Part shown: positions 1 through 64,000 of the stretch, one piece after another
How positions within the stretch are numbered: position 1 is the first letter of the stretch
Layout of the letters: the number at the start of each line of letters is the position of its first letter
Assembly (NCBI RefSeq): GCF_027887165.1
Contig: NC_077230.1
Coordinates: 289,078,949 to 289,142,948, forward strand
Reading direction: 5' to 3'
From: Monodelphis domestica
Lineage: Eukaryota
DNA: 64,000 bases
Notes under the pieces: generated by a model
The model's input: only the letters and a program-made list of their open reading frames with translations
What the model was told of the DNA's origin: nothing
The model's database searches: none
Made by a program: the position numbers and the translations under genes

Positions 1-3000
1 AATCTATTCTTTGGTCGGCCTTGTTTCCTGAGTCCAGCTGACAGTTCACCATAGAATACCTGTCTTGGTATTCGCTGTGGGTCCATGCGGATGACGTGTC
101 CAGACCATCGTAGCTGGGTTTTGAGGACCAGGACTTCGATGCTGGTGGAGTTGGCTCTGTCGAGGACTTCCTGGTTGGTGATTCGGTCCTGCCATCAGAT
201 CCTCATGATTGACCGGAGGGAGCGTTGGTGGAATTGCTCCAGCTGTTTCATGTGCTTCCGGTACAGTGTCCATGTCTCACAGCCGTACAGGAGCGAGCTG
301 AGGACCACTGCGTTGTACACTTTGAGCTTCGTCGCAGTGCTTACACCTCTGTGTTGGAGGACTTTGGAGCGCAGCCGCCCGAGTGCCTGGCTGGCCTTTT
401 GGATCCTGACATTGATCTCGTGGTCTAGGGACCTGTCGTTGGCAATGGTGCTGCCCAGGTACTTGAAAGTGTTGACATTAGAAAGCTGCGTGCCATCAAT
501 TGTAATGCACAGCTGGTTAGTTGGCCTCCCTGGTGCAGGTTGGAACAGCACCTCTGTTTTGCTTAGGCTGATAGTCAGGCCAAACAGTTTTGTTGCGGTG
601 GAGAACCTGTCCACAGTGGTTTGAAGATGATTTTCTTGGTGGGCCATTGTAAAAAATAGACTCGAATACAGGACTACAATCCCCATGAGCCTTTGCTCCA
701 CTTCCCCAGAATGCCTTGTAATCTCATCTGGGCCGAGATCGAGAAGGTATTTAAGTGGATTCAAAGGCTTTTGAGGTCTCGCTCTCTTGGCTCTTTTTGG
801 ACTTCCGTTTGGGAGCAGGCGCGTCTCTTGCATGATGTGAGGTTATTTTGTATAGGCCTCTGGCCTAGGCACATGTTTCTTACTTGTATATTCTTTAATC
901 TTTAGCCTTTAATAAACCTCTAAAAAATATAATACTCCTTGCAGAGAGAAACTAATTTCTACCTGCCTCAGTCTCCCCGTTCCCCCTAAATTTTAATCTT
1001 TATACCATGAGAGCACAGTCATCTGCGAAGAGAGCTTCCAGGATGAGTCTCTCTGTTGTCTTTGTTTTTGCAGTCAGGCGGCGAAGGTCGAATAGTGAGC
1101 CATCCAGTCAGTATTTGATGTAGATGCCCAGGTCTAGATCCATCACAGCATGTCGTAATACTTGTGTGAAGCATAGGTTGAATAGTACCGGAGCGAGGAT
1201 GCAGCCTTGTTTCACGCCATTGGAGATGTTGAAGCGATCAGAAGTCTCTCCACCAGATAGGACTTCCCCTGTCATGTCGACATGAAAGATCTGAATCAGT
1301 TTGACAAATTTTTCTGGGCAACCGAGCTTGCTAAGGATCACCCACAATGTGTCCCTGTTCACTTTGTCGAATGCCTTTGTCAGGTCTATGAAGACAATGT
1401 AGAGACTCAGGTTCAGCTCAAGGCATTTTTCCTGCATTTGCCTCACCATGAAGACCATGTCAATGGTGCTGCAATCTGGTCGGAAGCCACATTGTGATTC
1501 AGGCAGGTTCTGCTCTGAAACAGATGATAGGAGTCTGTTGAGTATAATACAGGTGAGGATCTTTCCAGCAGGGGAGAGTAGTGAGATGCCTCTGTAGTTG
1601 TCACAGGCTGCTCGTGAGCCTTTGTTCTTGTATAGGGCTACGATGGAGGCATCTCTGAGTTCTGGGGGAATGTCTTCCTCTTCCCATATGCTGGTCAGCA
1701 CTATGTGGAATGCCTGGAGCGCCTTTCCATTTAAGGCCTTGTACACCTCGGTTGGGATCCCATCTTTACCGGGTGCCTTGCCTGCACTCATTTGTTTAAT
1801 AGCTTTTTGGACTTCCTCTATTGAAGGAGGGATGTCAAGTTGTTCAGTGGTGCAGTTTTGGGGGATCTGGTCAAGGGCGCTTTGGTCGACTGAAGAGGGT
1901 CAGTTGAGAAGCTGACTGAAGTGTTCTTTCCACCTGTTGCTGATGCCTTTTTTATCTTTTATGAGAGTGTCACCATCAGAGGATAGCAAGGGAGTGGTGG
2001 TGGGTTTTAATGGCCCATAGACAGTCTTGAGGGCACTGAAAAATTGTAATTTTTCGTATCAGCAAAGCACTGGATTTCTTCTGCCCTTTTTTCCCACCAT
2101 TAGTCTTGCGTCTTCCTGATCTCACACTGCGCCGTGGCTTGGAGAGACTTGGATCTGTCCTTTTTAGGAGCAGAATTTGGGTTATTTTGCCACTCCATAA
2201 AGGCTTTGTTCTTTTTGCTCAGTAGATCTTCAATAGCAGTGTTGTTCTCATAGAACCAGTCCTGGTGGTTGCGTTGTTTGGGGCCTAGGACTGCCTTTGA
2301 TGTTTCCTTCACTGTGTCTCTGAACTGGTTCCATTTCTCGGTTGAGCTTCCAGTGAGTGGTCCCTTGGCAGACAGCTTGTCGTCCAGGCAGGACTGGAAT
2401 TTTTGCAAATAAGATGGATCTCTAAGACGACTCACTTTGTAAAATGCGTGAACTGTCTGGGCACATTTTGGATGGCAAGGCGCAATGTGCATTTGAAGAG
2501 TCGCTCTAACCAATCGGTGGTCTGTCCAGCATTCAGCTCCTCTCATGGCTCGGGTGATCTGTACATCCTGGATGTCTCGCCGGCGTACAATGATGTAGTC
2601 AATGAGATGCCACTGTTTTGATCGTGGGTGCATCCACGTTGTTTTATATTTGTTTACCATTCTGAACACAGTGTTCATGCTGGTGAGTTCGAACTCTGAG
2701 CATTTGCTGAGTAGCAGTAGGCCATTGTTGTTCATTTTGCCCACGTTGTGTTTGCCGAGCACTCCTTTCCATCTTTCATGGTCCTGGCCAACACGGGCAT
2801 TGAAGTCTCCCAGTGGTATCAGCTTGTCATTTGTGGGCACTGAGTGCAGGACGGCACTCAGGTCAGAGTAGAACTGCTCGATGGTCTCCTCTGTGCTGGT
2901 CAGTGTTGGGGCATATGCGCTGATGATTGTGGCATACCGGTCTTTGCTGAGAGGTAAACGGATCTTCATGAGCCTCTCACTGATGCCCACAGGCAAGTCT

Positions 3001-3245
3001 GGCAGCTGTTTGAGCAAACTGGTCTTGATAGCCAGGCCAACGCCGTGAATTCTGTCTTCATTTGAGGCTCTACCTTTCCAGAAGACAGTGTATCCAGTGG
3101 TGGTTTTGCTGAGTGATCCCTCTTCTGGTAAGCTTGTTTTGCTTAGGGCTGCAATGTCGATGTTATATCGTGCCAGTTCTTTACTGATTAGAGCTGTTCT
3201 TCTCTCAGGTCTTGGGGAAGACAAAAAACCCACAACTTTTACAGT
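1..3245 (-). mobile_element. Non-LTR retrotransposon fragment, RTE/CR1-like. The apurinic endonuclease domain is the ORF at 2100-3233; the reverse transcriptase domain spans the ORFs at 1108-1791 and 195-833. Frameshifts are present, and the 3' end runs off the window start.
   Basis: Minus-strand ORFs contain endonuclease-type motifs (LIPLGDFNARVG...WTDHRLV) and RT motifs (GFRPDCSTIDMVF, VFIDLTKAFDKVNRDTLW, GVKQGCILAPVLFN). The element is compact, with APE followed directly by RT and no ORF1, as in RTE-type elements. Confidence 0.75.
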
Positions 3246-3608
3246 GTTAATAATGATAATAATAGCAAATATTTATATAGTGCATTAAGGTTTTCAAAAT
3301 GGCTTTACAAATATTATCTCATTTCACATTTTCATTCAAGCACAAAAAATCAGATTTACTCTACCTGACTGAAATTGTGGTCTAAATGAAGATAAACTGA
3401 TATTTTTATGAATATAAATGAAGATAAAATGAAGATAAATTGATAGGAGGTTCAACCCATATCTGCAAAATAATTGAAGATGTAGCTATATGACAGTTAC
3501 CAAATTCCAGAGAGATTTTTGCTAATTTGGAGTCATCATAATGAGTAACTTTCCTTTGAACTTTGGTTTAATGATCATAATGAAATTTGAATTTATCCTA
3601 TGTTCTAG

Positions 3609-3725
3609 GAATTGCTTCGGTCTGATACAGAAACTCCTGTTTTACCACCATATTTATCACCATCTCTTCCTCCTCCGGGAGAACTTTATCCTGTCCAAGT
3701 AAAGCATGTGGTCTCACCTAATGAG
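3609..3725 (+). CDS. RNF17: RNF17-like coding exon at the N-terminal part of the extended Tudor domain. It encodes [39 protein letters not shown], phase 0 in and out.
   Basis: Acceptor tatgttctAG|gaattg at 3607-3608 and donor aatgag|GTacac at 3726-3727. It carries the eTudor signature [13 protein letters not shown] followed by VYICL in the next exon. Synteny with CENPJ is tail-to-tail, as at human 13q12. Confidence 0.65.
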
Positions 3726-4904
3726 GTACACAATTTAAATGTACAGTGGGCAAGTGAACATTGGAATCAGTACAGCAACATGGCAATCATGGCATCACCA
3801 TTCTATAGTTGATTTGTACGGTCTTAGGGGGATAGTGGAAGTTTATAAGGCATTATCATCTCATGAGAACAAACAATGAAGGGAAAACAAAAAACAGTTT
3901 AAAGATACCTAGAGGAGGAACCCAATTTAGCAAGTAATTCTAACAGTATTGAAAGATCACAAAAGAAGAAAGCTTCAGATTATGTTATTACAAACTTTTG
4001 ACCATCAAGGACATTGAGTAGAGGTACCACATTTTGTGGCTATGTCATAGTCCTCCATTTGCTTATAGAAAAGGGGAAATGGCACTGAAGAAAACAAAGA
4101 TGAAAAAACAGATGAACTAGGCCAAATGTATGCTTTCGGGGGCATGATTTTGAGGAAATACCAGTTATGGCTTCGGAGGGGGGAGGAATCACAGATGTTA
4201 TAACCATAAAACAGACTGATAAAGTATCAATCGCTGACTTATATGTCTGATTTCTTATCTGTAGAAAAATTTTTTAAAGTAATCTTCACACATCTTAAGG
4301 TCAATCTTAATGAAGTTATCAGAAAGAAATATTCAAGCTTTCATAAATAGTATCCCATAGCAGACTACATCTTTTATATCACATTGTTGAAAGATGAAAA
4401 AAATACAAAATCTTTTTAAAGACTGTCCTATAACAAAGTATCTCTCAGACATATGTTATTTTTTCCATTTTTAATATTTTTTCCTATTACATGGAAGAAT
4501 TTCTAGATTTTGAAAAAATTTGAGTTCCAGATTCTCTCCCTTCTTTCCTTTCCCCCTCTTTCATTGATAAAGCAAACAGTTTGATATGTTATACTTTCCT
4601 ATAACAATATATATCATATGTTTGCAGTCATGCAAAATATATTTCCATATTAGTCATATTGTAAAAGAAAACACAATCCAAAAAATAAAGCCAAGAAAAA
4701 TAAAGTTTAAAGGTATGCTTTCATCTGCATTCACTCTATTAGTTCTTTCTCTGGCTTTTATCATCATGACTCTTTTGGGATTGTCTTGGATCATCGTATT
4801 GCTAAAAATAGCTAAGTCATTCACGGTCATTCATCGTACAATATTGCTGTTTCTGTGTATGATGTTCTCTTAATTCTGGTCACTTCACTTTACTACTCTG
4901 CATC

Positions 4905-5480
4905 AGTTTGTGTGAGTCCCAATTTTTCTGAAAGCATCTTGCTCATCATTTCTTATAGCACAATAGTATTCCATCACAATAATATGTTATAACTGGTTTA
5001 GCCATTCCCCAACTGATGGGTATCCCCTCAATTTCTAACTTTGCCACTTCCCAAAGAGCTGCTATAAAATTTGTGTATATAGAGATGATTTTCCTTTCCT
5101 TTTTTTTATTTCTTTGTGTTACAGACCTAGTAATGGTATTGTTGGTCAGAGGACATGCAATTTTATAGCCCTTTGGGTATAGTTCCAAATTGTCTTCCAG
5201 AATGGTCAGATCCATTCGCAATTCCACCAAAAATTCATTTATCAACACCCAATTTATCAACACCTCCTCCCAATATTTATTTTTCATTTTCTATCATATT
5301 ATCCAGTCTAATAGGTGTGAGGTGGTATCTCAGTGTTGTTTTAATTTCTCATGTATATGTTAAAATAAAATCCTTGAACAATGTAACAAGAGGAACTCCT
5401 TGTACAACTCTAGAATCATTAGCCTTAGTTGATAGAGTGAACTGGACTCAGTTCACTGGACTCAGAATACAAGTTTATTA
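4905..5480 (-). mobile_element. L1 (LINE-1) fragment from the ORF2 C-terminus / 3' region.
   Basis: The minus ORF at 4946-5287 has the L1 ORF2 tail motif (YYCDGILLCYKK / ...WGMAKP...). An RT-like fragment (VYLDFSKAFDKV) lies nearby on + at about 5700-5800. Confidence 0.55.
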
Positions 5481-6483
5481 ATTCAAATCCTGCCTCTAAC
5501 CAAAACCACCATATTAAGACTGCTCTTTCACTGTCAATCCCTTGCTTAGTCTGCTGCACCTTAATCCTGGTTGCCTCCCTAGGAAAAGGGAGACTCTCTT
5601 GTTCTTGTTTTTGTTGAACCTAGCACTTGGCAGCATGACTGACACAGAGTACTCCATAAATGCACCACTTTTTTTTTCCTTTTTGGAAATAGTTGCTGGC
5701 TGATTAGTTAATGAGAATCCTATAGATATAGTTTACCTAGACTTTAGCAAAGCATTTGACAAAGTCTCCATGATCTTATTCATGTTATTCTTAGGGAAAA
5801 GTGAGCCAGAAAATAGTAATTGCTTGGACTCAAAACTGATTAAATTGGCTGTCCAAAGAGCAAGTTACTAATAGTTCAACGTCAGCTTCAATTTGGAAGG
5901 AAGGCTCTAGTGAACGACTTGAAGCATCTGTGCGTGGATCTGACTTGTTTAACAATTCTATCATTGATTTGAACAAAAGCATAGATAGACTGTCTTGTGG
6001 CTGGAAGAATTAGACTTGTTCTGGCTGGCCCCAGAGTGCAGAATTAGATACAGTCTTTGAACATTGGAAAGAGACACATTTCGGTTTTCTGTAAGGAAAC
6101 TTTTACTAACACCCCAAACCATCCCAATGAACGTTTTATCTTTCACTGATGATTTTCAAGCAAAAACCGAAAATATACCGTGGATGAGATTCTGGTTCAG
6201 ATCTTGATTAAACTAGATGGTTCCTGAGATCTAAAATGCTTTTGAAATCTTTCCAAGGAAGAATGTGTCCAAAAAAAGAGAAGGTAAAAGAAAAGACTGC
6301 TGAGGAACATCTGGCATTAAAAGTTTAGAAATAGATGAGTCACCAGAGCAGAAGTACCAAGGAATATCCTAATTCATAATTATTACTGATTCTTGTGTAT
6401 TCTTTTGCCCATTGTAAAATGAATATTCCAAAAATAACAACATGAAAGAATAGATATTACCATTTTTTTTTCTTTTGGGCTAG

Positions 6484-6643
6484 GTGTATATATGCCTTGA
6501 TCTAATAGAAAACTTCAACCATCAAAATGAGACAACTGATAATGGAGTCACCTGGGAGTCTGAACCAAAGAGCCTGGATGAAGTATTACAGCGTTGTAAT
6601 CAGAATGTGGATTCTCTCCCTTCATTGACAGATTTCAGATCAG
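6484..6643 (+). CDS. RNF17: RNF17-like coding exon encoding VYICLDLIENFNHQNETTDNGVTWESEPKSLDEVLQRCNQNVDSLPSLTDFRS, ending with 1 hanging nucleotide.
   Basis: Acceptor ttgggctAG|gtgtat at 6482-6483 and donor atcag|GTatttt at 6644-6645. It joins the previous exon in frame (…SPNE|VYICL…), matching the eTudor pattern v.v.hv.sP..fy.q......l..l. Confidence 0.65.
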
Positions 6644-6685
6644 GTATTTTTTGTTATTCTTTCAAATATAGAAACATTTCATTAT

Positions 6686-6887
6686 ATTTTTTAAAACCCT
6701 CAGTTTCCATCTTAGACTCAATATTGTGTATTGGTTCCAAGGCAGAAGAGTAGTAAGAACTAGGCCATGGGGGTTACATGATTTGCTCACAGTCACACAG
6801 CTGAGATGTGTCTGAGGGCAGATTTGAACTTAGGACCTCTCATCTCTAGGCCTGGATCTCAATCCACTGAGCCACCCAGATGCCCCC
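6686..6887 (-). mobile_element. Marsupial tRNA-derived CORE-SINE (MAR1/SINE1-like), full length.
   Basis: Its reverse complement matches GGGGCATCTGGGTGGCTCAGTGGATTGAGATCCAGGCCTAGAG...GTGTGACTGTGAGCAAATCATGTAACCCCC...CCTTGGAACCAATACACAATATTGAGTCTAAG. It begins 43 bp after the exon donor. Confidence 0.85.
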
Positions 6888-6916
6888 TATATTTTTATTC
6901 TTTTTTTTTTTAAATA

Positions 6917-7023
6917 TTCCTTACCTTCTGTCTTGGAGTCAATACTGTGTATTGGCTCCAAGGCAGAAGAGTGGTAAGGGCTAGGCAATGGGGGTTAAGT
7001 GACTTGCCCAGGGTCACACAGCT
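6917..7023 (-). mobile_element. Marsupial CORE-SINE, tail half only.
   Basis: ccttaccttctgtcttggagtcaatactgtgtattggctccaaggcagaagagtggtaagggctaggcaatgggggttaagtgacttgcccagggtcacacagct. Confidence 0.8.
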
Positions 7024-10013
7024 ATATTTTTATTCTTAATGAAAAGTTTTAAAATAATTTGGGGGAGCTTTAGTTAAATGTTTTGAAAAAAATAAAAATA
7101 ATTTCTTTAAATCATGAATTTTGTCACTTTCTTTGAATGTCTGCTATTTTCATAGTAGAAGAAATATTGTATATTTTTGCCTTTGAATAAGATATTATTA
7201 TTGATGCCTTTTGTTTTTTATACTATGGTGTTTTCCTGATGTGCTTCATTCTCATGGAGCATTCCCTTTTTTAAAAAATGAAAGCTAATTGACATGGGAT
7301 ATTCTGTACTTACTGTCTCCCAACTCTCTTACAGGAAAAAGGGAAGAATATTTTATATCATCTGTTCTCCAGGAACTATATTGATGATTGTGTTTAATCT
7401 TGAGCTCATTTTCTGGTGTTTTTATTTTCATTCATATAATTTTAAATGTTGATATGTTCACAAAATAATAGCTAACTTTTATAGGACTTAAAGTTTTGCA
7501 AAGCACTTTATCATGAACAATACATCTGGGTTGCTTATTGTAGTTGTTTTTCATTGAACTTCCTTTTTGCTTTGATGAAGAGCCACACGTGGTAAACAGA
7601 ATTGATGTCCACTCTTTCTTATACAGATTAAAAGAAACCACTCTTAAGGAAGGAAAGGTACATCCAGTGTTAGAATTGGTCATGTCTATCATTGATCTAA
7701 TTTTATTTCCTTTTGCATTATTTCAACTTGCATTTCACTAAACCCTGGAACATGAAAACAGAAAATGACATCTCTCAGTGGATGGGCATATGAAATAATG
7801 ATAGACTTATTAAATGCAACCTTTAATATTTCAGTGCTTCAAAGATTTGTAATTTCTCAGATAAGGGTGCTTCTTCCACAAACTCTTATTGCAACCTCTC
7901 TACAACTTACTAGTCTTTGAGACCTGTTTTTGTTACATCCTTCCCCCGTCCCCCAATTGAATCACCCTTAGGCCAACTTAATGAGTCTCTGAAGTTTGCT
8001 AGACTGGTCCTCAGTAATCGGATTTACATCGGCCATTTCTGAGCTTCTAACAATAAAGTCCTTCTCCGATGCTTCACTATAAGATGGCAGTAACACTGGG
8101 CTCAAGTATAAATCTGATGATGATTAGAAGAAATATCTGTTAATAATTCTAGAATTCCTAAGTATAATAAATTTGTTACTCTAAGTAGGACTAAATTTAA
8201 ACTATCTAATTCAAAGATAACTCTCTCAAGAATAAATTCACTGGATAAAGTCTTAGAATCTCTCTTAGCAACCCATTTCTACAATACATCCAATTACATT
8301 TCAAGGCAGCCTAATACCATGAGAGTAGTGGAAAGGAAGGTTATTCTGTGTTTAAGTTAACTAAAAGAAATATAGGCTTTAGGGGAAAGAATATTGCTGA
8401 GTGATGATAAAGTTCACTTTCTCCTGTTCAGATCCTTGATGTCATTTGTGGAACTCTTCCCTTAAATGTTTAATACCTACCTGAGTTTTCCCCACCCCTT
8501 TGTTCCCTTCAAACACTCTGATTTGAACCACACATAGGAGGTGGTCATGCTTTATATATACACACCATGTAGCCTTCATCTGTACCTCAAAACAAGTAAA
8601 ACATGTTCCAGAATTCTTAGTTTGGCTCTAAAAACTGGTGTTTATAGTTGGAAAAGCACATTATGTACATCATCTTATTTGAACCTTACTACTATGAAGT
8701 GAGTACTCCAATACATCTGATAGTTCATTGTTTCAGGAGTTCTTTTCAGTGAAAGATCCCAGCCTAGATCTTGTCTGCCTTTTGTCTATATCCTCCCTTT
8801 AGCTCCCCAAATAGAATCTAGCCAGTGTTAGGAGCTTTCCACCTACTCTTAAATACTGAAGAGGTGCTGGTCATCTCATCTTCATCTAAGGAAGAATAAA
8901 TGGGGTTCAAAGAGGCCAAGTTATCTCTATGGTTAGAAAGTTCTATCCAGTGGAACTTGAAGTCAAGTCTTGCTTCCCTTAGGTCCATTATTCTAGGTAC
9001 ATGTAGCATGTTAATAAAAAAAGAGTCATATTTAAATGAAGAAGCTGCATTTTAAGTTGAAGATTAGATGGAAGCCATATTTCTATTCAGTTACTATGGA
9101 GGAATGAAACTTGCTAAGTGAATGGGCTGGAGTTAGATCCAGTATGTGATTTTCCCAACAAGTTCTTTAAATGAATTAATTGTTACACAAAATACTTATT
9201 TTAATAATGAAATGTGGCATTAGGAAAATTTTTTGGCATAAACTTGAGAAATTAAAATTGTAAATTATGTAATGAAAAATTGGGAGTATGACTGTAGTAA
9301 AACATGGAACTGTTAAATATTGATGAGAAAGATCTTCAGTATTTCAAGGCTCTATGATTTATACAGTATCTGTGATTTAGTTTGGGTGCTCCTTCCCCTG
9401 ATACTATTTGTATTAGTCTTAGAGTATCTGCCTCAAGAATTAATCAACTTGTAGCCAGCCTGGAAATTAATTATCCCTGAATATAGTTAGACCAGTCCTC
9501 AAATAAAGTGACACATAGTTTTGGCTTGTCCCATTCTCAGATTCTATCCAATTTGGAAGGACCCAGTAGAGCTTATGCTCTGCTTTAAGCCAAGGCAACA
9601 CAGTCCTGTTTTGATGGAAGAGAATGTGTAACTGGTTATAAAGCTGCCAGGCAAATAAAACCTAAAGCAGCCAGCCCTCAGTGCTCCATTCTCCAGAGAA
9701 ACTGGAAGGATAAGGCTATGTGGATTGAGGAGATATCTGTCCTGTATGTGGGGGAGGAAAGGTAACTGCTGCTTACATAAAATAGAAAGCATGGAAATAG
9801 GAAAACTGCTCATGGGGTGCTGGTCTGCCTGGCTGGCTTATAATGAGTGCTATGTAAATGTTAGCTACTATATAATTATTGTTGTTGTGATTTACATAGT
9901 TTTTCATCTAGACCTAAGTAAACATTCACTGTTCAAACTTAAAAAGGGCATTGAGAAAGAAGCAGTTCATTTTGGAACTGACAGGTAATCAGGACTAATA
10001 TTTTAAAATGTAA

Positions 10014-10214
10014 GGGGAAGCTGGGTAGCTCAGTGGATTAAGAACCACCCTAGAGACAGGAGGTGCTAGGTTCAAGTGTGATCTCAGACATTTCCTAGCT
10101 GTGCCACCTTGAGCAAGTCACTTGACCCCCATTGCCTAGCCCTTACCACTCTTCTGCCTTGGAACCAATACAGAGTATTGATACTAAGACAGAAGGTCAG
10201 GGTTTAAAAAAAAT
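10014..10214 (+). mobile_element. Marsupial CORE-SINE (MAR1/SINE1-like).
   Basis: GGGGAAGCTGGGTAGCTCAGTGGATTAAGAACCACCCTAGAGACAGGAGGTGCTAGGTTCAAG...CAAGTCACTTGACCCCCATTGCCTAGCCCTTACCACTCTTCTGCCTTGGAACCAATACAGAGTATTGATACTAAGACAGAAGG plus an A-tail. It ends about 70 bp before the next exon acceptor. Confidence 0.85.
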
Positions 10215-10285
10215 GTAGGAGCCTTTCATACTTGTTAAGTAGTGAAAATGTTAGTTTTATATTATAATTTCCCTTTTCTTTCTAG

Positions 10286-10421
10286 AAATGCCTTGTCTTG
10301 CAGAATATAATGATGGTTTATGGTATCGAGCAAAAATTCTTTCCATTAAAGAATTTGATCCCCTTGCTATCCTGGTACAATTTGTTGACTACGGATCAAC
10401 TGAAAAATTGCCAACAAGCAG
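10286..10421 (+). CDS. RNF17: RNF17-like Tudor core exon encoding (E)[44 protein letters not shown] plus 2 hanging nucleotides.
   Basis: Acceptor tttctttctAG|aaatgcc at 10284-10285 and donor caagcag|GTgaat at 10422-10423. It carries the canonical Tudor motif C.AEY..DG.WYRA.I......V.FVDYG. It is frame-compatible only with the 6484-6643 exon (hanging g + aa = E). Confidence 0.75.
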
Positions 10422-10576
10422 GTGAATTCAATATAATTATGTGCAGCAATAATTTAAGTATGCTATTTTCTTTCCTTTCTCCAAGAATGTCTTTTGAGTT
10501 AAGCATTCTTTTCAGTTTTTAAAAACTATTAAATTGCTACATGCTGTTATGTTTTAATAAGCTTCTTCTGTTTCAG

Positions 10577-10766
10577 ATTGCGTCAAATTCCAATCCACCT
10601 TATGAAATATCCTGCTCGGGCTGTAAAAGTCCTTTTGGCTGGATTTAAACCTCCATTAAAAGATTCAGAAAAGACAAGAATTCCATATTGCCCCAAGTGG
10701 AGTATGGAAGCCATGTGGGCTATGATAGACTGTCTTCAAGGAAAACAGCTTTATGCTTCCTCATTG
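10577..10766 (+). CDS. RNF17: RNF17-like exon, the SN-like C-terminal part of the eTudor domain. It encodes [64 protein letters not shown].
   Basis: Acceptor ttctgtttcAG|attgcg at 10575-10576 and donor tcattg|GTaaat at 10767-10768. It enters with the 2 hanging nucleotides of the previous exon and leaves in phase 0. Confidence 0.75.
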
Positions 10767-11762
10767 GTAAATTTTTATTCTAAATAGCAGGAGTACATAG
10801 TGTTCAGAAGTCTAATGCTAATTTTTCATCACTGAATAATATCTCAGTTGCCTATTCATAATTATATAGTACAGAGGTTATCCTACTCCTCTGACTTTGA
10901 ACTAGATTTAAATGTAACTGGGAAATATTTAGCAAAATAAATAAAAATACAATACAACATAATGTTCTTTTCTGGCTTTCTGAGTTAATATGCAGGCCAT
11001 GGGGATCCTACTGAATTTGACACAATTGATGTAGCACATAAAGGTATATTGGATTGATATAGAAACTTAATTTTAAGGTGTATTAGAAATCATGTAATAC
11101 TTAAAAATGAATTCCAATATTGTTTAGTTATTCAGCTTGGAATTCATTTTTAAGTATTACAGTCTGCATTCATTTTGAATTTTTGTTAAGAGCAGAAACT
11201 ATCAGAAACCCCAAATAATGCAAATAATCTGAATGCTTTGTTAAAGTAAATGCCCATAATTCCTTTGCAACATAAAATTTAGTAGATATGGCAAGAGAAA
11301 ATGGGTTTATTTCAAACCTGATATTGTTATATACAGCAAGTGTTTGTTTCAACTATGTATTTGAAAGTTATGATTATGATGAGAACATTATAATGTTCTT
11401 TGTAGTACATAATAGCCATATTAAAAGACAGACCTCTCCTAAGATAATTTAAATCAGGTTTTTCTGGATAGAAATACATCTGAATACATTTATACATGTA
11501 CATTGATATATGTAGGTATATATTCAGAAGAATATATCTATATACTCAAACATATATAGAGATGATCATATAAGGTAGCATTTGTAATATGCATATAGAA
11601 TGTTGATATCAGAAGTTTATGATCGTAAGCTTGAGCGTTTAGAGAATCGAAGTTGGTAGAATGGGTTCTCGGGGCTGTTGTACATATAGGGAATAGCTTA
11701 GAGTAGAATAAAGTGGTAGGAAGAGAATTGAACTTATTTGACAAACTATACTTTTGTTCTAG

Positions 11763-11861
11763 ACTCAGTCACCGGAATATATAGTGACTTTATATGAAGA
11801 TGAACAATATCCAGTTCATATGTCATTGATTGAAATGGGACTTGCAGATTTAGATGAATGA
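11763..11861 (+). CDS. RNF17: RNF17-like terminal coding exon encoding [32 protein letters not shown], with the TGA stop at 11859-11861.
   Basis: Acceptor ttttgttctAG|actcag at 11761-11762. It enters in frame from the previous exon. A GTAAGT donor consensus follows at 11863-11868, so the 3' UTR may be spliced. Confidence 0.7.
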
Positions 11862-12290
11862 TGTAAGTATGCATAATGCTTGAGCACAACTTAGGATTAG
11901 TAACAGACATCAATGCCATATGGATAAGTGAGCTAAGTAAAAAACAAGCAAAAACCCTCCCCTAAATGAGGCATGCTCCAGCTCTTGGACCTCTTTCCTG
12001 GAATCTTCCCTTTATCTTGTAAAAGGTACCAAAGAGTTCTAGATACCTTTTCTTAGACTATTTCCAACCATTACAGAACCAACAGAGGCATGGACCAATA
12101 GCTTTCAGCTGCTATTTCAGGCAGTTTCTATGCCTACACAAAGACTTAATTAGAATCATACCGGTAATGATATAGGAGAAATTTTAGTTAGACTAGATTA
12201 TATATGTATACGTGAAGATATGAAAATATATTATATCCATGTAGGTAATAAGCTTGTCCAGTTGCATTTTTGTATAAATTAAGAATATTA

Positions 12291-12448
12291 GATCAAATCT
12301 GGCCTCAGCCTTCCTGTGTGACCCTGGGCAAGTCACTTAACCCACCCACCCACCCCCATTGCCTAGCCCTTACCTGTCTTACATTATTCTGTCAATACAC
12401 AATACTGTGTATTGATTTCAAGGCAGAAGGTAAGAGTTTTTTAAAAAA
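12291..12448 (+). mobile_element. Marsupial CORE-SINE, 5'-truncated.
   Basis: ATCTGGCCTCAGCCTTCCTGTGTGACCCTGGGCAAGTCACTTAACC...CCATTGCCTAGCCCTTACC...ACTGTGTATTGATTTCAAGGCAGAAGG. Confidence 0.8.
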
Positions 12449-13438
12449 AGAATATTAGAATAGGGAAGAATATTACCTTCCCCAATTTCACCAATTAGGA
12501 ATTGGGCCCATAAAGGTTAAAAGACTTATCTGTGCTCACATTCAGTTAGTTTCAGAGATTTGATTTGAAACTAGGGTTTCATCCTTATCAAAGTTTCTTC
12601 CATTTTGCAAGCTCTTGGATGAGTCTAAGTATCTAAGAAAATACAAAGTTGTGTGTACACATACAGTAAAAGTCTATTCAGATTGGATATTTAAAACGGT
12701 TCAGAAGTGTTAGGCTGAATCACTTTGTACTGTCTTTGAAAAAAACTGAGTGTTAAAAAGAGTGATGTTCAGCTTTTAAAAGTATAAACTAATTTCAATC
12801 ATGCTCATCCACAAAGCTTTATTTAAGTGCTTAGGGAATCTTTTTTTTTTTTTTGTAGTCATATATAAAGGTCTAAATCAAGAGCTTTACAGTACAGATG
12901 TACAATTATACCAGAGCTTTTGTTTTGCAGGTGTATTCAATATCATGCTGAGCACATGTGGCAGCCCAGAAGAAACATTTTAGTTCTACTTAGAGCAGTT
13001 TAGGCTTATTTTTGTTTAGTTTTTCAACATGATAATTTTCATATACTGTCTTTTGTTGGATTGTTAGAAATTCTTTTTAAAATTATTAAAGAATATGCTA
13101 AATAAATGTTTGTTTGGATTCTTTGTTTTCCTGGTTTATTTTACTATCAGTTTTTATTTCAATATGATATGAAATATATTATGTTGGAAGAACTTCTGGT
13201 GGTATGGTATGATAGGCTCTTAACTATGTAAATGAATTTAATAGTAACTCAGGTTTCAGGAACTTTCTGAAACAATTTTAATTAGGTTAGTTAAATCATA
13301 CATAATACGTGTTAGTCAGATGCTAGCCATATGTTGATTAGAAAAATAAAAGTGGAACTTTTTGTTCATGATTTCTTGAATCAGTCAAAACATGCAGCTA
13401 AGTGGGTTAACTATTGAGATAACTTAAGATATTCATAT

Positions 13439-14200
13439 TGTAAAGATAATTTTAGGGTTGTGACTTAAAATCTAAATTAATTGGTCACTAGGGGAAAATC
13501 CTAATAAAATACCACATCAGCCTGGAAATTTATGGTAATTTTAATTAATATAGAGGGAAGGATTTTAAGGAGAAAGAGGGAAGAGGGTATAGGATTTTTC
13601 CTGGCACAGGCCAGGTGGAGTTCAAGATCTCCGCCACTAAGTCTCTGAAGAAAATTAGAGGCTTCTAAGAGGATAAAGTTGGAAAGTGAAGGAGGAAAAC
13701 TCAGCAAGAAAACTCACCACCAAACTGGACAATAGCTGTAGCCACACCAAGATGCCGAAAGGCCCAGCACACTGCCACCAGCAAACTCTCCACCACCAAA
13801 GGCACCAGAGAGAGGAAGTGACGCGAAATATATAGACCTTTTACTCTTGTGTCCCCTCCTCTAAATTTTCAAGTCTACCAATCACATCAGATGCTTTTCT
13901 CCAGGACTGCCCATTCTTTAGTTCTCATCTTCCTCGATTAGATTGTCTTCTTTTGAGTTACTTAATACTTCTTTGTTAAGTTCACCTTTTGTTAATTACT
14001 TAACCTTTTTGTGAGATTAATTTACCTTTTATAGGTACATAACAACTTTTGGTAGTAAGATCTAAAAATAATTGTAGCTTAAAGTTCTAGCTTCACTATA
14101 AAGTAAGAGCTAAGTACCTTCATTGATCAATCAGGAGATTACAATTTTATCTTCACCATAAAGTAAGATTTAAGCAGAGTGGAGTAATTTAAAGTTCACA
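13439..14200 (-). mobile_element. Solo LTR-like element of about 760 bp (TG...CA termini). It is a near-copy (about 85% identity) of 58941-59706 in inverted orientation.
   Basis: Direct comparison of the reverse complement of 58941-59706 with 13439-14200 shows blocks such as ggcacaggccaggtggagttcaagatctccgccactaagtctctgaagaaaattagaggcttctaagaggataaagttggaaag matching ggcacaggtcaggcaggagaatcc.../ctctgaagaagattagaggcttctaagtggataaagttggaaaag. It starts with TGTGAAC and ends with ...TCTTTACA. Confidence 0.6.
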
Positions 14201-14203
14201 ATA

Positions 14204-14407
14204 GGGGGCAGCTGGGTAGCTCAGTGGATTGAGAGCCAGGCCTAGAGATGGGAGGTCCTAGGTTCAAATCTGGCCTCAGACACTTCCAGCTGTGTGACCC
14301 TGGGCAAGTCACTTGACCCCCCATTGCCTAGCCCATACCACTCTTCTGCCTTGGAGCCAATACACAGTATTGACTCCAAGATGGAAGGTAAGGGTTTAAA
14401 AAAAAAA
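14204..14407 (+). mobile_element. Marsupial CORE-SINE (MAR1/SINE1-like), full length, inserted directly next to the LTR copy.
   Basis: GGGGGCAGCTGGGTAGCTCAGTGGATTGAGAGCCAGGCCTAGAGATGGGAGGTCCTAGGTTCAAATCTGGCCTCAGACACTTCCAGCTGTGTGACCCTGGGCAAGTCACTTGACC... with an A-tail at 14395-14407. Confidence 0.9.
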
Positions 14408-14944
14408 GTTCACAATATAGTGGATAAATGATGTTATGAGAAATTCATTAACTCCTGAGTCAAAATATTTTATTTTAGGATTGTGCTCTCTCCTGTGATC
14501 TATTTTGAACTGAAATCTACCCCATTGGTCCTGCCCCATCCCTGCCAACCAACCATCAGTCTCACCCTTAAAAAACTTTTCAGACTTTTTTATCTTAATC
14601 TTACTAATGGCATGGTGTGTGGATCCCTTCACCAAAATATTGTCCTCTGGAAATATAGGTTATAAATAAAATAAAGAACAAAATCCTGGAATACTCTATT
14701 AGAGCCAGGTTCCTCCAACAGAGTTGCTTTGAACCCCAGGAGTCTCAGTGCTCTTGGAAATAAGTGAAGGACACTGGAGTAGGTATATGAGAACAAAGAT
14801 GAAAATCAAGGAACTTCTGTTCTACTGGAGGGTACAACATGTAAAAAGGCATGTAAACATAAGAAGAGAGTACTAGTAAGATCAAATTGTAGAATTTCCA
14901 TTTAGGACAAAAAAAGTCAATTAAATTTTATCTGGTTTAATTTT

Positions 14945-17830
14945 CTTTTTTTTAATTATTTTTAAAAATATTTTTCCATGTTTACATGATTCATTTTATT
15001 TCCCTCTCCATCTCAAAGCTGAAAAGCAATTCCACTGGGTTACACAAATATTATCACTTATACTTATTTTCATATTATTCATCTCTACAGTAGAGCAATA
15101 TTTTAAAACCAAAACTCCAAATCATATACCCATATAAACAAGTGATGTTGTATATTTTTCTTTTGCGCTTCTACTCCCACAGTTCATTTTCTCGATGTGG
15201 ATAGCATTCTTTCTCTTAAGTCCCTCTGAATTGTCCTGGATACATTGCATTGTTACTAGTAGAGAAGTCCATTACAGTGGATCATTTCACAGTGTTTCAC
15301 TTTCTGTGTTAAAATGTTCTCTTGGTTCTGCTCATTTCACTGTCAGTTCATATAGAAATCCTCCAGATCATCATTCCTCACAGCACAATAGTATCCCATC
15401 ACCATTACATACTACAATTTGTTCAGCCATTCCCCAATCAAAGGACAACCCCTCATTTTCCAATTTTTTGCCACTACAAAGTGTGGCTATGAATACTTTT
15501 GTTCAGCCCTTTTTTATTTCCTTAGGATACAAACTCAGTAGTGGTATTGCTGGATCAAAGGGCAGGCATTCTTTTAAATTCCTTTGCGCATAGTTCCAAA
15601 TTGCCTTCCAGAATGACTGGATCAATTCACTACTCCACCAGCAACGTACTGGTGTCTCAATTTTGCCACATCCCTTCCAACATTTATTATTATTCTTTCC
15701 TGTCATGTTGGCTAATCTGCTAGGTGTGAGGTGGTACCTCAGGGTTGTTTTGATTTCCATTTCTCTATTCAGAAGGAATTTTCTCATGTAATTATTGATA
15801 GTTTTGATTTGTCTGAAAACTGTCTATTCATGTCACTTGACCATTTGCCAATTGGGGAATGGCTTGATTTCTTGTACATTTGACTTAGTTCCTTATAATT
15901 TTAAGAAATTAGACCTTTGTCAGAGATTTTTGTTATAAAAAAATTTTCCCCCCAGTTCCTTCTAATTTTGGTTGCATTGGTTTTGTTTGGACAAAACCTT
16001 TTTAATAGAATCAAAATTATTCGTTTTACATTTTATAATGTTCTCTAGCTCTTGCTTGGTCTTAAATTCCTTCTTTTCCCATAGATCTGACAGGTATACT
16101 ATTCTATGTTCATCCATTTCCCTCTATTTACCCATTTTGAATTTATCTTGGTATATAGGGTATGAGACATTGATCTAAACCTAATTTTCCCCATATTGTT
16201 TTCTAATTTTCCCAGCAGTTTCTGTCAAAGAGTGAGTTCTTGTCCCTAAAGTTGGGGTCTTTGGATTTATTTGAACACTAGCTTGCTGAGGTTACTTACC
16301 CCAGTCTATTCCATCAATCCTCCCTTGTCTCTTAGCTAGTACCATATTGTTTTGATGACCACTGCTTTATAGTACAATTTAAGATCTGGTACTGCTAGTC
16401 CCCCATCCTTCCCTTTTTTTTTTTCATTTTTTCCCTTGACATTTTTTTTTAACCCTTACCTTCCATCTTGGAATCAATACTGTGTATTGGTTCCAAGGCA
16501 GAAGAGTGGTAAAGGCTGGGCAATAGGGGTTAAGTGATTTACCCAGGGTCACACAGCTGGGAAGTGTCTTGAGGCCAAATTTGAACCCAGGACCTCCAAT
16601 CTCTAGATCTGGCTCTCAATCCACTGAGCTACCCAGCTGCCTCCCTCCCTTGATATTCTTGACCAACAATGAACTTTGTAAATACCTGGGTTTATCTTGG
16701 AAAATAGATTCCCAAATATATTGTCTAGATTGATTTCAAATGGAGTTTCTCTTTCTAACTCTTGCTGCAGAGTTTTGTTGGAAATATATGGGTTTGTTTT
16801 ATATCCTGCAATTTTGCTAAAGTTATTGATTTCCACTAGCTTTTTAGTTGATTTTCTAGGGTTCTTTAGGTATACCATCATATCGTCTGCAAAAAGTTTA
16901 GTTTCCTCATTGCCAACTTTGATACCTTCAATTTCTTTTCTCTAATTGCTACTGATAGTGTTTCTAGAACAATATTAAATAGTAGTGGTGATAATGGGCA
17001 TCCTTGTTTGACTCCTGATCTTATTGGGAAGGCTTCTAACTTATCACCATTGCAGCTGAAACTTGCTAATGATTTTAAATAAATACTGCTTATTATTTTG
17101 AGGAAAGGCCCTTTTATAGGAATAAACACTTTTTAGTGTTTTCAATAGGAATGGGTGGTGTATTTTGTCAGAGGCCTTTTCTGTATCTATTGAGATAATC
17201 ATGTGATTTCTGTTAGTTTGTTGTTGATATGGTCAATGATGCAGATGGTTTTCCTAATATTAAACCATCCTTGCAGTCCTGGTATAAATCCCACCTGGTC
17301 ATAGTGAATAATCCTTATGATGACTTGCTATAGTCTCTTTAGTAGTATTTTATCCAAGATTTTTGCATCTATGTAATTTAAGGAGATTGATTGGTCTATA
17401 ATTTTCTTTCTATGTTTTTGGTCTACCTGGCTTGGGAATTAGTACCATATTTGTATCAAAAAAATTTTTGGTAAGACTTCTTTGCTTATTTTGTCAAATA
17501 GTTTGGGATTAGTTGTTATTTAAATATTTGACAGAATTCATTTGTGAATCCATCTGGCCCTGGGGATTTTTTCTTAGGGAATTCCATGTTAACTTGTTCA
17601 ATTTCTTTTTCTGATATGTCTATTTCCTCTTTTGTTAACCTAGGGAATTTATATTTTTGTAAATATTCATCCATTTCACTGGATTGCCATACTTAGTCAT
17701 ATAATTGGACAAAATAGCTCTTAATAATTGCCTTAATTTCCTCTTCATTAGAGATGAGATTCCTCTTTTCAATTATAATACTATTCATTTGATTCTTTTT
17801 TTTTAATGATTAACCAATACTTTTATTTGT
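14945..17830 (-). mobile_element. L1 (LINE-1) element, 5'-truncated. Its 3' end (a poly-T on the + strand) is at about 14945. It is interrupted by a nested SINE at 16442-16644.
   Basis: Minus ORFs give the L1 ORF2 C-terminus at 15503-15787 (LRYHLTPSRLANMTGKNNNKCWKGCGK...PFDPAIPLLSLYPKEI) and the ORF2 RT at 16878-17129 ([28 protein letters not shown]). A T-rich tail lies at 14941-14985. Confidence 0.8.
16442..16644 (-). mobile_element. Marsupial CORE-SINE nested inside the L1.
   Basis: ttttttttt-aacccttaccttccatcttggaatcaatactgtgtattggttccaaggcagaagagtggtaaaggctgggcaataggggttaagtgatttacccagggtcacacagctgggaagtgtcttgaggccaaatttgaacccaggacctcc...ccactgagctacccagctgcctcc. Confidence 0.85.
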
Positions 17831-17943
17831 TTTTTCAAAATATAGGTGGTTTAATTTTCATGGTGGCATAGTCATTCTGCACAATCCTAAGGATATTGCA
17901 AAAATATCAGAGGACAGATAGGACAAACTATAAAACTTGAAAC

Positions 17944-17949
17944 TTTATT
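17944..17949 (-). promoter_or_regulatory. CENPJ: Candidate CENPJ polyadenylation signal (AATAAA on the minus strand), which would give a 3' UTR of roughly 160-180 nt.
   Basis: The + strand reads TTTATT at 17944-17949, about 160 nt downstream of the stop codon in the minus direction. It is the nearest hexamer to the stop. Confidence 0.35.
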
Positions 17950-18107
17950 TTAAATACCTGAAAACATCAAAACTTTTCATTTTTATACACTATTTACAAA
18001 TTAACAGACTGCTATAGAATTTACATCAATATACATAAATAAAAAAGAAAAGTTGGAAATTAGTTGCCAAAGCACCACATATCACTTCATGATTAAGAAA
18101 CAGTTTG

Positions 18108-18300
18108 CTACAACTTGGTGTCCATCAAAACATTACCATCCTTATCTTTAATTCTTACTCGACCAGATATATACTTTGTTTCTTGGTGGCCATTCGAATA
18201 TACAGTCTTAATGGTGCCATCTGGATATTCCCGTCTTTTGAACTGGGGAGTATGAAGTTCTCTTTGGCCATTGTTAAATTCTATTATTTTGTTGCCATCT
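18108..18300 (-). CDS. CENPJ: CENPJ exon 17, the terminal G-box/TCP exon. It encodes (Q)[64 protein letters not shown], with the stop at 18108-18110.
   Basis: The minus-strand acceptor ttttttaaaacAG is at + 18301-18302. The length of 193 nt equals 1 + 63 codons + stop. The match to the CPAP C-terminus (…[17 protein letters not shown]…DTEL*) is clear. Confidence 0.9.
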
Positions 18301-19194
18301 CTGTTTTAAAAAAATTATGAATTTAGTAATATTTTTCCCATTACATAAAACAACCTCAAACCAATAACAATATTACCTCCCGATTTTTTTTCTCCATCTG
18401 ATTTCTCTTAGTCTCACTGCCACATATGACCAATCAAAATTCAGTCCTCATTTCCCTCTACAATTCTTGCATACATCTATTTTTCACTGTTATGTCCTGT
18501 AGGTACTTAATAAATTCTATTATTTTAAAAACTGTAGAAAGAATTATGACCTTTTCCATTTTGATCATCTTTGTCCAGACCTTTCTTCTGATCTCACAAT
18601 TTTGATTACTACATGTACCTGTTGGTGTCTTCATGACATTTCTGTATCTAACCTATACCTTACTAGACCAAGATTTTACAATAGTCCCTATTATTTATCA
18701 CATCAAACTCTAATCATGCCTGACTGGCATAATTAGACAGGCTATCCTATTACTATACACCCAAAACTCTTTTCTAGACTGACTTGCCAGTACGATCCCT
18801 GCTAATCCATGTTCACTCCCATTTAATATCCAACTAAAATAACAATACTGTCAAGAAACATTCACTGATGAGGGTTTATCATTACTTTCTACAGACCCTA
18901 TAAACAATATAATGTTCATGCATTGTTTATATACAATATTTATTTGAATACTTGAGTATGATATATATGCAATTTTTCAATTAAATTATCAGCTAGCTCT
19001 AAATTCTGTTAGGGTAAAGGTGTGTTGTTTGTAATTTAGCTAACAAGTGTATTAATACCTAATGATCCAATAAACATCTTTGACACTCAGGATACAGATG
19101 TACAAACTTGTCTTAATAGGATAGGAGGGAAATGGAGTCATATGAAAAGCAAAAGTATTTTTTTAAACTACTACTGAATTTAAAAGCAAATCTT

Positions 19195-19392
19195 GGGGCA
19201 GCTGGATGGCTTAGTGGAATAAGAGCTAGGCCTAGAGATGGGAGGTCCTAGGTTCAAATCTGACCTCAGACACTTCCCAGATGTGTGACCCTGGGCAAGT
19301 CACTTGACCCCCATTGCCTAGCCCTTACCACTCTTCTGCCTTGGAACCAATACATAGTATTGATTCTAAGACTAAAAGAGTAAGACTTTTTG
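19195..19392 (+). mobile_element. Marsupial CORE-SINE (MAR1/SINE1-like) about 35 bp from the exon 16 donor.
   Basis: GGGGCAGCTGGATGGCTTAGTGGAATAAGAGCTAGGCCTAGAGATGGGAGGTCCTAGGTTCAAATCTGACCTCAGACACTTCC...GTGTGACCCTGGGCAAGTCACTTGACC. Confidence 0.85.
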
Positions 19393-19425
19393 TTTTTTGG
19401 TGTTTTTTTAAAATGCAATTCTTAC

Positions 19426-19546
19426 TGTTGTACACGAACAATGGTACCATCTGGGAAAATTCTTTCTTCTCTTCCATCTTCAAATAAATTTTTAATGGAC
19501 TGGTCAGGAAATGTAATTTCTTTTCTTCCATCTGGAAAATGCTTTT
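19426..19546 (-). CDS. CENPJ: CENPJ exon 16 (G-box repeats), encoding [40 protein letters not shown].
   Basis: The acceptor AG is at + 19547-19548 and the donor GTAAGA at + 19425-19420. The 121 nt break down as 2 + 39 codons + 2. Confidence 0.9.
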
Positions 19547-19592
19547 CTGGTTTTAAAAGATAAATATAGTATGACATGAACCTGCATTCTCA

Positions 19593-19742
<150 letters not shown>

Positions 19743-19879
19743 CTATAAAGGAGAAAAAACAGCATGTTTGCTCTTAAAGAAGTGTGTGTGTACATATATC
19801 TACATACATACATGTATACAAACACATCTCGGTGTGTATTAAATATAAAGGGGTAGGAAATTCATCTATAAAAACATAC

Positions 19880-20020
19880 CACTCTTTCATCTGGCATGAC
19901 TTTTTTCACATCCCCGTTGAAAAAAGTAATAGTGATAGTTTTTCCATCTGAACTCACTTCTTTCCGAGTTCCATTTGGGAACAAGATAACGTGGCATCCA
20001 CTTTTTAAAACCTTTTCAAC
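19880..20020 (-). CDS. CENPJ: CENPJ exon 14, encoding [47 protein letters not shown].
   Basis: The acceptor ttttaattttAG is at + 20021-20022 and the donor GTATGT at + 19879-19874. The 141 nt make 47 codons. Confidence 0.9.
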
Positions 20021-23000
20021 CTAAAATTAAAAAGATAAAAGGTGAATCTTATTCCATGCAGGAATAATTATGGAAATATGCTAATCTTTGAATTTAAAAT
20101 CAAAATAGCAATTGTTCTCAAATTCTCATCATTCTCTGATTATAAGACCTAGAGCTGAAAAGGGCCTTAGAAATACCATCTAATCTCATTTTACAAAATA
20201 AAAACTGAATGACTTATGAGCACAGACATAGTAAATGGTAATCTGTATATCATATGAATTTAGATCTTCTAATATCAACAGTGTGAGCATTAGATCACAA
20301 TGATTCAGGTTATTTCTTTTTTTCCAGAGCCATTCAAAGGTGTGATGGGTGAACTTAAAAAAAAAAAAGATCATGAGTTAGTTCTCAATCACTAAAGGTT
20401 TTAAGGAATATTGCTAAGAGAATCTGTTCCAAGTACAGGTTGAACCAGATTATTTCTGTGATCCTTTCTAATGCTGAGTATTTTATGATTCACATTTCCC
20501 AACTACTTTTCCTTATTCTCCGTTCTAATCTGTGGTTTCATACCCCTAAATACCAGAGTAGGAATGAACCTAGAATCTATCTTGGGCTGACTTACCCTGG
20601 AAACCCCAGTGTTCCATGTGAGGATGAAGGGCAAAAGGGACTTGATTGGATTCCCTGGCTAAGATACAAAATAAATGGCTGCAATGTTCTTGGAGTCTAT
20701 AGTTTTCTACTTTATATCTAGAACTATATATTTGGGCCATGCCATATTCATTGATTAATACTGTTTGAATAGACTTGCAGAAATAATATGAGAGAACAAA
20801 GTGGTGTTGTCATTTTCCCCTTTCACTTTTTTAATACTACTACTTCATACTTGTGCTTTGTTGACTTTCTTACTCTTTCTAGAAATAATACATTTACATT
20901 AGTCCTTGTGATCAAAGGTTCAACCCACCTGATAGAGGTATAAGGATTTTGCTTTTCATCCTCTCTCTTCTGCCCCCCCCCATTGGAGGGAGAGGCACAG
21001 ATTTTGTACATTATAATTTTCCAGAATAAAAATTGCCTTGGTTATGATTCCTAACTCCATCAAAAATACCTGACCAAGCAGATTTTGCCCACAATTTCCT
21101 AAGCACATCATCTTAATAAGATGTTTAAATAAAAGGAATGTCTTTTATTACTTTTGGAAGTCAATTTTATAATTTTAGTAGGTAAGATTGGAAAAGGGAG
21201 ATGATTACATTGGAGGGTGCATAAGACCAAGAATTACTTTCAAACTGGTAGAGGTAAAATCATTACAGTTGAGGGAACTCGATAACTAATACAAAGTAAA
21301 GTATGCAGAACGAGAGAAACAATTACAAAGTAACTAAAACAATATAAATGAAAATAACAAGTTTTAAAATGAAGGCAATGAAATTATAATCATCCAAATA
21401 ACCAAGATAAGATTTGAAAAGGCAACTCTCCTCATTCTTTATAAATGTAAGGGACTATGATTGTGAAACAATGCATATAACTTAAGATTTCCAAAAGGTT
21501 GGTTAGATTGGAAAAATAGGGTGTGTGTGTGTATTCTTATAAGTAAAAGAGGGCACTCTGGGAGGGTTAGGAAAAGAAATATGTATTGGGAAATGTAGCT
21601 ATGTTAACATGAATTCAAATATTGAAGCCATGATGACTGTATGAGGGCACTGAAAAAACTTGTAAATGTGATCACAAAACCAATTTCTGTAATCAGTGGG
21701 AAAATGGAAAGACTTTGAGAAAACTGGAGATGAACAAAAATGTTCCCATTTTCAAAAAAGGAAAAGCAGATTCCATTACAGATAAGTAAGCTTGCTGTCA
21801 ATTCTAATCAAAATTCTAGGTTACTATTCTAGGAGAGATGGCTTGTGAGTATTCCAAAGCAAAGATCACCAAAATTCAGAATAGATTCACTGAGGACAAA
21901 CCATGCCTCAAATATCCCTACATCTTTTATTGATGGATTAAGATTCATTAGCAGGTTAGCTACAGGGTGAATTTCAGGACTGTAGCAATTCTTGAACACT
22001 GCCTACTGTTGTGAGGAGAATTTAATTCGTTTTATTATGTGAAAGTTTCAGCTCAGAAGTAAAGGTATTTGGACTTTGAGACATCTCCTTGTAGTGAGGA
22101 TAAAGAAAATTTGCTAGGGATCTCTTAAGGATTAGGCATAAGAGTGGGAAAGAACTAGGAGCTTCTGAGTATCTGGCAGCCTGTGAGAACAGCTTTGAGC
22201 TCTCTCAAGAAATGACAGTTGATGGCAGTTGAAAACTAAGAAGAAATTTAAGATAATTAAGAAGACTAAAGAATTGTATTTAATAGTGGAATGACTGAAG
22301 TTTTCCTTTTCTCAGCATCCTATGTGAGAGAGGTCCAACTTTTAAGGCCTATTCTCCACAAGACTTTGAGGGCCTGGCTCTTTTCTCCTCAAGAGCAGGG
22401 AGCTGGTGATATTTTTAGACAGAAAAGAAGATTTTACTGTGGTTTCAAATAAATTACTTATTTGATAAATACTAAATACTAAAGATAAGAGTGTTATTGA
22501 AGCTGTTCGCTACAGGAACTCTAGGTGACGCCAGAGAGCAACATCTGTGAAACCTGTCACAGGCAGGGAATTTTGGAGAGGATTTTGGCTTGTGAAGATT
22601 TATATATATTTAAGGATAAAGATTTATAAATTAGAATAAGGTAGATAAAATAGAAGTTAATACTATAGACAGTAAGGGTAGTTTAATTAGGCCTGTTTCA
22701 GGCAAGAAGAAGTCCCATGAGGGACAGTTTGGTTGGGCTCATTATTTAGTAAAATATTAGTGCTAGGGTATTAATAAATGTCCTATTTAGTTTCTATTTA
22801 CTACTTTTACTCTCCCTACTCTAAAAGAAAATAAATAGCGTTGCATTAGTCTGCCTCTAGCAAGTTTCCTCCACCATCTGAATCAGCCTGGTCCCTAAAG
22901 CTTTATCATTTATTATACCAGTTCAAAATAGTAGTTTACTATTAACTATTACATTACTAAATGCAGTCAGATATCAATACAGTTCATCAATATTCATAAT

Positions 23001-23234
23001 AGTTTTCATATTCATTCTTTACTAAGTTATATGGAAATTCTAATATATATCAGAGGATAGTAGATTAGGAGCCACTGTACAAATAGCATATTGATTTCAA
23101 TAAGCCATTTAAAGTTTCTTATCCTTGTGGGAACAAATGGAAAGAGAAAGCAGAGCCAGATAATAGAATGGTTGGGTGAATTCACCAGGGGTTCTTAACC
23201 TCAAGATTGTGAATTTTTTAAAAAAATATTCTTT

Positions 23235-23440
23235 TTTTATAAAATAACCCTTACCTTTTGTCTTGGAATCAATACTGTGTATTGGTTCCAAGACAGAAGA
23301 GTGGTAAGGGCTAGGCAATGGAGGGGTCAAGTGACTTGCCCAGGGTCACACGGCTGGGAAGTGTCTGAGAGCAGATTTGAACCTGGGACCTCCCGTCTCT
23401 AGGCCTAGCTCTCAATCCACTGAGCTACCCAGCTGCCCCT
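23235..23440 (-). mobile_element. Marsupial CORE-SINE.
   Basis: aaataacccttaccttttgtcttggaatcaatactgtgtattggttccaagacagaagagtggtaagggctaggcaatggagg...gggtcacacggctgggaagtgtctgagagcagatttgaacctgggacctcc...ccactgagctacccagctgcccc. Confidence 0.85.
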
Positions 23441-26400
23441 CCACACCTTTTAAATATTCTGATAGCTATTTCAGCACAATTGGTTTCCTTTGTGATCCTC
23501 TATATTTTGTGGATTTTAAAACATTCTGAGAAAAGGCCTAAAAACTTTTATCAGAAAGAAGTCCATGATACAAAGAAGGTTGAAAACTAACTAATGCCAA
23601 AGAATTCCGTTCAGATCACTATTATCAGCAGCGTGACATCAAAAAGGATTCTATAGCAAATCCACATAACAAAATTTAATAAGAAGAAAATATAAAAGTC
23701 CTTTTTAAGTACAAGGTGGAATGGTCTGGGAAAAATCCAGGAGTACTCACTGATTTCAAGCTTACTATGATCCCATTAAGATGATGTGCCTATCATGAAA
23801 ACTAATGAAATCATTTAGTGCATTAACAGAAGTATACTCCCAAGATAACTAGAACTTCCATTCATTGCTCCTAGTTTTGCTCTCTGGGACCATGCACAAA
23901 TACTTGAAAACAGCTACACTGTCTCTTTTAGGTCTTAACTTTTCCAGGAGAAATAAAATTCCCAGTTCTTGAGATGACAACTCAAGGAAAACTAACATAC
24001 TAGTTATCTTCCTCTGAACACTAGTTTATTGATGAATGACCTCGTCATTAAATTACTGCCCACTACTAGTCAGACACATTTGGAAAAATATGTCTAATCC
24101 CAAACACATTTTAAATTAAGTACTTAATAAACTAGAGTAGGGGTTCTTAATGTTTTTTGTGTAATGGGCCCTTTCTCAGAAGAATATTTTTAAATGCATA
24201 AAACACGTTATATGGGGAACCTACTGTAATGAAATATAGTTATAAAAGTATCTCTAAAATAAAGTATTGGACCTCAGATTAAAGACTCCTGAACTAGAAG
24301 GCCGTCTATAAGCCATTGTAAAATGAGATAAATTTGGGATGTTTATAAGGAAGAGAAGAATTAAATACTTAACAGACCTGTTATCTGGTAGATTTGTATG
24401 TTCCATTCAGCACTGTAGATTGTAAATCATCTATGCCTGCCCATCCTATGCAGCTCTTGTTTTTATCCTTCCCTATCCTTGCTTAGTCTACCTAATGTTC
24501 TGAGATCCTCTTTAGTTCATTTTTCCTGATATCAGAGGGATATCAATGGAGCAATCCAGTTGCCCACCTAGCCTTTGCTTATGTGGACAACCATTTAGTT
24601 ACTTTTCATTTGAAGACTTTATTTTAACATGCTCACATCCACATTGATCTCTGTGTGATACTTCATTTTTTTGTCTCGAGACTTCAATGTTCTGTCTTAA
24701 AACATGGATAGCATATTTGTATTACAAAGAATGCTCATTAGAAAGGCTATGTAATTTTCCCCATTTTTGCTTTCTTCCTCTAATTCTGGGTCTAAACTCA
24801 CTATCCATTTGTTCTCTTTCCCAGGCAGACTAGTAGGACCCAATCCAGTTGTTTTTCTTATCTTTTTTCTCCTCAGTTTCATTTCTACCTCTGTAAGCAC
24901 ATCCATGATTTGATTCTATTGTCAAAATACGATAACTTTGCATTCTTGGTGGGAAAAAAAAGGCTTGTTACAAAAATCTTTACAGCTTTCATCATCTTTT
25001 AATTGCTGTTCTAGTTTCAACCTTTGATGCCATTGAAATGACTTTTCTTGGTGGAGTCTGTTGCCAAACTTCTTTCACTGATTGCTCTGCTTCTTTCTGC
25101 ATTAAGTAGTGAGAATACTCAATCTTCCACCATCCTTCTTAAGACTTTACAAACAAGATAATATCCCTCTCGGTAGGGGAAGTAAGTCCAGTGTTGCTGA
25201 TTAAGACTCATCTAGTATCTTTGTACCTATAGCAGTAAAACATCTGTGTGAAACTATTAGAAACAAGTCATTTCCTGTCTGTTAAAATACAAAAATTTTA
25301 TTTTTTGTGGTATTTGGTGATCAACTGTTCATCAGTTTTTTCAAGGGAAGAACAAGTATTTATGAAATATTAGCATAGGACCTTACTCTATTGTAAGTCT
25401 AACAAAAACACAGAAGTAACAGAAGAGATTTTCTTAGAGTTGTATATCTTTTCTCTATTGAATATTTTCCTATCTACTTCTCATCCTTCTCACCTATTCT
25501 CCACCGTTGTAATGAAGTCACAAATACATTAAATTTGGAGGATCTTTTTTGGCTTTTGTAGAATTTTTCTGCCATTTCATTATCTGCAAGAGACATTGGT
25601 AAATGCACCACTATTTCTTTATGGCAGTCTTTCACCTGATACTAATAATACAAAGATAATCAAATGTTTTAAATGGTATTTCTTGTTTTGCAAGTGTCAA
25701 ATAAAATCAACTGTGCGATCACTTCAAGAAAGATCCGTAAGTCATTCTTCTATTTAGCTGCAACTTCCCTTTTTTCTGTTTTACTGATGACAAGATTGAT
25801 GCAATTCAGTTTCTCCAAGAGTTGTACTCTAAAGAGTACCAACCTCTAAGATAACTGAGGATAGGAACTGTTATATTTTTCTTTGAATTCCCAGGGTCTA
25901 GCACATAGATGCTTAGTAAATGTCTGCTGTTTCACCCTCTCTCCCCTGTTCCCACACCAACAATACAGAGACAGAAAGGGGCTACACATTACTGAAGGCC
26001 ATTTTGTATTTACTTCATGTAGGGCTAGGGCCAGAGAATACACAATTGACCATCCCACTGATTTTGAGCTTCTCTATACTTAGCTAGGTGAGTCTTCAAA
26101 AAAATCAGACTTTCTTGCCAGGACCATACTTTATATGTCATACTATGTATTCAGCTAGCATAGCATGTAAACTCATACTTGGCTAACTCATCTTGGCTTT
26201 ATATGTGTTTTAAAATATCTTCAAATGTTGTCGTATGAAAAGCAAGAGGGGAGCAGACATAAATAATTCCAGTGGACAGAATTAGAACAAATACATGAAA
26301 GTTCACGAAGAAGACCTTTGAAATATAGCTGGGGACCTTATTGAGTGGTAAACTTCTTATCCTGGAGTTAGAGAGAGGATATATGATTATTTGGTAGAGA

Positions 26401-26565
26401 TATTATATAGCATTCCTGCTTTGGATGGAAAACTAGATCTTTAAGGTACCTTTCAAATCCAAGATTATTTGATAAATTGCAGTCATTATTTACCATTATC
26501 AAGCCTCATGCTTCAGTTTTTTTTAGAGGAATTAAAGAGCTATAAATAGCACTTGGTTATGTTTG

Positions 26566-26752
26566 TTTTTTTTTCCAAATACCTTTACCTTCTGTCTTAA
26601 AATCAATACTGTGTATGGGTTCCAAGGCAGAAGAGTGGCTAGTCAATGGGAATTAAGTAACTTGCCCAGAATCACACAGCTAGGAAGTGTCTGAGGCCAG
26701 ATTTGAACTGAGAACTTCCTGTCTCTAGGCCTGGCTCTCAATCCACTAAACC
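26566..26752 (-). mobile_element. Marsupial CORE-SINE, an older and more diverged copy.
   Basis: accttaccttctgtcttaaaatcaatactgtgtatgggttccaaggcagaagagtggctagtcaatgggaattaagtaacttgcccagaatcacacagctaggaagtgtctgaggccagatttgaactgagaacttcc. Confidence 0.8.
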
Positions 26753-26934
26753 CCCTCAAAGGTCAGTCTACTACTGCTTTCCCCAAATCTTTGAACAAGC
26801 TACCACTGACAACTATAGCAGTCTGTTAACAGAGAAATATTTGAAGTAAATATAGTAATTCACTCTCATTTTTCTTCAACAGATGGACAGAGATTCAGAC
26901 TTTTAAGAAAACTGTAATTTTCATAAAGTCTTAC

Positions 26935-27036
26935 CTTTCCATCAGGATGACTGATCTCTCCATGAATTTCTTCTTCTTGTAGTTTAGAATCAGGAGCAGG
27001 GCATATCAATGGTTCAAATATTTCACTGGATATCAC
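26935..27036 (-). CDS. CENPJ: CENPJ exon 13, encoding VISSEIFEPLICPAPDSKLQEEEIHGEISHPDGK.
   Basis: The acceptor tttttttttttaAG is at + 27037-27038 and the donor GTAAGAC at + 26934-26928. The 102 nt make 34 codons. The motif EEEI.GEISHPDGK|VEKV matches CPAP. Confidence 0.9.
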
Positions 27037-27559
27037 CTTAAAAAAAAAAAGGCCTCATCTCTAATCTAAAAACTATATAAGCATCATGGAAGGTAAAAAG
27101 GAATAATCATTTTTATACAGCACCTAATAATGCGTGTCAAGCACTCTGCTAAGCACTTTGCAAATGTTTTATTTGATCTTCAGAATAACTCTGGGAATGT
27201 AGGTACTAATATTTCCATTTCACAGTTCAGGAAACAGATACAAACAAATTAAGCTACTTGCTCAAGGTCACACACCTACTAAGTGTCTTTCTGAGGCCAG
27301 ATTTGAACTTGGGTCTTATCAAGCCCAAATACAATACTTTTATTTACTGTATCACCTAGCTGTCACATCACATTAAATTATTATATATTATGGTAATCTC
27401 CCCCCCAAACTGAGATAATTTACAGATTAAAAATTATTAGGCTTACTATCAAATGACATATATTGTGAAGATGGGATTAACTCTCCCCTGCTCATTTTTA
27501 GATGTAATCACCAGAAGCGTATACACCCCGCTTACACTTGAGTGGGGGAGGTCTGTGAC

Positions 27560-28080
27560 CTACATGTGTAACAGTGGGTGACAAATCAGAACCCACTGAC
27601 TGCCCCTAGGCAGTCCTAAACAAAACTTTAGCTGTAATGGGTCCACGTAAAATGGAAGGAAGTCATAGGAAGTAACAAAAAGGAATATCTTTAAAAATGC
27701 CAAGAACTTCCTGTAAAGAGGCCTTTCACCTTGAACTTGACCCTGGAGGAGCTCTGGCTGAGGACTGCTTCTATTAGGACTACAATGTGGGTGAATGAAA
27801 AAGGCTGATTCCCTGTATTTTCTGAAGGGACTAGCCTCAGGAGAGGCTTTCCCTCTTGAGAGAGGCTTCATGACTGAAGTCATTGCTTTATTCATTCCCG
27901 GACCCTCCAGCTGAGGACTGATTAGCCCTGTCTGGTTTGAGCCAGGGGCCAGAGCAAAATGCTTAGTGTGTTAGGTTAGATATCTTATCCTATCCTCTCT
28001 CTGATTTTCCTTCTTTCACTCTTTCTCCTTTTGTAAATAAACTACCATTAAAAATCATTTGGAATTGATTAATTCTTGGC
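27560..28080 (+). mobile_element. Candidate solo LTR (unclassified ERV family).
   Basis: It starts TGTAACAG..., has an internal AATAAA (tgtaaataaactaccattaaaaatc), and ends ...cttggcaacCA. It is more GC-rich than the flanks. No internal retroviral genes are adjacent. Confidence 0.3.
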
Positions 28081-28924
28081 AACCATACTTTTAAAAAATT
28101 TAGTCCAACCTCTTATATTCTGCACCTTACAATAGTAGTAGTAGTAGTCTCTCGGTGACCGAGGATGACGATTGTCTTTGTGCGTTTTTGTGCACAAAGA
28201 CACTTGTGCATGAAGATTTAAGTGGAAAAGTCGATGCACAGAGACAATATTCAGTTCTAAGCAACAGGAACATTGAATTACTTAATTATAAAGGGCAGAG
28301 TGTCGTGAAATACTCTGGCAGTCTGATGAAACCTACAGACTCCTTCTCACAATGTTTTTAGATGTAAAAATAAAATAATTAGGATTATAAAGCAAACCAA
28401 TTATGTTGAAATACATTTATAAAAAATTTTTTTTAAAGTAAGGGACCCTGGGTTAAGGAAAGATTTACCTACAATTTCCTGACAATGATAATATTCCATT
28501 AAATCTACTAAAACAAAAGTCAAGATAATCTTGAAAAAGTGAAGATAATCTAGCATCCTATGATGTCCCTGGTGCCCATATTAAAAAAAAAAAAACAACA
28601 ACAACCCAAAGCCAGTGCTGCAAGGGCAAAGTGAATCTATGTCAAAGGTTTCCAGCTTCCAGAGCCATTGCTGGATCAACTTCAGCTCCAGCCTCTGACC
28701 CACCTCACACCAGCACCTTTTGATCAAGCTCCCTTTGTTACATATACCTTCTTCATAGGCCTCCCAGGAAAACCTTGAAACATCTGTCTGCCTCCCTCAA
28801 GGTACTTCTCCCTCATCCACTGATACTCATCTTAGACTTAATTTCTCAAGGGTTAACATATTCCCATCCCATTTTTGGACTCTCCCTATCCTCATGATGT
28901 TGACCCTCCAGTTACTGAATAAAA

Positions 28925-30957
28925 CCATTCCCTTACCCCACCTATTCTTTCTCTTATTCCCATCTATCTTCTTCCTGTTCCTCCAAAATCCTACTCTGGA
29001 ATTGCCCAATCCTTCCACTGTGCTCCCTGGGATACCTGTTGCATAATTCAACTTCCTTTAACCTTAAGCTTTTTCTTTCTCTTCCATCTTCTGGAATTTA
29101 CAGGCACCCAGCTGTCTCTTGATGGTACTGCATCTCTGGCCATACTTTCCAACACACACTGTGCTTTTTCTCATTTGTTACGGTGGGACAGCTAGAATAC
29201 TCATTGCCATTGCTACTTTCAGACTTTACAACCAATGATTGGCAACTCCTCCTCTGCAGTGTACACTATCCATCTTCAGAATCAAATATAAAATCCTGTT
29301 TGGCATTCAAAGTCCTTCATAACCTCCCCTCCCCTTTCCAGTCTTATACTTACACTTATCACTCCACCCCATGTACTCTGTGATCCAATGACCCTGGCCT
29401 TCTTGTAGTTCCTCCTCTCCCAATCCTATGCATTTTCACTAGCTGTCTCTCATGCACGGAATGCTCTCCTTCCCTCCTCACTTGTGCTTTCTGGCTTCCC
29501 TGGCTTCTTTCAAATCCAGCTAAATTCTTACCTTCGAAAGAATGCCTTTCCCAATCTTCCTTGAACTTTAAAAAGTTTTCTACTCCTTTAGACTGCAATT
29601 TCCTTAAGGGCAGAGCATGTCTTTTGTCTTTCTTTGTATTTCACACATTAGCACAATAGTGTTACTTAATATTTACTGAATTCAAATCCTAGTAGAGTAT
29701 GGTGCCTGGCACACTGTGTTCCTTTCTACCCCCAAGTCCTGCCAATCTCCTGAGAGATTTCACCATATCTTCTGATGTTCCCTTAACTCCCTAGTTCTTC
29801 AAAATGGTCAGCTCCCTAACCCAATTCTACCACTGTATCCCTCCCACACAAAGATATGGTCACATGTTCATTCTTCCTATCATCCATTAATGTTCTATTT
29901 CTACAGTGATGAACTTTATCAGAATCTTTTGTCATTCCATCTTTCCTTATCACCAGTCATATCTAGCAAAACCTCAACCTTGGATGACACTCCCCTTCTG
30001 CCTTTGCTACTTACTATCCACACACTACTGAATAGAGCTGGAAGAAATCAAAAAACACTATGCAGCTGACTGGGTCCACTACAAATTTATGTTCTTTACT
30101 TTCAATGGTTCCTTCCTAGTAGCAAGGCAATCATTCCAGTCTTAGTACACTCTACCCAATTTGCCACAATCTTCCCATCAGCACACCCTTCCCCATGCCT
30201 TTTCAGGAGACAACCTTGCCTCATATATATTTCACTGAAAAAAACAGCCATTTGCTGTTACCTCAAAAATCTGTTTTTGGCATTTAAGGTGATTCTCCAC
30301 CCCACCTCACCCTTCCTAACTTTCCAGTGTTTTCATATTTTGCTTTCTCCACTTCTATTCCCACATTCTACAGTTTGGTGAGTCTGGCTTACCCGATGTT
30401 CCTCAAATAAGGCACTCCATCTCTCATCTCTGCCCTTTGTACAGAGGTATCCCCTTACTTGGAATGCTTTCCCTCATCTCTGCTTCTTGACAGCCCTAGC
30501 TTCTTTCAAGACTTAGCTCAAAGGTCACCTTCTTAAGGGAGGCCTTTTCAGTCACCCCAGTCACTTAAGTCTTTCTAAAATTACTATCATGTTGTTTTTA
30601 CACACTTATTGTGTATGTAGGCATTTATTCCTTCCCCATTAGATGTAAGCTCCTTAAATTTCCTTAAAAATTTATTTCTTGAAGCAGCTAGTAGCACAGT
30701 GGATAAAGTACCAGGCTTCCAGTCAGGAGGTCCTGAGTTCAAATTTGACCTCAGATACTTCCGAGTTGTGAGACCTTGGACAAGTCACCTAACCCCAATT
30801 GCCTAGCCCTTGCTATTCCTCTGTCTTAAGAGTCTTTACTAAGACAGAAGTGTCCCCCACCCCACCACCTGCAAAAAAAAAAAAGTACTTATTTCTTTCC
30901 TATTAGTAAGTTCCTTAAAGCCAGGAACAATTCTCTGTATTTTTGCCTTGCCTCAGT
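28925..30957. repeat. Tandem duplication unit 1 (2,033 bp).
   Basis: Sequence from 28925 onward is identical to 30958 onward at an offset of 2032 (for example, 29161-29220 = 31193-31252 and 30661-30722 = 32693-32754, base for base). The ORF track shows identical ORFs at 28827/30889, 29183/31215 and 29359/31391. Confidence 0.9.
30682..30885 (+). mobile_element. Marsupial CORE-SINE inside duplication unit 1. An identical copy lies at 32714-32917 in unit 2.
   Basis: AAGCAGCTAGTAGCACAGTGGATAAAGTACCAGGCTTCCAGTCAGGAGGTCCTGAGTTCAAATTTGACCTCAGATACTTCC...CAAGTCACCTAACCCCAATTGCCTAGCCCTTGC. Confidence 0.8.
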
Positions 30958-32989
30958 ACTTCCCTTACCCCACCTATTCTTTCTCTTATTCCCATCTATC
31001 TTCTTCCTGTTCCTCCAAAATCCTACTCTGGAATTGCCCAATCCTTCCACTGTGCTCCCTGGGATACCTGTTGCATAATTCAACTTCCTTTAACCTTAAG
31101 CTTTTTCTTTCTCTTCCATCTTCTGGAATTTACAGGCACCCAGCTGTCTCTTGATGGTACTGCATCTCTGGCCATACTTTCCAACACACACTGTGCTTTT
31201 TCTCATTTGTTACGGTGGGACAGCTAGAATACTCATTGCCATTGCTACTTTCAGACTTTACAACCAATGATTGGCAACTCCTCCTCTGCAGTGTACACTA
31301 TCCATCTTCAGAATCAAATATAAAATCCTGTTTGGCATTCAAAGTCCTTCATAACCTCCCCTCCCCTTTCCAGTCTTATACTTACACTTATCACTCCACC
31401 CCATGTACTCTGTGATCCAATGACCCTGGCCTTCTTGTAGTTCCTCCTCTCCCAATCCTATGCATTTTCACTAGCTGTCTCTCATGCACGGAATGCTCTC
31501 CTTCCCTCCTCACTTGTGCTTTCTGGCTTCCCTGGCTTCTTTCAAATCCAGCTAAATTCTTACCTTCGAAAGAATGCCTTTCCCAATCTTCCTTGAACTT
31601 TAAAAAGTTTTCTACTCCTTTAGACTGCAATTTCCTTAAGGGCAGAGCATGTCTTTTGTCTTTCTTTGTATTTCACACATTAGCACAATAGTGTTACTTA
31701 ATATTTACTGAATTCAAATCCTAGTAGAGTATGGTGCCTGGCACACTGTGTTCCTTTCTACCCCCAAGTCCTGCCAATCTCCTGAGAGATTTCACCATAT
31801 CTTCTGATGTTCCCTTAACTCCCTAGTTCTTCAAAATGGTCAGCTCCCTAACCCAATTCTACCACTGTATCCCTCCCACACAAAGATATGGTCACATGTT
31901 CATTCTTCCTATCATCCATTAATGTTCTATTTCTACAGTGATGAACTTTATCAGAATCTTTTGTCATTCCATCTTTCCTTATCACCAGTCATATCTAGCA
32001 AAACCTCAACCTTGGATGACACTCCCCTTCTGCCTTTGCTACTTACTATCCACACACTACTGAATAGAGCTGGAAGAAATCAAAAAACACTATGCAGCTG
32101 ACTGGGTCCACTACAAATTTATGTTCTTTACTTTCAATGGTTCCTTCCTAGTAGCAAGGCAATCATTCCAGTCTTAGTACACTCTACCCAATTTGCCACA
32201 ATCTTCCCATCAGCACACCCTTCCCCATGCCTTTTCAGGAGACAACCTTGCCTCATATATATTTCACTGAAAAAAACAGCCATTTGCTGTTACCTCAAAA
32301 ATCTGTTTTTGGCATTTAAGGTGATTCTCCACCCCACCTCACCCTTCCTAACTTTCCAGTGTTTTCATATTTTGCTTTCTCCACTTCTATTCCCACATTC
32401 TACAGTTTGGTGAGTCTGGCTTACCCGATGTTCCTCAAATAAGGCACTCCATCTCTCATCTCTGCCCTTTGTACAGAGGTATCCCCTTACTTGGAATGCT
32501 TTCCCTCATCTCTGCTTCTTGACAGCCCTAGCTTCTTTCAAGACTTAGCTCAAAGGTCACCTTCTTAAGGGAGGCCTTTTCAGTCACCCCAGTCACTTAA
32601 GTCTTTCTAAAATTACTATCATGTTGTTTTTACACACTTATTGTGTATGTAGGCATTTATTCCTTCCCCATTAGATGTAAGCTCCTTAAATTTCCTTAAA
32701 AATTTATTTCTTGAAGCAGCTAGTAGCACAGTGGATAAAGTACCAGGCTTCCAGTCAGGAGGTCCTGAGTTCAAATTTGACCTCAGATACTTCCGAGTTG
32801 TGAGACCTTGGACAAGTCACCTAACCCCAATTGCCTAGCCCTTGCTATTCCTCTGTCTTAAGAGTCTTTACTAAGACAGAAGTGTCCCCCACCCCACCAC
32901 CTGCAAAAAAAAAAAAGTACTTATTTCTTTCCTATTAGTAAGTTCCTTAAAGCCAGGAACAATTCTCTGTATTTTTGCCTTGCCTCAGT
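30958..32989. repeat. Tandem duplication unit 2 (2,032 bp), apparently 100% identical to unit 1.
   Basis: Same as unit 1. The junction reads ...gccttgcctcagtactt|cccttaccccacctattc. The distal end reads ...cctcagtactt|ggcacaaggcacaatactt, where the duplication stops. Confidence 0.9.
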
Positions 32990-33218
32990 ACTTGGCACAA
33001 GGCACAATACTTAGAACACAGTAAGAACCCCCCAAAATGCTTGATTGATTAAAGCTAATTTTTAAAAAGCTTTAGCAAAACCTTTTATTCACTCATCTAT
33101 CTAATCACTTATCTCTTTATCTACTTTTCTTTTCAAGGCAAGTTAGTAAGGAGTTGATTCTAACACCAATTAATGTATATTTACAAGCAATAAAATATTA
33201 AGTTATTACAAAATTCAC

Positions 33219-33283
33219 CTGTCCTTTATCTGAATTACTTAGATCATGAACTGGTGCTGACTTTGGTCTCCGAGGCAGATTTC
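33219..33283 (-). CDS. CENPJ: CENPJ exon 12, encoding (G)NLPRRPKSAPVHDLSNSDKGQ.
   Basis: The acceptor tttgttaaaaacAG is at + 33284-33285 and the donor GTGAAT at + 33218-33213. The 65 nt break down as 2 + 21 codons. It matches human ...[22 protein letters not shown]. Confidence 0.88.
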
Positions 33284-34394
33284 CTGTTTTTAACAAACAA
33301 AAAAGAGTTACATTAAAAATAAAGTTGGTAACATTAAAATGTCTCCTTTCAACTAAAATAGACTCATATCAGATCCATGTACTTATTTTTTAAGTCTTAA
33401 AACTAAATATACTTTCTCAGTAGTTTAGTATGTTGGCTTACACATTTTTTCAACTTTGGCATCTGAAATAGAATCATAGGTCACATTTAATCCTCTCATT
33501 TTAAATTAAAGAAACTGAGGCCCTCGAGAGGTAGCCAACAACAAAGAATATTTCTATAGTACAAGTGTATGATGATTTAGTTTTGAGAACATCTTCTTGA
33601 GAACTCAGCTAATTTAGAGAATTAGCAAAAATTCCTCTTACCTTTGTATAGCATATAATAAAAGTTATTGGGCTAATAGCTTATATAGCACAAAAATATA
33701 GCACATACAACTGAAGGCAACAAAACAACTTGGAAAAGAGAGGTCCCATAACACTAAGTACAAACTTTCTAATGAAAACCTATCCTACATGCTGCCTCTC
33801 TATGGCTGTTTGGTTATGTCTACCATGATCTTCCACGTGAATTATGCAATTTTACTTTTAAAAACGATTAGTTTATAGATTCTGTCCCAGTTATGATGAG
33901 GTACCCTCTGTTGTAACAACATCCAGACTGCAGCAAATGAGACCTAGAAATTAGTTCAAGGAATAATTAAGGCTTCTTTCAAAACATTTAAGCAATAGGT
34001 CTTTCACAATTTAGCTGTTACACTATTCTTCCCCACCTCTCCTGCAATGTCATAGGAATCCCCCATGCTTTAAAGAGGGATGTTTATTTCAGGCTTAAAC
34101 ACAGACTATAAGAAAAACTTGGTGACTTTCCATCATCTCATTTTTTCAGATACTATGATAGAATCAAGATGACAGAACTGTAGTGCTAAAAGAGGCCTTA
34201 GTGATCATTTAGTTCAAATCCCATCATTTTACGGATAAGAAACTGAAGCCTAAATGGTAAAGCACACAAATTTCCAGAGGTGGTATCAGCTTAATTAAAT
34301 AACCTTAACTAAAATTTTCTAATCCTATTTTTTCTTTACAAATTACTACTCATAAGAAATACTTCTGCTATTATTATCTTAATTTTTTTTTTTT

Positions 34395-34520
34395 GCAGAT
34401 AAGAAACTGAGACAGATATAGTCACACAGCCTAAATGTGTGTCTAAGGGCAAATCTGAACTCAGGTCTCCCTGACTTTGGGCCCAGCACTCTATTCACTG
34501 CATCACCTAGCTACCTCCAT
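34395..34520 (+). mobile_element. MIR-type CORE-SINE fragment.
   Basis: gcagataagaaactgagacagatatagtcacacagcctaaatgtgtgtctaagggcaaatctgaactcaggtctccctgactttgggcccagcactctattcactgcatcacctagctacc. Confidence 0.75.
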
Positions 34521-34619
34521 TCTTTCAGAAATTTCAAAACCATAAAATAAGCTAAACTTTTTGTTGTTTAGTGATTTTGGTAGGGTCTTCAGTTGGGTTA
34601 GGTTTTTTAGCAGATTTAC

Positions 34620-34765
34620 TAAAGTGATTTGCCATTTCCGTCTCCGGCTTTATTTTACAGACGAAGAAACTGAGACCAGTAGGGTTAAGTGACTTGCCCA
34701 AGGTCAAAAAACCTCTAGAGGTTCTGAGGCCAAGACTTGAACTTTATCTACTATGCTGGCTAGCT
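34620..34765 (+). mobile_element. MIR-type CORE-SINE fragment.
   Basis: ttttacagacgaagaaactgagaccagtagggttaagtgacttgcccaaggtcaaaaaacctctagaggttctgaggccaagacttgaactttatctactatgctggctagc. Confidence 0.75.
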
Positions 34766-36082
34766 AAACTTACTCCATGTATTTAAAGCCCTCAGAGGGA
34801 GATTAGCTCGTCTCATTGGCCAATTAGCTGTTCCTTTCTTGACTCAATCAAAATTTATACCTTGTAAAGAAATCACAAGGTTTAAATCATATTTTTTATA
34901 TATTTTAAATTTCATCTACTCAACTTAAATGCCCGAGCCTCCTTGTGATTTCATTGATTGTTTTTTAATGGGGCAAAATGGGGCAAAAATTAAGATTTAT
35001 GCCAAGAATGAGTATTTCTTAATACTTAAAGCCAACCATTCTGTTTTTATGTCTTTGTAGTTTCCCCATCAACAGATTCAAAGAACTATTAATCAGGCAT
35101 CACTGATTGTGTGTATTCAATCAGTTGATTATATTGACATAATGAAAACTAAGTGTTTATAATCTCAGTCAGGTTGAGGGAAATAGGGGATGTTTGTTTT
35201 ACTGACTTTTTTGGTACCCATGTCTGCTTTTGGGATAATTAGGTAAGATCATTCAAGAAACAATGGAGTAAATAAATGTTAAAACAAACCTAGTTCAAAC
35301 ACCAAATCCCAAAGAGGAAAAACAAGATGGTAACTATACTGATGATGTCCCTGCACAGTGAGTTATATTAACAATTTGTTTAAAAAAAAACAGTTCCACT
35401 CCCAGCAAAATTAAGAAGTTATTTACCAAGAGAATAAAAACAATTTAAAAAATGAAGTTCTAAATTCTCTAACTAAAAAAGTAACAGTTTTCCGAAAGTG
35501 TAGCTTATGTAAAGTGGGAGATGAAAATGTTCTTGAAATTCTTTTTCTAAATAGTTAAATCAGCATTATGTTATTTGGTACCACTTCCAATAAGCAATAA
35601 GAAACCATTTCAAAAGATTTTGCAAAAACTGATAGCATTTTCTTTAAAGAAAATAAGTGCAAAAAAAAGTTTTAAATTAAAAAAAGTTGAGAGGAGTAAC
35701 AGAAGAACTTACAAATGAATCTGTAAATGTGGATTTAAGAATTACTTTCCATTTATAATCAATGTATCTTATATGTACATAGTTATTTGTACAATGTATC
35801 CTCCATTATAATGCTGAATTTCTTGATGGCAGGTCCATGATTTTACTTTTATTTGTATCCTCAGGACTTAGCACAGTGCTTAAGTACTAGTAAATGCTTA
35901 TTAAAAGAATCTAAACTCAAATTCAGTCAAGGAAGAGGAAAAAGAGTTCCAAAGCAGCAAAAAAATTGAGAACTTAATTCACAAAACAAATCAGTAAGAA
36001 GTAAACCCTTAACAAGTCATACTAAGTTTCTTGCAATATGTATATATGCTTAGAACAGTACAACCCACAAGCAATTTCATAC

Positions 36083-36149
36083 CTGCTCTTGGTGAATGGT
36101 TTTTCTTGTATTTTTCCATCTGATTTGTTGAAGATAAGTTCTGGCTTTT
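36083..36149 (-). CDS. CENPJ: CENPJ exon 11, encoding KSQNLSSTNQMEKYKKNHSPRA plus 1 hanging nucleotide.
   Basis: The acceptor ttgttaagctttcAG is at + 36150-36151 and the donor GTATGA at + 36082-36077. The length is 67 nt. It matches human ...[23 protein letters not shown]. Confidence 0.85.
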
Positions 36150-36339
36150 CTGAAAGCTTAACAATGGATTCTGTAATCATATTACATATATGGATACTTT
36201 AAGTAAAAAAGAATGCTTAGTTTTTTAACAGTGAACAATCTGTGACAAAAACATTAAGCATCATTTTGCTCAGTTTGTTTTCAGAAGCCAATATCAAGTG
36301 TTTATTCCTACACCAAAGGATCTATAATGAGCCAGATAA

Positions 36340-37110
36340 GTAATCTACTTTCAGGGAGGGAAATACTCTTTTAAGAACATTACAAACCATTCTGGAGGGA
36401 AATTTGGAATTATGACCAAAGGGTGATAAAAGACTGTCTGCCCTTTGATCCAGCCATAGCACTGCTGGGTTTGTACCCCAAAGAGATAATAAGGAAAAAG
36501 ACATGTACAAGAATATTCATAGCTGCGCTCTTTGTGGTGGCAAAAAGTTGGAAAATGAGGGGATGCCCTTCAACTGGGGAATGGCTGAACAAATTGTGGT
36601 ATATGTTGGTGATGGAATACTGTTGTGCTCAAAGGAATAATAAACTGGAGGAATTCTATGGGAACTGGAATAACCTCCAGGAAGTGATGCAGAGTGAGAG
36701 GAGCAGAACCAGGAGAACATTGTACACAGAGACTAATACACTGTGGTACAATCAAATGTAATGGACTTCTCCATTAGTGGTAATGCAGTGATCCTGAATA
36801 ACCCGGAGGGATCTATGAGAAAGAACACTATCCACATTCAAAGGAAAAACTGTGGGAATAGAAACAGAAGAAAACCAACTGCTTGAATACATGAGTCTAT
36901 GGGGATATGGCTGGGGATGTAGATTCCAAATGAACATCCTACTGCAAACACCAACAACATGGAACTAGGTTCTGATCAAGGTCGCATGTAATACCCAATG
37001 AAATTGTATGTCGGCTGTGAGAACGATGGGGGTAGGGGAGGGAGGGAAATACTTTGATTCTTGTAACCAAGGAATAATGTTCTAAGTTGACTAAATAAAT
37101 TAATTTAAAT
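36340..37110 (+). mobile_element. L1 3'-end fragment (ORF2 C-terminus plus 3' UTR plus A-tail).
   Basis: The + ORF at 36423-36761 reads CLPFDPAIALLGLYPKEI...WKMRGCPSTGEWLNKLWYMLVMEYCCAQRN. An A-rich tail lies at 37091-37108. Confidence 0.8.
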
Positions 37111-37425
37111 AAAAAAAAGAACAGTACAAAAATAGTTTGATTTTCCCCCTACCCAATAGCCTAGAAAGGAAATTATTCACTCAATTAACAAATCTCTCAA
37201 TTTGTATCTCAGTCTTAAAATTTCAAAATGCCAATTAACTGAATTTTAAAATTCAAATCTACAATTTAAAATTAAAATCTCTTTTCAGGCTTATTATAAA
37301 AACCTTCATTTTAACTACAGATTATAATTAATAATGTTTGCAACAATTGTAAAAAAAATTTTTTTAACTTTGACTGTATTTGGATTAACTTCTGTGTGAT
37401 CAATATAAAATAACTATAAACTCAC

Positions 37426-37665
37426 TGTAGGCTCTTCTTTCACAGAAATCAGGAGATGTTCATTCTTTAGATTGTTTTCAATAGCTTCTGCTTTTTTCCA
37501 GGCTTCAAGTCGAAACCGTTCCATTATTTTTATCTCTTCTCGAAGGTCTGTGTTTTCTTTAGCTAATGTTTCTATCTGGCTTTTAAGACGACCATGTGTA
37601 TTTGACCACTTTGTCTCTTTTCGTTTCAGCTCTTCCTGTAAATCTGCTATTTGTTGTTTTAAAGC
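37426..37665 (-). CDS. CENPJ: CENPJ exon 10 (coiled coil), encoding [80 protein letters not shown].
   Basis: The acceptor ttctctttcaaAG is at + 37666-37667 and the donor GTGAGT at + 37425-37420. The 240 nt make 80 codons. It matches human [63 protein letters not shown]. Confidence 0.9.
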
Positions 37666-40600
37666 CTTTGAAAGAGAAACAAGCATTCAGAAGTGTTCGA
37701 TAAACTCAAATGAAATTTTTTGTTATCATGCTGCTGTAGAATAAATAGATCCATAAATGACAAAGACATGCAAGTATAGACAAAGCATTTATTTACATCC
37801 AAGGTAATATACACAAAAAGGTTTAAGACATATGGTACCTGCTAGCCATGTGTTTGTAAGCTGTGTAGAAAGAGAAGATACAAAAATCACTAGTACAAAT
37901 AGCACTGTCAAACAGTAGTAATATCAGAGTTTATTAAAAACAAGTGCACTTTTGGCTGAGGGAATTATGAGATTAACAAGAACCAAGTCTGAGCTTGTCC
38001 CCTGAAAGACTTTTAATCAGCAGATTAATAAGAGAGATTTCAGATAAGGGAAACAGTTTGCTCTGAGCAAAGGGCCAAGGGAGCAAAACACAAGATAAAT
38101 TTGGGAGCACAAGTATATCATTTTGGTTAGTGAAGTTATACAACATGAACTAGAAAAATTAAATTGAAGCTAAAGGTCTTTGAATTCTAGGATAAGAGTT
38201 TGGACTTTATCCTGCAGGCCTTAAATTCTGAGTGGAGAAGTTTTGAAACAAAAGAAAATTTTAGAAAGAAAAGTGAAGAGATGGTGACAGGGAAGGGATT
38301 ATATGGTATTCCAGCAGTTAGAAGTCACTGCAGTAATCAAGTCATGATCTATGGATAGTGACAATGGGAAAGTCCACCAGCAAACATTTATTAAGTGCAA
38401 CCACGTGCCAGGCATTAGGAGCTGAAGAGACAAACAAAAATGAACCCCATCGGGGAGCTTATATTATAATAGGGAAGACAGCATGTAGATATCTATATGA
38501 TAAAATTGTGGCGGGAAGGACATTAGTGGGATAATCATAAAAGACTTCATAAAGAAGGCAGTATATGAGAAGAGTTTAGAAGGCAAAAAGGGAGCATGAG
38601 AGGAAAACAGCATTTCTAGGTAAGGGGCTGAGAAATGGCATGCTTTAGGGGAAAAAAAAACCCCCAACACTTTAGAAAGCCAGTTTGGTGGGATAGTAAA
38701 GTGCAAGAAATGGAATGGTCTGTACCTGTGTTGGGGAACCTATGCCATGTGTGTTGGAGGGGGGTTGCTCCCCTCCCCTTCTCCACATGCACCTGATGAC
38801 ATTTCTCACATGAACTGCCCCTCTGCCTAGCAACCCAATGGGAGTGCTTCCTCCCTCCAGTCTAGGGTAAGGCTCTGGGGGCTCACGTGAGGCGTGAGGT
38901 TGCAATTTCAGCACTGAGGTTCTAATGTTTCTAAAAAGTTTGCCATCACTGGTCTATACTAAAGCTGGAAATTATAGGTTAGAGCTATAAAGTAAAGGAC
39001 TGTAAAAGCTAAACAGAAGGGTTTATATATTTATCCCAGAGGCAAAAGGGACTATTAAAATGGATTGAGTAATGGGAGTTAGATGGCTCAATGGATAGGA
39101 GAGCCAGACCTTAAGATGGGAGATCCTAGGTTCAAATATGGCTGTGTGAACAAAGAGAAGAGGACAAATGAATGGTATGTTATAAAATGAGAAACAGCAA
39201 GTTTGGGCAACTGATAAGTGGGATAATGGAGAAGAAAGAATCAAAGTTGCAAACCTGTGTTGTCTGAAAGACAATCAACAGAAGTAGGAAAGTTTGGAAG
39301 AAAAGTAAGATTTGGGGAAAAGAAAAGTTCAGTCTGAGATACAATTGAGTTTGAGATGCTTAAGAGGCATCTACTTTGAAATACTCAAAATAGGCAATTG
39401 GAAATGTGCCACAGGACCTCAGGAGGAATCCTCTTGGGTCTGGATTTAGGAATCATCTGCATAGAAACAATAATTAAACCTATGGGAACTGGTGAGGTCA
39501 CCAAGTGAGAGAATGTCCAAAAAGAATTAGGGAGAGCTCAGGACCAAGCCTTGAACTATATCCACACCTGGGGGATGATAAACACATGGGTAATAAACCA
39601 ACATAGTAGACTTAAGGAGTGACCAGTTTTAAGGCTAAAGTTATTGGAAGCAAAAAACAAGCACCATAAATCAAAATAAAGAAGCCATATGATGATTAAA
39701 ATTGAAAGAGACTTCATAGGTCATTGTTTACATTTATCATACAGATGAAGAAATTGAGGCCAAGGGAACTAAAGAGACCTGTGTCAGTTAAGTTTTGGAG
39801 GGTCAGAATTGAATCCAAGTCCTCAAACTTCAGAGCAATTGTTCTTTTTCACTATACCATACTGTCTCAAAAAGAAAGAGATTCAAGATTTAGACAACAG
39901 CTGAGCTGATTGATAATGCATAATCCACATAGAAACGTCCAATGGACAACTGAATGTGCAATTGGAGCTTGAAAATGAAGTCAGGACTATGATTAAAGGG
40001 CAGAGGGAAAAAAATGCTCCTAAGTATAATCTATTTTGAGCTGGTAAAAAAAATATGAAAGGAATTTTTTTCTTAATCAATTAATAAGAAACTATAGACA
40101 GTGAAAAAATATTACTATCTTCTACCATGAAAAGTCATTGCCTTAAATCATTATAGAAAAGCCAACATACAAGCTTTATATGCAAACTGCTTTTCAGTAA
40201 TCTCCCTACATTACATTGTCATTAATACCTCAAAAAAAAAAAACCCACCATGATTTCAATTAGCATATTTACCCCATCTATTGACACATAACCTCTTTAC
40301 ACCTCAACAGACTATCATTTGGGCTTCCATTGCCAAAAAAGTTCATCATCTGGTATCTAACATTTTGTTGATGAGATTACCCAACACTGAAGATGGTCAC
40401 ACAGTTTATCACTTGGCCTTTCAGAGTTCATGCTCCACTGGCATATCTAAAAAAATTGCTGGTCAACTTGTGCAGGGACACTAACAGAACTTTGATTTTC
40501 TAATATGGCAATATTTTCAATTGTATCAGATATACATAAGAAATCAGAATCAAGATATTAAATAACTGAGCTACATTCAGCTTGATCACAGATGAACAAT

Positions 40601-40923
40601 GAGAATCATGAACCAATTCTTATTTCAGTGAGCTTTCTGTTTACTCTGAAGCATCTTTCTGCTTTTAACATAGTAGAATACTCTTAACTAGTTAGTACTA
40701 GAGATAATTATTCTTTTTATAAATGCCATATGGCAGGATTAAGCATGTCCAGTTGGAATTCTGATATCATACTTATAAAACCCTTAAATCTCTGAGATTA
40801 GAACATGAATCCTCTGTTATAGATCTGTAATTAAAATTCTATAATATATTAGTGTCATTTTCTGGTTACTACTGGTCTATCAATACAACTTCTATCATTG
40901 TGTAGCTTGTATGTTTATATTAC

Positions 40924-41089
40924 CTGAATTTCTTCACGTTCCTTTCTATCTGGAATTGCTCTTGCTGTTGTAGTGTATTTTTCAAATACTCTGCGTTCTT
41001 TTTGTAACTTTCGCATTTCCTCCTTTTTAAACTCTTCAATTCGAGCCAATTCTTTTGCTTTCTGCTGTTCAAAGTCTGCAATCTCTTTT
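40924..41089 (-). CDS. CENPJ: CENPJ exon 9 (coiled coil), encoding (R)[55 protein letters not shown].
   Basis: The acceptor tgatcaatttAG is at + 41090-41091 and the donor GTAATA at + 40923-40918. The 166 nt break down as 1 + 55 codons. Note that the 6-frame ORF at 40920-41135 is in the wrong frame; the true frame was recovered by the match to human [45 protein letters not shown]. Confidence 0.9.
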
Positions 41090-42084
41090 CTAAATTGATC
41101 AAATACAAGTACATCTTATCATCTAGAATATCCAATAGAGTAATCCAAATGTCTTATCAATATGGAATTTTAATGTGACAACCTGCACCACCAAAGTCAG
41201 GGAACTAGTATAAAACAAATATCATCTAAATATGGCAATATCCTCAGTTACATCAAATATCCAATAGGATATTAAAAAACTGAGTTAACAATTGTTGATA
41301 AAAGTTCCCACAAAGGAGATATACATTCCTACCAGATAGTCTTTGAACTTCTAATTCATGGCTATGAATTCTACAATATAACCAAAGAAATAAGGCACCT
41401 TCTAATTTTTATTGCCTATATAAAAAGTACATTAGACCAATAGTCAGACTATCTGGGTCTCATTCCAGCTCTGCTTGTTGTGACTTTGGAGAAGTAATTT
41501 ATTTTCATTTACCTTCATTTTCTTCAATTGCAAAATAAGCTACAAAGTTAATGTCTGTTGGCTCTATAATGTTTCATGCTCAAACTACAAAAATTAGAGT
41601 AATTTCTTCAAGATGGAGCCATGACAGGGTAACCTTTAGTTTTGCTAGGCAATCAAACCTGTGAATTTACTCTTAAATTAAAATGTGGCAAAGAAGCCTT
41701 TTTAGAATAGCAATTTCCTAAGTTAAGATTTAACAATTCTTTTGGGGCTTGATCTCCCTCTAGCTTATTGATTAATACCAGAACCCAGCATCTGTCCATA
41801 AGCTAGTTCTGAGAAGGCAGGTTTATGCAGGCTTGTTTTACACACCTGCCAAAATGGATAATGTATTTAGACATAAAGGTTAATATAAGTAAATTAAGGG
41901 AGCATGGAAAAATATACCTGTCAGATCTACAGATGAGAAGAGTTTATGTCTAAATGAGATGTAGTGAATTGAATTACAGGAAGTAAAATAGATAATTCTG
42001 ATTACACCAAATTAAAAGGTTTTACATAAACAAAACCAATGTAGCCAAAATTAGAAGCAGGAAACAAAAAAAAATGTTTTTTAC

Positions 42085-43325
42085 AACAAATTTCTCTGAT
42101 AAAGGCTTCATTTCTCAAACATATAGAGAAAGGAATGAGATTTTTGAGAATATAAGTCATTCCCAAATTGATAAATGGACAAAGGATACAAACAGGCAGT
42201 TTTCAGAAGAAAAATCAAACCATCTATAGTCATATGAAAATACTATCTAACTCAATTAGAGAAATGCAAATTAAAACCCTGTGGTACTACCTCACACTTC
42301 ACAGATTGGTTAACATTATAGAAAAGGAAAATGATAAATACTGGTGAGGATGTGGAAAAATTGGACAATAATGTACTGTTGGTGGAGCTTTGAACTAGTC
42401 TAACCATTCTAGAAAATGCTTTGGAACTATGCCCAAAGAGTTATAAAACTATGTATATCCTTTGAACCAGTAATGTACTACTGTACATACAAAGAGATCA
42501 AAGAAAAAGACTCATAAGTACAAAACTACTTATGACAAGTCTCTCTGTGGTGGCAAAAAATTGGAAATTGAAGATCCTGCCCATCTATTGGAGAATGGCT
42601 GAAAAAGTTATGGTACATATTTATGAAGCAACACTTTTTTTTTTAGCTTTTTAATACTATTTTATTTTTTCCTGAATTATATGTGAAAATAATTTTTAAT
42701 ATGCTTGGTTTTCTCATTTGAGCCAAATTCTCCCTCCTTCCTCCTTCCCTCTCCTCTCTGGAAAAGCAAGCAATCTGATATAGATTTTACATGTGCAATA
42801 ATGTAAAACAACTTTCCACATTGGTCATTTTGTGGATGTGAACTTGAACCAAAAAAATGAAGAAAATGAAAGAGTATGCTTCAGTCTGCAATCAGAGTGA
42901 TGGAACACTATTATGCTTTAAGAAATGATGAGCAATATGGTTTCAGAAAAAAATTGGGACCTTAGCTACTCTAGTCAAGACCATCATCAAGATAACTCAA
43001 AAGAATCTGTGATAAAAAATGCTCTCTACCTCCGGAGAGAGAACTTAAAAACTCTGAATGCAGATTAAAGCATACTTTTTTACTTAGTTTATATTTATTG
43101 TGGGGTTTTGTTTTCTTTTGCAACATAATATAGAAATATATTTTTGCATGCCCTCACATGTATAACTTTTTTTTCCTCACAGGTAAAACTGAAATAAAAC
43201 TGCTTGTCAGAGGGAGAGAGGTGAGAAGGAAAGAGTACAGAACTCAAAAAGATTTTAATGAATGCTTATAATTTTTGTTTACAGGTAATTAAGAAAGAAG
43301 CAAATGTAATAAAATAAAAAACAAA
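42085..43325 (+). mobile_element. L1 3'-end fragment (ORF2 tail plus a long 3' UTR).
   Basis: It contains MQIKTLWYYLTLHRLVNIIEKENDKYW...LWNYAQRVIKLCISFEPVM...LSVVAKNWKLKILPIYWRMAEKVMVHIYEATL-like sequence (42230-42640) and a poly-T/A-rich tail. It ends about 70 bp before the exon 8 acceptor. Confidence 0.75.
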
Positions 43326-43397
43326 GACATTTATAAGAATCTTGCCAACAACCTACCTATCTGTACTGCATCACACTCTGGAGATCCACAAACTTAC

Positions 43398-43530
43398 CTG
43401 AGATTTTCTAAGGCATTTTCTCTTTCACTGCGGAGTTTAGCTAATGATGCATTTTCAGCTTTAAATCTTTCAATTTCTGTTTCCAATTCAACAACTTTCT
43501 CTCTTAAAATCTGGGAGCGAACACTATCAC
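43398..43530 (-). CDS. CENPJ: CENPJ exon 8, encoding (G)[43 protein letters not shown] plus 2 hanging nucleotides.
   Basis: The acceptor tatgttgtAG is at + 43531-43532 and the donor GTAAGT at + 43397-43392. The length is 133 nt. It matches human [42 protein letters not shown]. Confidence 0.9.
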
Positions 43531-44613
43531 CTACAACATATAAAATAATATGCAAACTAAGTTGTAATTAGAAAACCTACTATACAATATATGTATTTTA
43601 TTGATTGAATTGCTTGTCTGCTCCAGGAGGGGGAAAGAAAGGAGGAACAGAGACAATCTAGATCATATAACTTTGGAAAACTTATGTAGAAATGTGTTAT
43701 TACATGTAATTGGTAAAATAATGAATTGATTAACCAGAGCAGAAAAAAGGAAGAAAACCTATTAAATAATATCTTGCCTTTCAAGTGATAACAATATATA
43801 GGTACTTTACAGTTAAATGACTTAAAAGGTCTGCTCCAGTTAATCAAAACAATGCAAATTGGTAGAATTTCCCCAAATTTAGAAGTCTTATAAAAAAATA
43901 TATTACTACACTTCAGATTGTTAAAAATCCTATCACCCACACTGTGCTATAAACTAAAGTCATATACAGTCAAATTTGATGATGAATTGATCAATGCCAG
44001 GTTAATGTTCTGGGCAAAACAGGTCTTTCCTATCTCACATATACACATTCTCATCTCTCATTCTCTGTATGAAGGGGAAATCTTCAAAGAAATTAAAAGT
44101 CTGCTGGAACTCATGTTCCTGCAAGGTAAGAGTAATGGATTCCTTTACACTTTCCCTTTGTGGTTAATTTGTTTATGAAAGGTATTAGAATATTGTTTCA
44201 TATATGAATATAGACATATGGAAAACAACTACATGGCTTTCCATTCTTTTTTTCTTCTAAACCCTTTTACTAGACTGTCCCAATGTCTGGGTCAGATCCA
44301 TTAAATAAACTTCCTTCCACTCTGCTCTTAAAGTATTTTTTTGGTACCTTACCACATCTGACTATACTATAGTGATCTACACATATCCATGTTCCCTTCT
44401 GGACTATAAACTCTATAGGAGCCTAGACTATAATTTGTTCATCCTTGGTCAGGAAGTACTTTGACAAACCTCACATAGGAGTATGCAATCAACAAACGTT
44501 TTTCAAATTGATGATTCATTAGTGAAGGGAAAGCATTTTACTAAAATGAATCCTAGAATAAATTTTGGCCTTACAGCATTTTGATAAATCTTTAGTCTTT
44601 TATAATGACTTAC

Positions 44614-46231
44614 CAAGTGGTTGTTCTTGGCTTTTGTTTAATTCAGGTTCAGTTGCTAAGTGTGTGTCTGACCTAGGTTTAGGCTTCAGAGAAGGAAAGA
44701 ATTTCATCATCAGATCAGAAGGAGGATTTTTTATACTCTTACTGGATTTACATAAATCATCTCCTTTCTTTATAGGTGCAACCTTCCTTTTTATTGCTTT
44801 GTCCAAATTAGCTATTTCAGTTTTACTATAATAATCCATCAGTGGAAGTTCATTAACTGCTTCATTCCCAAATATGTCATGTTTACTTTCATTTTCTTCA
44901 AGATCAGTCCATGTTCTCTCATCATCAAAGTCAATATTATTCATATTTGTACATGATGCCTTTCTTGAAGCCTCAGGAACTTTATCATTCATGCTTTCAA
45001 TCATGATGGATTCATCACTACTGTCATCTTTATCTGACAAATCCAGATCAATATCCCTGCTTTTACCCTCCTTCCTGGTGTCTCTGAAAGGTCCTTTACC
45101 ATCACTCTTCTCAGGATTATCCTCTCTGCAGCTGCTGAAAACCTTTTTCGTATCTTCATTTGTTGCTTTTATGGTGTTATCTAGTTGCTCTTCAAAGTCA
45201 CTGCTGATAACACTGTTCCCATCATCTTCATCCTCACTTACACTCCACTTCATTTGATTCTCAGTAGGAGTTTGAAATGTTTTTTTGCTGGGTTTGCTAA
45301 TTTGTTCTTTCAAACTAAGAGGTGAAGTTCTCAATTCAAGATGTTTTGTTATTTCATATACATTCTTATCTTCTTGTTTAATATGGTCCAATTTTTTATT
45401 TTGGTTATATGGAATAACAATATCTGTGACATTTGTTTTTACTTGCTGCCCTAATTTGACAGGGGTTGAAGACATTCTGTGACTTTTGCTAACCTGTTGA
45501 TCTCTTTCTAAGATTTTTAATACAAATGAAGAATTACTAGAGAATGATATTTCATCAGCAGCTTGTTCTAAGAACAAAAATTCATCTAACTCCAAGTTTT
45601 CCTTTTCTTTTTCTTTTTCCCAATTGTCTAATTTCTTCTGAAATGAAATTTCAAAAGAAAATTCTGGATCCTTTACAATATGACCCATAGAGCTTTTAGA
45701 AACAGAGGGGTTGTTGTTCAACTCTGTAGAAATAAGCGGCTTTTCTATGCATTGTGGCTTATTTCTGACTGTGCAACCAATTTCAAAAGGTTTTGTACAC
45801 TCTGGAATATTTTCTTTATTAGGTTCTAACTTACTGTTTTTTTCAAATTTTATCTGATCTCTAAACTGCCCATCAAATTTCTTTCCAATTTGCATTTTCA
45901 TTTTTGATGGAGAAATAATTTTCCCATTATTAGTCCTAAGTACTTTTGCCTTCTGAGGATCTATAGCAGAACTGGTCTTGGTTCTGACTTGATTACTCTT
46001 TTTCATCTCTGTAACTGGTTCCTTATTTACAAGGGCAGTTTTCCGCTGCATTTGTTGTCTGTCAGCTTTAAACACAGGTTGTTCTTCTGGCATGCTTTGA
46101 TGAGTCAGTAATTTGTTCTCTTTTGATTTCCAAGATTTAGATTTAGCATTAGTAAACCTAGCTAGGCCTTCTCCTCGTTTTAAGAATGGTCGTTTTGGTA
46201 TTGCTTTGGCCAGCGATGACATTTCTGCTTC
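44614..46231 (-). CDS. CENPJ: CENPJ exon 7, the large 1,618-nt exon. It encodes EAEMSSLAKAIPKRPFLKRGEGLARFTNAKSKSWKSKENKLL...DLDLSDKDDSSDESIMIESMNDK...MMKFFPSLKPKPRSDTHLATEPELNKSQEQPL plus 1 hanging nucleotide.
   Basis: It coincides with the 540-aa minus ORF at 44600-46222. The acceptor tttttttttAG is at + 46232-46233 and the donor GTAAGT at + 44613-44608. Several blocks are conserved with human CPAP (PFLKRGEGLARFTNAKSK; ENLELDEFLFLEQAADEISFSSNSSFVLKILERDQQ; DLDLSDKD.SSDESIME; DFDDERTWTDLEEN; SELMMKFFPSLKPKP). Confidence 0.92.
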
Positions 46232-46377
46232 CTAAAAAAAAATAAAAGAATATTCTAATTAATTTTTGATATTATTGAGTAATAGTTAAGGTACTTTTAA
46301 GGTGAAGTAACATAATGACAAGTTCTTAAAGGGATGAGTTCTTAAGATAGTTTAGTCAGAACATTTGAAATGCGAAC

Positions 46378-46480
46378 CTGTAGCTGCTTTTGTTTCAGTT
46401 CCTCTTCTTCTATCTGAATCTGTTCCTCTAAGAATTCTTCATATGTCTGTTTCCTTTCTCTAATAGCAGCTTTAATTGGC
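46378..46480 (-). CDS. CENPJ: CENPJ exon 6, encoding (R)[34 protein letters not shown].
   Basis: The acceptor ttcattatcAG is at + 46481-46482 and the donor GTTCGC at + 46377-46372. The 103 nt break down as 1 + 34 codons. It matches human [35 protein letters not shown]. Confidence 0.9.
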
Positions 46481-48182
46481 CTGATAATGAAAGTAAAATT
46501 ATGAAGCACATCAATCCTGATGGTAAAACATTCAATGTGAAGTGTCACACTGAGACTCTTAAGAATAAGTTTTAAACTTTAAAAGGTAATATTTACTATT
46601 TAATAAATCATTTTTAGAAACACAATCTAAACAAATGTATCTGATACATTAATACTCTAACATAATAGATCACAGTGAGTCCACATAATACAGTATACCC
46701 TCAGAAATAGAAAGATATCACTTCAATGTGAACATTTTAATAATATGCTAAGAATTGTTTAGTATTTCAAACTATTAAGATTTGTAGTTATGCTACTCAA
46801 TTAAAACTAGAAAATGCTACCATACGTGCTAATTTTTATACTTTTATTTTTCCTTTTTCCAAAGAAGGATTTTGCCCAAGATTTATGACAGAAATCATAT
46901 ATCTGAGATCTAGTTTGGGTACTTTTCTCAAGTAAAAAAACTGACACTTCTATACTCCTAATATGCCACTACCAAAACTACCAACTTTGCCAGCTTTCAT
47001 CTCTCTCACAAGATAAGCATTATTTCAATCTTATGCCAAAAAGTATGATCAAGTAAAAGAAAATAACATTACTGGGCATTCTTCCTGCAATATTCAACAA
47101 GTCTGACTGCCTCTTCCCTCTAAAGAGCCCCAGTGACAGTGCTCTCACCTGGTTCTCTTCCCACTATCTGAACCCTCCTTCTCATTCTTCTTTGTAAGCC
47201 CATTTTCTCCCAAGTGGTCTTCTGGTACCCTCTTTTCTTTTTGTCCCATTTTCCTTGAGTCTTGCCTGGTTCCAAGGGTTCAATTATTGCCTCTACCCAG
47301 GATGAAATCAGTAAGCTAGTTCTTAATCCCTCCCCTGAACTGTAGTCGCCTATCCCTGGATATTCTACCAGCACTTCAAAATCATGTTTAACACTGAATT
47401 TCTCATATGCTCTCTCCCAACTCTAGCCTATTTCTGTTAATGGCACCATGAACCTCTCAGTCACCCAGAATTTTTTTGATGTAATTGTCATCCATTTATT
47501 ATATTTTGGTAAAGCTATTCTCAAGATTCTCTAAAGCTTCTACAGTCAAGGTTAACTAGGGTTCATGGAAAGATTTTAGGAAGGTGGTAAATTTGGATGG
47601 GGAAAAAATTACATTTTTATTTCCTTTAGCCTTTGGTGGAAATTTACCATTTCCTACAATTATGAGTTAAAAATTTACTATTTCCTATAGTTATGAGGCT
47701 TCAGATTATCATGGATTCTGACAAAAAAAAAGTCCCCTGCTTTAGAAAATAATAGTAATAATGTTCCTAACAAATGACAAAAATAATAACCACCACCAAA
47801 AACAGTAACAATTGCCATTTTATCGAGCACTTAGAAATTTGCAAAATTTTTTGGATATATGCTTTCTCTTTTACCTCCCAGCAACCCCGTGGGTTAGGAA
47901 AGATTCCTATTATTGCAGAAACACTTCATTGTTTGTGATGCCTAATTATGGACTATTTGGCACTGAGGAAACCAGAGGAATGTACCTCCTACTAAAATTC
48001 CTGAAAAGGAACTTTTCTTTTGCTGTTATGGAAATAAAATGACAGAAAAAATATATTCATAGATTTTGTTTTTCCTTTTTCCAAAGAAGGATTTTGCCTA
48101 AGATTTATGACAGTACCTAACCATCCATTTTTATTCAGGAATCTGAATCTGAATCAGAATCTACTGGCAGTATGGTTTTAAA

Positions 48183-48187
<5 letters not shown>

Positions 48188-48239
<52 letters not shown>
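48188..48239. repeat. (GA)n microsatellite of about 26 units.
   Basis: aaagagagagagagagagagagagagagagagagagagagagagagagagagaa. Confidence 0.95.
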
Positions 48240-48241
<2 letters not shown>

Positions 48242-51200
48242 TGTGCTTAAAAGCCAAAAGATCTGAACTTAAAGGCTGTCTCTGATGCTTAACAGCTTTT
48301 CAACTCCAGGCTAGTCTTTTATTGTCAGTGTCCCCATGAGTATAATGGAGAGAATCATACTGTACTACTTACCTCATAGGGAGGAAAGCAATATCCCAGC
48401 TTAGCTACTTACTAACTCTCCTGTAAGGATCAGGTATCCTATCTATATAGAAAGCCAGTCACCCAAACCCAAAACTTCAGTCATCTTCCCTCTCCCTCAG
48501 TTACCACATCTTGTCATTTCTATATCAACAACACCTAATTGCATCCACCCAATTGATAAAAATTTATTAAATGACTGCTAAATGCTATACAAAAGCTTGA
48601 GGATACAAATACAAAGAATGAAACAAGCCTAATCCCAAGAAGTGGCAATGAGTTACACATGTAAATATACAAAGATAACTCAAGGAAGGAAGAAAAGGAG
48701 GGAGGATGAGGAAATATTTCATGTAAAAGGGGGTGCCTGAACTACATTTTAAAGAAAGAGAAGGATTCTGGGAAACGGAGACAAGAGAGTATATTCCAGA
48801 TATGAGGACAGTCATTACAAAGGCATAGAAACAGATAATGGAATGTCATGCATCAGAAACAGAGTTAATGCCAGTCTGGTTGGATTACCAAGTACAAGAG
48901 TAAGTGAAATGTCCATAGGCTGGGACTATGTTGTGAAGGGCTTGGAAAGCTCAGTTGTAGAATTTATGTAGAGATGGCTATTATCCTAGAGCACCACAGA
49001 AGTTGAATAGAGGAGAGGTATAGTTGGATCTATACTTAAGGAAAAATGATTTAGCAGCTGTGTGAAGAATAGCCTGGAGACAGGGAAACCAGTGAGGAGG
49101 CCATTACAATAATCAAGGCAAGAGGTAATGAGGGATTTAACTATAGTGGTGGCCAAGTCAGTGGAGAGATACCACAGAAGGAAGAATGGCAGGATCTGTC
49201 AACTGAGTGAATTATGTAAGGGAGAGGTAGGATGAATTGAATTTCCTAACAAGATTATGATGCTAGATGACTGGCAGAATGGCGTTCAACAGGAACAAGG
49301 AGATTTGGAAAATGAGTAGGTCTGTGAGAGGAAGGTGGAGGAAAACAATTTTAAAAATCCGATATACAGGCAATAATACAGTACTAAAACTAATGAGAGA
49401 ATGAGGCAACAATATAACTCTAGGAGTCATCAACCTAGAAATGAAAGTTAAATCTATGGAAACTAATGAGGTTACTGAAACAGAGAGTATGGGGAGGAAA
49501 AAGGGCCCAGGACAGGTGTGGAGAATATTCACAAGTTAGGGATTGAGATTATTGCTGATAATCAAGCCAAACAAAGAAACTGAGAAATACAATCACACAA
49601 GGAAGAGAACCAGCAGAGGAGAGAGTATCCAGGAGGAAAGAGTGTTGAGTACTCAATAGTGTCAATTACAGCAGAGGTCAAAAAAGCTGAAAAAATATCA
49701 TCACTAAAAGATCATTAGTAACACTAGACAGAGTAGTTTCAGGTGAGTTATAAGCAAATCAAGATTGAAAATAACCCAAGAGATAAGAGAAAGAAGGAAG
49801 TAGAGGTAGCAAGTGCAGATATCTGTATCTGCTTTCTGCTTTACCCTCCAAACTGATCTCCCTACCTCCAGTATTTTTCCTCTCCAAGACATCTTTCAGA
49901 CCATCTTCATGTATCCAAAATCCAAAAGCCTTTTGGATTCTCATGGCCTAGGGAAGTAGTTGCCAAAATGAGGACTCTGTAATAGCCCTAAGGGGTGGGT
50001 GATCATCTAGAGAGTGGGTTCATGGGTTGTATTCCACCCTCCCCTGCCATAGCCAATAATGATTAAATTGTCTAACAGTACCACGACTCTCTTCAATACT
50101 CTTCCTTCCCATAGTTGACCTTCTGTGGCTTCAATGGGTCTGGGTCCCTCGAAGTGAGCAAGATATAACCTAATCCAACCCAGCACCTGAAAAAGTTGCA
50201 CAGGATAATTTCTAACACACTGCCCCTAGGGTCCCCTCACCCATTTCCTCCAGATCATGACAGCAGCAGGTTTCACGCTCTAGAGCAGGGAACAGCACCC
50301 TCCCCACATACTTTTTTCATTTTTCCATGGAAAAAAAGTATAGAAATATGGCTGGATTATAATTGTATTATCTTTACCTTAAAAGGTACCATTCATCTGA
50401 AAATCTCTATTTGGAGGGTGGGGGTTGGAGTAACACCACTGTCCTTCCAAGTAATCTCCTAGCATCTCAATTTCCTTATTCTTAACTCCCCACCAAAAAA
50501 GAAATTTCTCTGTTCAATGATCTCTGAATTGTCAAATCTAATGTCCTTTTCTTAATTTTCATCCTTTTAATAATGCCTCTCTGCTACATTGAACACAACT
50601 GCCCACCCTCTTTTCCCTTCTTTCTTCTAGCTGTATGATCATTCCTTCTCAAACTGCTTTGCTGGATCATCATTCATTTTGTATTCTCTAAGCTTGAATG
50701 TTCATCAAGCCTCTGTCCTGGTCTCTTCTCTTCTCCCTATAAAAGCTCTCATATAAGTTTTAATTATTGTTATGCAAATGTGTCCCCTCAGGTCTATGTC
50801 TCCACCTGAATCTTTCTCCTGAACTGACATTTTGACCTGAATATGCTCAAAGGCATCTTACATTTAAAATATTTAAAATAGACCTCATTACTTCTCTCCC
50901 CAAACTTAAAACTCTCTTTCAAAGTTCCATATTTCTTTTGAACATACCATCATCCTTCTATTTACCCAAGTTCTCAACCTTACCATTATCCTTGAATCTA
51001 ATCTTTACTCACCCCAAATATCTAGTTAGTTTTCAAATCTTGTTTCTTCCTCTAGAACATCTCTCACATCCCCTTCTCTCTACTCATAAAGTTTTGGGCC
51101 TTATCACTTCTCTGAGCTTCCTTCTTGATTTTTCTACCTCCAGTTTCTCCCCCTCCAATTCATTCTCCATAAATCTGCCAAAATAAATTTTTTTAATGTA

Positions 51201-51987
51201 GATCTGACCATATGACTCCTGTATTCAATAAGATTTCAGTAGTTACAAAGTTATTCTAGGATAAAATGTCATTATATCCATTTAAAATTTCTATTTCTAA
51301 GTTTTACAAGTTATCTAATTATTAGCATAATGGTACATGTAAATAATATATAAATACACATAATTGGAGTACATAAACTTTTTTTTGTTAATGGAGTGCA
51401 TGATCAAAAAAATTCTGGCCCAAAAGATTTAAGTTCTTCTATAAGTAGACCCTACCATTTTTTCTTATTTTCACACTACTTACCTTAACAGTTTATGTAA
51501 TAACTAAACCACACTATCAACTGTTCCCAGAACTTAAAGGGCTCTTTCCTATGGGTCTCACATTCACAAAGGCTGACCACCCACCCACCATACCTACAAT
51601 GTACTCCCTTTCATGTGTACCCCCTTTTAGAATCTTTCTCTCTCTTCAAGATTCAACTTAGTTACAACTTTTTCTTGCTAACCCTTTTCTGAGAGGACAG
51701 CTAAGTGTTCTCTCCCTACCTCTTAGTAATACCCTATATGGCATTATACTTATGTCTATGGATTTTATTCCTACAATAGAATGAGTACTACTTTTTAATC
51801 TTTGCAAACACAGCCTAATTCCTTATTCACAGCAGGTACATAGTAAAAGGTTTTAATTGAACCAAACCACATTTTTCAATATCAAGTAAAAAGATTCCCC
51901 ACCACTTAATAAATCTCATTTTCAATTATAATACCTTGAGGCAAATAAAAAACACATAATATCTAATGTGTTAATTAACATAGATAC

Positions 51988-52129
51988 CTTTCTTCAATAC
52001 TAGACACTGCTAACAATTTTCTTCCATTGTTAATTTCAGAGGAATCACCAAGTTTTTTTGAGTTTGTAATCTCTTTCCCTTCTGGTAACTGTTCTGTCAT
52101 TTTCTCCCAACATGGTAGTATACTTTCCC
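51988..52129 (-). CDS. CENPJ: CENPJ exon 5, encoding (G)ESILPCWEKMTEQLPEGKEITNSKKLGDSSEINNGRKLLAVSSIEE plus 2 hanging nucleotides.
   Basis: The acceptor ttcatatcgtAG is at + 52130-52131 and the donor GTATCT at + 51987-51982. The length is 142 nt. It matches human [36 protein letters not shown]. Confidence 0.85.
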
Positions 52130-52749
52130 CTACGATATGAATTGGGAAAAATTTAGTTGGAGATATGCAAACTGTCATAAACATTCAAAATAAAATAAAA
52201 CCAAAATAAAGGTTAAAATTCTAGAACTGTACAAAATATTCAGGTAGAGCAGAGTGGCACATCAGAAGCATGCTGGGCTTGAAAGCAAGAGACTAATGGA
52301 TTTAGGCTCCCCCCAAATCACATAAAATAGTACCAGAGAAACAAGAATTCTCAAAGTTTTAGTAGTAGCATGTTAGTTTACAAAATTCTTCCCCATATAT
52401 CATCTCATGTAATTCCTAAAAAGTATTAGTGATAATGCAAAGTATGGCAAAATCAAGGCTCTGGTACAATAATTGATTCCTTGGAAGACATAGCTAGGAA
52501 GGAGCAAAGTTAGGACCAGAACTAAGGGCTTTCACCTACTATTTTAATAATCTTTCCAATCTACTACACTCCTTTGTTCTTTTGTGATTAAGAGGAAAAA
52601 ATAATTACATACACTCAAACTGTGTCTATCATCCCACACTGAGCTTAGAAACTTTTGTCTCACTTAGAAAGGCTTGTATTACACAGTTTAAAATCATTGT
52701 TAGTGTTGAAAATACTAAGCGAAAAGACACAAAACCTGTGGCCAACGAG

Positions 52750-52836
52750 GGAGAGGGAGAGGGAAAGGGAGAGGGAGAGGAAGAGGGAGAGGGAGAGAGA
52801 GAGGGAGAGGGAGAGAGGGAGAGAGTTTGTCCATAC
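52750..52836. repeat. Purine-rich (GGGAGA/GAGAGG)n microsatellite.
   Basis: gagggagagggagagggaaagggagagggagaggaagagggagagggagagagagagggagagggagagagggagagag. This explains the spurious RERERE / SLSLSL ORFs at 52655-52939 and 52660-52896. Confidence 0.95.
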
Positions 52837-53015
52837 ATACACAAGTAGGGGGAAGAGGGGAGACAGAAACAGACAAGGGGAAGCAGAAGGTGGCAAAAAA
52901 AAAAGTATCAGAAAATTCTATTATGGAGTAGCACAGTAATATTTCACCAGGTAAATATAAAAAGAGATTCAGATTATTTAGATATGAATGCACTTAATTT
53001 CAAAAGATGGCTCAC

Positions 53016-53327
53016 CTGTGTCATTTTTATTTTCTTCTTTCAAATCATTTTGTGTTTTTATACATGCTTCTAGACATTGTGCCTCATGAAAAAAATCTGA
53101 AGTAATACCACCTTTTGAAGATAAGACACATTCTTTATTCACAGTCCTGCAAGGATTAGTTTCTCTTTCTTGTACTGAACCACAAGATAAAACTTCAATA
53201 CCATGAGTTTTTTCTCTGGTTTGATTCTGGTACATATGTGACAAGAAAGGTATGGTTTTGTGTACAGTAGTAGAACTCATGGAATTTCCATATTTGGGGC
53301 TCTGATCTTCAGACAGTAAATTCAAGC
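53016..53327 (-). CDS. CENPJ: CENPJ exon 4, encoding (G)LNLLSEDQSPKYGNSMSSTTVHKTIPFLSHMYQNQTREKTHGIEVLSCGSVQERETNPCRTVNKECVLSSKGGITSDFFHEAQCLEACIKTQNDLKEENKNDT plus 1 hanging nucleotide.
   Basis: The acceptor gttttcttcataAG is at + 53328-53329 and the donor GTGAGC at + 53015-53010. The 312 nt break down as 2 + 103 codons + 1. It matches human ...[29 protein letters not shown]. Confidence 0.85.
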
Positions 53328-54413
53328 CTTATGAAGAAAACACAAGCAAAATTAATATTTTTGTGAAAAATTAGCTTTTCATTTTACTACTCTACTATCC
53401 TGTCTCTTCCACTCATCTACATCTCTCAAAATGAAATAACAAAGTAACATTTTAATAAAAATAAGCTAAATGCAATAATGTTAGTATTTTGAACACAAAG
53501 TATCTTCTACATTATTTTAACTAAGGTCATTTGCTGGTACTCACGTTCAGGAAAAATAAGCATTATTCAATAATGAGGTTCATTCCTTTTCCAGCAGCAC
53601 ATCCTTGAAAATGCATGTAGTTCTGTATAATCTAAATTATTTCCCAAAGCAGTAAAGAATGCTCCACTTATACACAAAAAATTACCAATACTAAAATTCT
53701 GAGGATCCACCCTTATCACAACCACTTCCCATGCTACTGGGATCCCCACTCTTCTCCCAATTCACCTTCCATATGCATTTGGAAGTCAGTGAGAGGTGTT
53801 CTAAACCTAAAAGTTTACAACTTTTACCAACATTTACACATGTGCCCTAACCACTTTATGATCCATGCTATTCATAGAATCTTAAATTTGGAAGGGACTT
53901 TTAGAGCCCAAATAGCCCAACCTCATTGCTAATGCAACAAGACATTATTGGACAGCTCTGTTCATTAGGAAGTTTTTCCTTACTTAGAGCAAGAATCTGT
54001 TTTCCTACAATTTTTATCCATTAGTTTTAGTTGCCCTCCAGAAAAACACAAATTCAAACAATTCTGATATTGCTTCATGTAGCTAAGTCACTATTATGCT
54101 ATTATATCTCATCTAAATCTTCTCCAAGCTAAGCATTACTATGTTACTAAACTGTTCTAACTAAACACAGCATGGTTTCCAGACCTCCCACTTTCCTGGT
54201 TACCTTCTTCTAGACATTCTACAACATACTACAGTTATTTACCTCCTTTTTTCAAGACTGTCTAGAATTTGGTATAGCTTATAACATAAAAACTATCAGA
54301 ACACAACTCTTGCAACCTGCCATAACTGAACAAAAAACACCCCCAGATCCTATTTCATATCCATCTCACTATGACCCCTCCACCATAAGTCTATATTTTT
54401 ACTGCCAGGGTAT

Positions 54414-54745
54414 TGTGAACTTTAAAATTACTCCACCCTACTTAGATGTAATTTAGGGGAAGATAAAATTGTAATCTGATTGAACAATGAAGGTACTGAG
54501 TTCTCACCTTATAGTGAAGCTAGAACTACATTTTTCTGTTCAATCAATTTGATGTTTCCTCCAACTGAGCCATGTTGACTCTTCTTGCATCTCTTCCCAA
54601 ACCTCTCCATTTTCAGGGAAAAGACTTTGAAAGGAGGTTAATCGAGTAAGTTTAAGTATGTCTCTATTATTTTTAACTTGAGAATGTAACTATGTCAATT
54701 CAAGTCTCAACCTTAGTAACAGTCAAAATCCACTCTCTTGTGAAT
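54414..54745 (+). repeat. Composite repeat a+c. Part a (54414-54527) equals the first 115 bp of the LTR at 58941-59056. Part c (54528-54745) equals 59955-60172, the sequence lying just beyond CENPJ exon 3.
   Basis: gtattgtgaactttaaaattactccaccctacttagatgtaatttaggggaagataaaattgtaatctgattgaacaatgaaggtactgagttctcaccttatagtgaagctagaact matches 58938-59056. ...acatttttctgttcaatcaatttgatgtttcctccaa...cttcttgcatctcttcccaaacctc...gtaagtttaagtatgtctctattatttttaacttgagaatgtaactatgtcaattcaagtctcaaccttagtaacagtcaaaatcca matches 59955-60172. Confidence 0.7.
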
Positions 54746-54869
54746 AACCATGTTATAAAGAGACTCTGTAGTTTCCAACATACATACGATTATTTCTTCT
54801 ATTCCTAGCACAGCTACATACTTTACAGTAATGGACTTGTGCTCAGCCATTTTTTAAATACCCATACAT

Positions 54870-57590
54870 GAGAACTCCAGGCATATCTTTGCTTTCATTT
54901 GGAAGGGCTACCATATACATGGAGTAATCTGCCACAGGGTTATGTGGAAAGCCTGAGTTTATTTGCACAAATTTTGAGCCAAGACACAGATAATATAACA
55001 TTTTAAAATAGCAAATTAATCAAATACATAGATGATATACTCTTGACTTCAACAGACGCAGAAGCATGTCAGGACGATAATAAACACCTTCTTTTGGAAT
55101 TGCACAAAAGAGGTCATAAGATCTTAAAGGATAAAATTCAGTGGTGTCTCCCTAAAGTAGAATATTTGGGATTCATCCTGACTATAGGTGCCCACTCTAT
55201 TTCTCCCAAAGAAATTGAAAATATTCAAAATTTAAGCACTCCTACCACTAAGAAACAGTTGAGAGCAATTTTAGGAGCAACAAGGTTTTGTAGACGATGG
55301 ATTCCTTGCTATGGGGAAATTACTAAACCCCTTATACCACTAACGAGGGATTCGGTCCCTGAACCCCTCAAATTAGAGCCAGAACACTTGTCAGCTCTAT
55401 CAGATCTAAAACAGGATATCCTGTCTGCCCCTGCTCTAGGTATCCCAGATTGCAACAAGCCATTTACTTTGTATGTACATGAGCAAAGAGGGGTAGCTTC
55501 AGGTGTTTTAACTCAGACTTTGGGGCTATCTCAGAGCCCAATTGCTTATTATTCTGCCCAGCTGGACCTAGTAGCATCAGGAACACCACCATGTCTTAGA
55601 GTAGCTGACGTACTGACTTACTGTGTCAGTACTGTGTACAGTACTGACGTACTGACTTACTAGTGACAAAAACTGTTGATCTAATATTAGGATGCCCATT
55701 AACAATTATGTGCCCACATGAGGTAGAAGCATTGTTGCTAAGGCATAGAACACAGGCATTCTCGGATCAGCAAATTACAAGGTATGAAATAACCTTGTTA
55801 AATAGCAAAAACATTACCTTGAAATGCTGTACAACCCTTAACCCTGCCACCTTGCTTCCAGATTTACCAACTTCAGGAGAACCATTACACAATTGTGAAA
55901 CACTAGTGTCCATGGCAGAAAAGCCTCAAGATAATCTCTTGAACACTCCCTTAGACAATCCAGATCTGGTCTTATTTACTGATGGTTCCTCTTTTATGAG
56001 AGATGGCATACGTTACACTGGAGCTGCTGTAGTCACAGAATTTGCCACTGAGTGATCAGCTTCACTGCCCTCTAATATTAGCGCTCAAGGGGCAGAACTC
56101 ATACCTCTGCAACATGCCTGTATAATTGCCAAGGATATAAAGGCAAGAATTTATACGGATTCTAGATATGTTTTTGGCAACTGTCACTCAGTCGGGATGC
56201 TATGGCTCCAGAGAGGATTTTTAACCTCAGCTGGAAAATCTATAGCTAATGCAGAAATTATTAATGAAGTTCTTTCTGCTCTCCAGGTGTCTGAAGCCCT
56301 AGATGTAGTTCATTGCTCTGCCCATACAGGTGGCACTGACCTTGTCTCTAGGAGAAATGATTGAGCAGATGCAGCTGCAAAGCTAACAGCCATAGAAGGC
56401 CTAAATTAATTTTAACATTAACAACCACTGATGACTTAAATTTATCACTTTCCTATAATGAAAAGGAAGTGGAAAATGAAAGCAAAAATTCAAAGCAAAA
56501 CAGATTAATGGAGTTTGGATGTCATCTGAAGGAAAACCCCTGCTCCCTAGAAGTTTCTATCACCAAATTTGCCAATCTATTCATAAAAATGGTCACTTTG
56601 GCACCCAGGGCATCGTGGATTCTGAAGAGAGTATGGATAGCCCCTGGTATAACTACTATAGCTAAAGTGTGTACAGCCTGCTCTACCTGCCAAACATATA
56701 ACCAACATGCCTTTCATGGCAAAGCCTTTGGTGGGCATCCTCTGGCTTACACACCTTTTGAGCACTAACAGATAGATTTCATAACAATGCCAAAGGCTAG
56801 ATATTATAAATTTTGTCTAGTCATAGTAAATCAACTGACCAGATGGCCGAAAGCATTTCCTGTGACTAGAGCCACAGCAGCTTTTGTTACTAAGGTGCTT
56901 TTAAAAGAAATTATTCCTCACTTTGGCCTGTCCATATTGATTCAGATAGAGGAAGTCATTTTACTGATTCTGTCCTAAATCAAATATATTCTTGCTTGGG
57001 GATAACTCCTAAATTCCATGTTCCAGATCATCCCCAGAGCTCAGGCCAAGTTGAAAGAATGATCAGAGAACTTAAAACTATGATTGGCAAATTATGCACT
57101 GAGACACATTTAAAATGGCCTGAAATTCTCCCTCTGGCCCTATTTTCTCTTAGAAGCAGGCATAGAGGAGACCTACACATCTCACCATTTGAGATGCTTT
57201 TTGGACATCTACCTATATAGGCTAAGCCTTTCTCCCCTGCATATACATCACTATTATGGGGAGACACTACTATTGCTTCCTATATACAGGAATTATAGGA
57301 TAAACTGCACGAACTCCATGAATCCAGAGCTGCAGTACAAGCCGGACCACTAGACTTTTCTCTCTTTATGACTTAAACCCAGAAGACACGGTGTATATTA
57401 AGAATTTCCAGCATACTGGAGCAACTCAGCCTTCCTGGGAAGGACCATTCCAAATATTGTTAACTACTCCAACATCTATAAAGGTTGGAGAGGACTCTTG
57501 GAATCATTGCTCACATGTGAAGAGAGCATCTTCTGTTGAGACTGATTGACTGCATCCTATCACATGCATTGGAGATAATAATCCATAGAC
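54870..57590 (+). mobile_element. Endogenous retrovirus internal fragment. It carries the 3' half of pol (RT from the YIDD motif onward, connection/RNase H, and an integrase with an HHCC zinc finger and a DDE core). The 5' end is truncated in mid-RT, the ORFs are degenerate, and gag/pro are absent. It is antisense to CENPJ.
   Basis: LPQGYVESPSLFAQ...IKYIDDILLTSTDAEACQDDNKHLL (54880-55100); FLGF...LGATRFCRRWIPCYGEITKPLIPLT...PFTLYVHEQRGVASGVLTQTLG (55043-55663); RNase H at VLFTDGSSFMRDGIRYTGAAVV (~55960-56040); IN at HFGTQGIVDSEESMDSPW...CQTYNQHAFHGKAFGGHP, then QIDFITMPKARYYKFCLVIVNQLTRWPKAFP...SDRGSHFTDS...PDHPQSSGQVERMIRELK (56550-57220); IN C-terminus GPFQILLTTPTSIKVGEDSWNHCSHVK (57430-57540). 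Confidence 0.8.
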
Positions 57591-57744
57591 AAGTGGATAC
57601 TGTTTTCAGGAACACATTGAATTCTTGATTTTTCCCCCTTATTTTTATTATTGCTTTTTTAAATTTTGATTAGAATATTTGATTTTTTCCCTTTTTTCTC
57701 ATTTCTTGTACTAAAGGTACATACAGTTAATATTATTTTTTTCT

Positions 57745-57790
57745 GCAGAATTATATGTTATATATATATATGTATATATATATATACCTG
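57745..57790. repeat. (TA)n/(TATG)n simple repeat.
   Basis: atatatatatatgtatatatatatatacc. Confidence 0.9.
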
Positions 57791-58940
57791 CTATAATATC
57801 AATGCATACCCAAAAAAGCTTTAAACTGTGGGAACCTGCCATTTATTGATAAAATGTTATGGGACTGTGATTAATGTTTGTGTCTGATTCTAGAAAATGG
57901 GATAAAAAACAAGGAGCACAGACTTAACCTGAAGAGTGCCAAAAAGAGCACACAGGAAAAACTAGTGTGAGACTCGAGGTTGCAATGCTTGACATATGTT
58001 AAGTCATAGGACTTTCTTGTATCTACACTCTTTGTGAAATACTCAGACAAGTACCAAAGTTTGATTATCATCCTGGCTCCCTATATCCCTGAGAATGACA
58101 AAAATCAGACCAGGGAATGACAATTCCCTATCAAAATAATAAAATTCTAGTTCTTTTTCTTCTTATAGTATGGCGACTTCCTGTAGTCTTGGCTGCAAAT
58201 GGGTAAGTGAAATATTACTGTATTCTGTCCTACAGACTTGTGAGATAGAAATTTATTGAACCCTAAAACAAGGGCCTATTATGAAATTATTCTTGCTTAC
58301 TCAACATTTTATATACATAGATTTTGGATTTTTTATTCTAATTTTGAATTTTTTTCTTTCTCCCAAAAGTTTAACTTTCTTCCATTTTTTTCTTTATATT
58401 TTTGTTTTTTTCTCTTCTTTTGATAATTGACTCATACAACTCTATAACTCAACATTGCATCTGAGCAGAACTAGATGTTTTTTAACACCCATTTCGGGGG
58501 GGGGGTTGTATTTTAATAAAAATCCAAGATTTTGAAATTTTGTTCGAGAAAGATCTTCAAGGAAGAAGCTTGCTAACTCCTAAATCCAGAGAATGAACTG
58601 TTGCAGAAAGATGCCAGAAAAACCTACACTACATCAAGAAGATCAAGAATGAACTTTGGGTGTGGTTGATTGAACTAAAGTTTGATTGAACATTTATTTG
58701 AATGTATACTCTTATGCCAAAAGGGGACTGCCCCCTAACTGGGTTTTGTCAATATGCCCAGCAAACATTGGTTTTTCTGTCTGTCTTTCTTCTATTTTGC
58801 TCTTCTATCTAACTATTGTAAAATTTCTATTAGAAATTGAATATTGTATACATCTGTAGTTAGAAGTACTTTAGGACTACAAGAGGATTATGTTAAATGA
58901 TCAATGGGGAGACTAGTCTCCCAATGATCATTGGGAGGAT

Positions 58941-59706
58941 TGTGAACTAAAATTACTCCACCCTACTTATACCGTACTTTAGGGGAAGATAAAGTTGTAA
59001 TCTCCTGATTGAACAATGAAAGTACTGAGTTCTCACCTTATAGTGAAGCTAGAACTTTAAGCTAAGTCTATTTTTAGGTCTCAATACAAAAAGGTGTTAA
59101 GTAACTATAAAGGTTAAATTAATCACAAAAAGGTCAAGTAACTAACAAAAGGTGAACTTAACAAAGAAGTGTTAAGTAACTCAAAAGATATAATCAAAGA
59201 AGATGAGAACTAAAAGTATGGGCAGTGCTGGAGAAAGCCTTTGATGTGATTGGTAGATGTGAAAATTTAGAGGAGCAGACACAAGGGTGAAAGATCTATA
59301 TATTTGGGATTTTCTGTCTCTCAAAACACTCTCTTTCCCTGTTGGCAGTAGAGTTAACTAAGAGCAGCATGCTGGCCTTTCGGCATCTTAGCATGGCTAC
59401 AACCTATTGTCCAGTTCGGTGGTGAGTTTCTGGCTGTATTTCCCTCCTTTACTTTTCCAACTTTATCCACTTAGAAGCCTCTAATCTTCTTCAGAGACCT
59501 AGAGGCGAGGATTTTAAAACTCCCCCTGGCACAGGTCAGGCAGGAGAATCCTATATCCTCTTCCCTTGTTCTCCTTAAATTCCCTCCCTCTATATTAATT
59601 AAATTACCATAAATTTCCAGACTGACTTGGGTATTTTATTTGGGATTTTTCCCGGCGACCAATTAACTCTAGATCTTTAAGTCACAACCCTAAAATTATC
59701 TTTACA
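58941..59706 (+). mobile_element. LTR (TG...CA) lying immediately 3' of the ERV pol fragment, most likely its 3' LTR. It belongs to the same family as the inverted solo copy at 13439-14200.
   Basis: It starts TGTGAACTAAAATTACTCCACCC and ends ...AAAATTATCTTTACA at 59706. About 85% identity to the reverse complement of 13439-14200 was seen by direct comparison. Confidence 0.65.
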
Positions 59707-59821
59707 GTCTCCATTTGTAAATATGAAAAAAGGCTGGTGACAACCAATTATCAAAACACTACAATGGAAAAAAAAATTCACGAACATAAAGCATTTTTGT
59801 AAAGTAAGGACTAAGTGTTAC

Positions 59822-59945
59822 CTGAGTGTGTCTGTTGCCCAGATACCATAGTCAGTAATTTCTCTTGCTCTTCCAGGAGCCTCTGAATCTGTTCTATTTG
59901 CTGCCTCTTCAGCTCCTCCTGCTTCTTCTGTTGGACTTCTCTGAG
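59822..59945 (-). CDS. CENPJ: CENPJ exon 3, encoding [41 protein letters not shown] plus 1 hanging nucleotide.
   Basis: The acceptor (purine-rich, weak) aaaaaaatgtatttgaaaAG is at + 59946-59947 and the donor GTAACA at + 59821-59816. The 124 nt break down as 41 codons + 1. It matches human [37 protein letters not shown]. Confidence 0.85.
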
Positions 59946-59954
59946 CTTTTCAAA

Positions 59955-60172
59955 TACATTTTTTTGTTCAATTAATTTTATGTTTCCTCCAATCGAACCC
60001 TGTTGACTCTTCTTGCATCTCTTCCCAAACCTCCCCATTCTTAGGGAAAAGACTTTATTTAAAAGGTTAATCAAGTAAGTTTAAGTATGCCTCTATTATT
60101 TTTAACTTGAGAATGTAACTATGTCAATTCAAGTCTCAACCTTAGTAACAGTCAAAATCCATTCTCTTGTTA
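59955..60172 (+). repeat. Repeat part c (second copy), beginning 10 bp beyond the exon 3 acceptor.
   Basis: acatttttttgttcaattaattttatgtttcctccaatcgaaccctgttgactcttcttgcatctcttcccaaacctcc...gtaagtttaagtatgcctctattatttttaacttgagaatgtaactatgtcaattcaagtctcaaccttagtaacagtcaaaatccattctcttgt matches 54528-54745. Confidence 0.7.
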
Positions 60173-61066
60173 TTAAATTGATCTAAGTACAGATGAAGTC
60201 ACTTATCTTTTAATTCTACATGACATAATACAATTTTTTGCCAATTTTTGCTTAGTTATTTAATGTCTTAAATTTTGTCTTATAAATTACAATTGTCTTA
60301 ACTCTCATTTATAAAATCATAGTGGTATTGCTCATTAGTTAAAAGGGACATTGGTGATAACTGAATCTAGTCCCTACATTTTGCAGATTAGGAAACCAGG
60401 GTCAAAAAGATGAAGTAATTTGCACATAAATGCTATAGATTTGTGTGAAACCCATACCCTATCCTTGGAATGAAGAACATGAATCTAGAATAATCAATCT
60501 GTACTATATGGGTAAGAAGTTTATAATCTTGTCCTGAACATCATCAGATTGTAATCATTTGAGCTACTGCTTTCAAGCTAGGCTGTCAAGATAATTGGGA
60601 AAGATCTAGTACCCCTTGGTACACTGACTCTAACAAATGAGAGTTTATCCCGAACATAAAGAGACAAAAGTAAAATGGCAACTGATGCATTATAAATTAC
60701 TATTTTTTTGGTAACAGTCATTTATATCTGCTCTGAAAAGATAGGGATTTTCTAATAGAGATCCTAATGAACTCAAAGCAAACTGAAGCATATATTTTTA
60801 GACATGGGTAATGTAGGAATTTGTTTTGCTTGACTTTCCTTATTTTTAAGAGATTTTGTTTTTTCTTTCTCAATGGATTGGGGTGGGAAGAGTGAGAGAA
60901 TTCAGAACTGAAAATAAAATAAAACTCAAAAAATAAGTAGGCAGTCACACTTTAAGTCTAATACTCTTTGTAGTTTTTTTTTTTTAAGACTTTTAAAATG
61001 GGAGGGGAGATTAATTTTAAAACTACATACATAAAACCTTCAAATCTGGCTAAATAATTTGTTTAC

Positions 61067-61514
61067 CTGCTCAAGTTTCTTGAAAAGTGGATCTCTATAA
61101 GCTGCTTCTTTGGAATCATTCACATCAGGTACATCAATTTTGGTATCTTCCCAGTGGCCCAAAGTATCTTTGCATGTCAGTGATTGTTGTGACTTCTTAG
61201 TGTGAGGAAAGACTGAATGTGTTTCATTTGTATCTGATTGCACTCTATATGGGCTTTTAGAACCCAAGATCTGTTCTTCTCGAAGTGAATCATCACTTAG
61301 AAAGCTACAGCTGTCTGAAAATTCTGTGCTTTTAACAATAAAACTGGAGGAAGTATTTGCATTTGACTGATTCTCTCTCCCTATTTCCAAATTAGGAAAT
61401 CCACGATTCAGTATCACACCAGCACGGGAAGGATTGGACATCCACTGAGCTAAAAAATTTTGCCCACTATTTAATTCTGAAGAAGTGGGCATCAGGAAAA
61501 TTGTCATCTGATCA
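61067..61514 (-). CDS. CENPJ: CENPJ exon 2, containing the start codon (ATG at 61507-61505). It encodes [43 protein letters not shown]...AAYRDPLFKKLEQ. The CDS is 61067-61507, with 7 nt of 5' UTR to a putative acceptor at 61515-61516.
   Basis: It coincides with the 155-aa minus ORF at 61040-61507. It matches the human CPAP N-terminus [36 protein letters not shown]...AYKDPLFKKLEQ. The donor caggtaaac has its GT at + 61066-61065. An in-frame TAG/TGA lies just upstream of the ATG. Confidence 0.85.
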
Positions 61515-62010
61515 CTAATAAGTTAAAAGAATGTCAAAGCTCTTGTAGTATACAACTTTTATGTATGACTGCTGATATTCAATACCTGTAGAGAGAAAAA
61601 CTTCAATTAAAATGTGTATAATAAAAAGTCCCTTCAAATGCCTGTTGAAATCTTCCTCTTCAAAATAGGGTTTTGGGGTTACTTCCTTCATTAAGCCTTC
61701 TTCTAATCCTCCAACTTAAAGAACTACCTCTGGAATAGCTTATTCCTTTTCTGTGACCACTCATACGAATATATCACATTCTTACTTGTAATAGTGGCCT
61801 GGGTACCTGTTTTTTTTCCCCCTTTTGGGAGAAGGAACTTCTTTACCTAGGGACAGTTTTTCCATTTTTCCATCTCCAGAGTACCTCACATAATATTCAC
61901 TTAATAATTTAGCATAATTAAGTCAGTTTTATTTAAATCTAATAAATTTAACTGAATATTCTCCTGAAACTGCAATCTATTATGAAAGACAACACTATAA
62001 AACAACAGTT

Positions 62011-62040
62011 TGTTTATATATATATATATATATATATACA
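62011..62040. repeat. (TA)n microsatellite.
   Basis: tatatatatatatatatatatata followed by catatgtacatatc. Confidence 0.9.
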
Positions 62041-64000
62041 TATGTACATATCTTTATGTCTGTATATACTGAGGATGTGTACATACATACATTCTTTAAA
62101 ACTATAATCCACTATGAAAGAAAATTATAAAGCAATAGTATCTACATATGCATACATATTACATAGAAAGATAAACGTTATGTAGATGTGATATAAATGT
62201 ATAACATATCTAGTCATCTATAGATATAGATGACACACACACACAGAGAAATCTCCACAAAGTCCTATTCTGAAGTTTCACAATAACATGGAAATGACCT
62301 TGGGTTCCTGGAGACTGTCATCAGAGAGCAAACTCTAGCAGGTTCTACCATGATGGAAAGACTTTAATTACAATTCTAGCAATATCTGCTTTCTAAGGAC
62401 TAGTTTAGCTAAGTATAAAGAGATTCATCACCTTCAGTGAAAAACTGTTTGGTCATGATGGCCCATGAAACAAAGAAAAATACAAAATTACCCTTAGTTC
62501 TATACAGCTCTCTTATGATTCTATAGTGACTATGGAAGAGTACAGAAAACAGGAGTAGCTGGTGCTACAAATCAATGCTTAGTCTGTCTGTGAAAATTAA
62601 CTTAGCTGTTGGTATTCTAAATATAAGAACTGGTCATCCTTGTCTGATGACCAATGATTAGACATACTATTAGAGAAACTAAATTGCATCAATATTGACA
62701 TTCTCCTTGTAAATGAAACTAGAAGGCAAACGTTGAAGCTAAACAAAGGGTGGCTCACAGGATTGGTGGGAGACACAAAGGAGTTTGCAGGGTTGATTTC
62801 ACAAAAGCAGCAAAAAATGTAATTTTATGAGACATTTGATCATTTCATTTTAAAAAGACAACTATAAAAAGTAACTAGCTTATATACCAATTTCTGAAAT
62901 AGAGAATAAAGGGCTAGAGACATTTTGTGAAGAATTCATTAAGAACTTCCAAATCAATTCAACATATTCTTTGATCCTGGGTGACAGCTATACATCATCC
63001 ATACTTTGAGAAAAGAATCAGGAAGTGAACCTGTTGAGCACTAAATAAAACAATGTTAAAATATTTAAATGAAAAACATAACTGATATTTTAAGAAAAGG
63101 AAAAAATTGATTACTGAAGTGGGACTCACTCCCAAATTAGCAATATATTCAGGGGCCAATTAACATTATGGTAGATTTACAGAAAAAGAATAGCACATTT
63201 GGTACCAAGAATAACAAATGAATAATATTTATGTCTAACATACTTTGAGAGATGTCCCTGTTATGATGAAATTTAAAATATTTACATGTCACAAGCAACA
63301 ATATTCACTGTTAAAATTTGCATCCTTTTATCATTGTTCACCATTCAATAAAAGTTAGCCTTTAATCTGTATTATTCATCTTTAACAGTAATTAAAAGTA
63401 TCCAATTACAGCAATGGTAATAATTTTTCATTAAAAGTAAATCTTTAAATGGCATTGAAATGGCTACATGAGAACCCAAATTTTAAAAGCAAAAAGTCAG
63501 GGTGAGAAACAAATTACAAAATTCTTCCGTGACATTTAAAAGTAGAACTCCTTGCCCAATTGACAAACATTCTACAGTACTAAGCTATTTCCATTTTCCC
63601 CACCTTCTACATTAAGCCTTTTCTGATCCTTCCTTATTCCTCCCCCTAGGAATTACCTTGTATTTACTTTTTAATATCCTAATGTATATCACCAACTTAA
63701 AAAACTTAGGGCAGGGACTGTTATTTATGTCTCTGTACTCTTAGTGACTGGTACACAGAAGACTGCTTAATAAATGTTTGCCAAATGTTTTATTTCCCCA
63801 CCATTTTATTCTAGAAATTGTACTTCCAGTTCAATGAGTTCAATTCTAAAAAAAAGAATTGCTTATGCATAAAGTAATTTTTTTCACTTGTATAGGATAT
63901 ATGATGGGGCTGAGAGAATCATGAAAGGTATCTATTCTACCTGGAGAAATGGCCAGTTGTGACGATTCAGGATGTATCATACTGATATTAAAGGGAACTG

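Follow-up and report, generated by a model that had tools for sequence, protein, structure and literature searches.

Intron 3 of CENPJ carries an old, broken provirus, which lost its front end and probably had the gap filled by a 214-base copy of nearby intron DNA. The junction between the two repeated segments discussed below, called a and c, is very probably a repair scar within this dead provirus, and it is very probably neutral. The neighbouring exon 3 looks undisturbed, and the scar is an ordinary, known kind of repair event with probably neutral consequences.

Two arrangements of the same pair of segments

The homology search was a self-BLAST of the window, which is the whole 64-kb stretch of DNA analysed here, and the limits of the units were then refined by base-level reading. 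The data showed that a and c are each present in an upstream copy (a-up, c-up) and a downstream copy (a-down, c-down). The matching stretches of a (54412–54527 versus 58939–59056) were 90.8% identical over 120 columns (E 3e-39 to 3e-41), and those of c (54524–54747 versus 59952–60176) were 90.3% identical over 227 columns (E 3e-83 to 3e-85). After refinement (Table 1), a-up corresponds to the first 116 bp of the downstream long terminal repeat (LTR), and c-up corresponds to c-down, whose near end and the CENPJ exon 3 acceptor are 10 bp apart. Upstream, a and c abut directly (GAAGCTAGAACT/ACATTTTT, the slash marking the junction), while downstream 650 bp of the LTR and 249 bp of other DNA (59707–59955) lie between them, and the 898 bp present there are missing from the upstream copy. 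This pairwise comparison, which the preliminary description had proposed, confirmed its observation that a and c are contiguous upstream and apart downstream, and its coordinates were right to within 1–2 bp. Self-BLAST of the window detected no similarity to the left of a or to the right of c, and base-level reading found no trace of the intervening parts, b and U, between a and c in the upstream copy. Hence, the two copies do not form a colinear block with homology across the whole unit, as would be expected of a segmental or tandem duplication.

TABLE 1. Positions in the window of the provirus, the CENPJ exon 3 region and a related solo LTR
Feature	Position	Strand	Remarks
Solo LTR, same family	13439–14202	minus	Past the CENPJ 3′ end; outgroup; 82% identical to the 3′ LTR over 786 columns
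GTAT, candidate left 4-bp target site duplication (TSD)	54410–54413	plus	3/4 match to GTCT 59707–59710; chance about 5%, weak
a-up, 114-bp 5′ LTR stub (U3 start)	54414–54527	plus	Begins exactly at the LTR TG terminus
c-up, 214 bp in the deletion scar	54528–54741	plus	Probable copy of the CENPJ intron 2 3′ end; donor orientation kept
Degraded pol, gammaretrovirus-like ERV	54740–57546	plus	RT, RNase H, integrase core, MLV integrase C-terminal domain; several frameshifts and stops
Non-coding rest of the provirus interior	57547–58932	plus	Short low-complexity open segments only
Polypurine-tract-like GGGAGGA(T)	58933–58940	plus	Adjoins the 3′ LTR; read directly; GGGAGGA is 58933–58939
Complete 3′ LTR, 766 bp, TGTGAAC...TTTACA	58941–59706	plus	First 116 bp are a-down
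First 115 nt of CENPJ intron 3 (gene sense)	59707–59821	minus	Exon 3 donor to provirus; plus-strand start GTCT
CENPJ coding exon 3, 124 nt	59822–59945	minus	tblastn, 73% identity to pangolin CENPJ residues 149–190
Last 10 nt of intron 2 including AG acceptor	59946–59955	minus	Outside c
c-down, native 3′-terminal ~215 nt of intron 2	59956–60170	minus	Branch-point and pyrimidine-tract zone; inferred donor of c-up

Anatomy of the provirus

The region from 54414 to 59706 is best read as one gammaretrovirus-like provirus on the plus strand, antisense in CENPJ intron 3. Endogenous retroviruses (ERVs) that are tolerated in introns are usually antisense. The reading as a single provirus is suggested by the fact that a-up starts at the TG terminus, groups with the 3′ LTR, and has flanks matching at three of four positions, with GTCT at 59707–59710 as the candidate right TSD. 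Two direct LTRs with TG...CA ends surround the interior, the 5′ LTR only as a 114-bp stub, and both self-BLAST and base-level reading bore out the earlier proposal that the 766-bp element is an ERV 3′ LTR and that a is its first ~115 bp. The interior contains pol with a gamma-type integrase C-terminus, in which the Pfam matches RVT_1, RT_RNaseH_2, RNase_H, rve and MLVIN_C follow in the correct order on the plus strand. It is closed by a near-palindrome (58896–58937, detected as an inverted self-match), and a polypurine tract precedes the 3′ LTR. On the other hand, neither a primer-binding site (PBS) after the 5′ LTR nor gag, protease or env was recognised, env not being recognisable in 57547–58932, where there was no coding signal, and protease having no ORF; the element is a deleted, defective provirus.

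The position of the loss coincides with c-up. The pol region is 78–81% identical to Monodelphis domestica reverse transcriptase (RT) proteins, and its tblastn homology begins at 54740, which corresponds to V106 of one of them (P0122, 78% identical). Hence, RT enters at about residue 106 (Pfam RVT_1 position ~52) directly after c-up, and neither residues 1–105 of P0122 nor the protease and RT N-terminus of P0146 had a tblastn match anywhere in the window. The parts missing at the scar are the rest of the 5′ LTR, the leader, gag, protease and the RT N-terminus, and c-up is located exactly there. The preliminary description had missed both the identity of a-up as 5′ LTR of this same provirus and the fact that the loss of gag and protease falls exactly at c-up. 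The element resembles the class I (gamma-like) ERVs of Monodelphis domestica in its pol identity, MLV-type integrase C-terminus and TG...CA ends, and possibly in a 4-bp TSD, but this copy is without PBS, gag, pro and env. It also resembles LTR retroelements internally deleted by illegitimate recombination in its truncated 5′ LTR, in the loss of gag-pro, and probably in that of env; however, such deletions are mostly simple, while this one carries a host-intron patch.

CENPJ exon 3 and its splice context

The identification of the coding exon as CENPJ exon 3 was corroborated by agreement between the tblastn match to pangolin CENPJ and the splice signals, which are the acceptor AG/CTCAG (AG 59946–47) and the donor CAG/GTAACA. 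The acceptor polypyrimidine tract is purine-rich and weak (aaaaaaatgtatttgaaaAG), and the next AG upstream of the acceptor is ~45 nt away. The tract had been described as poor and partly contained in c, and this is indeed the case, as only the last 10 intron bases are outside c. No Rfam match, Pfam match or unusual RNA fold was found for c-down, and self-BLAST of the window found no second copy of 59707–59821. The branch-point and pyrimidine zone of exon 3, which is conserved and in frame, lies in c-down, and this makes a derived origin of c-down unlikely. Exon 3, its acceptor and c-down probably represent the native arrangement, to which an ERV insertion 115 bp away was added. The suggestion that the exon neighbourhood itself was rearranged found no indication in its favour, the rearranged copy being the upstream one, between the 5′ LTR stub and the truncated pol. 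Since the best CENPJ protein match in the collections searched was eutherian (55–56% identical) and no marsupial orthologous locus was among them, the empty pre-integration site and the polarity from c-down to c-up are only inferred.

Divergence of the copies

The a pair differs by 5 substitutions in 112 sites and three indels (divergence 0.045, CI 0.015–0.101), and the c pair by 14 substitutions in 212 sites and two indels (0.066, CI 0.037–0.108). The difference between a and c is not significant (Fisher p=0.62), and the similar divergences are compatible with an event soon after integration. A copy made later than the integration should be equally or less diverged, and yet the point estimate for c is slightly higher than that for the LTR pair, although not significantly. 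With the solo LTR as reference (87.9–89.4%), a-up is sister to the 3′ LTR (95.5%), and the sites unique to the solo LTR number 10 versus 1 and 3 in this three-way comparison.

Junctions and the proposed repair event

At the left junction, between a and c, there is a 1-bp overlap (T, within an imperfect AAnT), and at the right junction, between c and RT, a 2-bp overlap GT (54740–54741), when the conserved codon context AVNNHV in P0122 and P0146 is taken into account. Overlaps as short as 1–2 bp would often arise by chance. LTR homology plays no part in either junction, which speaks against the earlier view of the rearrangement as LTR-mediated. When the junctions were read directly, no TSD, poly(A) or endonuclease target motif was seen at c-up or c-down. 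As is characteristic of filler DNA, both junctions are microhomology or blunt joins, and an identifiable donor, c-down, is still in place. Reverse transcription always regenerates two full LTRs. A 5′ LTR that breaks off at position 115 and continues into foreign DNA must therefore have arisen by a DNA event after integration. The clean joins with 1–2-bp overlaps, no TSD and no poly(A) are best read as the signature of a patch made by end-joining or template switching.

In the sequence of events that we propose, the provirus would have integrated antisense in CENPJ intron 3, 115 bp from the exon 3 donor, and a double-strand break or replication template switch would later have occurred inside it. 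The region from LTR position ~115 to RT residue ~105, which by our estimate may have been roughly 3 kb and comprised the remaining 5′ LTR, the primer-binding site, leader, gag, protease and RT N-terminus, would have been lost, and the gap could have been sealed in a single step by a 214-bp templated copy of c-down, located 5.4 kb off in cis beyond exon 3. Most likely, the left end ...AGAACT-3′ would have primed on c-down at ...CAAAT/ACATT, 214 nt would have been copied heading away from the exon, and the new 3′ end ...CTCTTGT would have joined the right end at GTGAATAAC via the GT overlap.

Similar products have been described in other systems. In class 2 templated sequence insertions the inserted stretch is a copy of a distant donor that stays in place, TSD and poly(A) are lacking, the microhomology is short and recipient sequence is lost (PMC5110952), and a comparable system is the filler DNA of mitochondrial origin (numts) at junctions of double-strand-break repair (PMC2567098). 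The scar in CENPJ shares the retained donor, the lack of TSD and poly(A), the short microhomology and the recipient loss; it differs in that the donor has the same orientation and lies in cis at a distance of just 5.4 kb, and in the ~3-kb deletion of the provirus. In SD-MMEJ and Pol-theta templated insertions, a 3′ end is extended from a short match along a near template, dissociates and is joined to the other end by microhomology (PMC2943611). The scar is alike in that local sequence is directly repeated where a deletion was joined, but SD-MMEJ typically inserts a few to tens of bases, from templates within tens of bases of the break, while the patch observed here is 214 bp from 5.4 kb. The size and origin of the patch count against the proposed reading, since Pol-theta templated insertions are typically shorter than ~200 bp and copied from nearer than 5 kb, and so does the imperfect TSD. 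The patch is closer in scale to FoSTeS/MMBIR events than to SD-MMEJ; FoSTeS/MMBIR is replication template switching.

Other routes to the same junction

Also counting against a single event is the fact that a two-step route would give an identical end product. In the repair of a break in the provirus, the 5′ LTR could have invaded the 3′ LTR, copied LTR, exon 3 and c, and been end-joined to RT, or LTR–LTR recombination could have come after a tandem duplication; either way a second a-b-U-c block would then have undergone an 898-bp deletion. The LTR homology would offer an easy start for copying, and selection would favour the loss of a frame-shifting second exon 3 (124 nt), which could explain why the deletion ends 10 bp past the exon acceptor. 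However, at least two independent events are needed, and the intermediate would have carried a full extra exon 3 with both splice sites in intron 3 of an essential gene, where its persistence is unlikely; moreover, there is neither a trace of b or U between a and c nor homology past a or c. The segmental duplication with an 898-bp deletion offered in the preliminary description thus keeps some standing as a route to the observed product, but its two events, harmful intermediate and missing flanking homology make it unlikely.

The a/c adjacency could also be a coincidence, if c were a low- or medium-copy interspersed repeat that had arrived twice independently, in the provirus and beside exon 3. 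Each copy of c is ~214 bp, which is the size of a SINE, and the divergence between them is nominally a little higher than that between the LTRs. Against this, the window contains two copies of c, both beside this provirus, compared with ~10 of a true SINE, and c had no A/B-box-like, tRNA-like or Rfam match. Within the 64 kb it thus shows neither the many dispersed copies nor the insertion hallmarks (TSD, poly(A)) of an interspersed repeat. A metagenome scan with a 27-mer of c, which is weakly informative, gave no match. Additionally, c-up is located exactly at the junction of a multi-kb deletion instead of interrupting continuous ERV sequence, and we estimate the probability of a second copy within 6 kb at ~0.3–3% for 1000–10,000 copies in a ~3.5-Gb genome. 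Two independent arrivals are hence quite improbable, and the copy number agrees with the earlier interpretation of the adjacency as a local rearrangement rather than chance.

A reversed polarity, in which c-up, of ERV or other origin, would be older and c-down would have been copied into intron 2 by the exon 3 acceptor, would account for the poor pyrimidine tract, and the tract is indeed weak. It is nevertheless very improbable, because c-up is unlike the expected ERV sequence (no match to RT or protease N-terminal sequences) and a third, unseen source would be needed, because 214 bp inserted 10 nt before the acceptor would shift the branch point of a constitutive exon, and because the sequence just past c-down provides no better pyrimidine tract. 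Retroviral transduction is hardly credible: viral transcription runs through the 3′ LTR towards c, and a read-through transcript of the provirus at this site would include c before re-integration of the recombinant, but a host insert between two complete LTRs was not found, the 5′ LTR being truncated exactly at the c junction; such an LTR, cut at 115 and fused to c, could not be produced by reverse transcription, which rebuilds full LTRs, and re-integration only 5 kb from the donor would be a further coincidence.

A possible RNA template and relevance for annotation

Within the preferred reading, a local patch in the provirus, the template could have been RNA, namely the excised or nascent CENPJ intron 2, although we regard this as distinctly unlikely. 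In gene sense only 10 nt lie between the end of c and the 3′ end of intron 2, and the left break end ...AGAACT-3′ points in the direction needed for priming cDNA synthesis at the 3′ end of the intron 2 RNA. An RNA template would explain a copy boundary so near the splice acceptor, which we estimate at ~1% for a random local donor segment. If true, this would be a germline-fixed case of break repair templated by intron RNA. The limit of the patch 10 nt from the intron 3′ end bears on the distinction between DNA- and RNA-templated patches.

The locus provides a clean worked example in which an exon between two repeat halves resolves into a provirus, an internal deletion and local filler DNA, while the splice context of the essential exon itself is probably untouched. 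It could be a useful marker, as a natural and datable (about 5–7% divergence) 214-bp patch from 5.4 kb off in the mammalian germline. For CENPJ biology the only practical point concerns annotation and splicing predictors. Intron 3 contains a decoy copy of the exon 3 acceptor region, and an intact, antisense-pointing LTR promoter is located 115 bp from exon 3. More speculatively, the gene-sense junction places the copied branch-point and acceptor region of exon 3 before AG/TTCTAGCTTCACTATAAG/GTGAGA (54508–54525), which could form a potential 18-nt poison pseudo-exon with an in-frame TAA.

The upstream repeat junction lies inside a defective provirus

The preliminary description had pointed out two repeat relations around CENPJ exon 3, in which parts a and c are contiguous upstream and separated downstream. 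Both were borne out by self-BLAST and base-level alignment. Part a aligned between 54412–54527 and 58939–59056 (90.8% over 120 columns, E about 1e-39 to 1e-41), and part c between 54524–54747 and 59952–60176 (90.3% over 227 columns, E about 1e-83 to 1e-85), which is far above chance in each case. The limits of the units were refined by base-level reading and affine-gap alignment (see table). In the upstream copy a directly abuts c, GAAGCTAGAACT/ACATTTTT, and in the downstream copy the other 650 bp of the LTR and 249 bp containing the exon lie between them. The repeat relations held, and their earlier interpretation was partly supported. Exon 3 is not the rearrangement site, and the upstream a–c junction is best read as a scar left by repair within a defective provirus.

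Coordinates of the repeat parts, CENPJ exon 3 and examples of the SINE family
Feature	Position	Strand	Basis
a-up (upstream part a)	54414–54527		base-level reading, affine-gap alignment
c-up (upstream part c)	54528–54741		base-level reading, affine-gap alignment
LTR (3′ LTR, begins with downstream part a)	58941–59706	plus	base-level reading, affine-gap alignment
c-down (downstream part c)	59956–60170		base-level reading, affine-gap alignment
CENPJ exon 3	59822–59945	minus	tblastn; translation of 37 residues
SINE copies (examples)	6687–6900, 10005–10213, 14204–14405, 16442–16644, 19195–19371, 23231–23439, 26567–26747

On the plus strand, the region from 54740 to 57546 consists of a degraded gamma-type pol with RVT_1 (from profile position ~52), RT_RNaseH_2, RNase_H, rve and MLVIN_C domains in this order. 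Its 78–81% identity to Monodelphis domestica RT proteins is in keeping with an opossum-like host. The tblastn matches with Monodelphis proteins begin at 54740, which corresponds to V106 of the RT protein P0122 (...DLRAVNNHVIKR...), and tblastn over the whole window gave no match to the RT N-terminus or to the protease located upstream in the protease/RT protein P0146. There was no coding signal in 57547–58932, and a polypurine tract, GGGAGGA, adjoins the LTR. Immediately 5′ of this tract, at 58896–58937, is a near-perfect palindrome of ~40 nt containing GGGAGACTAGTCTCCC and CAATGATCATTG. The provirus runs antisense to CENPJ and occupies 5.3 kb of the roughly 6.5-kb intron 3.

The LTR ends, TG...CA, were set by comparison with a solo LTR of the same family at 13439–14202 (minus strand), and the first base of a-up coincides with the TG terminus. 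Among the three copies, a-up was 95.5% identical to the 3′ LTR and 89.4% to the solo LTR, the 3′ LTR was 87.9% identical to the solo LTR, and 10 sites were unique to the solo copy, one to a-up and three to the 3′ LTR. The sequences flanking the provirus, GTAT and GTCT, match at 3/4 positions, which gives a weak hint of a 4-bp target-site duplication. Taken together, the TG start, the LTR identities, the unique sites and the flanking tetranucleotides indicate that a-up and the 3′ LTR belong to one provirus, a-up being the stub of its 5′ LTR; the 3′ LTR is located 115 bp from the donor of exon 3.

Probable templated repair of a deletion within the provirus

The provirus lacks LTR positions ~116–766, the PBS and leader, gag, protease and about 105 RT residues, and c-up is located exactly in this gap. 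Reverse transcription always rebuilds complete LTRs, hence a truncated LTR joined to foreign DNA reflects a DNA-level, post-integration event, and classical retroviral transduction is excluded for the same reason. RNA splicing was also rejected as the source of the a–c junction, as GT...AG is absent at the matching donor-copy boundaries on both strands.

At the left junction, LTR ...GAACT/TTAAGC and c-down ...CAAAT/ACATTT gave the product ...GAACT/ACATTT, with a 1-bp overlap, while at the right junction c-down ...CTCTTGT/TATT and ERV GTGAATAAC gave CTCTTGTGAATAAC, with a 2-bp overlap. Base-by-base reading of the a–c and c–RT junctions revealed no target-site duplication, poly(A) or extra bases. 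These features are the hallmark of a patch copied from a template where ends were joined or a template switch took place, and the same hallmark has been described for SD-MMEJ (PMC2943611) and for class 2 templated sequence insertions (PMC5110952). The left break end would prime on c-down, synthesis would proceed away from the exon, and the right end would then be captured; the relative orientation of c-up and c-down fits this course. The scar would be a further case of an already known type of event.

The same end product would result from a two-step route, in which LTR-primed copying of the LTR, exon and c was followed by an 898-bp deletion, although this requires two events and passes through an intermediate that would carry a second exon 3 and be harmful. 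In a further rival to a patch copied from c-down, the polarity is the opposite and c-down stems from c-up; this requires a third source for c-up as well as an insertion at a distance of 10 nt from the acceptor of a constitutive exon.

Substitutions were found at 5/112 positions in the a pair (0.045, CI 0.015–0.101), with three indels, and at 14/212 positions in the c pair (0.066, CI 0.037–0.108), with two indels. The two divergences were statistically indistinguishable (Fisher p=0.62), so the patch is not demonstrably younger than the integration. Both would be on the order of 10–15 million years old at commonly assumed mammalian neutral rates, which is our own assumption. The c-pair differences are uneven, with about 11/14 substitutions and both indels in the exon-proximal half and only three substitutions in the distal ~107 bp, which could be noise or could stem from partial gene conversion or from rates that vary locally.

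The nature of part c

Sensitive BLAST detected only two copies of c in the window. A SINE family of ~200 bp, which served as the in-window yardstick for a high-copy repeat, is present in the same 64 kb at about 10 sites over 6687–32859 with 78–92% identity. Hence, c is not a common repeat within the window. Independent insertions of a repeat are disfavored by this copy number, by the absence of insertion hallmarks from c and by the placement of c-up on a multi-kilobase deletion junction. An exact scan of JGI metagenome contigs with a 27-mer from c gave no matches, which says nothing on copy number.

The possibility that c is a stable or structured RNA, for instance a snoRNA of the intron, was rejected, because no Rfam match was found at E<=1 in 54200–60500 apart from mir-297, and the fold was not unusual (z-score −0.88). 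The mir-297 match, at 57745–57801, scores 23.9 bits, below the gathering score of 90 (E about 1); it lies within a simple repeat of the provirus that is rich in TA/TG and is almost certainly due to chance. A coding or ERV-derived origin was rejected as well: the c ORFs had no Pfam match, and no tblastn match was obtained to Monodelphis protease/RT upstream of V106.

CENPJ exon 3 and its acceptor

The CENPJ exons were mapped by tblastn with pangolin and gorilla CENPJ proteins, and all coding exons, from exon 2 (61055–61501) to the stop at about 18111, are on the minus strand. A protein search with the 540-aa CENPJ exon returned nothing above 56% identity, all matches being eutherian or avian; the top identity in the protein collection, 55–56%, was to eutherians. 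The splice signals of exon 3 are an AG at 59946–47 and the donor CAG/GTAACA. With exon 2 ending ...KKLEQ in phase 0, reading frame and homology together fix where the acceptor lies. The pyrimidine tract, remarked on earlier as poor, was indeed read as weak. All but the last 10 bases of the intron 2 3′ end belong to c-down, and the closest AG upstream of the acceptor is about 45 nt away, which means that the branch point must be inside c-down. The ORF covering exon 3 and c has 89 aa.

The donor segment of the patch stops 10 nt short of the intron 2 3′ end. This may be chance, or it may reflect survivorship, since copies extending over the AG and the exon would be harmful; excised or nascent intron RNA has a low probability of having been the template.

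In the gene sense (minus strand), the c-up/a junction at 54502–54527 sets a copy of the exon 3 branch-point and acceptor region before AG/TTCTAGCTTCACTATAAG/GTGAGA. Positions 54508–54525 may thereby form an 18-nt pseudo-exon, whose near-consensus donor comes from the antisense LTR. Its inclusion after exon 3 would give the reading G TT CTA GCT TCA CTA TAA, with an in-frame stop.

Other observations in the window

The intact 3′ LTR has a TATA-like TCTATATATTT at about 59296 and is oriented, on the strand antisense to CENPJ, toward exon 3, 115 bp away, and exon 2, across both of which it could drive antisense transcription. The solo LTR lies beyond the CENPJ 3′ end, inserted directly beside a SINE (14204–14405), with flanks CTAT/ATAT and 82% identity to the 3′ LTR. 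A perfect direct tandem duplication of 2,034 bp (28928–30961 and 30960–32993, spanning 28928–32993, 100% identical) sits in the CENPJ intron flanked by the exon pieces at about 33216–33284 and 26917–27024, and is either a very recent event or an assembly artefact. Downstream of CENPJ, a LINE at 85–3233 (minus strand) has long ORFs in three pieces (195–833, 1108–1791 and 2100–3233) with endonuclease- and reverse-transcriptase-like sequence, and looks like a fairly young copy.
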